The position numbers were made by a program, and so were the translations under genes. A stretch of DNA of 61,677 nucleotides, filler included. It is 5 parts of 5 records of this genome, joined end to end, with 100 filler letters (N's around TTAATTAATTAA, not from the genome) between each part and the next. Parts side by side here need not be neighbours in the genome. Positions count along the whole stretch, not along the records: positions 1 to 17,384 come from SRR20825019_2616; 4 more parts are not named here. One strand, given 5' to 3'. Of this stretch, positions 1 to 61,677 are shown in pieces. Positions within the stretch are counted from its first letter, which is position 1. Every line of letters begins with the position of its first letter. The notes beneath the pieces are model-generated. The model did no database searches. It was not told the origin of the DNA and was given only the letters and a program-made list of their open reading frames with translations.

Positions 1-30
1 CTGCTGCTGCTGTTGCTGCTGCTGCTGCTG
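1..30. repeat. (CTG/CAG)n trinucleotide microsatellite encoding polyQ
   Basis: ctgctgctgctgttgctgctgctgctgctg at the contig end. Confidence 0.9.
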
Positions 31-318
31 GCGCTGGCGCTGTATGAGCTGTTGGGGGGTGGCCAGCTGGCGCGCCTGCTGGCCGGAAATCTGCGGTTGA
101 CCTCCCAAATACCCCAGGGGCGAAGAGCTGGGCAGGCCCTGGTCCAAGGGCAATGCTTGCGGCAGTGCCCCCGAGGGAGGCGGCTGGTGCTGCTGCGCCG
201 GCTGGGTGTCCTGACTGTTGTCAACCGCTGCGGAGCCCTCTCCGACACTCTTAAAGAAGGCAGCAAGACCCCCACTCGGGGGGCCGCTGCCCGGAGGCCC
301 GGCTCCGCCAGACTGCAT
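1..318 (-). CDS. 5' part of a eukaryotic Gly/Pro/Gln-rich protein running into a polyQ tract (truncated at window start)
   Basis: ATG at 318 opens a stop-free minus frame MQSGGAGPPGSGPPSGGLAAFFKSVGEG...QQLIQRQRQQQQQQQQQQ to base 1. Divergent from the next gene. Not in the ORF track because no stop is included. Confidence 0.6.
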   Translation of the reverse strand, partial: MQSGGAGPPGSGPPSGGLAAFFKSVGEGSAAVDNSQDTQPAQQHQPPPSGALPQALPLDQGLPSSSPLGYLGGQPQISGQQARQLATPQQLIQRQRQQQQQQQQQQ

Positions 319-599
319 TTCTCCCTACTTCGTCAGTCCTGGACTAGGCCCCCGCTCACGAATCTGTTACCACCAGTGGTTTTTATGTATAGCGATGCAT
401 GGTTTGCGCAGCGGTCAGGGGCTGCTGCAAGGACCCCACAACCACCACCACCATCCCCAAATTACACCCGCGTACCCGCACGCAACGACGTCACGGTCGC
501 TGCGGGCACCCTGCCTGTCAAGGCCCCGCCGGCCGAGCTTCTTCCGTCGGCCGGTTGGCATGGCCGGGTACCAAGGCATGCCGAGGACGGCTCAGCTGA

Positions 600-1480
600 G
601 CCGCGGTGCAAAGGAGGCCGGCCGGGCCAGACCCGGGGGGCGGGGCGGGCTGCGCGCTCGCGGAGGACCGCTGCCCCGAGGCGGACGCAACTGGCAGGGA
701 CGCTGGCCGGTGGTGGCTGGCCACGGGCCGCGAGCTGAGCCGGGTGGGGGCGCAGGTTAGCGGCCGGCCCCGGCGGCCGGCCCCTGGCAGACTGGGCGGG
801 TCAGGGGACCACCCGGGCGGCCGCCCGGCCGTGACGAGTCGGCCCGGGGCCCGCGATGAGCGCCGCGGCCCCGGCCGCCGGGGCCCGGGCGATGACCGCC
901 GCGGTGCCCGTCGCACGTGCGCTTGGCCGGCACGGCCCAGCGGGGGCCCAAGTTGGCGCCGCGCCGGGCCGCCGACCCGGCGGCCCGCCGCACGGGGCGC
1001 TTCGCCCGGGTCCCCGGCCCCGTTCAGTCCCGTGCGGTCGCGGGCGGACGCAAGGTGGCCGCTCACTGGACTCGCGGCCCCCGCTTGCGGGCGGAAACAA
1101 AAGCAAGCTGGTCGACTGGAGCGACACAAAAACCATGTATTATCGTACATATTCACATGAGGTCTAAAATCCACTGAGGATGCGTTTCTCTAATCTCGTA
1201 TCAATCTCGATCAAGGGATATGATGACCTACTGACGGGTACACGTTGCGCCACCCCGCCAGGACCCGGCCACCCGGCGGCGGCAAGCTTGACTTCAGTGG
1301 CCGCCCCATCCTGGACCGCCCCCGGCTGGCGGGCCAGCCGGGTCACGGCGGGCCCGGCCGGCGCCGGGGGCGGCCGCGGGCCTACCCAGGTGAGTCTGAC
1401 GGTCGTGACGGCCGTGAGGCGGCCGGGCCGGGCAGCGGCTACTGAGCCGTCCCGACCGCAGCCGCGCCCGGCGGGCCACC
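600..1480. promoter_or_regulatory. Putative bidirectional promoter region: two extremely GC-rich arms around an AT-rich core (~1097-1230)
   Basis: Lies between divergent starts at 318(-) and 1749(+). A similar architecture recurs at 12080-12800 and 60580-61200. Confidence 0.45.
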
Positions 1481-1748
1481 TCCTCGAGTTCAGCCCACCC
1501 CAAGACGCCAGCCATGGTCCTCTATGGCTCCTGCAAGCAGTTCCGAGTGAGCCGACCTGCCGTCCGCATGCGTCTCTTGGGCGCTTTGTCAGCAGTCGAG
1601 TTTGCACTGACAACGCGGAGATTTCGAGTCTGCCGGCGGGGCCGAGCCGGGGAAGTCACTATGGCCCAAAACTGATATAAGAACAGGGGCCGAAACTGCA
1701 CCGTCCCAGCATCGACACTCAGAACGAAAGCGAGGACGCTGGGACACC

Positions 1749-4700
1749 ATGGTCGCGACCCTCCTCGAGCTTCAGAACTTGGACATCGAGTCCACTTTGG
1801 AGCGCCGGGAGCAACGCGAAGAAGACGCCGCCAAATGTAAGCGTGCGGGGTCTACCACCTCTGTCCATTCACACCCTTTTGCTCGCAGCCGTGGCCGGGA
1901 CTAGTGACATCCTTCGCATACTAAACGAGCTCCAGCGCCAGCTGACGTCGAAGGAGGCGGGGATTCTCGATGGAGATGGCACCAAGGAGAAGGTTTCGAG
2001 GCTTCGGCTTCTACACCAGTACTCTCTACAGAGTGAGTCATATGGGATGTCTGATGAGCCACCAGGGCACTTACTTCATTTCAGAAAAATATCGAAAGCT
2101 CATTATTAATGGTACAAAGGACAGGAAACCGAAGAAACTGCTGGGTTTCCAGACACTAGATCAGTGCCTATATGGCTCGGCTGTCATCGAAACGCAGATT
2201 CTGTCTGCATCCATTATTGCTAACTGCTGCCTGTCCGACCACGTCGCAGCCGAGCTGGTGAAAAAGCCAGTGATTGCGAGTATCAAGGCTGTGGCTCGTA
2301 ACGCACGCAATGATAGCCTGGTGGCGGAGATCGCAAGGATATACGCCTGCATGGCCAGTGCGAAGAATAGACACGACATTCCGAGCAAGCTGGCCCACAT
2401 GTAAGTCTCCAAGGCCGCGCCGCCACAGAGCGGAGGGGCCGAGAGCACCAGTGCTGACCTATGATGACGCAGGGGAGTCCTCCAGGACTGTCTCGGGATG
2501 CTTTCGAGCCCGGCCGATGAGGTAACGATCAACGCCATGCGCGCGGTTAACGCCATGGCCAAAAATGAAGAATTCATACCGGCGGTAGGTGGCTTGTCTT
2601 GGTGGTGCTCGGACTTGGATTCTGATGGGTTGGGATAGATCTTGGAGGCGGGGGTCATCACCGTGTGTAAGCACATGTTCGAAATGGACAACAATGAGGC
2701 CAATATTGAGGCTCTTCTGTGAGTGACAACTGCGCTCGGCCCCGATCCGTGTGCTAATGAGGTGATGCAGGTGTCTTTCATCCGTCCTAGTGACGGACGA
2801 CGCGCGGCGGCAGTCATTAGAGACGTATAATCACGTGATTAAGCTGTCCGGTCACCCCAACGGCTTCATGCGGTTGAATGCGGTGGGGGTGATGGGCCAG
2901 ATGGTGGCGGCCTCAGTGGTGCGGAACGACCCACGGACCCAGAAAGTGGCCAAACTTTTCAAGAGTAAGTTGCTGCGGTCGAGGAACCTTGTGTGTGGAT
3001 AACCTGACGTCACACCACAGTCCACCTGGGGAGTGAAGATGCCGATATGGTGAGGTTCTGTATCCGCGGCATCAGGAATCTCTCGTTCGGCGAAGAGACG
3101 ATCGAGGCCGTGGTTCAGTCCAGCATAGTCCGCGACATGGTCAAACTCCTGGAGAACGCGGATTCTGTCAGTGCGACACTCACAAACCTCATGGCAACAT
3201 TCCGATTTATGATTGGCCACGCCCGCTCCAAAGGTTGGTCAACCCATCCACGCCCGTTTCACATCCATTCGCTCCCTGGACTGACAAGAAAACTTATCAG
3301 ACCGCGCGATGGATTTTCTGGTGCGGTTTCGGGTTTTCCGTGCGCTGGGCACGTACCTCGCCGCTCTGGACCACAACAAGGCGGAGTTGACGACGGAGTT
3401 TCTCGATCATCTCTTCGTGTTTGTCTGCAATGCATGCAGAGGCAATGAGGACTGTCGGAATAGGGTATGATTATAAAGGTTGGCCCCGGCGTGGTGTAAC
3501 TGACTGGGGGATGCACAGATGTTCTTGAACAAGGCAGCGGTGTTCCTGGCGAAGAATGTTCTGAAGCTGGAGGAAAGGATCCTTGAGGCCAAGATGACAT
3601 TGGCGCAGAATACCTCGGCCAAACTGACGGTGCACCACGGAATGAAGGCGATGCAGATACTGATAGACAGCGACTCTGAAGATCTAGCGGTGAGGTGCTG
3701 CTCGTGTTATGGAGGACCAGGCTGACCATGCTGTGTGAAGCTGCTGGCATTCCAGATCGAGGCACGGCGGGTGTCCATCCGGGGAGGGCTCTGGGGCGTT
3801 GCCAGGGCTTTGGTGAAGAAGTACCTCTTTGAGGTGGAGATCAAGAAGGCTCGCTACGTGCTCGCCAGGCAGGCCATGATGCTCAAGGCCAAGCAGAAGG
3901 GCGTCGATGTGTCTCACGAGGAGGCGGACCAGTTCATGGTGATGAAGGCCACCTCTCGGCTGCAGAGCTGGGTTCGCGGCTGGAAGGTACGGCAGTGGTG
4001 CGGGTGGTGCAGTGGTGTTCCAGGATGTGACTGTGATGCCACAGGTCCGGAGGGCCGGGCTGCCGCCGCGGGCCATCAGACTCATCAAGGAGGAGGTCGC
4101 TCTGGTGTGCGAGGTATCACCGAGCACCAGGAGGAAGGTCCTCTTCAACTTTCTCCTCTACCTCCACTCCCAGGTGCTCATGAGCAATGTGGAGCCAAAT
4201 ACCCTCCGCGCCGAGCTGTCCATCCTCGAGCAGATCAAGATGGAGCCGGTGAAGACGCAGGACAACATCTGCCGTCTGTTTGATATCAACGAGTGGTATG
4301 AGGAGGAGACCAAGCACGTGGCGGCGGCCGTCATCCAGGTGCGGGCGCGCGGTTGGGGTGTGTGGAACTGAAGTCTGAGTTTGCGTACGTGCGCAGGGCT
4401 TTTGGGCCATCTCCAAGGCTAAACTTATAGCGAGGGAGCTGAAGATCAAGCGGTTTGCCCATCATCTCATATCGAAGCATGCCCACGACGTCCTCAATAA
4501 CCTTGAAAGTGAGTTGTCGCGCTGTCGGGACGGGTTAAGTTCATTGACGGGACGATACACCCAGGCCGCGTGCAAAATGCTCGTGTCATTCAGGCCTGGT
4601 GGCAGGTCCGCCTGGCGGTGATGTCGCGACGACAGGCGGTCAACTCAGCCGTGGTCATTCAATCCATCTGGCGTACCCAGCAGGTAACGGAGTACCACTG

Positions 4701-7230
4701 GTGATGGCTCGATGTTACTAATAATAGTATTCCAGGCCAGGACGGAGCTGGTGAAGCGGCGCCGTCAGAAGGAGATGTTCACCATTATCAAGCTTCAGGC
4801 CGTTTGTCGGCGGTGGCTGGCATACAAGACGTACCAGGACAAGAACACGGAGAAGATGATGGAGCGGGTGGGAACGAGTGAGTGGCGTGGCAGCAGCTAG
4901 TGGTGTGGCTGCTGATGCGTGGTGCAGTCATGGACATTACACAGGAAATCGAGAGGAATCTGATCACTGCGGTGACGACGGTGTGCGACCAGAGAATGCT
5001 GGAGCTGGACAAGGCCCTCCATCGCAACAAGCAACTCCTTGAGAAGAGAGAGAAGCACTGGACTTACGAGAATGATCTGCTGCACGATTCCATCGAAGCA
5101 ACAGACACGTGGCTGAGGTATGTGTGCGCGGGGGGATCGGGCATCAAGTTGTACTGATCTGCCCCACAGAAATGTGAAGAAGGTGGACCCGACCATGTTC
5201 AAGGAACTGAAAAAGTTGAACAGGAAAGTCCTCAAGCAGCAGAGAAAGCGCAAGATGGATGAAGGCGAGATCCCGCGACCGACACCTAAGGAAGTCATTG
5301 TTCGGGTAAGCAGCGGAAACAGGGGGCGTGGAAGCAGTCTGACAGCGGTCGCCTCGCAGCAAAATGCCAAGGACATGGTCATTGTGCCCAAGGACGAGAT
5401 GCGGAGGGAGTTGCTCAAGCGGGACATTGAGCGGAGCGGGCAGCTCTCCAAGAACAGGTTTATCTACACGCTGGCAGGCCTGGGGCTGGACTTGTCCTCC
5501 CAGCAGATCTTTGCCATCGCGAATATGGAGGATGTGGAGAAGACAGGGTATATCGACTACGAGCGATTCATTAAGCATTCCTTGGCCAAGGACAGCCCCA
5601 AGTTCCTGCTGCTGCCTAAGTACACAGTCAAGGTGAAGCCGATCAAGGGCAAGATCACACCGATCTGCGTCGCGCGGGACTCGGACATCAAGTGAGCAAT
5701 CGTGTGAGGAGGGGGCTGAGGCTGGCATCTAACACCTTGCAGTCAATGGGCGGACCCAGAGATATACAAGCACATGGTGAACCAGCGCAAGAAGGAAGAC
5801 CACTTTGTCGTCCCCAGTATGTTATTGCTTTGTTTCTATTTATAGTCGGTTCGGGCTCGGTGAGCTCACGCGGCTTCGCATTTGCAGAGAAGGATAAGAT
5901 ACCCAAGCAGTTTGACATGGACCTCAGCGCCATAGCGCTCCACTCGCAGACAGTGCAGGAGAAGCAGTGAGTGATGCGATGGCCGAGGATGATGCGGGCG
6001 CCGGCTGATCAACCTGCACAGGATTGCCAAGCAGTGGCACTTCGAGGCGGACAAGCTCCTTGCCAAGGTGAAGCGCGAGATCAACAAGCGGCGTGAATTC
6101 ACGGACTGGAATCGGGTGCATCGCCTTCTGGCCGAGTCCAAACAGATCCTGACGGAAGTAAGCTGCTTGCCAGACCTGAATCGATGACCGATGAGACCCC
6201 GGACTGACGTCGTCTCCAGGTTCCGAATGTGCGGAAACAGTGGCTATGGGAGCAGAGCCGACAGGAGGTGTGCAGGGAGCAGTCCAAGGTGGCTGTGTGG
6301 TACCTACAGAATGCCGTATCGGCGTTCGCAGACGAAGACTTTGTCCACGCGCGCACGATGGCGGAGGCCAGTAGGGTATGGAGGGGCGGGGGGAGGGGGC
6401 GGTGAGGATGTGGGCTTATTTGTTCGTGGCAGGAACACTACCGAGAGGCATTCGACGGCCTGGCCAGCACAGCCGCGGAGGAGAAGCTGGAATACGCACT
6501 TAACAAAGTGGACATGATCATCAGCAGCATTGACAGTAGAGAGAAGGAGGACCTTGTACACCACGGCCTGGCAGAGCCACGCCGCCAGGACACCCAAGGA
6601 GGAGGAGAGGAGTGCGCCGAGCCCGCGGAGCGCCCGAGATCCACCATGGACCTGCGCACGCAATCCCCGGATGTCCTGCCAGCGCGGGCGGCCAGCACGA
6701 TGCCGACAATCGAGCGGGTGGCGTCCAAGCGACGGAGGGACAGCCAAACCCAGGCGACTTCCATGATGTCGGACCTGCTGCCCATGGTCGAGAGCACGCA
6801 CTCGGGTGAGCTCACGATCGAGTCGGCCCCGCGGAAGCCTGCCGGCAAGCGCCGCCCCTCCATGCTCGCGGCCTACCAGAACAGCCTGGCCACCACTTGG
6901 GTCAAGCACGCTGACAGCACTGCCCTGATTCAGGCCATAGACGGCCCGAAGGACCGCCCGTCTTCCGTCCAGAAGTGCAACAGTGCTGTGTCAGCTGTGC
7001 GGGGCCTCGTCCGGCTCCAGTCTCTCATTCGCGTTCGCACCGGAAGCATTGTGGATCGCTCGAACAGCAAGATGACGAATGAAGTTGAGGGGGATAGGAG
7101 CCTTTGGAGTCTTGTGACGGCGCTGGATGAGCTGGAGTCGGCTTCCAACAAGGACGTGCCCCTCTACAACAAGCCGCCTTCTGAGATGAGCGCGGGCGCC
7201 CTCTCCGACCTCGATGACTATTACGACTAG
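1749..7230 (+). CDS. Large spliced protein with N-terminal ARM-like helical repeats, ~5 IQ-like calmodulin-binding motifs, coiled coil and an EF-hand-like loop (21 GT-AG introns by my reading)
   Basis: ATG 1749; introns e.g. 1837-1888, 2033-2084, 2401-2472, 5306-5359 join the fragment ORFs into one frame ending TAG 7230. IQ motifs RLQSWVRGWK, VIQGFWAISK, VIQAWWQVR, VIQSIWRTQQ, KLQAVCRRWL; EF-like DVEKTGYIDYERF. Confidence 0.75.
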
Positions 7231-7282
7231 GGCGGAACCAAGCCAGCGCGACAGTGCGTGGTGAATCATGCACCCTACCGGG

Positions 7283-10200
7283 TCAGAACTTTATCTTGAG
7301 CTGCACCTCACTGGAGCGTGCCCGGCCGGTGCTCGAGGCGGCTCCCTCGCGGTGGATGGCACACTGGATATTGACAGATGGCGACAACGGGGCCCAGGTG
7401 CGGTCAATCTCCTGCAACACCGGCGAGATGTCAGTACTAGCGTGATCCGTCGCAACGACCCAACCCAATAAACACCCTTGCCAGCACGCCACCACCGCCA
7501 GCCCTGCTTCCAACACCCCTCCACCCGACTCACCTCGTCACCGGCGCCCCACGGCCGCCACCCGATCACGTCGCCATCGTTGATGTAATAAGGCGCGGCA
7601 CGGACTGTCCGCGCCGGCTCCTTCCCATCCTGGGCGGCACTCCCTTCCTGCGGCGCCATGGCCATCCACTGGCTGAATCCGGGCGCGTACTTTGCCACAC
7701 GGATAGACTCCGGCGCCCGCCCCACGGTCTCGGCCACCCTCTTGTAGACGTCTTCGAGCATGGGAGCGGGCCCCGCATCGAGGATCAGCTCCTGGGCCGG
7801 GCCCCAGGACCCCAGGGCGGTGTCGCGTGCGCGGAGAAGCAGCACGATTCCGTGCGGCGGACAGGGGGGAGCCCCCACCTGGAGGACAATCTTGCCCCCG
7901 TCCTGGACCTGCTGGCGCGCGAGGGTCACTCCGTCCTGCAGTGTCTTGCCGGGCGTCATGTCCACCAGCCGCCGGGCACGCACCTGCTCCAGGTCCATCG
8001 GGGTGCCTTCTGGCACAAGAGCCCTCCACACACCTGGGTCCACCGTGGCCATGGCCATTTGCTTCAGCTCGTGGACGGACGACGACTTGGGCAGCTCCAC
8101 GCTACACAGTGTAAAGAGCCCCCAGCCTCCATAGTCGCGCGCTGCTGTAGTCGGCACACGCACAGGCATACCCGATCTGACCGGGCCGGCGGCATCGTCC
8201 GCGCCCGGCGGGGCCAAGGTGAAACAGAAGATCTGCAGGGATATTTGCCCCTTGACAGGGGCGGGACCACGCTCCAGGTGGACCCGGTCCTGGTCGCGGA
8301 TGCCCGCTGCCTCCAGCGAAACGTGCTCGTCCGTGTAGAGCTCGGCCGGGTTGTCCCACATGTCGTTGCGGCGCAGGCGCAGGTTGGAGGGAGATTCACC
8401 AATGGCCTCGGCGGCCCGCGACTTGAGCTCAAACACCAAGGCGGTCCGGTCGACTTCGATCGTCACCACACCCGTCCGGCCGCCCCCTTCCTCCGCCGTG
8501 GCGTGGTTTATCGCATCGGTGGAGGAGGTGTCGTTGGTTGTGGGACTCGATGGGACCACGCACAGAACGCGCATAGACGAGGTCAACGGTGCCTCACCGT
8601 ACTCAAGAACCACGGATTCCCCGTGCACTAGGCCGCTCTCCGCAACCGTTGCCATCTCGGAGGCAAACAGCTCCCCGTCACCCTGAAGGCCCGCCTGGCA
8701 TCGTCGCAGCCGCGTCACATCCTTCGTCACCTCCACTTGCATCCCCAGCGCCCCGAGGGCCGCGACCTTAAAGGCCCCCAGCGTGTCGCCGGGTGCCACG
8801 GGCACGCGGACTACCGGAACGTCGCCCAGGTGGGCCTTGCTACACTCCGCCCTGACCACGATCTCCATCGACTCCCCCGCGCTGCATTCGCTGCCCACCG
8901 CCGAGCCACGGCCGGCGGCCGCCTCCTGAGCCGCGCGCTTCTCCTCCTCCGCAATGGCTTCTGGAGACTTGGTCTCGTAGTTGACCGTGGCCCCGTCCAA
9001 CACCTTCAGCTCATGGAGCGACTTGGCGTCGTCGTCGAGGACACGGAGCTGCCGCGCCACCCGATCCACAAGGGAGATGACCCCGCGAGGGACGTCACCG
9101 TCCTCCAGGATCCCGTTCACCTCTTCGTCTAGCAACTCTCTCAGGCGCGCCACGGTCACGGATGCGGAAACAAAGACCGGCGACGTGACCGTCTGGACGT
9201 CCTTGCCCGCGCCCCGCCGCTCCACAAAGTTCACGCTCAGCTCGAGGCAGTTGTCGGTGTCGGGGTCAAAGGGGATGTTGTTGATCGTCTGGCCATTCCA
9301 GCACATCACGGAGCACCCGTTGTACAGCCCGGCTCCAGTCACCGTAACGCCCTCCGGAGCTGATGACCGGCAGTCGCCGGGGGAGCCAATCGCGCCGGCG
9401 AGACCACCCTGGTCCTTGGCGGTGGAAAGCCCCTCCAGGGTCGAGGCGGCCGCGGCGACCACGTTCTCGTCAGCATCCTGTGGGCCGGGGCCCGCGTCCT
9501 GCGCACCATCGCCTCCGACCACCCCGGCCGAGAAGGTCCATTCGTCGCACGGCGTGGGCACATCGGGCGAGACGCTTCCGTCCTCGCTGCCCACCACCGC
9601 ATCGTTGCTGTGGGTCGAGTCATCGTCCCCGCCCCCGCGCCGGGTGCTCGCGCCGTACTCCACCAGCTGCTCCTGGAGACTCTTGCAAAACTTCACTCCG
9701 TGATTGGACACCCGGACCGGCGAGGCCAAGATGACGTCCGGGCCGGTGATGCCCATGTCCTGCCGTTGCGACTCGCTCAGCATCCCGTGGAGCCTCGCCC
9801 GCAGAGCCTCCATCGTCTCGCGTTTATCCACCGTGATCACCTGCCCGCTAGTCATTCCCTCGCCGACCCCGCCGGTCACACCGGGCCCAGCGCTTTCCCC
9901 GCTTGCCACAACGCCCGCATTGCACATGGAGCTCGACGACACGTCGTCGCTGTCGAACACGGACGCGGGGCGTATGACGAACCGCGGGTCAAACACGAAG
10001 GCGGTGGGGAGGTGGATCGTAACCTGGAGCTTGTTGATCTCCTCGTCTTCCACCTCCCTCTGGCGCTTCAAATCGGCGTTCTTCGCGGCCAGGTAGTCGC
10101 GCAGAACGGCGGGCGGCAGCAGTGCCTCGGGCAGGCCCCCGGGTTCTGGGGCTGCCGTCGCGGGAGGGGCCTTGGTCGGGACGTCGATGACCCCTCCCGC

Positions 10201-11856
10201 GGCGGGGACCGGGCACGAGCGCGCGCGGTACACAAGCATATAGCCACACTCGTTGCTGCCTCCGTACACCCGCTTGAGGTCTTCCTCAGACATGGGCGTG
10301 ACGCTGGTATCATTGAAATCGTACCACCGGGCGGGCGGTGTGCCCGCGGAGGGACTCGACTCGCCTTGAGCGGCGCGGGGGGTGTCCACGCCCATCAGAT
10401 CAGCCACCTCAGACGTCCCCGCGGGCGCCGTTCCGGCACCATCCGGGGGGGAGATGATATCCCTTATGTACGCATGGTAGTGGCCCGAGTAAGCGCTTCC
10501 CGAGTGGATCACCACCGAGAACAGATCGTACAGGTGCGACCCGTCGTCCGCCACCGCCCCGCTGCCTCCGCTGCCCGCACTGAGCTCGCCCGAGAGCCGG
10601 CCGGAGTTCTGGCGTTTGGGGTGCGGTTCCAGCCCGTCCATCGAGGCGTTCGAACGGGCCACGGACATCATGCTGACGCTCGCCGTGTCCCCGCCCTCTG
10701 CCGCGCCATGGGCTGTGGAGCCAGCATATGACACCATCGATGGTGATCCACGCCCGGGCCCGCCCCCGCCGCGGCCTTCAAGGTAGGGAGTCATATCCAG
10801 GACCAAGGGGAACGCGTGTTCACTGGTCAGCTTGGAGCGCTGGTCCGTTTGCCAGTTGTACTCGAAGCGACTCAGGTTGAAGGTCAGCATCGGCGGCAGA
10901 CGGCGGAAGAGAGCCCCGGAGCGCGCATCCGACTTCTGGCCACAGTTGTCGCACTGGTACTGATTCGCGCCCTCCAGGAGCTCGGTCTCAACCACCCTGG
11001 CCAGGCTGTCCGTCACGCTGGGCAGCCCCTTGACAACAAGAGACACGTCCATGAAGGCCTCTTCACGGTCGCGGTGATTGTTGCAGTTGAGGCATGTCAT
11101 GCGGTTGACGTAGACGCCCTTGTACAGGTCCTCGATCATGGACTTGGCCGGGGTCGATGCCAGAGACTGCTCCAGGATGTCAAACAGAAGCCGGTTCAGC
11201 TCATGGACGTCGTGCTGTACGGAGGTGTCGGACGAGTCCCAGCCGAACGCCTCCGTCAAGCTCTCCGTGGAGACCCACCCCGTGTCCTGGCACTGCAACG
11301 CCGCGAATAGCCGCTGCAGCTCGGTCGGGATGATGTGCAGCTCCGTGTCGCCCGCGCCACCGCCTCCCGCGGCGGGCTCTTCCTCCATCCTCTCCTCCCC
11401 GCCCTCGTCGACGGGATTGCTGAACAACCAGTCCAGCACCGCGTCGTCATCACCATGCGGCAAGGCCTCCAGCGCACGCACCACCGCGGTCCGACTGAAC
11501 CCCATGCTGGTAAAGTTCATCAGCTTCGCCTCGTTCACCTTGGGCCGCGGCGCCTTGCCCGTGTCCGCCCCCTCGGGGGCCCGCGCGGGCAGGCCGTACA
11601 TTCCCGCGCGGAGCTCCGGCGTCATGAACATTGTCTGCAGCAGACTGTTCAGATAGCATGTCGCCCCCCTGGCTCGCACGCGTCAGCACCACAAAACACT
11701 CAGCCAACCCGCCTGGCCTCACCTGTTCTCAATCCCAGCAAACCCAGTCGGTGGGCGCGGGGCGGGCACTGTGGAGCCGTACGTCCTGGGGGTGACGTGG
11801 CCGGTCCTCCAGTTGCCAGTGGTGACGTCTTCGTCTTCAAAAAGGTCGCCCAGCAT
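7283..11856 (-). CDS. USP40: Ubiquitin carboxyl-terminal hydrolase, USP40-like (peptidase C19) with inserted UBA domain and C-terminal ubiquitin-like repeats; exons 11723-11856, 7534-11668, 7283-7411
   Basis: Spliced N-terminus MLGDLFEDED...[26 protein letters not shown] closely resembles the USP40 N-terminus (MFGDLFEE...[11 protein letters not shown]). Also QHDVHE box, CxxC...CxxC Zn ribbon, His box HSGSAYSGHYHAYI, and WYDFND. Confidence 0.85.
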
Positions 11857-13187
11857 CTTCTAGGGCCGTGTTGCGCCTACGGTCTTGTGGTATTGCCTCC
11901 GTGCGGCCCGGTGTTGACCCCGATCTGATCACCTCCGTTCGGGTCCAACGCCCTTGTCAAACTTCCGGCTGGCCTCTGCACCTTTCTCCATGTCCACAGA
12001 GCGGGCTCTTATAGTCAGACGGGTTCGGTCCGTGTTTCAGAAGTTTGGAAATTAACAAGCCCGCCCTCAAAGGCCAGAACCCGGCGCCCGGGCGACCACA
12101 CTGGAGTGGGTTGGTTGGGCCGGGCTGCAAACCAGGCAGGTCGCGGGGGGCCCCCGCCTCTCCCCCGGCCCACACGCCGCGCACGGGGCCGCCGGCGCGG
12201 CCGCGGCGGCCGGCCGGGCGGTGGGACTGGGGAGGCTCGGCCCGGCCTCCTCGATCGCGGCCGTCGCCCGCGGGGCAGCCCGGCCCGGCCGCGCGGCCAG
12301 GCCCGGGTCGGCCGCCATTGCAATCGGAATGGTCAGCCCACCCGGCCGGCAGCGGAGCAACCCGGTACGTTGGGGGGGCCGCCCGGGCACCGTTCACGGC
12401 ACTGGTTCAGAGAGCCTGAACGCGGTCATCGGCGGCCCAGGCCACCACGTGGGAACTGCGCTTGCCCGCTCATGCGGCCTGTGAGTCTGACGGCAGTGCC
12501 GACGATCGGAACACCAGCGGGGGACCAAGAAAGAAAGAGTAAGAGTCGGACTCAAAATATTTGGAGTCATGACTACATCGGACTGGAGACTCTGAGACCT
12601 GACCTAAGTGAGATTCAATCTCCCGCGAGCTCCCTGGGCGCCGCCGGCCCCGCCCCCGCGGCCCGTCGGGCCGCCCGAACGCCGCGCCCCGCCCGGGGCG
12701 CCTCAGGCCTGATCCGGCCGGCCGGGGCAGTTTGACAGTTTAGTGATGCCGCGGGGCATCTCAGTGCTCTGGGCCCGGGGACGCCGCAGCAGCTGGGTCG
12801 CGACGATGAGTCGTGACTGGGGAAAGTGTCACTCTCGCCCCGCAGGTCAGTCAGTCTCCCCTCCGTCCGGAGCCACTTCCGGAGCCACACTTGAGGCACT
12901 GCCGGCGGGTTGGCCGGCCAGGTGACTCCTACAGGCAGGAAGCACACGATGACGACGACTGGAGGTGTGCATGCTGGCCAGCAGACCCGGCCGACTCGTC
13001 ACGGGTGGGTGTGGGTGGCTGGGAGGGTGGCTGGGTGGCTGGATTCGCGGGCGCCTCGGCATCACTCTGGGCACCGTGCAGGTTGCTGTACCCCGGTGCC
13101 AATATTCCAGTACATCTATGTCCCCCGGCGTAGGACTTCCACGCTCAGCAGAAGTCTCTGGGGCTCCAGGAGGACCCACTGGCTGGC

Positions 13188-15780
13188 ATGAGCTCCGAGG
13201 AGAAGGAGGTGGAGAGCCAGGCGGCGGCGACAGGCGATGAGCATACTGAGGGGTGAGAGAGTACAAGTTCAGGGGAGGCGGCAGCCACTAACCCGTGTCC
13301 CGTGCAGAAATGGGGGAGGTGGGCCCAGCCCAGGCGAGGCGGGTCCTTCTAGTGAGGCGGGTCCTTCCAGTGAGGCGGGTCCTTCTGGTGAGGCGGGTCC
13401 TTCTGGTGAAGGGGCTTCGGACTTGCCGGCGCCGGAGGACAAGCCGGAGGGCAACGCTCCGGCCAACACGGGCGAGGGCGCACCAAATGCCGCCCTTCCA
13501 GACCCACAACCCATAGTCGGGGCGGCAGACTCCTATGGCGACGCGGTACACGAGCTGGAGAGGCCCTTGCCACAGCTTGCCAGCAGCGGAGGGGGTAGGG
13601 AGCCCGCGGCTGTGTCGCCGCCTGGCTCGCCAGACCCCTTCGACGTGGAGCTGCAGGTGGGGCCCGATGGCAAGAAGTGCCTCAGGACCACGGACATCAA
13701 GAAGCTGGTGCAGAAGCGGATCAAGCGGAACTCGTCAGGGGTGTTTGAGACATCCAAGTTGGAGCTCCCGGTGAAGCGCGAACACCGGAAGACGAGTGGC
13801 GGGCCGACGTTCAACCGGCAGGAGCTGGGCGAGCTGCACGTTCACATTATATCCGCAAGGCACATCACGGACAATCATAAGCACGAGGACGACTTTGCTG
13901 CGCCGTACGTCTTTGTACAGTACGAGAGCCAGCGCTTCGCCACACGGACCATGTATGGTGCGGTGCACGAGGCGGCATGGGACGAGGACATCACCTTCTC
14001 GATATACTCCATGTGCGAGCTGAAGATCAAGCTGCGGCACTCGACCGGGCGGACCATCGGCGAGATTGACATCGATGTTGCGGAGCTCATGATGAACACG
14101 GACGATGAGCGCTGGTGGGAAATCAGACACGTTGAGGATGACGTCGTGACGGGGGGTAAGTGCTCGAATGCGGTGCCTGAGGAGCAGTGTGCCGACCAGA
14201 TCGCTTTTGCAGAGATTCATGCCGTGGTGCGGCTGAGCGACCCGCGGTTTCGTGACGACCTCACTGGAGCCATGTGGATGGAGGAGCAGGGGAAGGAGGA
14301 CAGCGAGTACCTCGTCCCGCCCCCGGAGCTCGAGGCCGAGACCAAGACGGAAGATGAGTTTGAGGAGCCGCCCGCCTCGAAGACCAAATCGATCTCGCTA
14401 GGCAATAATGAGGGCGGGGGGCGGCGGCTCAGGAAGCGATCGAAGAGCATCGGCAACATTTGGAAGATCGGGCATGAGAAGAAGGTGCCCAAGCCTGAAT
14501 TCCTTGCAGAACTGGGTGAGGAGGAGCCCCATGAGTGGCGCTGGAACGAAAAGGAGGATGACAGCGAGACTGCGCCCGGGCTGGGCGGAGTGTCTGAGTC
14601 GGGCGATGCACGGCAATCGTATTCCGTCGGGGCGCCGGGGGACAACTGGAACGGCTCGGCGGAAGTTAGCCCGTATGCTGAGTCGCCGCGAGACGGATCT
14701 TCGCGGTCTGTCACCGAGATGGAGACGATGGAAGGGGGCGAGGGCGGCATGGACCTTGATCGGGTGAGGGAGATCAAGACATCCTCGGAGACGGGGCGGT
14801 CCCGCGGCAAGAGTAAGGACGGTGAGGACATGCGGCCGTGGGACTCGGAAATGAATGCGGACCCGGACCCCAAGAAGCCCCAGGGCCCAGGCGCCCGGCC
14901 TGAAAACAAAAAGAAAAAGCCTGGTACGGTGGTGTACCGGCCGCCCCTGAACTACTTCAACCGGTACGGGATCATGACGATGGTGGACCGGGTGACTGAA
15001 GGAGGCGTGGCCCCGCCGGAGGAGGATGATGAGAACGCGGAACTGGATAGTCAGGAGGAGGAAGGAGAGGACAAGCCGCTGGGGGGCGGCGAGGTGGATG
15101 AGTCGACTGCCATTGTTGTGTACAAGGGAGCCGGGGAGGAGGGCCCCGCGGAGGATGCAGAAGTCAGGGACGAGGCTCACGGCTACGCGCTCCACGAGGC
15201 ATTCCGGTGTGAGATCAGGAGGACGGTGGTTAAGACCCTCCTTCCGCCCATTAGCAAGCTGCTCAACGTCACCGGAGAGGGAAGAAAGGACATGAAGAAC
15301 GCCCCGGCGAGGACGGCGCGGCGTGGGGGGGCTGATGGCAGGAGGCGGAAGGATGTCCAGCCCCCGCCGGAGGAGTGGTCGGGCCCGGACCCCAACGCTG
15401 ACGTCGCCAAGTACACAGCGCTGTACAACCCGCCCAAGCCCATGAAGCCGGCCCCGCCGCCGCCCAGGGACAAGCCCAAGCACCTCACCTCGAAGCAGCG
15501 CAAGAGGCGGCTGAGAATGGCCGTGGAGCGGAGCGTGGAGCGGGAGCTGATGCAGCAGAGCCACTTTGTCCGTCAGGACAAGGACATCCTCGGCCTGGGC
15601 CCACAGCCGGGCTACATGCGCCACGCGGAGCTCTATCGCGAGATCCAGCAGCCGCACGTGCCGGCGTATCCGTTCCGCAAGGTGACGTACAAGATGAAAC
15701 ACAACGTCCCGGATGAGCACACGGCGGAGAACAGGGCCGCCTCCCAGAAGATCATCAGCCGCCTCGTTAGCCAACACTGA
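13188..15780 (+). CDS. C2-domain protein with long acidic/low-complexity regions; introns 13253-13307 and probably 14156-14212
   Basis: ATG 13188 (MSSEEKEVESQ) splices via GTGAGA...CTAAC...CAG into the 847-aa ORF. C2-like segment GELHVHIISARHI...PYVFVQYESQRFATRT...WDEDITF...IGEIDI...GEIHAVVRL. Canonical Ca-binding Asp residues appear mostly absent. Confidence 0.75.
13336..13407 (+). repeat. 18-bp coding tandem repeat x4 (EAGPSS/EAGPSG)
   Basis: GAGGCGGGTCCTTC(T/C)(A/G)GT repeated four times in frame. Confidence 0.9.
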
Positions 15781-15873
15781 TCAGCCGTCTTGGTACTGGC
15801 GAACAGTGATCCCCGAACGGAACCTTGGAGCTACCGCCCGGTCGGCTCTGCTGGCCCTCATTCAACCAATTGG

Positions 15874-17146
15874 TCAGCATATGTCCAGGCTACTCCGACC
15901 CGTAGTGAATGCCGGCTTTACTGCGCAAAGCGCCACCGATGTAGTAAAATAGTAGACAGCAATCCAACGACTGAAGTGTCCCCCGCCCCGCCATCACCCC
16001 TTACCCGAGGAGACGCTGGCAATGATGGATTTCTCCAGGCTGAAGTCGTAGTTGAACTCGTGGAGGGGCTGTGGGTCCTGGTAAGCCAGCGGGAGGGTCG
16101 TGGCGCTGTCCTGCGGCACAAACTTCTCGTTGACCCTCACCACAACCGACCTCATGACCGCGTCCAGTGGGTTCGCTCCAACCTCCAGGGAGGCCCTCTT
16201 GTTCTTGGCAGCATCGGGCGAGCCGCCGGCCCCACCAGCGCCCAGCTTGAGGTAGTTCTTCCACTGGTCTGCGGCGGACTGCACGGGGTTATTCGGGCAG
16301 GGGGGTCTGAGGACAAGACTACATACGTGTGTGGACATGAGCCGGCGAAAGTCGTCGGCCAGACTGCTGGACGACAGAGTGAGGGACTGGATGAACTCCG
16401 GCTTGCGCATCACCATCGCTTTGTAGTCATTGAAGGTGATCCGGTTGTTCCGCGATAGATCGGCCTGCGTTGTGTCAGGACGGATCAACGCTCCCCATAA
16501 CCCAGGGGCACACCCACCTGCGCGAATATTTGATCCACCAGTTCCTTCAGCTGCTCATCGGTCGCCTCCTGCTCCAGTGTAGACACCAGGATTCGCCCCA
16601 GCTCCTCCCGTGATACAGACCCGGAACCATCGAGGTCATAAAACTTGAAAGAGGCTAGTGATGGTTGTATATGAACACGAGTATTACGCATTAAAAGGGT
16701 GGGGGGGGGTGCTTAGTTAGTCTCTTGATCAAACCAGGGCAACAACACGGGAGAGGTACCATTAAGCTTGTCATCGATGTTGGCATTTTCGGAGAAAACA
16801 GAGAGGGACACACAAAACTCGCGGAAGTCAATGTAGTTGTTGCCTTGGAGGTCCAGGACCTTAAAGACCTGGTTCACAAACGGAGACGACCGACCGCCAC
16901 CTAAGGCTCTGCTGAGGTCCTGCGGCGCGAACAAGGACCGGTGTCAGTTTGGGTCAGACCCACTCCAGCCAACCAAGCCACGCCCACCTCCTTGCGAATG
17001 ACCTTGTTGTCCGAGCTGTACTGGCGGAACATATTGTGCAGCGTCTGCACCTCGGCTAGTGAGAAGGGGGTGTTCTGTGCAATTTTCTCGCACTCGGCGC
17101 GGCGAGCATTCTTCTTATCAGAACCCTTACCGGCCACCTGGCCCAT
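15874..17146 (-). CDS. Calcineurin-B-like/NCS-type EF-hand Ca2+ sensor with N-terminal Gly2 (possible myristoylation) and C-terminal UMA-like domain
   Basis: Introns 16920-16987, 16655-16759, 16465-16517, 16279-16326 give MGQVAG...TPFSLAEVQTLHNMF...VFKVLDLQGNNYIDFREF...DDKLNASFKFYDLDGSGSVSREEL...ADLSRNNRITFNDY...YDFSLEKS. Stop at 15994, or at 15874 if intron 15921-16004 is spliced. Confidence 0.85.
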
Positions 17147-17384
17147 GACTGCCGGCTCACAACAGCCAACTCGGTAACCACACTAACGTTTATACACTGT
17201 TACGGACAACAACATGGTCACAGCACCCCATGGGACCCCATGACTATGGCCCCGCCGCATCTCGGTTAGCTGTTTAGACGGGCCGCGCCCCGCCAGGCCG
17301 ACGGGGGTCAGACCAACCACCATCCGTGGCCGCAGTGCCCGACCAGGTGACTATCAGTGCTGCCGGGCGGGGGGGGGGGGGGGG

Positions 17385-17484
17385 NNNNNNNNNNNNNNNN
17401 NNNNNNNNNNNNNNNNNNNNNNNNNNNNTTAATTAATTAANNNNNNNNNNNNNNNNNNNNNNNNNNNNNNNNNNNNNNNNNNNN
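17385..17484. other. Artificial contig spacer
   Basis: 44 N + TTAATTAATTAA (stops in all six frames) + 44 N. Confidence 0.98.
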
Positions 17485-18630
17485 GGGGGGGGGGGGGGGG
17501 GGGGGGGGCGCTGGACCATCACGGCGCGGGCTGGCTGGCCAAGCCAGTGATCCGGGATGGCAGCGCCGCGGCCCGGCCGGGCGGCCGGGCGCCGGAGTCC
17601 CGCCCGGCGGGCTGAGGGGGCGGAGTGACTCGGTGCCGGCGTGTCAGCCCGGCCCCGCCGGCGCCCACCGGGACGCGGCCGGGCCCGGCCAGGGGGGATC
17701 ATGTACCAGTCGTACCGGTATATCGAGATTTCCGGCTACTCCACCTGCCCCTAGCCCCTTGGCCTACTTCCCCGGGGCGTGCCGCCGGCACGGTCGGGTG
17801 TTCACGGCCCGCAGGCTGAGCCCACTCCTCCCGGCAGCCGGGCTCAGCAGTGCAGTGGCGGGTACGGCCCGACTCTGCTGGCAAGCCGGCGATCGAGCCC
17901 CCTCCCGGCGTCCGGTGAAGCATGGCCAAACCATAGTACCGGCCACGGACTGGTCGTGGGGGTAGCCAACGCCCCCGTCATTACGCCGCGTCGTACGGCA
18001 GGATGATGGTGTGAGCGGACGGCGCGTGTGTGGGACCCGCCCCACCCTTGAGCCGTGACGGTCACCGGGAAAACAACGCCGCTCAGTGTGGGTGGCCAGT
18101 CAGGGGTACCGCGCTGGTACCGGACTCTCCCGCAGCTGATGGCTGGCGTAGTCGAGGTCCCTTCAGGGCGCGCGGGGTGCTCCTGTACGGAAGGCGGTTG
18201 CCTGCCGCCCCGACCCGGCGACGCCGGGTTCAAGTTCCCGGCGAACTGACCCTGGCCAGGGCGGGGTCTGGGTTCATTCCAGTCAAGTCTTTCTTCTTCT
18301 GCTTCTTTTTAGCTTCGTTTGGTTAGGGCGACGTCAACCCAAAGGCCAGTGTGCCGACACTTGGTGGAACGTCAAGTCCACCACGGTGAGACTGTGTAGC
18401 AAACCATAAGCCGGAGCCTCACTAAGACTTCGGGGGGAGTCAATATATATGCCCCCCCCAACAGTATAACACATGACTGCCTTCCCAGTGGAGCACCCCC
18501 AAGGTAGCTAGTTGGACTGCGGAGTCCCAAGCGCCTTGCGCCAAGGATTTGAAGTTCCTTTGCGTGACGTCTGATCCTCCGTTGTTCTTGTTGGAGGGTT
18601 TTCTCAGTCTCCTGGTAAGAGTGAGAGCAT

Positions 18631-21600
18631 ATGTCCTCATTCCTCGTCATGTCCAAGCGTCGAGATTTGGAGGGACACCGCCTCCCGTCTCATGGCCGCT
18701 GGAAGGACACCTGGGGGGTGGCGCTCTTGGCTGTGTTGGTGCTGGCAGGTGTGAGCCCCAGCTTTGCTGTCAAGTCTTGCGGAACAGAGCCATGGATAAT
18801 ACCCACAGAAACAACAGGGCACTACGAGATAGACAACCCTCAGCTGAGGTGAGTGGAAGGCGTGGGTTTGCCGCCTGCATTTTGACGTGGTTTCCAGGAC
18901 GCCGCCGTCATTACATAGATGGTTTGGTCTTCATGTCACGGCGAAGAATGGCTTCATGATCGTATACGAGGGAGACGATATCCGAAGTGGCGGCAGTAAC
19001 TATGCCTTTAACTGGAAGAAGTTGCATATGTACCGTTTGGTTTCCAACGTGTGGGCGCATTCACAGACTTGGGCCGAAAGACCCATGGCCAGCAAGTTTG
19101 GCGACCGAGCGCAGCTGAGTGAGAGTGCGGCGTGGATGGCTGCCCAGGACATTGGGACATATACCAGCGACAGCCCTCCCAATTCTTGTGGCACCGATTG
19201 TGACGGTACCCTTGAGCTGTACAAGCGGACCGGGGATCTTTTTAATACAACTGCCAACCAAATATTGACGCACCCATTGGGGTATACCAGCAGGGCGTTT
19301 GGGAGCCGCTACGCCTTCCTGGGTGACACGGAGCTCTTTGTCGGCGCCAGACTGGTGGGCTCCGGAGGTGATGACTCCCTTTTCTACTTCAAGCTTGTGG
19401 GCGACACGTGGACATACCAGCATGAGATTCAAACACCCTGCGGTGGCGGCGGCATGACGGAACCACTGGTAGTGGCAACATATAATCACCCAACCGACGA
19501 TGACCAGGATATGGTGACTCTTACGCATATTGCCTGCGGAGGGAGTTTACGGGGTGGCATCAGTGTGATGTTTAGAAACCAGGGCGGGGCCAACCAGTTC
19601 GGTGTGCGGCAGGTGATCGAGAGTATTTTTGACTGGGGTCGGTTCGGCAAGGCTTTGAACATAGGATTGGACTCATCAAATAATCTGTTGCTGGCCGCCG
19701 CTGATTATTTGGACGGTGGCGCCGGCATCAGCCAGGCTGGAGCTGCGAGGCTCTTTCGGTTTGATAATGCACAGTTTCTTGCCAGTAATGATCCCTTCCC
19801 AACGTACGCGACCGCGTTGACAAGGAGGTCTGCATATCAGGAAGTGGGCGAATGGATGGGGAAACCTGAGTCTTCAATCGGTATTGGACCTGACATTGTG
19901 GCCTATGGCTCCCAAGCGCTTTCACACACCATTAGCGAAGGGGGTTCAGTCGTGATTTTCTGTAAGGTAAGATTTTCATGTCTCCACCTGGCAATAGACT
20001 CATCATTGCTTACATCAGGACCAAGGCGGTATAGATAACTGGGGTTATGCGGGCCATTTGATGGCAAACAATAATGTCGACGACGGAGTTCGTCGGAGTG
20101 TGGGAAGCTCGGTGACGTATCATGAACCCACGCATGAAATCATTGCGGGCGCACACCTCAAGGATCCTGACCAACAAGGTGCTGTGGCTATTTTCAAGAG
20201 CCATTCCCAGCCATTCGGTGCTACGGGCCCGTGGACATGCATTCTCTGCGACAAGGGTGAATACATCTACATAGAGACGTCTCCATCAACCCATGTGGCG
20301 TGTGCTACGTGCACGGAGGGCTATCAGGACACTTACAACCGGAGCCCCTCATGCAAGCTAGACTGTCCTCCGGGAAGTGCGATATCCTCTGATAAGAAGT
20401 CATGTGATGTGTGTCCGGCGGGGACGTACTCGACCGGCTCCACACAAGTCGGATGCACTGCCTGCCCTTCAGGTACCTATAATAATCAAGTGGGACAGTC
20501 GGAGTGCACTCCATGTGCAGCAGGATATGCTCAACCGGGCACTGGCTCTCTCGATTGCTCAGAGTGCCCCCCGGGTCTTTACGCTCCTGAGGGATCTTCG
20601 TCTTGCCTGAGTTGTGGTTATGACACGTACAATGATGAGCGGGCTGCTGGTGCTTGCAAGGCATGTCCCCTTGGTGGAGTAACCATGGCGGCGGCGCAAA
20701 CATCCATCGAGGGTTGCTTGTGTGCTGCAGAATGGGCTGGGGATCCCCCGAACGGCTTGGAATGTGTCGCATGCGAACTGGAGAAGGTGCAATGCCCATT
20801 TCCTACTGTGATTATGACCGCTAAAGCGGGCTACTACACGTCGGCATCCCGGCCCAATGTAGTCACTGAATGTGTGCCGACGACTGCATGCCTTGGAGGG
20901 AGCCATGAGGCCTGCGCAGAGGGATACGAAGGGACCTCGTGCAGCTCGTGCGCCGATGGATACTTTCGCTCTTTGAATGGCTGTGAGAAGTGCCCCGCTA
21001 ACTCATTGTTGCTGACTGGGTTGAAGTTTCTGGGGATTTTTGCCGGGGTAATGTTGCTTATGACAATCGTCATCATATTGGCAGGATTCTGCCAGATGCT
21101 TCAGAAGAAAGTTGGATTCGATTTCCGTTCGTACATGCGCAGGATCATGGCTGCTGTTGGCATTGTTGGTACGCTGATGACCTACATGCAAACCATAGGC
21201 ACTGTCATGTCCCTGAATATTGACTTACCAGATATATACTCAAAGTTCATGACGTATGTGAGCATCTTTAACCTTGATATCTCTCTTGTTGCTCAGCCGG
21301 AATGTGATGCCTTCAATAGCTTCCTAGTCAAGTACATCATCAAACTTATTGGTGTGCTGGTCTTTATTATTGTATTCTCCATGGCTCGTGCTCTGAGTGC
21401 TATCTTCCCTATTCTTGGAAAGTTTATGAAGCGCGCGTGGATGCTACGCAGAGATCCCGAGTCGCCGAACATCCCCAATCCGGTGACAATGCATGATATT
21501 TTGCTTGAAATGGGTGTGAATTTCTTTCGAGGTAAGACGGCAGGTGTATTTCATCTCTGTAGCCCTGGCTTAAGACGAGATTTTTGCAGCTATCTTGGCA

Positions 21601-23130
21601 ACTATGAAAGTGGCCTATCTCCCAGTGCATACAATGGTCTTGGAGCCCTTACGGTGTGTGCCCACAACATCCGAAAGCAGTGGACAGTCGGAATACGTGA
21701 TGGTGGTTGAACCCAGCCTGGTGTGTTATGGAAGCGACTCCAATTGGACTAGCCTGATTCCGCCCTGTGTGATCTTTTTCTTAATATTTTCTTGCGGCGG
21801 GCAACTGGTCATCAACCTTGTTAACGTCAGTTTCCACCGCAACACTTATCGAGAGCACGACGTCGGCACCTTGTTCAATGTCTTGTGGATACCGTACGAG
21901 GAGAAGTTCTACTTTTGGGAAAGTGTCGTGGTGCTGCGAAAGTTCGTGTTTGGTCTTGTGACTGTGACATCTTTGTCGGCCTTTGACCAGCTCTCGTTGT
22001 TTTTGGTTGTCATTGTTGTCTTTGCTAGCTTCACTGTGATGGCGCGCCCATACAAAGAGCTCTTTGATGATCTGGCGGAGGGAAGCACTTTAATTACTCT
22101 AATTCTTCTCCTCGCCCAGGTTGCGATGATTCAAACCGAATCTCAGAGCAGTACGAGCCAGATAATGATGGGAGGTGTGGTAGCTTCGGCGAACGTGATC
22201 ATGATGTGTATTCTGCTTGGAATTCTGATAGTCTTGGTTTGGCCTCGCGAAGTTGTTGTTGCTGTGAAATCTGTTAAAACGATTATGGGAGATGATCAGG
22301 ATGTCAGAGCAGCTAGCAATCCCTATTCTGACGAGGATCATAAGCACAAGTTGGATATTCTGCAATCTACCAAGGATCAGAGGCTGGCTTTGATCCGCGA
22401 CGAAATGTATAGCGGCAACATCAGGGATATTATCACGGGCTTGGAAAGCGCTGGGGTTGAGGTTGAGACTGAAATTACAGAACGGAGTGCAGGCAAGGCA
22501 GACCATGCGTTTCTTCAACAGTATCGAAACTACGTCCTGGGGGAGATTGAAAAGCACGAGGCCAGTTTGGATCGGGATATTGAGAAAACCCAGGAAATGC
22601 TTCTCCAAGTAACTTCGGTGCTGAAGGACCCGCTTCTTGGCCGGGATCCCATGGAATTGCCTCCCTCACTAGATGAGCCATCTCCAGAAGAATCCCCATT
22701 CCAGAATGATCCAATAGTGGAGGAAGGCAAGGTGAAGGATAGCCCTCGCATCTTAATGGATAGCCCGCGGTCACATCAAGACAGTCCCAGGGAACATGCC
22801 GACCAGGGCGAAGATGTAGGTGGTACCAACAATGACAGCCCCAAGTCCACTCCGCGGGAGACGCCTCGCAGTGTCGGCAAGGCAGACGAAGAATCTCCTC
22901 CGGACAGGCCATTCAAGCCGAGGAAAGTCAAATATGACCCGAATGACCCTGAGCTGGGTGACTTTGAGCCCCCAAAGACCATCAAGTTTCAGAACAATTC
23001 CGGTCGCGAAGGGAATGACCGAACAAAAGGAGGTGCCTCGGGCATTCAAACGAAGTATGGGAATAGGAAGACTATGGGCGCACAGATCATACAAGGCCAT
23101 CTTGCAAAGATGAAAAACAATGCTAAGTAG
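18631..23130 (+). CDS. Signal-peptide-bearing receptor-like membrane protein: FG-GAP/beta-propeller-like ectodomain, GCC2/GCC3 (ephrin-receptor-like) Cys-rich repeats, multi-pass TM domain, acidic cytosolic tail; 3 introns (~18849-18897, ~19967-20018, ~21532-21589)
   Basis: Hydrophobic leader VALLAVLVLAGVSPSFA; CxxCPxGxY repeats (CDVCPAGTYS, CTACPSGTYN, CSECPPGLYA); TM region with YEEKFYFWESVVVLRK and RPY motifs typical of this protist family. GT-AG introns join four ORFs. Confidence 0.8.
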
Positions 23131-23890
23131 CTCCCACAGAAGAGTGTTGAATCTCGCCTTCGTGCCATCTTCGTGGCTCGGTGGGGGATGTCAATGGATG
23201 CGCTCGCAGCTCGCCGAAACATCACAAGGATGAAGATTTGTTTTGAAAGGAAGGTGCCTTGTACAACGCGGAAGACTAGACCAATACCACCAGAGAGCAT
23301 TTGAAGTGGACATGCTGTCGATAGATAGGGTTAGTGGACCCATTACCGGACCACAGGTCTCTAGAGCAACTGAATGCCATTTGCCCGTCCTCTTATCGCT
23401 AGCCGACATCGCGCAGCCGTGGCAGGCGAGCTCTAGTCGCCCAATCCTCTGGAACACGCGTGGGTTAGGGAGCATTGCAATGGTGCTACTGTTTATAAAG
23501 GAAATTAGTGGTAACCCCGTACGCAAGGCTGTGTCAATTTGGATTTCGCGAGGGGATTCTGCGGCGAGCTAGGGCCGATATACGTGATAAGAATGCACGG
23601 CGATCCCTCGGTCTTGGATCGGATTCTCAACGCCATCACCCCTCGGCTTGCCGATCTTATAGCTATGGTCAGCACGTGGCCTCATTAGGCGGCCTGACCG
23701 GTCATGCACGACGGAGCCCCCGGAGCTTCACCCTTGCACTGGGTGTACGCCCGCCCACGTTGTAAGTACAGTGCTGGCGACGACACGGCAACCCGGCGGT
23801 GGTCATCGTTTAATTTGGGCTCGTCCCCCCGACATGCGAATCTGACGCAACCTGGCTTTGGGATGAAACCTCACTCAAGGCAATCTATCA

Positions 23891-26800
23891 TCATGCTTCC
23901 TGCGGTCGCACTGAGCCCAGCACCATGCCATTTCGAATATAAGATGATATCAGATCCACACTATCATACACATCCGCGTGACGGCATGGGTCTAACCACA
24001 CCTCGCAATTCGAGTCCCCCTCGGCGAAATCACACTCACCCATCCCATGTTTCTGTAATGGCGCATCCAAGAACACGGTTGGAAATGGTCTATCCACACC
24101 ACGGCAGGGATGGGCTGTGCCGCGCCCTGGTAGTCTAGCCTTGGAATCCCGCCGGACCTTGAGCACTTGACTGAACGAGCTCCCCATCGACACGGCAGCA
24201 AGATCGCTATGCATAGCAACCTCGAAATCGACTGCGCCCCGCATGATCAACGGCATCTCTTCCATTTCGTCCCAAGTGTTCAAGTCCTCCCTGCGATATA
24301 CCAAGCTTCTATTAGTGAAGTTGTATTAAAATACGCAATAGCCCTTACTTAAATACGACTTGCAGACCAGCAGCCCGTAGCGGGGACGCGAATGTATTCG
24401 CCAGGTCTTGATAGATCCGCCCGGTTGCCACATACACCACTGGTGAGCATATCCTCTTCTCCCCGTCCCCTTCTTCCTCCACCTCCCTTTCGCAGGACCG
24501 ATACACACTGTCAAGGACATATGTCGCGGCCGCCTCAAGATTCAAGCTTATCCCACCTGTAGCCACAAACTTTTGGACCTCTAGCTGAATGTCTGTTCGG
24601 ATGTGTGCAACCACTAGTCCTCCCCCAGCAGCCCTTCCCCTCAATTCGGCCTCGATCCGTTCCGCCATGCTCCGTATCTCAGGGGAGAACGCTAGTGCTG
24701 ACCGGGCAACAGTCATGTTGTGGGACCCCTCTGCGCTGTTCAACGGGGCGGCATACCCCCACAATAAAGAATCGAAATACAGATCCTTGGGAGGCCACAT
24801 GGACAGCAAGTACGGGATATTGCCAGCGTGTAGGGAGTGATGAGGGAGAGAAAACCGATGTGGACGGCATAAAATCCCACCATGATCCTCGCCGCATCCA
24901 CATAGCACCTCCGTATGCTTCCCCAGCGTCGACTGATAGAATTCTGGCATCGGGAAACCACTGATCCTGGTGCGGTTGGGATACATTCGTTCCTCCCGCT
25001 CCTCATTGATAGACACTCGATAGCCATCCTCCACATCGACAATGCCGATTGCGATATTCGCTATTAGCCCTTCACCATAGCTATACATTTGGTAGTATTG
25101 GCGTTCCATGCCGTGCCAAAGGTCAAACGTGCTGCCAAGCCTTGATTAGTTATCAGTCTACCCTCTTACACGTCATAGACTTACTACATGTCAGCGGTCG
25201 GAGAGCGAAAGATTGACTGGGCGCCCCGCTTGTCTACCTGCCAGATTAGATATAAGATGCATGCGCAGAGCAGTTAGGGGGAAGGGGATCCATGGGAGAT
25301 GTGGCTGCGGTTGAATATTCGTGGAAGTGGCCAGTAGTCACGGGGGCAGCATACCTGTTTGCCTTGGAGAGGCTGGCTTGGCACAACGCATTGGGCCACT
25401 TGCACACGCTCCCTGTACCGGTCAGTCCACTGTGGAGGCCGGGTCAGAGATTGTACAAGCACAAGCACTTGGGGCCATTCCGTACCTCCGATTTGCTACA
25501 ATCATCCAGCACTATGACTCCCGCCAATGCCATCATCCTCACCACTTGCTGAATATCGAACAGCCTGGAAAACCGCATGCCCGCCTGGACGGAGGGGTCG
25601 GTCGGGGTGGCACCCTCTACGGTCAGTTCCGGTGTGGACGGGGGGAGGTGGCACGGGAGTACGACCGGGACACCCAAGGCAGCACCGATGGCGAGGGCGG
25701 CAATGGTTTGCATCACTACATTGTTGAGCCCCCCGGTCGCCAAGTAGCTAATGGTGTGGTGAGAGGCTCCAGGGATAATTCGCCGGGCGGGCGACGGGAT
25801 GAACGCCGCCACACACACGTCCCCAACACATTCCATCGACTCCTCGCCCACATTGGCGCTAGCCAATGCCTTGGTGACGGTAACACGGTGACTGGGATGG
25901 GCCAGGATCAGACGCGGACCATGTGCTGGGGGAGACGATAGCAGATGGTCGAGGCATCCTGCTATCTCGGGTTCACTGGCCCCTGCACCAAGGTGGACCG
26001 CCACGGGGCCGTAATGGTCGCACTTGCACAGCCCGCAAGGCCCTTGTCCCATACTCAACGAGCGATGGAGCCCCCCTCCAGTAGTATACATTGCGTACCC
26101 ATGAACTACCTCCCAGAATCGATCAGGCGCGCCGATGCCCCCCGCAGCACAGCATGCCGAACGCACACGGCGTTGAGACTTGGGCTTTGTGTCAAGTCGT
26201 GCCAACCTCTGAAGGCCCATGCGAACCACGAGTCCACTAGGCCCTAGCAAGTCTGCGATTCGGGACTCAAAATACTCAAGGAATGTGGTGTACTCGGTCG
26301 GATGGCGGACGGCTGGCATCGAGGCGTGACCACTTCGTGGGGGCAGCGCAACGCCGGGAGGCCACATCCCTTCCGCTTCCATCACAGCCAAAAGTGCACC
26401 ACGCACACCTCGGCTCGGCGGCGGGTCGCCACACTGCTGCGGGGATATGTGGATCCGTTGCGACGCCAACAGTGCAGAAAACAGCACGTCGTCATCAAGG
26501 CGAGCGTAAGAGGGGTATGAATAGATAAACGATTGAGCATGGCTTATCGGCAGGTCCCCTTGATAAAACGCCACACCTTGCTCTATGCCAAGCCATCTGC
26601 AAACATCAGAGTGCGGGGAGGTCTGATAACCTTGATACCCAACTGCACTACCCCGGCCAACCAAACGCAACGCCGACACCAGCCCCGACACAACGGAAGC
26701 ATCCTGAAGGCGGTCCCAGCTCACTATCACCACAATAGCACTGGGATCATCCGAAAACGCTAATGTGGATAGGAGCACCCCGAGTCCGTACGTTGCCGGG

Positions 26801-27306
26801 TCCGATTCGAGGATGGCAACCCCAGGATACCGTGATCTCAGAGGGGTTAGTTGCTCTTCGACAGCCCTGTGGTATAGGTGGTAAGAGCGAGATGTAGAAA
26901 ATGAAGATAAGTTGGCAGGGGAAAGGAGTCAGGGAGGGGTGATGGCAGTAGTGGGGGGGGTGTTGGGGCGAAGGAGTGGCATGGGGTCACAGGTAAGAGG
27001 AAAGGCTGGACCATAGATAACAAGCGTTGGCAACTAGAGAACATTCTTTGAGTTGTTCGGCATAGTTGCGGTAGGAAAGCGTAATAAACATGTTCACCTC
27101 AGGGCTACTTCGGGGAGTGCCACCACTACGTTATCCGGCTGCATGGTCTGCCCTTCAACTGCCCACGCAACCGCTTTGAGAAGATCCCCTCGTTGAGTCG
27201 GCCCCAGCCAAATACCGAGCAAGACTCTTGGCGTTTCCTCTCCTCCACCACAGACCAAGCCGCATATCACTAGGGCCGCCAGCATCAGCAACGAAGCGCG
27301 CTGCAT
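23891..27306 (-). CDS. Secretory-pathway glycosyltransferase with a degenerate GT-A-like N-terminal domain and a C-terminal GDP-fucose O-fucosyltransferase-like domain (5 introns)
   Basis: Signal/anchor MQRASLLMLAALVICGLVC. O-FucT-like motifs GGLNN..., FSRLFD, LAFSPEIRSMAE, VVAHIRTD, VYVATG, AVDFEVAMHSD...SSFS. GT-AG introns join ORFs 27094-27306, 25444-26778, 25274-25468, a small exon, 24345-25109 and 23891-24304. Confidence 0.7.
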
Positions 27307-27624
27307 GCCGGTGCTAACCTCCCAAAAGGCGTTCCCTGTCTCTAGAAGCGAGAAAACAATTTATCTATTGATTATAATTTATCCTAGGCAAACCGTACCG
27401 GACGGGTGAGTCCGGGGGGGCTGGCGGGCCGCCGGCACTCCCGCAGCCCGAGCCTGGCTGAACGGAACGCTGAGGGACCTGAGCCGGTTACCTCCGGACC
27501 GGGAGCACGCACGAACAACTCGTCCCCGCCCCCCGGGCATTGGCCCCCGGCCCCGCCGAACCTGGGCGGCCAGTCTTGGCGGGTATCCACGGTTGCCGGT
27601 TGGTTGGTTGTTTATTCTTTCGAT

Positions 27625-27724
27625 NNNNNNNNNNNNNNNNNNNNNNNNNNNNNNNNNNNNNNNNNNNNTTAATTAATTAANNNNNNNNNNNNNNNNNNNN
27701 NNNNNNNNNNNNNNNNNNNNNNNN
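27625..27724. other. Artificial contig spacer (eukaryote to bacterium switch)
   Basis: 44 N + TTAATTAATTAA + 44 N. Confidence 0.98.
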
Positions 27725-27875
27725 GGCCGCCCCACGGCACGGCGATTTGGTTGCCGTTGCACGGAACAGATGGGTGGGATGTGTTTGGCTGCCATTAAGT
27801 GGCAGACACTGAGGTTGGATCGCCGTACCTCGGCCCGTCGATGCGCGGCTTCGGGCTCCGTTTTCAGCGTAAACC

Positions 27876-28229
27876 TCAACTCCCCCGATACGTCGAATAC
27901 CCGAACGGCGAAAGCAGCAGCGGCACGTGATAATGCATCGCTTCCGACATCCCGAACCGCAGCGGGATCACGTCCAGAAAGCGCGGCGCTTCGGGTGGAA
28001 CACCGCAGGCATCCAGATAATCGCCCGCGTGAAACACCAGCTCGTAGGTGCCGACCTGAAACTTCGCCTCGGGCAAAATCTGCGCATCCGTGCGCCCGTC
28101 CGCATTCGTCTCAACCGTTCTCAGATGCGTCCGCCCCCCATCCTCGACCCGAAACAGCTCAATCCGCAGCCCCGCCGCGGGACACCCCCGCGCCGTGTCC
28201 AGAACATGGGTTGTCAAATATCCGGCCAT
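27876..28229 (-). CDS. uraH: 5-hydroxyisourate hydrolase (transthyretin-like)
   Basis: MAGYLTTHVLDTARGCPAAG..., TNADGR, HYHVPLLLSPFGYSTYRGS (YRGS signature); GAGGAGG RBS before ATG 28229. Confidence 0.95.
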   Translation of the reverse strand: MAGYLTTHVLDTARGCPAAGLRIELFRVEDGGRTHLRTVETNADGRTDAQILPEAKFQVGTYELVFHAGDYLDACGVPPEAPRFLDVIPLRFGMSEAMHYHVPLLLSPFGYSTYRGS

Positions 28230-28382
28230 CGCATTTCCTCCTCGGTGATCCGCTGGCATATAGACAGAGCGCAGCACCCCCGGCAAAGCATCGCGCACAA
28301 GAGGCTGCTTCTGATATTTTTTGATAATCCCCCCGATTGTTTTGGATTACAGGGGGTGTAGACCCGATCAAAGGAGACCACC

Positions 28383-29795
28383 ATGAACCGCTACCCCCGT
28401 GACATGACCGGCCATGGTGCCACCCCGCCCGCAGCCAACTGGCCCGATGGCGCAAAGATCGCCGTTCAGATCGTGCTGAACTACGAAGAGGGCGGCGAGA
28501 ACAACATCCTGCACGGCGATGCCGCGTCCGAGGCATTCCTGTCCGAAATCACCGGCGCGCAGCCTTGGGTCGGGCAACGGCACTGGAACATGGAAACCAT
28601 CTATGAATACGGATCACGCGTCGGCTTCTGGCGTCTGCACCGCATGATGGCCGACCTGCCCGTCACCGTCTACGGCGTGGCCACCGCGCTGGCCCGTGCG
28701 CCCGAACAGGTCAAGGCGATGCAGACCGCAGGCTGGGAGATCGCCAGCCACGGTCTGAAATGGGTCGAACACAAGGACATGCCCGAGGACGAGGAACGCG
28801 CCGCAATCGCCGAGGCCATCCGCCTGCACACCGAGGTGACCGGCACCCCGCCGCGCGGTTGGTACACGGGGCGGTGTTCGATGAACACCAACCGTCTGGC
28901 CGCCGAGACGGGGCAGTTTGCCTATCTGGCCGACACCTATTCCGACGAGCTGCCCTATTGGGAACGTTTTGACGGGCGCGATCAGTTGATGGTGCCCTAT
29001 ACGATGGACTGCAACGACATGCGCTTTGGCATTCAGGCGGGCTTTACCAACGGGGCGCAGTTCGAAAGCTATCTGATGGACAGTTTCGACATGCTCTATG
29101 CCGAAGGACAGGCGGGGGCGCCCAAGATGCTGTCGATCGGCCTGCACTGCCGCATCGCGGGCCGTCCGGGGCGGGCCGCCGGGCTGAAACGGGCGCTGGA
29201 CTATATGAAGTCGCACGAGGGCGTCTGGTTCGCCAGCCGTCTGGAGATCGCCGAACATTGGGCGCGCACCCACCCTGCCCCCACGGCACCGCGCCCGTCG
29301 GACATGGACCGCGATACATTTGTGCAGGCCTTCGGTGGCGTCTTTGAACACAGCCCCTGGATCGCCGAAGGCGCGCACGCGCTGGAGCTGGGCCGCACCC
29401 ACGACACCGCGCAGGGCATCCATCAGGCGCTGGCGCGGGTGTTCCGCACTGCGTCGGACGAACAACGTCTGGCCGTGCTGACCGCCCACCCCGATCTGGC
29501 CGGCAAGCTGGCGGCGGCGAAACGTCTGACCGCCGAGTCGACCGCCGAGCAAGCCTCGGTCGGCCTTGACGCGCTGACCGACGACGAACGCGCGAAATTC
29601 ACCGAACTGAACGACGCCTACACTGCCAAGTTCGGCTTTCCCTTCATCATCGCCGTGCGCGACAACACCAAGGCGTCGATCATGGAAGCCTTCGCGCGCC
29701 GCATCGACAACGACCGCAACACCGAGTTTGCCGAGGCCTGCGCACAGGTCGAACGCATCGCGGAACTGCGCCTGATCGAGAAGTTCGGCGCATGA
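28383..29795 (+). CDS. puuE: Allantoinase PuuE (polysaccharide-deacetylase fold) fused to OHCU decarboxylase UraD
   Basis: N-terminal VLNYEEGGE, YEYGSRVGFWR, EIASHGLKW, GLHCR; C-terminal FEHSPWIAE, AHPDLAG, STAEQASVGL, KFGFPFIIAVR; GGAG RBS. Confidence 0.95.
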   Translation: MNRYPRDMTGHGATPPAANWPDGAKIAVQIVLNYEEGGENNILHGDAASEAFLSEITGAQPWVGQRHWNMETIYEYGSRVGFWRLHRMMADLPVTVYGVATALARAPEQVKAMQTAGWEIASHGLKWVEHKDMPEDEERAAIAEAIRLHTEVTGTPPRGWYTGRCSMNTNRLAAETGQFAYLADTYSDELPYWERFDGRDQLMVPYTMDCNDMRFGIQAGFTNGAQFESYLMDSFDMLYAEGQAGAPKMLSIGLHCRIAGRPGRAAGLKRALDYMKSHEGVWFASRLEIAEHWARTHPAPTAPRPSDMDRDTFVQAFGGVFEHSPWIAEGAHALELGRTHDTAQGIHQALARVFRTASDEQRLAVLTAHPDLAGKLAAAKRLTAESTAEQASVGLDALTDDERAKFTELNDAYTAKFGFPFIIAVRDNTKASIMEAFARRIDNDRNTEFAEACAQVERIAELRLIEKFGA

Positions 29796-30280
29796 CCCAG
29801 ACGCTGACACTCAGCGCCCTGACGCCCGAAGCATTTGCCCCCTTCGGCGATGTTCTGGATGTCACGGGCACGCCGGACAAGATCATCAACCAGGGCCTGT
29901 GCGGCCGCCATCACGACCGCGCCAAGCTGGACTTCGGCGACGGGCGCGCGGGCATCAGCCTGTTCAACGCCGAACCGCGCCAGTTTCCGATCACGCTGGA
30001 CATGGTCGAACGTCACCCCGAGGGGTCTCAGGCCTTTATCCCGATGAGCCTGCATCCCTTCGTCGTGGTGGTCGCCCCCGACGAGAACGGCAAACCCGGA
30101 GCCCCCCGCGCGTTCGTGACCGAGGCAGGACAGGCGATCAACCTGCATCGCGGCACATGGCACGGCGTCCTGACCCCGATCCACGCACCGGGGCTGTTCG
30201 CCGTGGTCGACCGCATCGGAGATGGTGCGAACCTCGAGGAACATTGGTTCGAGACGGCTTACCAGATTGTCGAAGGATAA
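29792..30280 (+). CDS. allA: Ureidoglycolate lyase
   Basis: LTPEAFAPFGDV, ERHPEGSQAFIP, GTWHGVL motifs; ATGA overlap with puuE. Confidence 0.92.
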   Translation: MTQTLTLSALTPEAFAPFGDVLDVTGTPDKIINQGLCGRHHDRAKLDFGDGRAGISLFNAEPRQFPITLDMVERHPEGSQAFIPMSLHPFVVVVAPDENGKPGAPRAFVTEAGQAINLHRGTWHGVLTPIHAPGLFAVVDRIGDGANLEEHWFETAYQIVEG

Positions 30281-30352
30281 AGGGCGGCACGCGCTGCCGT
30301 TGCATGACGGGCCAGCCGCACCAACGTCTCGACAAGACGCCGCTTTTCGACA

Positions 30353-30383
30353 CGGCCCCGACAATCCCTGATCGTCGGGGCCG
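30353..30383. terminator. GC-rich hairpin between convergent allA and AhpD-like gene
   Basis: CGGCCCCGAC...GTCGGGGCCG perfect 10-bp stem; no classic U tail. Confidence 0.5.
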
Positions 30384-30389
30384 CAAAAT

Positions 30390-30953
30390 TTACCGGTCCG
30401 CCTTTGGCACCCACGCGAACTTTTGCATCGGCGCATCGACGGGCGTGTTCGCGATGTGGTTGGTGTAATTGCTCATCACCTTCTGGGCCAGGCCGAGGAT
30501 GACCTCCAGCACATGGCGCTGCGTGTAACCCGCATCATAAAACGCCTGAAGCGTCGCGTCATCGACGTGGCCCCGTTCGCGCACCATAGCGAGCGTAAAG
30601 GTGCGCAGCGCTTCCAGCTTGGGCGTCGGCAGCGGTGTTTCGTCCCGCAGCGCGTCGGAAATCTCGTCGCTGACTTTCATCATCTTCGCGATACCGGTGT
30701 GGCCGGGCACGCAATAATGGCACCGATGTTCCACATTGATTGTCTGCCACACGACGGTTTTTTCATCGGCATCGAATACAGTCTCTTCAGCGAACAGGCG
30801 GTGCAGTGTCTGATAGCCTTCGAGCGCGGCAGGCGATCCGGCCAGAACACCGTGCAACCCCGGCAGACGGCCAAAAGCCTTCTTGGATTTCTCGATCAGC
30901 GGAAGGGATTTCTCGGGGGCGTTTGTTTCGTCAAGGCGGTCTAGTGTGGACAT
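30390..30953 (-). CDS. Carboxymuconolactone decarboxylase / AhpD-like alkylhydroperoxidase family protein
   Basis: INVEHRCHYCVPGH (CxxC...H), KVMSNYTNH; start MSTLDRLDE with AAGGAG RBS. Confidence 0.88.
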   Translation of the reverse strand: MSTLDRLDETNAPEKSLPLIEKSKKAFGRLPGLHGVLAGSPAALEGYQTLHRLFAEETVFDADEKTVVWQTINVEHRCHYCVPGHTGIAKMMKVSDEISDALRDETPLPTPKLEALRTFTLAMVRERGHVDDATLQAFYDAGYTQRHVLEVILGLAQKVMSNYTNHIANTPVDAPMQKFAWVPKADR

Positions 30954-31005
30954 CTGAGTCTCCTTTGCGGTCGCATTTCGCGACGGTACCAAAGGCACTT
31001 TGCAA

Positions 31006-31050
31006 TTTTTGAGCGATCGCTCAAGTAATAAAAGAGTGATCGCTCAAAAA
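31006..31050. promoter_or_regulatory. Tandem palindromic operator, probably bound by the adjacent TetR
   Basis: Perfect 16-bp palindrome TTGAGCGATCGCTCAA (31009-31024) and near copy AAGAGTGATCGCTCAA (31032-31047) in the AT-rich divergent gap. Confidence 0.75.
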
Positions 31051-31108
31051 TGGATAAAACCTCGATTTCGGACTGTCTGATCCGCGATACAGGGTGTATT
31101 AAAAGGCT

Positions 31109-31708
31109 ATGGCCCGATTACCGTCATATGATCGCGATGCAGCACTTGATGCTGCGATGTCCCTATTCTGGGTCAAAGGGTATACTGCGACATCGCTCAA
31201 AGACCTCGAGCACGCTTTGAAGATGCGGCCCGGTTCGATCTACGCGGCCTTCCAGAGCAAGGAGGAGTTGTTTCGCGCAACACTTGATCTGTACGCCGGA
31301 CGGATGGAGGCCGAACTGGCCCAAATGATTTCCGATGCGCCCTCCCCCCTGACGGCGTTGCGGGGCTATTTGCTGTCGCTGGGCGGGCTTGATTGCCGCG
31401 ACAAGCCATCGACCGCCTGCATGCTGGTCAAATCCCTGCTGGAAATCCAGAGCGATCACCCGGAGTTGCGGGGCATCGTTGTGGATCATCTGAATACCGT
31501 CCAGAGACTGCTGGAAGACGGGTTCTCAAAGGCCCGGAGCGCGGGTGAAATACCCGCAGACGCAGACCCCGCCCGTCTGGCACGGCGGATGCAGACCTAT
31601 GTTTTCGGCCTGAAAATCCAGGCCCAGCGGAAACCCGATCCGAACGACATGCAACAGCTGGCGCGGGATCTGGCGGACGAGATCACGGGCCTGCGTCGCG
31701 TCAACTGA
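31109..31708 (+). CDS. TetR/AcrR family transcriptional regulator (NemR/ComR-like)
   Basis: LDAAMSLFWVKGYTATSLKDLEHALKMRPGSIYAAFQSKEELF HTH; ACMLVK motif. Confidence 0.92.
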   Translation: MARLPSYDRDAALDAAMSLFWVKGYTATSLKDLEHALKMRPGSIYAAFQSKEELFRATLDLYAGRMEAELAQMISDAPSPLTALRGYLLSLGGLDCRDKPSTACMLVKSLLEIQSDHPELRGIVVDHLNTVQRLLEDGFSKARSAGEIPADADPARLARRMQTYVFGLKIQAQRKPDPNDMQQLARDLADEITGLRRVN

Positions 31709-31733
31709 ACGCCACCAAAGCCATCTCTCGCCG

Positions 31734-32558
31734 CTACCCCCGCCCCAGCATGTTCACCGCCTGCATCAGCGACGGGCGCATGGCGCGGACGAAATCCTCT
31801 TCGGGCCAGTCTGCCAGCATCGCCGTGATCGTGACGGCCCCGATCGGCACGCCTTGGGCGTTGACGATGGCGGCACCGATGGCAATTTCGCCCGGCATCA
31901 ACTGTTCCAGCGCCACGGCATAGCCTTGTTGTTTCACCTGCCGCGTCTTTTCCAAAATCGCATCTGGGTCGGTCAGCGTATGTTCGGTGAACTTCATCCG
32001 GTCGGACCGCGCCAGAACATCGCGCGCGGCGCCCTCGTCCATCTGCGACAGCACGGACCAGCCGGTTGACGTGCAATACATCGGCACGCTGTGCCCCAGC
32101 ATCATCGCGTGCAGCGTGTCCCGCTTGGGCTGGAACCGCGTCGCATAGATCAGCCGCACATCGTCGATCAACGACAGGTCCACCCGTTCGCCCACCGTGT
32201 CGCGCAGCTGCAACAACACCGGAATGGCGCGCTGGATCAGGCCGTTCAGGCGCATGGTGTCAAAGATATGGTCGTACAGACGAATGCCCGGCAAATAGCC
32301 CGTGTCGCGGTCGTCGCGCTGGATATACCCCAGCTTGCGCAGCGTGTGGATGATCCGTTGCGTGGTGCTGCGGTCCAGCCCTGCGGCCTTGGACATATCG
32401 GTCAGGCTCAGCGGGCCTTGTGCCCCGTGAAAGGCCGACAGCACCTGCATGGTGCGCGCCGCCGCGCGGACGAACAACGCGTCGCTGCCCCCCGCTTCGG
32501 TGTCGTTGACAGCAGCCGGATAGGAACCATTCCAGGCGTGGATCGTCTCGTTCGTCAT
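31734..32558 (-). CDS. IclR family transcriptional regulator
   Basis: LSLTDMSKAAGLDRSTTQRIIHTL HTH; PMYCTSTG; GYAVALEQLMPGEIAIGA. Confidence 0.92.
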   Translation of the reverse strand: MTNETIHAWNGSYPAAVNDTEAGGSDALFVRAAARTMQVLSAFHGAQGPLSLTDMSKAAGLDRSTTQRIIHTLRKLGYIQRDDRDTGYLPGIRLYDHIFDTMRLNGLIQRAIPVLLQLRDTVGERVDLSLIDDVRLIYATRFQPKRDTLHAMMLGHSVPMYCTSTGWSVLSQMDEGAARDVLARSDRMKFTEHTLTDPDAILEKTRQVKQQGYAVALEQLMPGEIAIGAAIVNAQGVPIGAVTITAMLADWPEEDFVRAMRPSLMQAVNMLGRG

Positions 32559-32808
32559 TCTCACCCTCTCTTGCGTGGCATCCGGCCGCTATATCACGTC
32601 GGTCGCAACGCCCGCCCGACATTTCTGCCCCGATGCGCCCCTGCGGGTGGCATGTGTGGCACCAGATCACGCAAACCGCCGCATTTTGCCTGAAATTTCC
32701 TGAATAGGCTTGTCGGATTGATATGCCTATGTCAACAATTGATACAGTTGCATCGAAAATAGCCTGCGGCACCCGCCCTGCCCATCGGCAAAAACAAGGA
32801 CCCAAGGA

Positions 32809-34215
32809 ATGACCAGCACGTCATTGCACGAACTGACCGCGACCCAACTGATTGCGCTTTATAAATCCGGCAAGGCCACGCCCGTCGACGCGACCCGCGA
32901 CGTGATCGCCCAGATCGCCCGCCGCGAGCCCGAGCTGCAAGCGACCTATGCCTATGACCCCGAAGGCGCGTTGAAGACCGCCGAGGAATCGGCCGCCCGC
33001 TGGAAAAACGGCGAACAGATCACCCAAGACGGCGTGACCATCGACGGCATCCCGACCACCATCAAGGAAAACATCGCGACCAAGGGCACGCCTGTCCCCT
33101 TTGGCACCGCCGCCACGCCGCTGGTTCCCGCCGAACAGGACGCGCCGCCCTCGGCCCGCCTGCGCGAAGCGGGGGCTGTCATCCTGGGCAAGACCACGAT
33201 GCCCGAGTTCGGCGCAATGTCTTCGGGCCTGTCCAGCATCCACCCGCTGACGCGCAACCCGTGGAACCTGAAAATGAACCCCGGCGGCTCCAGCGCAGGA
33301 GCCGGTGCGGCAGGGGCCGCAGGCTATGGCCCGCTGCACGTCGGCACCGACATCGGCGGCTCGATCCGCTTTCCCGCAGGCTGGAACGGGCTGGTCGGTC
33401 TGAAACCCAGCCTGGGCCGCGTCCAGATCGACCCGCCGTTCATGGGCCGCTGTGCCGGTCCGATGACCCGCACCGTTGACGATGCCGCGCTGATGATGGC
33501 CGTCCTGTCGCGCCCCGACCCGGATCAACGCGACTGGATGAACCTGCCGCCCGCCGACATCAACTGGACCGATCTGGACATGGACCTGACCGGCGTCAAA
33601 ATCGGCCTGCAACTGGATGCCGGTTGTGGCATGCCCATCGACCCGCAGGTGATCCCCCCGGTTCTGGAAGCCGCCAAGGCGTTCGAGGCCGCAGGCGCCA
33701 TCATCGAAGAAGTCGCCCCCTGGATGACCGACGAGATCCTTCAAGGGCTGAACCGCTTCTGGAGCATCCGCGCCGCCAAGGACATCGCCGACCTGCCGCC
33801 GGGCCACCGTGAAAAGATCCTGCCGATTTTCCTCGAGTGGGTCGAACCGGTGCCGGGCTTTACCGCTCTCGAAGGCTACCGCGCCTTCCAGGCCACGGTC
33901 GACATCCGCAAGCTGACCGTCGCCGCCACCAAACCCTACGACTTCATGCTGTCGCCGCTGTCGGCGCACATCAGCTTTCCGGCGGAATGGGGCTATGCCA
34001 ACAACGACGTGACCCGCGCCCACGACCAGATCGGCTTTACCGTCCCCTATAACATGAGCGAACAGCCCGCCGTATCGCTGTGCTGTGGCTACGACACCAA
34101 CGGCGTGCCGATGGGCCTGCAAATCGCAGGGCACCGGTTTGACGATCTGGGCGTGCTGCGGATGGCCAAAGCCTATGAACAGATGCGCCCCGCCATGCGC
34201 CCCTGGCCGATGTAA
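32809..34215 (+). CDS. Amidase signature family enzyme
   Basis: Lys-cisSer-Ser triad: TIKEN, PGGSSAG, GTDIGGSIR; AAGGA RBS. Confidence 0.93.
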   Translation: MTSTSLHELTATQLIALYKSGKATPVDATRDVIAQIARREPELQATYAYDPEGALKTAEESAARWKNGEQITQDGVTIDGIPTTIKENIATKGTPVPFGTAATPLVPAEQDAPPSARLREAGAVILGKTTMPEFGAMSSGLSSIHPLTRNPWNLKMNPGGSSAGAGAAGAAGYGPLHVGTDIGGSIRFPAGWNGLVGLKPSLGRVQIDPPFMGRCAGPMTRTVDDAALMMAVLSRPDPDQRDWMNLPPADINWTDLDMDLTGVKIGLQLDAGCGMPIDPQVIPPVLEAAKAFEAAGAIIEEVAPWMTDEILQGLNRFWSIRAAKDIADLPPGHREKILPIFLEWVEPVPGFTALEGYRAFQATVDIRKLTVAATKPYDFMLSPLSAHISFPAEWGYANNDVTRAHDQIGFTVPYNMSEQPAVSLCCGYDTNGVPMGLQIAGHRFDDLGVLRMAKAYEQMRPAMRPWPM

Positions 34216-34230
34216 GACGGCAAAAGACCC

Positions 34231-34256
34231 AAGGCCCGGCATCACCGTCGGGCCTT
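34231..34256. terminator. Hairpin between the two convergent amidases
   Basis: AAGGCCCG...CGGGCCTT stem in a 49-bp gap. Confidence 0.55.
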
Positions 34257-34264
34257 AGTCACGA

Positions 34265-35698
34265 TCACGTGGCCGCAGGCGGCCAGCGGTCGGCCCAGGG
34301 CATCAGTTTCTCCAGCGCCGCCGCGACCGTCAGCAACGTCGCCTCGGAATGCCACGGGCCCACGATCTGCATCCCGATGGGAATGCCCTTGCTGCTCATC
34401 CCCACGGGCACCGACATCGCCGGATGGCCGCTGGCATTCTGCGGCACGGTATAGGGATACCACGCCTCGCGCAGCGGCCCGTAATCCACCCCGTCCACGA
34501 TCAACGGCGCATCCTGCACCTGATCAATCGGCAGCGAGGGCGTGGTGATGGTGGGCGTGACATAAACGTCGGTGCCTTCCAGCAGATCTTCCATGTTGTG
34601 GAAAATATCCGTCCGCGCGCGCAGCGCCATGGCCAGCGCGTCATAGGAATGATGCGGGTTCGACGTCAGCGACATCTTTGCCGTGCGGTCCATCCGGTCA
34701 CCGAATTCCTCGACCAGATGGCCAAAGCGGGCGTATTGATAGGCGCGCATATGGGTCAGCGCGCTGGCGATGTCATGCACCGGATCGTCAATCATGGCGA
34801 CCTCTTGCGCCCCTGCCCCGGTCAGCGCCGACACCGCGTTCAGCACCGCCGCCTCGACCTCGGGATCGACCCAGTCGTTGACCGTGCGCATCATCACCCG
34901 CACGCGCATCCCCTTCATCGCCTTGACCGGATCGCCCGGCAGCGTGATCGGCGCGGCGGGGCTGCCAAAGGACCACGGGTCGCGACGGTCCATGCCCTTC
35001 ATCCCATTCAGGCCCAGGGCAAGGTCCGCTATCGACCGCCCCATCACCCCGATCACGGTGAACGAGCCGAACACATCCGTGGTGGATTCGTGCGGGATCA
35101 GCCCCCAGGTCGGCTTGATGCCCGCAACACCGCAGGCCGACGCCGGAATCCGCCCCGACCCGGCCCCGTCCGACGACAGGTGCAGCGGACCGAACCCCAT
35201 GGCAGTGGCCACGCCGGTGCCGCCCGACGACCCGCCACAACTGCGCGACAAATCCCACGGGTTGCGGGTGATCCCGTTGGTGGGGCAGTCGGTGATCACC
35301 TTGTGCCCGAACTCCGGCGTTGCGGTCTTGGCAAAGGGAATGGCCCCCTTGCGGCGCAAACGCGCGACCGCTTCGACATCGGCGTCGGGCATCAGCCCCT
35401 TGTGCGCAAAAGACCCGCTTTCCGTCGGCAATCCTTTGACGTTCAGCAGATCCTTGGCGGTGATCGGAATGCCCTGAAACGCGCCGGGCGCTTCGCCGCG
35501 CGCCAGTGCCGCATCGCGGGCCTCGGCATCGGCCATCGCGGCCTCGGGGTCCATGTTGGCGATGCCGTTGGTGTCCTTGTCCAACCGCTCGATCCGGTCC
35601 AGCACGGCACGCATCAGCCGCGCCGCCTTGACCTTGCCGGATTGTGTCAGCGGCAAAAGCTCGGTTGCCGTCATCCGGCACAGATCGTCATCGGTCAT
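34265..35698 (-). CDS. Amidase signature family enzyme (second, divergent paralog)
   Basis: ITAKDL, GGSSGG, SSDGAGSGRIPAS; start MTDDDLC with GGAG RBS. Confidence 0.92.
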   Translation of the reverse strand: MTDDDLCRMTATELLPLTQSGKVKAARLMRAVLDRIERLDKDTNGIANMDPEAAMADAEARDAALARGEAPGAFQGIPITAKDLLNVKGLPTESGSFAHKGLMPDADVEAVARLRRKGAIPFAKTATPEFGHKVITDCPTNGITRNPWDLSRSCGGSSGGTGVATAMGFGPLHLSSDGAGSGRIPASACGVAGIKPTWGLIPHESTTDVFGSFTVIGVMGRSIADLALGLNGMKGMDRRDPWSFGSPAAPITLPGDPVKAMKGMRVRVMMRTVNDWVDPEVEAAVLNAVSALTGAGAQEVAMIDDPVHDIASALTHMRAYQYARFGHLVEEFGDRMDRTAKMSLTSNPHHSYDALAMALRARTDIFHNMEDLLEGTDVYVTPTITTPSLPIDQVQDAPLIVDGVDYGPLREAWYPYTVPQNASGHPAMSVPVGMSSKGIPIGMQIVGPWHSEATLLTVAAALEKLMPWADRWPPAAT

Positions 35699-35760
35699 CT
35701 TCGGTCTCCCTTTGGTCCTGTCCGCCGGATTGGAGCCGTCCCCAAAGGCGAACGCAACGG

Positions 35761-36609
35761 TTAAAGCTGTAGGAACGTCCTGGCATTTCCGCCCAGCCAG
35801 CGCGCGGCAATGTCGTCTTCGATCGGCAACTGGCGCACCTCGTCCAGCACGCGGTCCATCGGCTGCATCGGCCATGCGGTGCCCACGATCATCCGGTCCT
35901 TCAGCACCGTGCGCCCGTATTGCATCAACGGACCATAGCCCGAGTTTTCAACCGCCATCAGCTTGGGCCGCATCGCCACCAGCCCGATCCACAGGTTCGG
36001 ATGCCGCCACGCGACCGCCAGCAATTCCTGCACCCACGGCCAGCCCGGCGGCGACGCGATGGCGCGCAGTTCGGGAAAATCGCACAGCACCCGGTCCAGC
36101 ATCTCGGGCCGTCCGAAATCCGGCGAGGATTTCAGCGAAAAGTTGACACCGACATGGATGTTCACCGGAATGTCCAGCTCGACGCATTTGGCATAAAGCG
36201 GGTACATCCGCCGGTCGTCGATGGCCAACTGGTTCTCGAAACATTGCAGGTTCAGACCTTTCAGTCCCAGCTCGCGCACCGCGTATTCCAGCTCACGCAC
36301 CGCCGTCATGCCCTTGTTGGGGTCCACGCCGGCAAAGCCCAGAAACCGCCCCGGATGGGCCGCAACCACCTCGGCCACCGCCTCGTTGGTGACCCGCCCG
36401 CCAAAGGTGGTCTCGACATCGCGCGCCTTGATCACCGTCAGGTCGATCCCCGCCGCATCCACGTTAGCGAACCACTGTTCCAGCGTCGTCTCGCCCCGCG
36501 CCGCGTCCTTTTCGCTGGATGCATAGACCCGCCGGTAATTCGCCAGATGGCTGCCGTCGCCCAGCGACAGCGTCTTGATGGGCGGCGTTGCGCCAAAGTC
36601 GATGATCAT
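35761..36609 (-). CDS. Amidohydrolase_2 (TIM-barrel) family protein
   Basis: HPGRFLGFAGVDP, YPLYAKCVELDIPVNIHVG, GTAWP, WLGGNA; start MIIDF with AGGAG RBS. Confidence 0.85.
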   Translation of the reverse strand: MIIDFGATPPIKTLSLGDGSHLANYRRVYASSEKDAARGETTLEQWFANVDAAGIDLTVIKARDVETTFGGRVTNEAVAEVVAAHPGRFLGFAGVDPNKGMTAVRELEYAVRELGLKGLNLQCFENQLAIDDRRMYPLYAKCVELDIPVNIHVGVNFSLKSSPDFGRPEMLDRVLCDFPELRAIASPPGWPWVQELLAVAWRHPNLWIGLVAMRPKLMAVENSGYGPLMQYGRTVLKDRMIVGTAWPMQPMDRVLDEVRQLPIEDDIAARWLGGNARTFLQL

Positions 36610-36619
36610 GGCAATTCTC

Positions 36620-36959
36620 CTAACGCCACAGGTGTTCCACGCGGTCGAATGCACCGATCCGGTGATCGTCGCGCGCCTTGGCCAGTTCGGTCTTGGCCAC
36701 TTTGAATGACGTGGTGCGGGGCATGGTTTCGATAAACTCAAAGTACCGCGGCACCTTGAACGAGGCGAGCCGGTGACCCGCATATTCCACGATCTGCCCG
36801 ACCAGCGCGGCATCGCCGGTCGCCCCCTTCTGCAACGAGATAAAGGCCTTGACCTCTTCACCACGCAGCGCGTCCGGCACCGCGATCAGCGCCACCTCTT
36901 CGATGGCCTCCATGTCGCGCAACACGCCTTCGACCTCGCGGCAGGCGATGTTTTCGCCC
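36620..36959 (-). CDS. C-terminal fragment of an AMP-dependent acyl-CoA ligase
   Basis: GENI...EVALIAVPDALRGEEVKAF, LASFKVPRY, MPRTTSFKV; cut by contig end. Confidence 0.85.
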
Positions 36960-37059
36960 NNNNNNNNNNNNNNNNNNNNNNNNNNNNNNNNNNNNNNNNN
37001 NNNTTAATTAATTAANNNNNNNNNNNNNNNNNNNNNNNNNNNNNNNNNNNNNNNNNNNN
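36960..37059. other. Artificial contig spacer
   Basis: 44 N + TTAATTAATTAA + 44 N. Confidence 0.98.
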
Positions 37060-37971
37060 GCGCTCGACGAACTGATCATAAATCGGCCGCTCGACGAAGA
37101 GGCGCGCGCCGGCAATGCAACTCTGGCCCGTTGACGAAAAGATGCCGAACAGAACGCCGGCGAGCGCCTGCTCTATATCGGCATCGGCGAAGACAATGGT
37201 CGGAGACTTTCCGCCAAGCTCCAGCGACACCGGCATCAGTTTCTGTGCTGCCTTCACGGCAAGCGCACGTCCCGTCGCCGTGCCACCAGTGAAGCTGATC
37301 TTGGCAATGTCAGGGTGTTCTACCAGAAGATTTCCGATCTCTCGTCCCGAGCCCGGCAGCACCGAGAACAGCCCCTTCGGCAAGCCCGACGCCTCGACGA
37401 TCCGCGCCAGTTCCAGCGAGACGAGCGGCGACCAGGAGGCCGGCTTCAAGAGCACCGCGTTTCCGGCAGCCAGCGCCGGAGCGACCTTTTGCGCATCAGA
37501 GGCAATCGGCGAGTTCCATGGCGTGATCGCGCCCACAAGACCGAGCGGTTCATGAACCGACATGGTCAGCGCGTCGCCGCGCTGGACCGTCAGTGCTTCA
37601 TCAGAACTCTCCAGCACCGCGCCGAAATAGCGGAATGTACCGGCGGCGGAAGCCGCCAGCGCCCCCGTCTCCCGCAGGGTCTTGCCCGTATCACGGCTCT
37701 GGATATGGGAGATACGCTCTGCATTCGCCTCGATCCCGTCGGCTATGGCGTAGAGAAAGCGCGCCCGCTCATGCGGTTTGAGATTGCGCCAGGCAGGATC
37801 TGCCTGCGCCTTCTTCGCGCGTTCGATGGCACGCTCTCCGTCGGCGATGCTTGCACCGCGAAGCACGCGGTTGACGCTCCCGTCGGCCGGGAAGATCGAG
37901 GTGATTTCGGCACCGCTTCCCTCTTCCCATTCTCCACCGACGAAGAGCCTGTTCTGCGGCAGTTCGATCAT
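37060..37971 (-). CDS. NAD(P)-dependent aldehyde dehydrogenase (3'-truncated)
   Basis: ITPWNSP, SFTGG, LELGGKSP, GQSCIAG; start MIELPQNRLF. Confidence 0.93.
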
Positions 37972-37984
37972 CTTTGTTTCCCTC

Positions 37985-38809
37985 TCAGATCGCCACCGGA
38001 CCGATCCGGTTCCGGATCTCGCGCAAAACGCTGTAGACCGTTGAAACGGATGTCTTGGCATTGCCGGCCGATGGCAGGTTCTCGATCCGCATCGAGTATT
38101 TCGCCAGCGGTGAAATGACCGAATATTCGTGCACATTGCCGGATGCGGAGGGATCGGCGACCAGCTCCACATGCGTCGCCTCGAACCCGGCTCCCGCCAG
38201 TGCCAGCGTCGCGGCGACATTCGCATTCTTTGGAAAATCGCGTGCGGCTTCACGGGCATTGCCCGTGAAGAATGTGGTTGCTTTGGTCAGGTTCGCCAGA
38301 TCGACGGTGTTTTCGGCGGGTGTCCCGCTCCAGGCGTGCGGCGGTTTGGAGCCGCGATAGCGCACCTCAAGCCCGCCTGCCGCTCCCAGAGCAGAGAGCA
38401 GATCGATACCGCCAACCGCACCGGCCGGCAGAATGAGACGTGCGCCGCCGGCGCTGGCTGCCGCCCGAAGATCGGCCTCGAGCGCCGCATCGGATAGCGC
38501 GCCGATGGACACGATGATCACATCCGTGCCAGCGCGCAAAACCGGCGGCACATGTGCCACCACGGCCGCATGACCGGCACACTCCACAACCAGATGCGGC
38601 TTTTTGGCGAGCAGCGCTTCGGCATCACCGGCAACGGAAATGTCCTTTGCCAGGGAACCAAAATCCGCCCGCAGACGCACCTCCGTTTCAGCGGCAAACT
38701 CCGGTCGCGTTACCACGCACAGATGAGCGAGCGGGGTATCGAGCGTTTTCGCCAGCAAATCAAACAGCGTCCCGGCAATGTTGCCAAAGCCGATCAGTCC
38801 GAGCCTCAT
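37985..38809 (-). CDS. nadX: L-aspartate dehydrogenase family protein
   Basis: GLIGFGNIA, VVECAGH, SIGAL, GAVGGIDLL, KPP, AREAARDFPKNANVAA, NAKTS. Confidence 0.92.
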   Translation of the reverse strand: MRLGLIGFGNIAGTLFDLLAKTLDTPLAHLCVVTRPEFAAETEVRLRADFGSLAKDISVAGDAEALLAKKPHLVVECAGHAAVVAHVPPVLRAGTDVIIVSIGALSDAALEADLRAAASAGGARLILPAGAVGGIDLLSALGAAGGLEVRYRGSKPPHAWSGTPAENTVDLANLTKATTFFTGNAREAARDFPKNANVAATLALAGAGFEATHVELVADPSASGNVHEYSVISPLAKYSMRIENLPSAGNAKTSVSTVYSVLREIRNRIGPVAI

Positions 38810-38812
38810 TCC

Positions 38813-40486
38813 CTACGCCTCCTTGCCTGCAGCACCCGCCGGCGGGCCGGCAAAGGCTTCGTTGAAGGGGCCAATGGCGCACATATCGATCTCGATGAGC
38901 TGCGGCCCTTCAGCGGCGACAGCTTCATCAAAGGCGGCAGGGAAGTCTGCGACATCGCTAATCACCCGGTGGGGCATGCCGATCGACTTGCAGAACCCGG
39001 CAAAGTCCGGCGTCGCCAGTGCCGAATAATGGCGGCGGCTGTCATACTGTGCGTCCTGGATGTTCTGGATCACGCCATAGGCCTTGTCGTTCATCAGGAG
39101 ATAGACGAGCGGCGCATTCTCTTCGACCGCGGTGATCATCTCGGACAGACCGAGCATGGTTCCGCCGTCGCCCAGAAGCGTGATCGCCTTCGCCCCCCTG
39201 GAGGCAACCGCTGCCCCGACGCCCATGGCGACGCCCTGGCCAATGCCGCCACCCAGCGCGTGAACGCCGAGATTGGGTGCGGCAATGCGCACATAGCGGT
39301 TGCCGAAGGTGGAGTTGGAGATGGTGACGTCCCGTACCCAGGCATGGCCATTGGTGAACACCCGGTCAGCCAGCGTGTCGGCCACAACCCGGTAGGGTCC
39401 AAGCACATCGCGCATCCGGCCTTCGGCCTGTGCCCGTGTGCGGGCGATATCGAAGGATAGGTTGGTGTCGGTGTCGAGCGTGTCCGGCAGGCGCTCAAGC
39501 AGGCGCGCCAGCGTGTCCGCGGCGTCGCCATGGGCAAACACTTCGACCGGATAGTTGCGCCCGCCCTGGGACGCGTCAGCGTCGATCTGCACCAGTGGCC
39601 GGGGCAGCGGCATCTTGTTGTTGCGCGTTTCATTGCCGCGAAGGCGCGAGCCCACCACGATCATCAGATCACAGCTTTGATATAGCTCGACGGCCTCCGG
39701 CGTCATGTTGAAGGCGCCCAGGCTCGCTGGTTCCGCTTCCGAAACGATGGCGCGGCCATTGGTCGAGGTAACGATGCCAAAACCGCGACGCATCAGCTCG
39801 GTTGCCTCCCTGCCGGCTTCGCTGGCGCCACCACCCAGCCAAAGAAGCGGGCGCTTTGCCGTCTTCACCAGCCCGGCGATCTCGTCGATCACGCTGTCGG
39901 GTGCCACCGGGCGAACCGGCTGCGGCTTGTGAATGCGCGCAGTCGGGCAGGCAGGCGACCTTTGAACGTCGACCGGTATTTCCAGGCTGACCGGCCCGCT
40001 CGGCGCAGACAATGCTGCCGAGACCGCGGCGGTCAACGCGCCTACTGCGCCGTTGGCGTCCCACATGCGGAACACCGCCTTGGAAACGCCGCGCAGCATT
40101 TCCGGCTGGCGCGGGACATCATGGATGGCAGCACGGTCACGGTCGGCGAATTCCAGATCGACCTGCGTCGTGATATGCAGAACGCGCGAGCCGGCGGTCA
40201 AGGCTTCGGCCTGAGCGCCCGCCGCATTGCCGGCAGCGGTGCCGGTGGAGGTCAGGCAGACACCCAGCTCTCCTGAAACGCGGGCATAGGCATCGGCCAT
40301 GTTCATGGCGCCCGCCTCGCCGCGCGCCGGCACGAACCGGATGCGCTGCTGTCGCGCGATGGCGTCAAGGATCGGCATGTTGTGAATGGAGATGACCCCG
40401 AACACCGTGGAAACGCCGATCTCTGCGAGAAAGCGGGCGATGAGATCTCCGACCGTCTCGGTGGCTGTGATTGTCTCGAGTTTCAT
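38813..40486 (-). CDS. Thiamine-diphosphate-dependent enzyme (acetolactate synthase/decarboxylase family)
   Basis: FGVISIHN, RGEAGAMNMADAYAR, GDGG...NDKAYG ThDP motif; start MKLETITA. Confidence 0.9.
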   Translation of the reverse strand: MKLETITATETVGDLIARFLAEIGVSTVFGVISIHNMPILDAIARQQRIRFVPARGEAGAMNMADAYARVSGELGVCLTSTGTAAGNAAGAQAEALTAGSRVLHITTQVDLEFADRDRAAIHDVPRQPEMLRGVSKAVFRMWDANGAVGALTAAVSAALSAPSGPVSLEIPVDVQRSPACPTARIHKPQPVRPVAPDSVIDEIAGLVKTAKRPLLWLGGGASEAGREATELMRRGFGIVTSTNGRAIVSEAEPASLGAFNMTPEAVELYQSCDLMIVVGSRLRGNETRNNKMPLPRPLVQIDADASQGGRNYPVEVFAHGDAADTLARLLERLPDTLDTDTNLSFDIARTRAQAEGRMRDVLGPYRVVADTLADRVFTNGHAWVRDVTISNSTFGNRYVRIAAPNLGVHALGGGIGQGVAMGVGAAVASRGAKAITLLGDGGTMLGLSEMITAVEENAPLVYLLMNDKAYGVIQNIQDAQYDSRRHYSALATPDFAGFCKSIGMPHRVISDVADFPAAFDEAVAAEGPQLIEIDMCAIGPFNEAFAGPPAGAAGKEA

Positions 40487-40496
40487 CCCGTATCCT

Positions 40497-41285
40497 TCAA
40501 ATGTAGCGAGACAGGCCGCCCGAAACTTCGAGCTGGGCGCCTGTGATGTAGCTCGCCGCAGGCGAACCGAGAAAAGCGATGGCGGCAGCCGCTTCCGCCG
40601 GATCGCCGAGGCGGCCGAGTGGAATGCCCTTTTTGGCCGCGAGAGCGCCGTACCATTCGGCACGGCTCTGGCTCTGGTCCTCGCGTTCGGCAAAGCGGCG
40701 CGACCACTGACCGGAACCGACCAGACCAAGCAGGATCGAGTTGACCCGAACATCGGGAGCCAGTTCAACGCTCAGCGATTTGACGAGGTTCTGCACCCCG
40801 GCCCGCGCTGACGAGGTGCAGACCATGTGCGGCTCGGGCTGGTAGGCCAGAAGCGAGTTGACCGCGACGATGGCACCCTTTGCGCGGCGCAGCATCGGCA
40901 GGAAGGCGCGGGTTGGATGGATCTGGCTGAAGAGCTTGAGTTCGTATTCGGCGCGCCAGTCATCGTCCGATGTGTCTTCAAAGGTGGAAATGCGTCCCTG
41001 CCCGGCGTTGTTGACCAGAAGGTCACAGCCACCAAAGCGGTCTTCCACCACCCTGGCGAAATCCTTTACCGCCTCCGGTTCGAGAACCGAAAAGGCCTGC
41101 GCCATCACGCGTTCTTCGCCGTGATCGCGAATGAGAACCGCGGCCACGTCGTTCAAGCGGCTTTCGGTACGGGCGCAAAATGCGACGCTCGCGCCCGACT
41201 GAAGCAGTGTTTCCACCGTTGCCAGACCGATCCCGGACGAACCGCCGGTGACAACCGCGACTTTGCCGTCATATCCGTAGTGCAT
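40497..41285 (-). CDS. Short-chain dehydrogenase/reductase with atypical active site
   Basis: TGGSSGIG, NNAG; TSSAR replaces YxxxK. Confidence 0.9.
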   Translation of the reverse strand: MHYGYDGKVAVVTGGSSGIGLATVETLLQSGASVAFCARTESRLNDVAAVLIRDHGEERVMAQAFSVLEPEAVKDFARVVEDRFGGCDLLVNNAGQGRISTFEDTSDDDWRAEYELKLFSQIHPTRAFLPMLRRAKGAIVAVNSLLAYQPEPHMVCTSSARAGVQNLVKSLSVELAPDVRVNSILLGLVGSGQWSRRFAEREDQSQSRAEWYGALAAKKGIPLGRLGDPAEAAAAIAFLGSPAASYITGAQLEVSGGLSRYI

Positions 41286-42211
41286 CAGACATTCCCCCCG
41301 GCTGGTGCGAGTTCGGGGAAGCCGGGATCGGGCCTGCCCTGCATAACTGCGCGTTGGGCAGGTGTCGGGGGGCCCGCCGTCATCCAGCGGTCCATCGCTT
41401 CCGGCTTGTCGCGTGGCCAGACCTGCGCTTCGTGCGTTTCCTCATCGATCTGCTGCAGCTCGGAGGTGAACTCGATGACAAAGCCCGAGGGCGAGACAAA
41501 ATAGGCGAAGGGGTTGTTGCCCGGCCCATGCCGCCCCGGCCCCCAGGTCGGCACATGGCCCTTCTGTTTCATGCGGCCGATGCCGCGCATGAACTCGTCG
41601 ATCGAGGGCATTTCAAACGCGACGTGATTGACGCTCGCATAATTGCCCCGCACCAGCGCGATGGAATGGTGATCCGAATTACACCGCAGGAAGACCATCT
41701 GGTCGGCAGAGTAATCAGACACGCGGAAACCCAGAACATGGGTGTAGAATTCCTGAACGCCTTCCATGTCCGGCGTGTTCAGCACCACATGGCTCACCTT
41801 GCGCGGCTTGGCCCATTCGGGTTCCTCGTCAAGGCTCAGCGCATCGGTGCGGAACCGAAGGCGCCTGTTGTCCGGATCGAGCATCTCGAAACCATAGCCA
41901 CCGGCATAATCGTCGAATGGTCCCGGCTCACCAAGCACCACACCACCGCGCTCGATGACCTGGGCGTGGAGCGCGTCCATCGATGCCCGATCGGGCATCG
42001 CGAAATGCACATATTCGATGCCGTAGACCGGCCCATCCTTCAGTCCATAAAGGAATGGCTCGCTGCCGGTGCCACGCAGAAGCGCCACGCCGTCTTCCCT
42101 GTGGGCGAGGCTTAGCCCCCACATATCCTCATAAAACGGCAGCGTGCCGGTGATGCCAGGCCCACGCATCATGATGCCCCGAAGGCTGCCGACGCGAACT
42201 GTATCTGCCAT
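41285..42211 (-). CDS. Two-domain VOC family protein, extradiol ring-cleavage dioxygenase-like
   Basis: SHVVL, HHSIAL, NHVAF, GPGRHGPGNNPFAYFVSPSGFVIEF (His-His-Glu metal ligands); start MADTVRVG with AGGAGG RBS. Confidence 0.85.
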   Translation of the reverse strand: MADTVRVGSLRGIMMRGPGITGTLPFYEDMWGLSLAHREDGVALLRGTGSEPFLYGLKDGPVYGIEYVHFAMPDRASMDALHAQVIERGGVVLGEPGPFDDYAGGYGFEMLDPDNRRLRFRTDALSLDEEPEWAKPRKVSHVVLNTPDMEGVQEFYTHVLGFRVSDYSADQMVFLRCNSDHHSIALVRGNYASVNHVAFEMPSIDEFMRGIGRMKQKGHVPTWGPGRHGPGNNPFAYFVSPSGFVIEFTSELQQIDEETHEAQVWPRDKPEAMDRWMTAGPPTPAQRAVMQGRPDPGFPELAPAGGNV

Positions 42212-42231
42212 GCTCGTTCCTCCTGCCGGCT

Positions 42232-43044
42232 TCAGCCGGCTGTTTCCGCAAACGCGTCCAGCGCCGCTGCAAAGGCGGCGGGCGACTGTTGGTAAAGGGC
42301 GTGCCCGGCACCCGGCACCAGCGTGAGCGCACCACGCCATGGCTGGCGCAACGCCGCATGGGCACGGCGGGCAGAATCGGGCGGCGTCACGACATCCTCC
42401 GCACCGACGATGACGTCTGTCGGCACCTGCAGGCGCTCCGCATCATCCAGAAGACGGCCGGACGCCAGCATGCGCGCTGCCTGCGGGTAGCCCGGCACGC
42501 TCACCTGCGCCATGCCATGGCGCACACGGTCCACGATGTCGGTGTTGGCTTCAGGCTCGAAGACCAGCCGCGGCGCACGCAGCGCGGCGAATTTCTCCGC
42601 GCCCAGTGCCTCAAGGTCGTCAATGCGCGCCTGAGCGGCAGCACTCAGCGTGGCACCCCGCGGGACGCCATGGCCGAGCGCCGGCGAACTCAAAAGAAGA
42701 TGGGCAACGCGGTCGCGGTGCGTGCTCGCGAAGGACGCCGCCATCAGGCAGCCGAGCGAGTGGCCGGCAAGAATGACCCGCTCCAGCTCCAGCCGGTCGA
42801 GAAACACCTTCAGCGCTTCGGCATAATCGCTCGCCAGCGGCCATTCGGCATCGAGCGGTGACGATCCGCAATAGCCGGGCGCGTTCCAGGCGACGATGCG
42901 CCAGTCGCGCGGCAGATGCGGCAGGAGCGGCACGAAAGAGGCCGCATTGGAGCCGACCCCGTGCAGCATCACCAGCGTCGGACCGCCCGCACCGGGGCGC
43001 TCGAGATAGGCGATATTGCCGGATATGTGCTCTTTGAACGTCAT
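42232..43044 (-). CDS. Alpha/beta hydrolase
   Basis: LHGVGS, GHSLG nucleophile elbow, GAEDVVTP, GAGH. Confidence 0.9.
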   Translation of the reverse strand: MTFKEHISGNIAYLERPGAGGPTLVMLHGVGSNAASFVPLLPHLPRDWRIVAWNAPGYCGSSPLDAEWPLASDYAEALKVFLDRLELERVILAGHSLGCLMAASFASTHRDRVAHLLLSSPALGHGVPRGATLSAAAQARIDDLEALGAEKFAALRAPRLVFEPEANTDIVDRVRHGMAQVSVPGYPQAARMLASGRLLDDAERLQVPTDVIVGAEDVVTPPDSARRAHAALRQPWRGALTLVPGAGHALYQQSPAAFAAALDAFAETAG

Positions 43045-43051
43045 GACCGCC

Positions 43052-43792
43052 TCAATTGAAGACAAAACCATTGTTGACCGGCAGGACCTGCCCGGTGAGC
43101 GCGAGCGCGCCCTCGCTGAGCAGAAAGGCAATGGTTTCCGTGATCTCGCCCGGGGCCTGTGCTCCGGGCACCGCCCTGCCCTCGGCATAAAGCCGGTGGC
43201 GGGCTTCCGGCACGTAGTCCGTGGATTCCGTCGTCAGGATGCCCGGGGCAACCGCCGTCACGCCGATACGGTCGGGACCGAGTTCGCGCGCCAGCGACCG
43301 CGTCATCGACATCATCGCTCCCTTGCTGGCGACATAGGACATCAGGCGCGGCGCACCCCAGAGCGCCGTGTCAGACGCGACATTCACGATCCGGCCTGAG
43401 CCCGCAGCTTTCAAAAGCGGCGCGACCGCACGCGTCATCAGCCAGGTGCCGCGCACATTGACCCGCATCACCCGGTCCCAGCTTTCGATGTCGATTTCAT
43501 CGAAGGGAATACCGCCAATGCCTGTCGCGATGGCGCCGTTGTTGACGAGCCCATGCAGGGTGCCGCCATTCACCTCGCCCAACGCCTTTGCCGCCGCATC
43601 GATCGATGCCGGCTCGCCAAGATCGAGCGGGATAAAGCGCGCGCCGATCTCTTTTGCGACCGCGCGGCCCTCCTCCTCGGCGATGTCGGCAAGCACGAGA
43701 TCCGCACCGTGTTTCGCCAGGCATCTGGCGATCTCGGCGCCAAGCCCGCGTGCGGCTCCCGTCACCAGTATGGTGCGTCCCCCAAGCATCAT
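43052..43792 (-). CDS. Classical short-chain dehydrogenase/reductase
   Basis: TGAARGLG, NNGA, YVASK; ATGA overlap with the Rieske gene stop. Confidence 0.9.
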   Translation of the reverse strand: MMLGGRTILVTGAARGLGAEIARCLAKHGADLVLADIAEEEGRAVAKEIGARFIPLDLGEPASIDAAAKALGEVNGGTLHGLVNNGAIATGIGGIPFDEIDIESWDRVMRVNVRGTWLMTRAVAPLLKAAGSGRIVNVASDTALWGAPRLMSYVASKGAMMSMTRSLARELGPDRIGVTAVAPGILTTESTDYVPEARHRLYAEGRAVPGAQAPGEITETIAFLLSEGALALTGQVLPVNNGFVFN

Positions 43793-44820
43793 TCGGCCGC
43801 CATCTCGGCTTCGATTTGGCTCTTGGCCGCGCGGGTCAGGATCTGCCTGACGCGGGAGACGCCGAGATCGTGCTGATAGAGCATTTCCCGCTTGCGTGCG
43901 TCGTCGGGCATGCCCTCCAGCATCACCCGGTCCTGCTCGAGCACGTCCCAATGGGTCTTTTCCAGACGCGCCCGATAAAGGAACCGCCAGCTTTCGCGGG
44001 CAAGCCCCGAGACCTTGCGCATGCGCCAGAAGAAGACCTTGCAGGTGGTGGCATCGACGGGCGTGACAAAGCCGATGATGCGGAACACGCCGCCCGGACC
44101 GGCTGCCGGCGGATAGGGGATTTCAAGGAAACAGAACATCGAGCCCGGATGAACCTCGAACTCGGTCCAGTCGAAATTTTCGCCTACCTGCCCCACGCGG
44201 CTGACCCGGAAACCCGTGTCGGTCTTGTCGAGCTTCATCAGGTCCTGCTTGGAGCCGAAGGCAAGCGTGAAGCTTTCCGCATGCAGGTAGCAGCCATGCA
44301 TCGGGTCTGCGAGATTGTCGAGCGCGTAGCGGTAGTTGGTCTTCCACTCGCCGGTGCACAGAAAGCCCGTCCAGGCCTCATCGGTCAGCTCTTTCGGCAG
44401 CGCCAGCGGCGGCGCTTCGGGCTGTTCTGCGGAGGGTATGTAGACGAATACGGCATCGCCAGCTTCCGCCACCTCAAAGGATTTAAGCGCCTTGCGCCCT
44501 TCCAGCGCGCATTCGGGCATGGCCGGAACCCGCACCACCACACCCTCGCCATTCACGACAACACCATGATACCGGCAGCCGATATTGCCCTCGTGAATTT
44601 CGCCGTAGGAGAGCGGCGCGCCGCGATGTGGGCAGAAATCCTCCACGCAGCGCAGCCGGTTCTCCGCATCGCGCCACAGGACAATCCTGTTTCCGAGCAC
44701 GCGTGTTCCATAGGGTCTGCTCGCCTTGACCTCCACCGATTTGGCCACCGGGTACCACTGGCCATGCAGACCGGTGTTCACCCGCTCCTCGATCAGCGAT
44801 TTCTTGTCGATGCCTGTCAT
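43789..44820 (-). CDS. Rieske non-heme iron oxygenase alpha subunit (VanA-like)
   Basis: CPHRG...CRYHG [2Fe-2S] ligands; DNLADPMHGCYLH and EQD mononuclear Fe site. Confidence 0.93.
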   Translation of the reverse strand: MTGIDKKSLIEERVNTGLHGQWYPVAKSVEVKASRPYGTRVLGNRIVLWRDAENRLRCVEDFCPHRGAPLSYGEIHEGNIGCRYHGVVVNGEGVVVRVPAMPECALEGRKALKSFEVAEAGDAVFVYIPSAEQPEAPPLALPKELTDEAWTGFLCTGEWKTNYRYALDNLADPMHGCYLHAESFTLAFGSKQDLMKLDKTDTGFRVSRVGQVGENFDWTEFEVHPGSMFCFLEIPYPPAAGPGGVFRIIGFVTPVDATTCKVFFWRMRKVSGLARESWRFLYRARLEKTHWDVLEQDRVMLEGMPDDARKREMLYQHDLGVSRVRQILTRAAKSQIEAEMAAE

Positions 44821-44909
44821 GTCCGTCTCCGTACTGGATCCCGGAAGCCTCCCGCCTCCGGTGGTCTTGTTTGTTCAAAGCCAGCTTCGGGCCACTGTCT
44901 TGCGCCGGT

Positions 44910-45740
44910 CTAATGCTGGGCTTTCGGCAGATAGTGCAGCACCCGTTCCTCGATCCGCACGAGCACCGTGTAGAGCAGGAAGCCGATCACGGTCAGAAGC
45001 ACGATGGCGTTGAAGACCATCGCCGCATTCGCCTGTCCGCCGCCGTAGGAAATCAGGAAGCCGAGCCCGGTGTTTCCGCCCACCAGTTCGCCAACCGTCA
45101 CACCGATCACCGCAAGCGTGGATGCGATCCGGAGCCCGGCCATCAGATTGGGCAGGGTCGATGGCATCTCGACCTTCATGAAAATGCCCCAGCGGGAAAG
45201 GTTGTAGGCACGTGCCAGATTGACCAGATCACGGTCGACCGTGCGCATGGCCTGCAGCACATTGACCAGAACGGGAAAGAACACGATCAACACGGTCACT
45301 AGAAGCTTCGGCATGGCGTTGTAGCCGAACCACATGATGAACAGCGGCGCGAAGGCAACCTTCGGAGCGATTTGCAGCGCCAGGATGTAGGGCGAAAGCA
45401 CCTTCTCCCAGAACTCCGACATGCCGAGCAGATAGCCGATCACCGCACCAAGCAGGCTTCCGATGGCAAAGCCGAGAACCGTATAGAGCGCCGTCGAGAG
45501 CGTGTGGCCCACCAACCCTTCCTGAAGCAGCATGCGCTTCATCTCGATGAGGCAGTCCGTCACCGTCGGGATGATGAATTTCGGCACCCCGAGCGCCGGT
45601 GGCAGGAACTGCCAGGCGAGCAAAACGAGCACCAGAAGCGCCAGACTGGCCAGATATGTCTTACTCTGCGAACTCATAACGGGCTTTGCCACCTCGGCCG
45701 GGGCTTTCGCCCCGGTCTCCATCGAAACCACCTGTGTCAT
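44910..45740 (-). CDS. ABC transporter permease, NitT/TauT family
   Basis: PKVAFAPLFIMWFG, FFPVLVN, GLRIA...VGELVGGNTGLG. Confidence 0.92.
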   Translation of the reverse strand: MTQVVSMETGAKAPAEVAKPVMSSQSKTYLASLALLVLVLLAWQFLPPALGVPKFIIPTVTDCLIEMKRMLLQEGLVGHTLSTALYTVLGFAIGSLLGAVIGYLLGMSEFWEKVLSPYILALQIAPKVAFAPLFIMWFGYNAMPKLLVTVLIVFFPVLVNVLQAMRTVDRDLVNLARAYNLSRWGIFMKVEMPSTLPNLMAGLRIASTLAVIGVTVGELVGGNTGLGFLISYGGGQANAAMVFNAIVLLTVIGFLLYTVLVRIEERVLHYLPKAQH

Positions 45741-45865
45741 TGGACGAATTCGTTCGTGTAAAGATCATCGATCGGAACGGCGGTCTGGACGATGCCGTTG
45801 TCGACATAGAATGCCTGCACCTTGCCGATGCGTGTCGGATCGAATGCCCCGAGCGGCTGGTTCTC
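45737..45865 (-). CDS. C-terminal end of the ABC substrate-binding protein (NMT1/THI5-like)
   Basis: ENQPLGAFDPTRIGKVQAFYVDNGIVQTAVPIDDLYTNEFVQ*; ATGA overlap with the permease. Confidence 0.75.
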   Translation of the reverse strand, partial: ENQPLGAFDPTRIGKVQAFYVDNGIVQTAVPIDDLYTNEFVQ

Positions 45866-45965
45866 NNNNNNNNNNNNNNNNNNNNNNNNNNNNNNNNNNN
45901 NNNNNNNNNTTAATTAATTAANNNNNNNNNNNNNNNNNNNNNNNNNNNNNNNNNNNNNNNNNNNN
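45866..45965. other. Artificial contig spacer (bacterium to eukaryote switch)
   Basis: 44 N + TTAATTAATTAA + 44 N. Confidence 0.98.
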
Positions 45966-46700
45966 CCCCCCCCCCCCCCCCCCCCCCCCCCATTCGGGGG
46001 GACCACGGCCCGGCGCCGGGTGTACGGGGTCGGCTGCCTCCCGGGTCACCGCTGCGCTGGCGTTCATCGCCCGGACCACTGCGACCGCCGGTCACGGCCG
46101 GGGGCCGCCCGGCTGCAGTGCGCTGAGTGGCTTCCGATCCACTGAGCCGGCCGGCCCGGCTCAACTGACCCCGAGGCATGGCCGCCGGACGACACGGCCA
46201 CGGGGTGCGGCCGCCTCCCGGCAGTCCAGCCCTGCCAGTGCTGAGCCCGCCCCAGTGGGCCGGCGGGGTCCCGTGGCGCCGCCGGGGTCCGGAACGCACC
46301 ACGGCGGCGAGGCCACTGGTGCGCACCCCGCCCGGGCGCCCGGGCGCCGGCCGGGCGGCGGGCCTGGACGGCCAGCTGCCCCCCCCGCCGCCGGGCCCGG
46401 GCCGCCGCCGCCGCCCCCCGAGCCGGAGCCCCCTCCCCCCCGCCGGCCCCTCGGACCGGACCTTTCTTCCGGTGCGGTCGGAGCGCCACTCAACCAGTCG
46501 TGGGCTTCAACTTGCCCGGCGGCGCCTGACCGGACACATGAATTGGCCGCCCGTCCCGTCCCGGGCGTGCCCGTCCCGTCGGGCTCGGCAGTCAGTGGGC
46601 CGTAATGGTACCAGAATGAGTGGAGCCGCCTAGGCTGTGCCCGACCAACTATCAAATAAATACGGACAGCCCTCCAGTACACTACAGCACTTGACCCAGC

Positions 46701-48530
46701 ATGAGTGAAAGCCCGTGGTCGTTTCTTTCCCCAGGTAGGCGACGACTGTCCGAGTGAGCGCGCCTGGCCCCACCCGGCCCCGCCACCCCGCGCGGCATGG
46801 CTGAGGGCTTCCTCGGCCCCTCGGGTTACGGACGGTAGACTAACAACTGTCGCACAGACCGCAAGGTGCTGGACGCTGGCATGTCTGGCTCCAAGAGCCT
46901 GTCTGCCATGGCCCGCAAGGACAAAGTCACCTTCTATAGCGATGCTGACGAGGAGATCAACTCACACGCCATCTTTGACCTGAACAAGGCTTCACAGGTT
47001 GTTCGTGAGGTAGGCAGACCTGTGCCCCACCCCAGCATGGATAATAGGACCTCCGCCGGCTTACTGCAAATGACTGACGGCCGCCCTTCCTCCCTCCCCA
47101 GGTGCACCTCCAGAACCAGTGTAACCACGTGGTCGCCCTCTCCGACGACAGCAGGGACAAGCTGTTCCGCATGGACGTGGAGAGAGGCACCGTTGTGGGC
47201 GAATATGTGAGGCTGTGGCGTGCGGTGCGTGCGGGGCCGACTGACGACCATGCCAGGGTGTCCGCGCGGGGGACAACGATGCGATCAACGTGTTGACGAT
47301 GACCCCTGGGACCAAGTACAGCCTTCGCGATGATATGGTGCGAGATGATGCTGGTGGTGTATGGTCAGGGTGGCACCCTGTCTGACGAATGAATACAGAA
47401 CGGTGACGTGCTCAACTATTACGGTGTGGGCGGCGGTGCGCAGGGCAGCTCCCACACCTCCACTAGCAACAGCACCATCATGCAGGTCACGATCGACACC
47501 CGCGTCAAGGACCCGTTCAACGTCGCGGATGACAATAGGTGCGGATGGGTTCTCGATGGGGCGCCCCACTGGGGCTGATGGTGGTTCCCCTGACGCTGTT
47601 CTTACAGCCGGGACTATAAGACATCACGCTTCACCTGCATTTCCACGAGCAGGTACGGCCACCTCGCGGCGGGCTCCGAGGACGGCACCGTGCGGCTGTA
47701 CACCGATGTCCACAGCAAGGCGAGCGCAAAGATGATGATCGACACCTACAAAGTTGGTAAGAAGAACAGTGAGATGACGTTGCTGTCCGCGGCATTGACG
47801 GGGTGATAGGCCTGCCCGTGCTGGGCATAGACCTCTCTGTGAGGGGAGACCTGCTCTGCTGGACGTACAAGTCGTACGTGATCGTCACCAGGCTTTCCAA
47901 GGACCACTGGACCAAGGGAAAGAAGGCAGCCGGCGGAGTGAGTACCAAACGATGCCCGGCGTGTTCGTGAGCGGGGGAGACTGCTAATCGGGACTGTAAA
48001 TAGGAGCCGGTCATGGTCAAACTGGTGATCAGCAGCGCGGACGTGCAGAAGCACGGCCTATCCATGACTGAGGTAAGTTGTACGCAGCAGGGCTCACCTC
48101 ACCGTCGGCCCAAGCCACGGCGAAACTGAAAGACTCCAAATGCTCATGCTGCCATCTATTAGTGCACGTTCCTGCCGGCCAAGTTCGACGCAGGAGCCTC
48201 GATCAATCCAGATGACAGCGACATCGTGGAGGAGTACATCGTTTCCTTCTTCGGCCCGGTCCGATGCACGTGGGGGCTCAGAAAAATTGAAAAATTATTC
48301 GGGTGGGCAGGGGTCGCGTCTTTTTACTAATTACGCCATCTCACTCGTGTGGCAGAGAGCTGGAGGAAGCCCGCGCGGAGGGGAACGATAGCGTGAGGAA
48401 TGAGTTCCCCGCCAAGGCGATCGCCCACAATCACAACAACCTGGTTTACTTCACCCCGGAGACTGGCCGCGACAAGACCGATGTCATGGGTCTTACCGAC
48501 GGCCTCCTTCATCTCAAGGTGGACAACTAA
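46701..48530 (+). CDS. VID27: VID27/CYPRO4-like protein (C-terminal beta-propeller only), multi-intron
   Basis: Spliced peptides KLFRMDVERGTVVGEY, IDTR, FTCISTSRYGHLAAGSEDGTVRLY...AK, GLPVLGIDLS, FLPAKF match the Vid27 C-terminal pattern; TAA 48530. Confidence 0.75.
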
Positions 48531-48573
48531 ACGGTACCATAGCGCACCCTTGATCGGCATCGTGCCACCGCTC

Positions 48574-48651
48574 CACGGCTGCACATCGGCCTATTACACG
48601 GTGCATATCGGCCTATTACACGACTGCACATCGGCCTATTACACGGCTGCA
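48574..48651. repeat. 22-23 bp minisatellite x3 between convergent 3' ends
   Basis: TGCA(C/T)ATCGGCCTATTACACG units at 48580, 48602 and 48625. Confidence 0.9.
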
Positions 48652-48752
48652 GTCGCCTACGGTATCTTCATGGGGCACGGGGCATCCCGTCCGGGGCTGA
48701 GCATGGACTTCGCGGGCTGAGCATGGATGGATCTCTCACCTTGGTAACATCA

Positions 48753-49544
48753 TTACTTGGCGAACATCATGGTTGCCAGGAAGGTGTCCGCCAGCCCGTC
48801 CGCCTGCATGAACTCGGCCCGGTCAATGCTTCCATTACCGTCCGTGTCGAATATGCACCACACGTTCTCCAACACCTCACGGATCCCAGTCACTTCCCGC
48901 GGCCGCCCCAGCCCGAACGACTTGCAGAGGGCGCGCGTGACCTCCCCCTTGTCCAGGGTCCCGCTTCGGTCCTCATCCCAATAGTCGAACCACTGGGCCT
49001 TCTGTTGTAGAGCGGGCGGCGCCGACGGGGCAGCGCTCGGCCGCGGGAATGCGCTCAGTATGAACTGCATGAGGCCGCGCTGTGGGTGTATCATCTCGTT
49101 CTTATCGATGTAACCACTGCCATCGACATCCCACTGCTGCCAGAGGTCACTGAAGCTTTGCTCCAGCTCACGCCAGTTGATGGGGAGGGTGCTCTTGAGC
49201 ACATCCAACACCTCGTTCTTAGACAGCTTCTTGTCCCCGTTCAGGTCGACGACGTTGAACCAGCCGCTGCCGTCCTGAGCTGGGTCCGGAACAACGGTGA
49301 TCGCATCAAAGGCCACTCTGCAGATCGGGCACACACGCTGGGGCATCTGAGACAGGCAGCCCGAATGAAAGAAGTGGCGGCATGTTCGCTTCCTGCGCCG
49401 GGAGTCAACTAGGACAGCCACGGGGCTGCTGTAGAGAGGCTCGAAGCTGGGTTGCATATAGTAATAAGTTTTGAGTTCACACAGATCACGCAACATCACC
49501 TACCACACGGCACACTCCGCATGCTCGATCGCAGCACTTGACAT
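48753..49544 (-). CDS. RING-H2 finger + four EF-hand protein (one intron ~49447-49503)
   Basis: MSSAAIEHAECAVC|FEPLY...CRHFFHSGC...CPICR; EF loops DLNGDKKLSKNE, DVDGSGYIDKNE, DEDRSGTLDKGE, DTDGNGSIDRAE. Confidence 0.88.
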
Positions 49545-50412
49545 TTATGTTAGGCTAAGGGCCGAGTGTTACGTGAGTGTCGCCTACTGGTGTTGACTCC
49601 ATACTTACATATCGACTCCACTCAAAGGGAAACCTTGCCGAGGGGCCGAACATCCCCTTGGCCAGGAGTGGGTTGCCTAACTCTGGCTGGCCGCGCGTCC
49701 CCGGGCGGGGGTACCCGCGGCGTCACCCGCGGCGGACGGGCCCGCAGTGGCGCGCCTCCCGGCCGCGGCCGCGTGGGCCGGTCCGGGTCCGGCACCTCTC
49801 GCGGCCCGTAGTGACGGCCCGGGCCTTGGACCGTCGCGCTGACGGCGTGCCAAGCAGGGCCGGTCTGCGCTGGCCGGGCGCGGGCCCGGCCGGCCGCCGG
49901 CGGCCCGGCCGGGGGCGTCGACCGCCGCCGCGGCTGGTCAGTGGATAGGGCGCCTCACAACTCCTGGCCACTCCGATGAGACTGGAGTCAGCGACTGGCA
50001 CTCGGCCGGCGCGATCCGCCGTTTGGAACTTTCCAAGTCGGAATGACACAGTGACTGCTATTATTAGATGCTCAGTTCCAAGAATGGAATAATGTCGGAT
50101 ACCCGGATTCATGACGGCTGCCTCATCGTCACGGATCGGATTGTTAATTCTGCAGCAGGTCTCACCCTCTGATCGTCGCGTCGCCGCCTGACCGGCGTGA
50201 TCGCCCGCGTCCGGCAGTCCCGCTGATGAAGCAGCCGGGTTACGGTGGCTGGCCGAGCTATCAAACTTGACAAGTCCAATACCGGAGCACCGCCGCCCAC
50301 ACTCACAGGATCCCGGCCACGCGGCACTCATCCCACTGCACGAACGAAGGATATGCGTATGAGAAAGCAATACTTGCTAACATTTAGTAGTCTATTGATA
50401 CACGGGCACGCA

Positions 50413-53400
50413 TCACACGGTCGTGACGCCGCCCTCGCCGGTGGCAGCCGCGGGCTTCTTCTTCTTGTTTTCCTGCTTCTGTTTCTTCTTTGCGAGTTTA
50501 TCTGCGAACGCATCGACGTGGTCCACCTTCTCCTCCTCCGATTCGCTGTTGTCATCGCCGCCGTGCAGGAGCAGCCCGATGTTCTCATCGTCGTCCATCG
50601 CCTCAGACATCGCCTTACGAAGCTTGATCTCCCGCGCATCCTGGCAAATAGCAAAGCACCAGCACAACCTAATGTCGCGGTCAGTCCATGGGTGCTCCAA
50701 GCCCCTCCACTCATCGAATACACAGCGGCATTCCCAACTTGATCACCCCCACCAACACAACAGGACAGATACACAGTCATCCCAGAGCCTAGCCCCACAC
50801 CAATCATCATGGTCACCTACCCTGCCGCGACGAAGTCCTTCCACTCGGGCGCGTCGATCTGATACTTGATGCGGAGTGACCGCCGGTTATAGTACTCATA
50901 GCAGGGGTGCGTGCAGCAGTAGTCAGACGCAGTGACCTTACGATTCTCCAGCGCCGCCTTGTTCATCACCACCATCATGGGGCAGCATAAACCCTCCACC
51001 ATAATCTTGATATCGCTGTGGACGGCGTAGAGCGGAGTCTGGAAGCTCTCCGGGAGGGTCCTCTTCTCCATCACGAACTTCTGCCGCATCACGGTCTTAT
51101 TGTCTGAGGGAAAACACAGGTTAGTCATCGGTCGTAAACTGGCCTTGCACCAGAGCCACGAGGCCTCTTACCATATACGAAGACCAAGAAGTGAGTGAGG
51201 ATATTGGCGTTGATCTCGATGATATCAAGGTCCAGTGTTTTGATGCCCTTCTGCTCCATCTCCAGCAGATCCGCAATCTCAATCGATTTCCTGAATGTCA
51301 AGTCAGCCACAGCCCGGAGTCAGGTCACAGCCTCCTCACCTCAGGATACACTGGCGTTTCAGATTCGCAAACATCTCGTACTTGCCCGCGGTGTGCGACA
51401 GGAAGTAGAATTTGACCTTGCGCCTCACGTTCCGGGGCACTTTCGAATAGGAAATGACACCAAACTTCTCCAGCTTGGCATGCGACAGCCGGGCAAACGG
51501 GCCAAGGAACAGCTCTTTCACCTCTGGCCGCCACGTGCCCCTCATCATGTCTGAGGCGGACAGCACCGGCGGTTGGCCGATGGTCGTAAACACGGACGAG
51601 CGGATTTTCGGCGCCTTGTCGTCCGCGCTGGCAGTCATCACCGCTTCCTCCTCCTTCTTTTTCTTCTCCTCTTTTTGCTGGTTGGACAACGCGTGGAGTT
51701 GCTTCATCTGAGAGCAACAAGTCAGAACACCTCCCCAGTGCGTGCTACGGTGACTACAAACACAGACTACTAACCTTGTCTTTCTCCTCTTGGTCGCTGT
51801 CACTCTCCTCACGCTGCGCCTCCTCCTCGAAGCGAGATTTCTGAATCCGTCTCCGCATCGTCTTGGAGTCTTGCATCTTCTCCCACCGCGTTCTTGTCGT
51901 GGGCTGGTGCATCTGCGGGTCGAGGGACCGGGACTCAGCCTGGCGCAGGAACTGGTCGTACTTGTCGAGGCGGTCCGCCAGCTCACGCTTGGTGTCACGT
52001 GTGGTCCGGAGGGCGTTCCTCAGGTCATCCATCTCTCTCCTCATATCTGCAATCATCGCCACCTTGTCCGCCTGCCGCTCACGCATGACCCTCACCGTAT
52101 CCCGCACAAACCCAGCGTACGGGTCCTCCTCGTCACGCGTCTTCTGGATGAGGCGTGACTTTGCCAGGATAGGAAGATTGATGAGCAGATAGTCTGTGTA
52201 CTCCAGCGCTTGGTAGTTTCGGGTCGAGGACTCCTCCTCGTTCTCCGCCTTGACCATCTTCAGGAACTCCATCAGCTTGACACCATCGCTCCGCGCCAGA
52301 CCCTTCGAATGCGGAACCAACCGGACGAGGTCGTACAATTTCACACGGCATTCCTCCAGGATCCTCAACTGCTCGTCGATCACCTGTGCCTGCAGTGACT
52401 CCTCCTCCGCCGCCTCATCATTCTCCAGCAGCTCCTGGGTGAGCGCATCGCCTATCACCACCGAGGGAGGCACTGGGGCCGCGCAACTGGGGCACTTCAT
52501 TTGCGACAGGGACCGCGCCGTGACCTGCATGTACGCCGTGACTTCCTTCCCCATCCCCGCATCGAATTTGTCATCGGCAATCGTGATGCCTCCATGGTAC
52601 CGCTCCTCGAATGGCTTGAGGAGTTCCTTCACTTCTCGGTCCGTCATCGTGTGATTCTCCAGCCGTTCTCCGTTCTTCATGTATTCCTTGAGGAACTCAG
52701 GGTTGTAGTACTCCGAGAGGGCCATTTTGCCCGGGCGGAGGTGAACCACTACATCCTCCTTGCGATACCTCTCGATCTCATCCGCGTCAGGCACGCCGAG
52801 TCCCTTGAGCATGACCAGGTGGGCATCTGCGCCGATGGAGGCCACCCGCTTTGCCTCGAGGTACTTGTGATTCATCAGCGCCATGTGAATCGTCATGATG
52901 TCAGAGACTGGCATGATAATGTCAGCCTCGTACACCTCCATCCGCTTCAGCAGGTCGTAGTGCTGATCGAGGGACTTGGGCAGCTTGGTCAGGTTCTCGA
53001 TGAAGTTGACGTACTTGTGCTTGTTCCGCTCGAGGAACACATTAAACGGCACCATCCACTTGAGCGAGTTGGCATAGCGTAGCATGAGGCAGAAGTTCCT
53101 CAGGAGGTCGTTGACCTGACGAAGATTCTCTCGCATCGTTGCCGAAGGCCGGTCCTCCAGGATATTGAAGGGGGGTTCATTCGGCTTGTCGAACGCGGGC
53201 TGGAACACCTCTTCCCAGATGAAGGAGCCCACGGACGCATACAGCTCGTCGCTGGTCGCGTTGGGGTACTTGGTCCGCGCCTCGTTCAAGATTTCCTTAC
53301 TGAGCCAGCGCAGTCCAAATGGAAGTCTCTCCACAGCCGTCGATGTGAAGATCGTGTCAACAAACTGGGCCGCTGCCGCCGTCACCTTGCGCTGGCGCTC

Positions 53401-56400
53401 CTCGTACATCGCCGCCACCTCCGGGTTCTCCATCGCCTCCTCCGGGCTCAGCTGAGCGGCAAACGATTTGAGGTCCTCGCGGCCGTGCTTGCCCATGTGA
53501 GCAAGCAGCTGGTTGAGAATCATGTCCGGCCGCACATCGAGCGATACATCCTCGCCCTCGTTACGCTGGCCACGGAGTTCATTCACAAAGTCGTTCATAG
53601 GCCGCTGGACGATGCGCTGAATTGCCTCCACATTATCCTTGCGCTTGGCAAACGCGCGGAGAAGATCCTTTGTGATGTATGGTGGCTTCATGGCCGCCTG
53701 GAGGACGTTGCAATCCTGGAATTCCTTCACAAGGACACGGTCGATGAGGCGAAGGAGGGCCTCCGTCTCCCTATGTTTGATGGAATAAATGCTGTCGTTG
53801 ATGATGCGGATCAGGTCCAATTTCACGGACTTGTCGAGCTTGCTGCGATCATACACCTCGGCGCTGATGATCATATCATAGAAAGGCTTCGGCTCGAGAA
53901 TGAGATAACCAAACAACTTGTCATAGAGGACACGGTTCTTGAGCTTGTTGACCCCCCCTTCAGGCCGCAGCAAGCCGGAGATCTTCACGGCCACGTTCGA
54001 CTGAGCGGTGTAGTCAAACTCCACCACGTTCCTGATCCTGTCCTCCTTGCGTTGCATCTCCTTCTCATTGTACTCCAGCTGGAACACCTCCAGCTGGAGG
54101 GCGCCACGGAGCTTATTGACAACGGAGCGCTGTCCATCCAAATCGATGTTCATGGCCTGCTGCTCATTCTGCGAGAGAATGACAAGGTCATTCAGGTTCC
54201 CCTTGGTCTTGTTGTTCTGCAGGTTCTGTACATCATCCGCCGACAGGGCCGAGTCCTTCTCCGTCTTCTTGTACTCACGCAGAATGTCACCATCAATCAA
54301 TTCCGACACGCCCGACTGCCCCTGCCTGCGGAGGAGCGCCTCCACAGCACCAGACTGCGACACGGACGTAATAAGCGTCGGCTCCATGCGCGTCTCGGTG
54401 TCGTTGTGGCCCAGCCGGCCCTTGCTTCCGAAGCCCATCGAGTACAAGTCACCGTCGTGCGTTAGCAGAAGCGTGTGCGAGAGACCGCACGCCGCCGCCG
54501 TCACCTTCCTGCCCCGCATCTTGGACACTTCCTTGGGAATAGTGTAGTTCTTCGTGTCACCGTGCCCCAACTTGCCGTGCTCGCCCGAGCCGAACGAGAA
54601 TGCAATGCCCTCCTCGCTCACCGCCACCGTGTGAGAGTCACCGCAACTACCCTCGACCAAGATGTAACCTTGGAGCTCCTTGACAAAGGTCGGAATCATT
54701 ACATCCTTCATGTGGCCGTGTCCAAGCTGGCCGTAGTCGTTTCGCCCCCAGGCGAAGAACTCTCCGGACTCTGTCACCGCCACTGTATGGAACGACCCCG
54801 CCATGACCTTCTTGACTCGAAGACCCTGCAGGCCACTGAGAAAGTACGGCACTATTCTGTTCTTCTGATCGCCGTGACCGAGCCGCCCGTACAGCCCCGA
54901 GCCCCATGAATACACATTGCCCGTGTTCATAATGGCCACCGTGTGGGCCACACCGCACTGCGTCTGCTGCATGAGGACGCGCTCCAGGGGTCGCACCTTC
55001 TGGGGGACAGCCAAGTCCTGGCACTCGGGGTGACCCAGCTGACCGGACGAGCCCAGGCCCCACGTGAAATATTCCCCGTGGACCCCCACGGCCGCACTGT
55101 GCGACTCTCCGGCGGCTATGTCGACAACAACGATGCCACGCATGCCAATAACCTTCTTGGGTGAGCACCACTCATTCCTCTCGGAAACCTTGTTTCCAAG
55201 CTGGCCCTCGTCGTTCTTTCCCCATGCATACACGTGTCCATTAGACGTGAGCGCGAGAGAGTGGTTGGATCCCGCCGCGATCTTGACAACACCAAGACCG
55301 TGGAGGAGCTTCAGCTGGGTGGGCTTCTCCTTATCCTTGAAGTCACCCACGCCCAGTTGCCCCTTGTCGTTCGCACCCCACGCGTACATATCGTTGTTCG
55401 CGAGCAGGCATAGCGAATGGAAAGAACCACACGATATCTATGGAGTAAGCAAAAAATTAGAACCCGTGAGGGACTCGAACCATCGGGTTCATCCGGTGAA
55501 CACATCCCCACTCACCGCAATGATCTTCTTTTTCACAAGCGCGGCGGCCACGATGGGGCCAAGGCCGTCGATCGGGGACTTGTTGGCGCCAATCCGGGCC
55601 TTTCGCCAGGCCTGGAGCTCGGGTGACGGAAGATTCGACACGACCTCGTCCGCCAGCGCACCAATCTGCACGGGCACGGCAAGGTTCTTCACCTCGTCTC
55701 CGTGCCCGAGGCGGCCGTTGCCATTGTAACCCCATGAGTAACACCATCCCTCGTCACTCACGGCGATGGAGTGGAACGCCCCGGCGGATATCACGCAGAA
55801 TGCCTTGTTGCGGACATGCTCAATAAGCTTTGGCGTGAGGCTGTTCGTCTGGTCGCCGTGACCAAGCTTGCCATAACTACCGCCCCCCCATGAGTACAAA
55901 TGGCCCAGCTCCGTGCACGCCATAGTATGGAAGGCCCCGCAGTCGATCTGCTCCAAGCGTCAGTCACACACTCCCCAAGCTGGCACCTTCTCAGCCAGGA
56001 CAGAACCTCCACCCACCTGAATCATCTTGATGCCCTTGGTGCTGTTGATCATCACCGGGTTCAACATGTCGTTCGTGTCTCCGTTGCCTAGCTTGCCGTA
56101 GTCACCCATGCCCCATGCATAGACCTCCCCGCGAGAGGTCAGGCAGACCGAATGTGACTCTCCACATCCCACCTGGACCACGTCCTTGTTCTTTAGCGCC
56201 TGGATACACTTGGGTGTGAAGGTACCCACAGTATCACCAAAGCCCAGCCGCCCCCCACCACCAAACCCGAACGCAAACACCTCCTTGTTCGAGGTCAGCG
56301 CAATGGTATGCTTTGCTCCAGCCGACACCTGCGTGACCGGGTGGCCTTGCAGCGCTTCAATCACAGTCGGCTCAGACTCGTCACGATTCTTCCCGTGACC

Positions 56401-56910
56401 AAGGTTGCCAAACGACCCCAGGCCCCACGTGTACACAACCCCCAGTTCCGATATACAGATGGAATGGTCCGACCCACACACGATACGGCGGATTCGCTTC
56501 CTCATCAAGGCAGTGATTTTGGCGGGCCGCTTCAGTGACTGTGCGTTATTGTGCCCCAGTCGCCCGTTCTTGCCAAGACCCCACGAGAAGACGTCGTTGC
56601 TATCCGATAGAGCGATGGTGTGGTAAGACCCGCACGACACACGGAGTATGTTGATACCGGCAAAGGCCGCCACCTTTTTCGGCGTGCGACAGTCCTGACT
56701 GCTCCCGTGACCCAGCTGATAGTACCCGCCCGCCCCCCATGTGTACACCTCGCCCTGGTTCGTGACGACAGCCGAGTGGGCGATGCCGCAGCCCACCTCG
56801 GAGATCTTGGTCGTGAGCAGGTGCTCGATGGACTGCACGTTGGACATCTTCCCCCCGCCCTTGTGCTCCTTCCCTTCGTCACCATTCTGGAGGTTCCGTT
56901 CCTCCGCCAT
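50413..56910 (-). CDS. Multidomain protein: 14 RCC1 repeats (two 7-bladed propellers), Gap1/DGAP1/IQGAP-type RasGAP domain and C-terminus, PLAC8 domain (6 introns)
   Basis: GT-AG introns (55948-56016, 55438-55515, near 51750, near 51315, near 51140, 50669-50820) join seven ORFs in frame. 14 [YF]xxG..GxLG repeats; LPFGLRWLSKEI, LGPFARLSHAKLEKFGVI, DLLEM; GLCCP...RRSLRIKYQI...CWCFAICQDAREIK. Confidence 0.82.
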
Positions 56911-57621
56911 ACTGACGACAGCTGCTTCGCACTCCTTTACTCTATATGAACCAACACTATGTGGGAACTACTTGTGTGTCGAAGGCCATGCATATATCTC
57001 TGGGATGAGCTTACCAGGGGACAGTGGTTCTGTGCGAGGAGGTGAGGAGACAGGTCTGCCTGGCTCGACCATCCACAACGGCGGACGTTTGTCACGGGGG
57101 CGGGCCCGGTGTCTACGAACCAGCCGTTTGTCGACACGGGCATGAGTGGTAGCTACTCACACACTCGAACGTGTGGCCGCCAATAACGGAGCCAACATAG
57201 TCCGCCGGAGTCCCCACTGCGCCACTCAGCGGCTACCCGGGGTGAGTGTTCTTCCTGACTGGCCCCGGTTTCTGTGGGCTGAGCGGCGGCCGACTTTCAT
57301 TCTGGCACTGAAGGTGTCATCCGCCCTACGCCGCTCAATCACATCTCACTTGGAAACTCGTTACATTAAGATATTCTGTTATAATCTCTATATCATTACA
57401 CCTCGATTGTTTCCCAGCAATCATCGCCCGGTGATCGGATCGCGAAAACTGGATGCGCGGCCGAGTTTGGGGGCCGTCCGCTGACTCACTCGCCGCGAGC
57501 GGGCCGGCCCGGCCAACGCGGCCCACCGGCCGCGACCGGGGGAAGCAACGGTTCGACCGGAGTGCCCCTCCATCGTCGTAGGGTACAGATGATGGCAAAA
57601 ACGAGTGGCTCCAGCAGGCCA

Positions 57622-60291
57622 TCACACCCGGGTGGCCCGGCGCTGGCCCGCCTTCCTTCGACTTGTTTTCACCGAGGGCATGCCCGCCCGCTGTGCAACG
57701 AACTCATCAGCCGGGCACGTTATGAGCCCTGAGAGCCACGCCGCACCTGCCACACAATCACGTTTCCGAGTGAGTCACTGGATGCCAGGAAGGCTCCGTC
57801 GCAGTTCCAACTGATGGCATGGTATCAGCACGTGCTCACATCATATTCGTACTACTCGGGGGGGGGCTTACGCGATATCAATGACCTCGGCGGTGTGCCC
57901 GATCAAGGTGTTGACTTGCGGCTTGGAATCCCTCACAATATCAAAGAATCTCACTGTGCAGTCCTCGCCCCCTAGCATTAACCTCAGCAACGACACACTA
58001 TGGAGCATGGCATATTAGTGCGGTACCTGTCACCACGCAGGAGCTGGTTCCCCCGCCAATAGTCATGCAGAAGGAGCTTCGAATGGCCAGGCCCGCCTGG
58101 GCGATCGGGAATGCACGCAGCTGTTCCACCTTCTTTCGCTGTCACTGGAACGTTAGCAACCCACGTGGCCTCAAAAGTCACATTCCTGTCCCCACCGTGA
58201 GGTTAGCGACGGAGAGAATACGGAGAGCATTGTCGCAGCAATTGATCAGAAGGACCGGGCCTGAGGTGCCTTGGACGCCACTGGAGTAGGACACACACGT
58301 GATGCTCTTGTCCTTGCACACCTTCGTTACGAGGTAGGGCTGGTAGTGGCCCTTCTTCACCTGCACACCCCGCCTTAGCCTCCCTACAGCACCAAACTGA
58401 GCATGTATTGGGCCAACCGTACCAAAAAGGTATGAATTCTGCCGATGGCATCTCCAACGAACAGGGTGTCCCCGTGCCTGTAAAAACATTCAATCCTCTG
58501 GCACATTCCTGGGCCCTGAAAGGTCCAACTGGTACAAGGAGCAATAGATAAACCCCGCGCTTCTCCCTGGTCCGCTGCATATGGGCTCAATGCCTGCCGT
58601 CATTGGCATTCATCCACCTTTCATGCCTCTTACAGAGCCACCTCGAGGTCTTGTGGCGGTAGCCGCAAGCAAAGCCACCACGCACCAAGATTCAAGGTCC
58701 ATAACGGCAAGTACGAAGCCAACAAGAATGGCGGCAGGGGGAAGCGCGGGGACTCATACGCCCTTACACCACGGGGCCCCGCGACCCACAAATACCACCA
58801 GCACTTACTTATCGAACGTCATGCATCGGACGGAGCCCGGTACTCTTGCCTTCTGGAGACACATGCCAGTAGAGACATTGAAGAACTTAATGACCGCGTT
58901 CGCGTTCCCCAGCACGAAGAGGTTGTTGTTGCTCGGGTGGAACAGATTGCCCAGGATTGGCGCCGCGTCGTCATCGTACAGGATGCGCAAGCAGGTGCCC
59001 TCGGTGGGCGACCAGACCCGTGCCGACATGTCAAACGACGAGCTTATGAGATAGGTGTTGGAGTACGACCTGTGTCACCATGGAACACGTCAGTTCCTCC
59101 ACCCAGCCCGAGCCATGAGCAGCCATCACGAACCATCCTATGTCGGTAACACCCTTGGTATGCCCAGTCAAGGTTGCCTCGATGCGTGCACGCGGCAGCA
59201 GCTCGGCAATCTGAACCTTCCCGCTGAGGCTGCCCCAGGCCAGGAGGCTCTTGCTGTCATTCGCAAACTTGACGACGGATACCGGAAGTTTTCTGGCGAG
59301 GGCGCAGTTAGCTTTCGGGTATAATGCGGCAGGTGATAACCGGGCAGCTCGATTCATCCAGAGAGAGTGAGAGGGAGAGACAGAGAGAAGTGAGAGAGAG
59401 TTAGAAGAGGGGGCGTGGGGTGGCTTACTCTTCGTCGTCGAATACATGATGCATTCCCGAGAACGAGAACTGGCCATCCTCACCTCCCGCCCCAGGCCGC
59501 AGCGCGTCACCATCCGACCGCGACATTGGGCGTCCGCCTGGGGATGTGTTGTCTGACGGGACCCGGGGGCGATCGTGGCCCTCCATAGCATTGGGGTCGT
59601 CATCGTCGTCGCTCTCTTCCAGCAGGCCCGCGCGGGGCTTGAGCGAGCCCGACTCGACGTCTATGGCGGCCAGGCGCTTGTTCATTGACTTCTGCTCGAG
59701 GACGCTATCACGCATATGGAAGTACGTGTCACCCCGCATCCCCTTGCTGTCTGCACAGAACCGGTCAGCGCATCACCACTGGGCCCCACCGCCTCACTCA
59801 CTCATCCTCCCCGCGATGGCCTTCTGGGCAAGCATCCGTCGCCGGCGTGTCAAATAGAATTCCATCGGGTCAAGCTGCGCCGCCCCCCCGTCCTCTGCCT
59901 CCAGCGTGTCCCCGCTTTCCAGCCGTCGGGGCGACGCTGGCTTCGCGCCAAGCGGGTATGCGGGGCCGGGCTCCGCCGGGCGGGGGCTCGGCTTGGCCCC
60001 AGAATTGGAAGTCTTGGACACGATCTACAGAGAGCTTGAACGTAAGACACGTCAACGCGCTGGCTGCCCCGGCGGCGTTACCTTGTCCGCTACGTCGAGG
60101 TCATGATAGAAGCAGTTCTGAACGACGCTCTGAACTGACGATATCTCCGGCCGCGGCTGCGACGGGGCGCGCAGGTTGCATTTCTGGCACAGCCAGCGGC
60201 CCTGGTCTCTGCTACTGGGCCAGTACCTGTTAATGCGCGTCAGCATCCATCCACCCTCCGGCTGCTCCCGCCCACGGTCACCTTGGCCCAT
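57622..60291 (-). CDS. WDR13: WD40-repeat protein WDR13, multi-intron; start codon uncertain
   Basis: FYLTRRRRML, FSFSGMHHVFD, VKFAND, GHTKGVTDIGWS, FHPSNNNLFVLGNA, PVLLINCCDN, IRSSFC, GEDCTVRFFD, WNCDGAFLASSDSLGNVIVW follow WDR13 colinearly. Stop 57622 if the last intron is spliced, otherwise 57720. Confidence 0.85.
59361..59400. repeat. Imperfect (GA)n microsatellite inside a WDR13 intron
   Basis: gagagagtgagagggagagacagagagaagtgagagagag. Confidence 0.8.
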
Positions 60292-61386
60292 GGAGGCGGC
60301 AATAGAAGCCACCACAATCGGGGCATACGCAGTCCGCGTCGGCCGACCACTCGCACCCTTCATAGTCACAGCGCCACATTTCCGCAAGGCGGCGGGGCCA
60401 CACGATCTAGGCGGATCTAGGGAGCGAGTCCTCGTTGGGACAGCCCGCGGAGTGAGGGCAGTGTAGCGATGTTGGAACGCCAGGGCTACATACATCAATA
60501 TCAATAGTTTTGCTACCCGAGTGAAAACCCTCGCAGTCGGGCTGCCCGCGCTGGGGGCACGAGTCTCCGACCCGCTCACCACGGGCCGCCGGGGGGCCGC
60601 CGGGGGGGCCCGGGCCCCGCCGGGCCCGGGGCGGCGGCGGGCGGGGGCCGCGGGCGCCATGCCGGCGGCGAGTCGGCCTGGCCCGGTCACGGGTGGCCCG
60701 GCCGCGTGCCCGGCCGGCCGCCGTAGGCCAGTGCCGCCCCGGCCCCGAGTCACCGTCACTCGAGCCCCGCCCGCCGACCTAGGCAATGATCAATTGAATG
60801 CCGCCGGCGCCGGCCCGGCCTCGCCCGCCCGGCCGGGCCGGCGCCGGTTCTGCCGGGCACGGCGGCCAGACTCAGTTGATGTCCTAGTGATCAATTAACT
60901 CAGCCATACTAAAAAAATACTGATGGGCTCAAGTGACCGGCGATGGCGCGCGCTGCCACTGCGCTGCGCCGCGCGTCACGCCGGCCCAGGCTGCCCGGAC
61001 GGACGGGCCGGGCGCGGCGGGGCGGGGCCCGCCGGGGCCCCGGCCGTTCGGGCCCCGGCCGCCCGGCGGGCCCGGGCGCGGCGGGGCCGCCTGAGGGCCG
61101 GTCAGTTCGTCCCCAGCCGGACGGGAGCGCGTCCGTCACTCGAACGCCAAGCCAAGACTGCGGCAACTTCGCCGCGCGCTGGCGCGGCGCGGCGGCTGGG
61201 CCTGGAACGGCGGACGCACGGGTCGGGCCGTTGACTCGGGGTGGGCTTTTGACGTACTGCAGCCCTCCATGCATGACTCGCCTCCCACCAGCCTTGCCGG
61301 TTAGGCTTTGCCTGGCAGTCATGGGCGCGGTCGCCAGCCCAACAGTGATAAATAGGCGCCCTCCCCCTCTTAACACCTCGCACTAC

Positions 61387-61602
61387 ATGGCACAACACGC
61401 GAAGGCCAGCCCGGTGTCAGCCTCCAACGGCACCGGTCCCCAGCTGTCACCGCCGGCGAAGCGGAAGGGCATGGCTTGGGACAAGACTGAGCTGGAGCTG
61501 CATGACGCGCTACAAGGGATGGTCGCACGCCCAGGTTCCGGGGGGCACCGGGCGGACGAGGTGCTGGAGAAGCTCCGCCGGCTGCGGCGCCTTCACGTAC
61601 AG
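61387..61602 (+). CDS. First exon of an unidentified gene (truncated by window end)
   Basis: ATG 61387, 72 codons MAQHAKASP...RRLHVQ then CAG|GTAGCA donor; downstream of a GC island and divergent from WDR13. Confidence 0.5.
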
Positions 61603-61677
61603 GTAGCATATGTACAGAAATTTTGAAGTGGAAAGGGGGCCGGGAGAGGCGGGAAGGGGGGGGGGGGGGGGGGGGGG

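Follow-up and report, generated by a model that had tools for sequence, protein, structure and literature searches.

We identified a spliced gene in a GC-rich eukaryote that encodes a 292-aa protein in which a calcineurin-B/NCS/CBL-type four-EF-hand domain is followed by a C-terminal tail resembling the UMA module of the ESCRT-I subunits MVB12A/B, UBAP1, and UMAD1, without fully matching it. Our best reading of this architecture, which we put forward tentatively and with slightly more doubt than belief, is that of an MVB12-like ESCRT-I subunit that would use a Ca2+ sensor as its membrane module.

Gene model and transcripts

The window, i.e. the whole 61,677-nucleotide stretch of DNA that was analysed, is a chain of contigs, two of which are of bacterial type, and an Rfam scan of the whole window gave no matches. 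A preliminary description of this DNA had claimed a reading frame that begins with an MG-start CBL/NCS-type EF-hand domain, continues through a Gly-rich linker, and ends in a YDFSLE stretch at about 16015-16155. This frame was found on the minus strand, in the part derived from SRR20825019_2616, with the RSVVV...YDFSLEKSII stretch at 16021-16152 and with the EF-hand domain and the Gly/Ala-rich linker in the order proposed. The lower bound that had been given for the feature (15874) was set too far downstream, as it lies 120 bases past the stop, and positions 15874-15993 are 3' UTR in the transcript contigs. The features are as follows, with positions counted along the window:

15994..17146, minus strand: whole coding sequence; five exons, four GT..AG introns, 292 aa plus stop; joints confirmed by contigs
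16988..17146, minus strand: exon 1, encoding residues 1-53; includes the MGQVAGK start, a basic KK..RR cluster, and a degenerate EF-hand 1
17126..17146, minus strand: MGQVAGK; Gly2, small residue at position 6, Lys7, as read from the sequence
16760..16919, minus strand: exon 2, encoding residues 54-106 and contributing one further base; contains EF-hand 2, with its loop (D76-E87) at 16818-16853
16518..16654, minus strand: exon 3, ending at residue 152; contains EF-hand 3, whose canonical loop (D113-E124) is at 16602-16637
16327..16464, minus strand: exon 4, encoding residues 153-198; contains the variant EF-hand 4, with its loop (D154-D165) at 16426-16461, and completes the EF-hand domain
15997..16278, minus strand: coding part of exon 5; linker, UMA-like segment, and C-terminus
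16168..16278, minus strand: first part of exon 5, residues 199-235; flexible linker rich in Gly, Ala, and Lys
16021..16167, minus strand: UMA-like segment, residues 236-284; compared with the published VPF, F at +6, and Y-x-F-x-x-E
16138-16146, minus strand: VVV, residues 243-245, from the sequence
16120-16122, minus strand: F251, from the sequence
16030-16050, minus strand: YDFSLEK, residues 275-281, from the sequence
15994..15996, minus strand: TGA stop, 11 residues past E280; crossed by the contigs without splicing
15700..15993, minus strand: 3' UTR, extending another 260-279 bases past 15700 according to the record lengths and positions of the contigs

Counted from the 5' end of the gene, the introns measure 68, 105, 53, and 48 bases, all of them GT..AG. 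The ATG at 17146 has an in-frame stop just upstream (17183-17185), and Met-Gly is thus the first possible start. The 3' UTR overlaps the end of a convergent 862-aa ORF on the plus strand (13192-15777).

The spliced form of the gene is present in contigs from two public runs (X1 and X2), which belong to one sample of one study and whose run kind is unrecorded. These contigs, of 1467 and 1448 bases, start 11-12 bases 5' of the ATG and have four joints in all relative to the genome sequence, at which 48, 53, 105, and 68 bases are left out; in both runs (2/2) these joints coincide with the four predicted introns. From 16278 the contigs are collinear with the genome across the stop to 15700 and beyond it to their ends. 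As they join all five exons and cross the stop unspliced, the EF-hand part and the YDFSLE tail lie in one processed mRNA. This is the single transcript that the preliminary description had assumed, and the case it had named as refuting, transcripts that end or splice before the YDFSLE exon, is not what the contigs show. Five positions differ between genome and contigs, and three of them are coding: two are synonymous (P66 and G213) and the third, Y82H, affects a backbone-ligand position in the loop of EF-hand 2.

The same data bear on the possibility that the tail is not translated as read, be it because the gene was modelled wrongly, because the assembly is faulty, or because a different 3' exon is used, which we regard as very improbable. 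An alternative 3' end might be provided by a donor-like GTAAG site at 16003-16007, immediately ahead of the stop, and rare isoforms drop out of contigs. The dominant transcript form, however, uses no additional 3' exon, and in both runs collinearity extends across the tail and the stop in contigs from which all four other introns have been removed. The codons of the UMA-like segment have a GC3 of 0.88 and a GC2 of 0.36, similar to the neighbouring genes (GC3 of 0.78 and 0.81), which indicates that this frame is coding, and the sole difference between genome and contigs in the tail is the synonymous one at G213. An artefact of the gene model is therefore largely refuted.

The EF-hand domain and its N-terminus

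Sequence searches were run exon by exon on unspliced translations of the window, in which the tail comprises 94 aa. Exon 2 matched the Pfam family EF-hand_1 with an E-value of 1.1e-4 and 21.9 bits, falling under the cutoff of 25.4 because a single exon was scanned, while exon 3 exceeded the cutoffs for EF-hand_5 (27.1 bits, cutoff 25.9) and EF-hand_6 (25.2 bits, cutoff 25). Among PDB sequences, exon 2 was most similar to calcineurin B (1.2e-9), NCS-1 (1.4e-7), hippocalcin-like proteins (2.3e-7), and CBL2 (7e-6), with neurocalcin and GCAP1 also among its top matches, and exon 3 to calmodulin and calcineurin B, with E-values down to 1e-13. Pfam and PDB searches with exon 4 alone gave no match. 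By our reading of the loops, EF-hands 2 (D76-E87) and 3 (D113-E124) have complete ligand positions, EF-hand 4 (D154-D165) has an Asp at position 12, and EF-hand 1 is degenerate. Judged by these matches and loops, the N-terminal two thirds of the protein is an ordinary four-EF-hand domain of the calcineurin-B/NCS/CBL type, in agreement with the class proposed in the preliminary description. The penta-EF-hand family (ALG-2 type) was considered and set aside, as four EF-hand-like units can be read and the 60 best PDB matches obtained with exon 2 and with exon 3 included no penta-EF-hand protein.

Many calcineurin B proteins, neuronal calcium sensors, and plant CBLs are myristoylated, and the MG start is common to these proteins and the one described here. 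The sequence MGQVAGK fits the N-myristoylation pattern (PROSITE PS00008 type: Met-Gly, with a small residue at position 6). The putative N-myristoyl glycine and the basic cluster may together form a membrane anchor. The protein differs from these EF-hand proteins in its degenerate EF-hand 1, in an EF-hand 4 loop that ends in Asp, and in its C-terminal extension of ~94 residues, to which none of them gave a match.

The C-terminal tail compared with the UMA module

In the animal UMA proteins (MVB12A/B, UBAP1, and UMAD1), a module of ~45 residues likewise combines a hydrophobic triplet with a Phe at +6 and, ~30 residues further on, a Y-x-F-x-x-E motif. The triplet is a completely conserved VPF block, which is the main UMA-N anchor and whose Val and Phe lie buried in a pocket of TSG101-VPS37B (Flower et al., bioRxiv 10.1101/2020.01.31.927327). 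For UBAP1, whose UMA domain spans residues 17-63 (~47 residues), Agromayor et al. (PMC3314968) report that ESCRT-I binding is lost when either L17-D18-D19 or V20-P21-F22 is changed to AAA, while F28A is tolerated. UMAD1 has V89-P90-F91, Y125, F127, and E130 as conserved residues in common with MVB12A/B and UBAP1, and changing VPF to AAA abolishes binding (PMC10445733). The Glu of the UMA-C motif Y-x-F-x-x-E is described as "nearly absolutely conserved" (de Souza and Aravind 2010; UMAD1 paper PMC10445733). In the published descriptions this motif follows ~30-34 residues downstream, with ~32-34 residues from UMA-N to UMA-C.

The tail reproduces one part of this pattern and departs from another. 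Its Y275-D-F277-S-L-E280 agrees with Y-x-F-x-x-E, F251 lies at +6 from V245 as F28 does from F22 in UBAP1, and V245 is separated from Y275 by 30 residues, compared with 34 between F91 and Y125 of UMAD1. The Phe at +6 is a weak criterion, since F28A leaves the binding of UBAP1 intact. A flexible linker leads into the tail, whose YxFxxE motif is located ~11-12 residues from the C-terminus. MVB12A/B share this layout, and UMAD1 likewise carries its UMA at the C-terminus behind a linker. By its residue numbers and a length of 137 aa, UMAD1 also has its Glu a few residues from the end. Human UBAP1 presumably has the identical seven residues YDFSLEK at the corresponding place, which we treat as a lead only. 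In contrast, the position of the VPF block is occupied by V243-V244-V245, where Val is kept and both Pro and Phe are replaced by Val, and the position of the acidic LDD of UBAP1 ahead of it by M240-R241-S242, and the tail has no detectable sequence or profile similarity to the animal UMA proteins. The UMA-like assignment made in the preliminary description, which had itself pointed out that VPF is VVV here, thus stands for YxFxxE, the Phe at +6, and the spacing, but not for VPF and LDD, and it is not accompanied by a significant search match. The UMA domain is defined by a PROSITE profile. Since the defining VPF was looked for and VVV was found in its place, we do not class the tail as a member of the UMA family, although its function may nonetheless be that of a UMA module. 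On this comparison, the tail resembles UMA without a full match, and the UMA reading appears neither proven nor refuted.

The departures from the published pattern lend weight to an alternative to which we give a substantial but minor share of our belief, namely that the protein is an ordinary, lineage-specific Ca2+ sensor with a fast-evolving, mostly disordered tail, which would serve a function other than ESCRT-I binding (another partner, or phosphorylation) and resemble UMA by chance. Besides the missing VPF and LDD, the frequency of the short motif is in favour of this explanation: YxFxxE alone occurs three times in the 123,350 six-frame codons of the window, compared with 1.1 expected from 200 shuffles, and is thus not rare. 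YDFSLE is also present, by chance, in the unrelated T. gondii protein GAP50, as seen in literature text, and the longer string YDFSLEK had no match in a literature text search. Moreover, this finding was one selected out of a very large scan, and short motifs picked in this way may match by chance. The arrangement of the features argues in the opposite direction, as the hydrophobic triplet is followed by a Phe at +6 and, at a distance of 30 residues, by YxFxxE, all of them collinear and C-terminal after a linker. A composite pattern (a hydrophobic/Pro triplet, five residues, F, 18-30 residues, YxFxxE), which was written after seeing the sequence and is therefore a post hoc description, occurs once in the same 123,350 codons, in this tail, compared with 0.01 times in 200 residue shuffles. 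The seven-residue identity that we assume with UBAP1 also speaks against a chance resemblance. That several independent features follow one another collinearly, with suitable spacing and position, tips our judgement slightly away from chance and towards kinship or functional equivalence, while the missing VPF keeps it close to balanced between the two.

Database searches gave the chance explanation further weight. With the tail (94 aa) as query, no family was found in Pfam-A (E<=10), no match among PDB sequences (phmmer, E<=10), and none among 1.84 billion representatives (HMMER, E<=0.001). A word-index search for the tail among longer proteins yielded 366 candidates, none of them with E<=10, and a scan of metagenome contigs matched 172 pattern stretches, none of which was confirmed. 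Exon 2 behaved similarly, with 594 stretches matched in the metagenome scan and none confirmed, and 18 word-index candidates of which none scored. As judged by these searches, the collections contain no close orthologue of the 292-aa protein. For the tail, these blanks carry limited weight, because a module of ~45 residues that is conserved at the motif level was searched for in libraries of 10^9 proteins; to our knowledge, the profile libraries searched contain no UMA profile. In the ESM Atlas, both the whole tail and tail residues 38-94 retrieved bacterial IcmF-type clusters (0.88-0.89) that share few features with it, which we regard as noise. Other short motifs, namely calcineurin LxVP or PxIxIT, AP-2 FxDxF, ALIX YPxL, and MIM, were considered and dismissed by eye.

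Structure prediction is likewise compatible with a mostly disordered tail: for the frame running from exon 4 through the intron into exon 5 (156 aa), AF2 on a single sequence gave a mean pLDDT of 33.9 and no confident fold for the linker or the tail, although this model is poor over its whole length and too unreliable to be used. It also touches on an explanation in which the tail acts in cis, with the amphipathic VVVRV..KF stretch folding into the protein's own EF-hand groove as a pseudo-target and being released by Ca2+, either as its only function or as a gate for ESCRT-I. In domains of the calcineurin-B/NCS class, targets bind in the groove as hydrophobic helices, and the C-terminal tails of some NCS proteins fold back as pseudo-targets. 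The domain class is thus suited to such a mechanism, the tail has the hydrophobic patch, and a short helix is predicted, at low confidence, just before the patch (AF2 ORF residues 99-105). The YxFxxE end would be left unexplained, and we consider this mechanism improbable, although as a Ca2+ gate it could be compatible with an MVB12-like subunit.

A possible Ca2+-sensing ESCRT-I subunit

Our observations cover the structure of the gene, its expression as one transcript, the type of its EF-hands, and the motifs with the distances between them, whereas myristoylation, Ca2+ binding, ESCRT-I binding, and any role in membrane repair or scission are inferred. The MVB12-like subunit that we tentatively prefer would consist of three parts. 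The N-terminal anchor, with its putative N-myristoyl Gly and basic cluster, would tether the protein to a membrane. The four-EF-hand domain, with canonical EF-hands 2 and 3, variant EF-hand 4, and degenerate EF-hand 1, would act as the Ca2+ sensor. After a linker of ~37 residues, the C-terminal peptide of ~45 residues would act like the UMA module of MVB12A/B, UBAP1, and UMAD1 and sit in the groove formed by VPS23/TSG101 and VPS37, and through its docking the protein would join ESCRT-I as a fourth subunit of MVB12-like kind. In this arrangement, the EF-hand module would replace the lipid-binding MABP of MVB12 or the ubiquitin-binding SOUBA of UBAP1, and ESCRT-I would be kept at membranes in a Ca2+-responsive manner. 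Such a combination would fit the pattern of the animal UMA proteins, in which UMA is combined with a targeting module (MABP or UBA) that varies from protein to protein.

In animals, ALG-2 (PDCD6), a penta-EF-hand adaptor of ESCRT-I and ALIX, provides this link in trans. ALG-2 is a separate protein that binds the Pro-rich motifs of TSG101 and ALIX. According to abstracts of two papers (PMC10907313, PMC9436306), it couples Ca2+ to the recruitment of ESCRT at membranes. Whereas ALG-2 is separate from ESCRT-I, the sensor described here would be built into a subunit, and it is of the four-EF-hand calcineurin-B/NCS type.

More specifically, the gene may represent a case in which, in a non-animal GC-rich eukaryote, the fourth (MVB12-like) ESCRT-I subunit is itself a myristoylated Ca2+ sensor, with Ca2+ control built in and with a UMA module that is older and more widespread than the animal families from which it was defined and that tolerates VVV. 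We consider this extended proposal doubtful. A subunit of this kind would bear on how ESCRT-I obtains its fourth subunit outside animals and fungi. The cited papers describe UMA proteins from animals only, and reviews regard MVB12 as an opisthokont subunit that is missing from plants, which argues against the ESCRT-I reading. Plants, which lack MVB12, use FREE1 (FYVE1), showing that a lineage-specific extra ESCRT-I subunit with its own membrane-binding module can exist where MVB12 is missing; FREE1 carries a FYVE domain, binds VPS23 by other means, and has no sequence relation to the protein described here.

If the ESCRT-I reading is true, UMA would extend beyond animals, its VPF anchor could vary, and a single protein would link Ca2+ influx to the recruitment of ESCRT-I in membrane repair, scission, or sorting. 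Should the resemblance be due to chance, the gene would encode an ordinary EF-hand sensor with an orphan tail. The preliminary description knew of no EF-hand-UMA architecture, which fits the literature, where no such protein was found described among the listed matches for MVB12 and EF-hand, as judged by title and abstract, and where the sole EF-hand fusion found involves MABP. This nearest known relative in architecture is Phytophthora infestans PITG_06630, which combines MABP with eight EF-hands and ubiquitin-binding Zn ribbons (de Souza and Aravind 2010). As a fusion of EF-hands to an MVB12-associated domain it is a precedent, but it carries the membrane-binding MABP rather than the ESCRT-I-binding UMA.

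Intron 4 and the 3' end of the EF-hand/UMA-like gene

The five-exon gene for the EF-hand protein with a UMA-like tail was compared with its transcript contigs, i.e. the matching spliced contigs from runs X1 and X2, at the following features:

16279-16326, minus: intron 4, 48 bases, in frame and without stops
13192-15777, plus: convergent 862-aa ORF facing the EF-hand/UMA-like gene
~15420-15993 (minus) versus 13192-15777 (plus): 3' overlap region, from the transcript contigs

Judging by its length and frame, intron 4, if kept in the mRNA, would lengthen the protein by 16 residues where the EF-hand domain meets the linker, while leaving the frame intact. Genome and transcript contigs differ in the coding region by Y82H (window position 16835), which falls on position 7 of the EF2 loop and is an allele or strain difference; the remaining two coding differences are synonymous.

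The transcript contigs extend 260-279 bases past 15700. Their 3' end thus runs antisense to the final ~340-360 bases of the 862-aa ORF, for which a Pfam search returned no match. The overlap comes either from a long 3' UTR that reaches into the opposing ORF or from the assembler having fused two convergent transcripts.

Other ORFs with recognizable domains

Domain matches were obtained for four further ORFs:

48756-49499, minus: RING finger and EF-hand ORF
7294-11682, minus: large single-exon ORF, 1463-aa ubiquitin hydrolase (UCH) with UBA-like and USP40-type UBL matches
51757-55437, minus: large single-exon ORF of 1227 aa, RCC1 repeats together with a RasGAP domain
19998-21707, plus: Cys-rich ORF with Ephrin-receptor-like, NCD3G, and ELAPOR1-like repeats

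In the first of these, strong EF-hand matches (EF-hand_6, E=3e-21) come after the RING finger, making the ORF, by its domain content, another candidate for joining Ca2+ to the ubiquitin pathway, on a different contig from the EF-hand/UMA-like gene. The stretch holding the Cys-rich ORF has a GC content of 0.51, below that of the rest of the window.

Contig joints and bacterial-type contigs

Several distinct contigs are strung together in the window, which includes these components:

17385-17484, 27625-27724, 36960-37059, 45866-45965: contig joints, filler
27725-36959 and 37060-45865: bacterial-looking contigs with long intronless ORFs and NCBIfam model matches

Every joint consists of 44 N, TTAATTAATTAA, and 44 N, with TTAATTAATTAA carrying stops in all six frames, and the first is bordered by long C or G homopolymer runs. 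As the joints link separate contigs, genes flanking a joint are not genomic neighbours. NCBIfam matches on the two bacterial-looking contigs include an allantoinase PuuE fused to an OHCU decarboxylase, a TetR-type regulator, two amidases, a ThDP-binding enzyme, an aspartate dehydrogenase, and an ABC permease. Both contigs likely represent contamination or an associated bacterium within the eukaryotic assembly.
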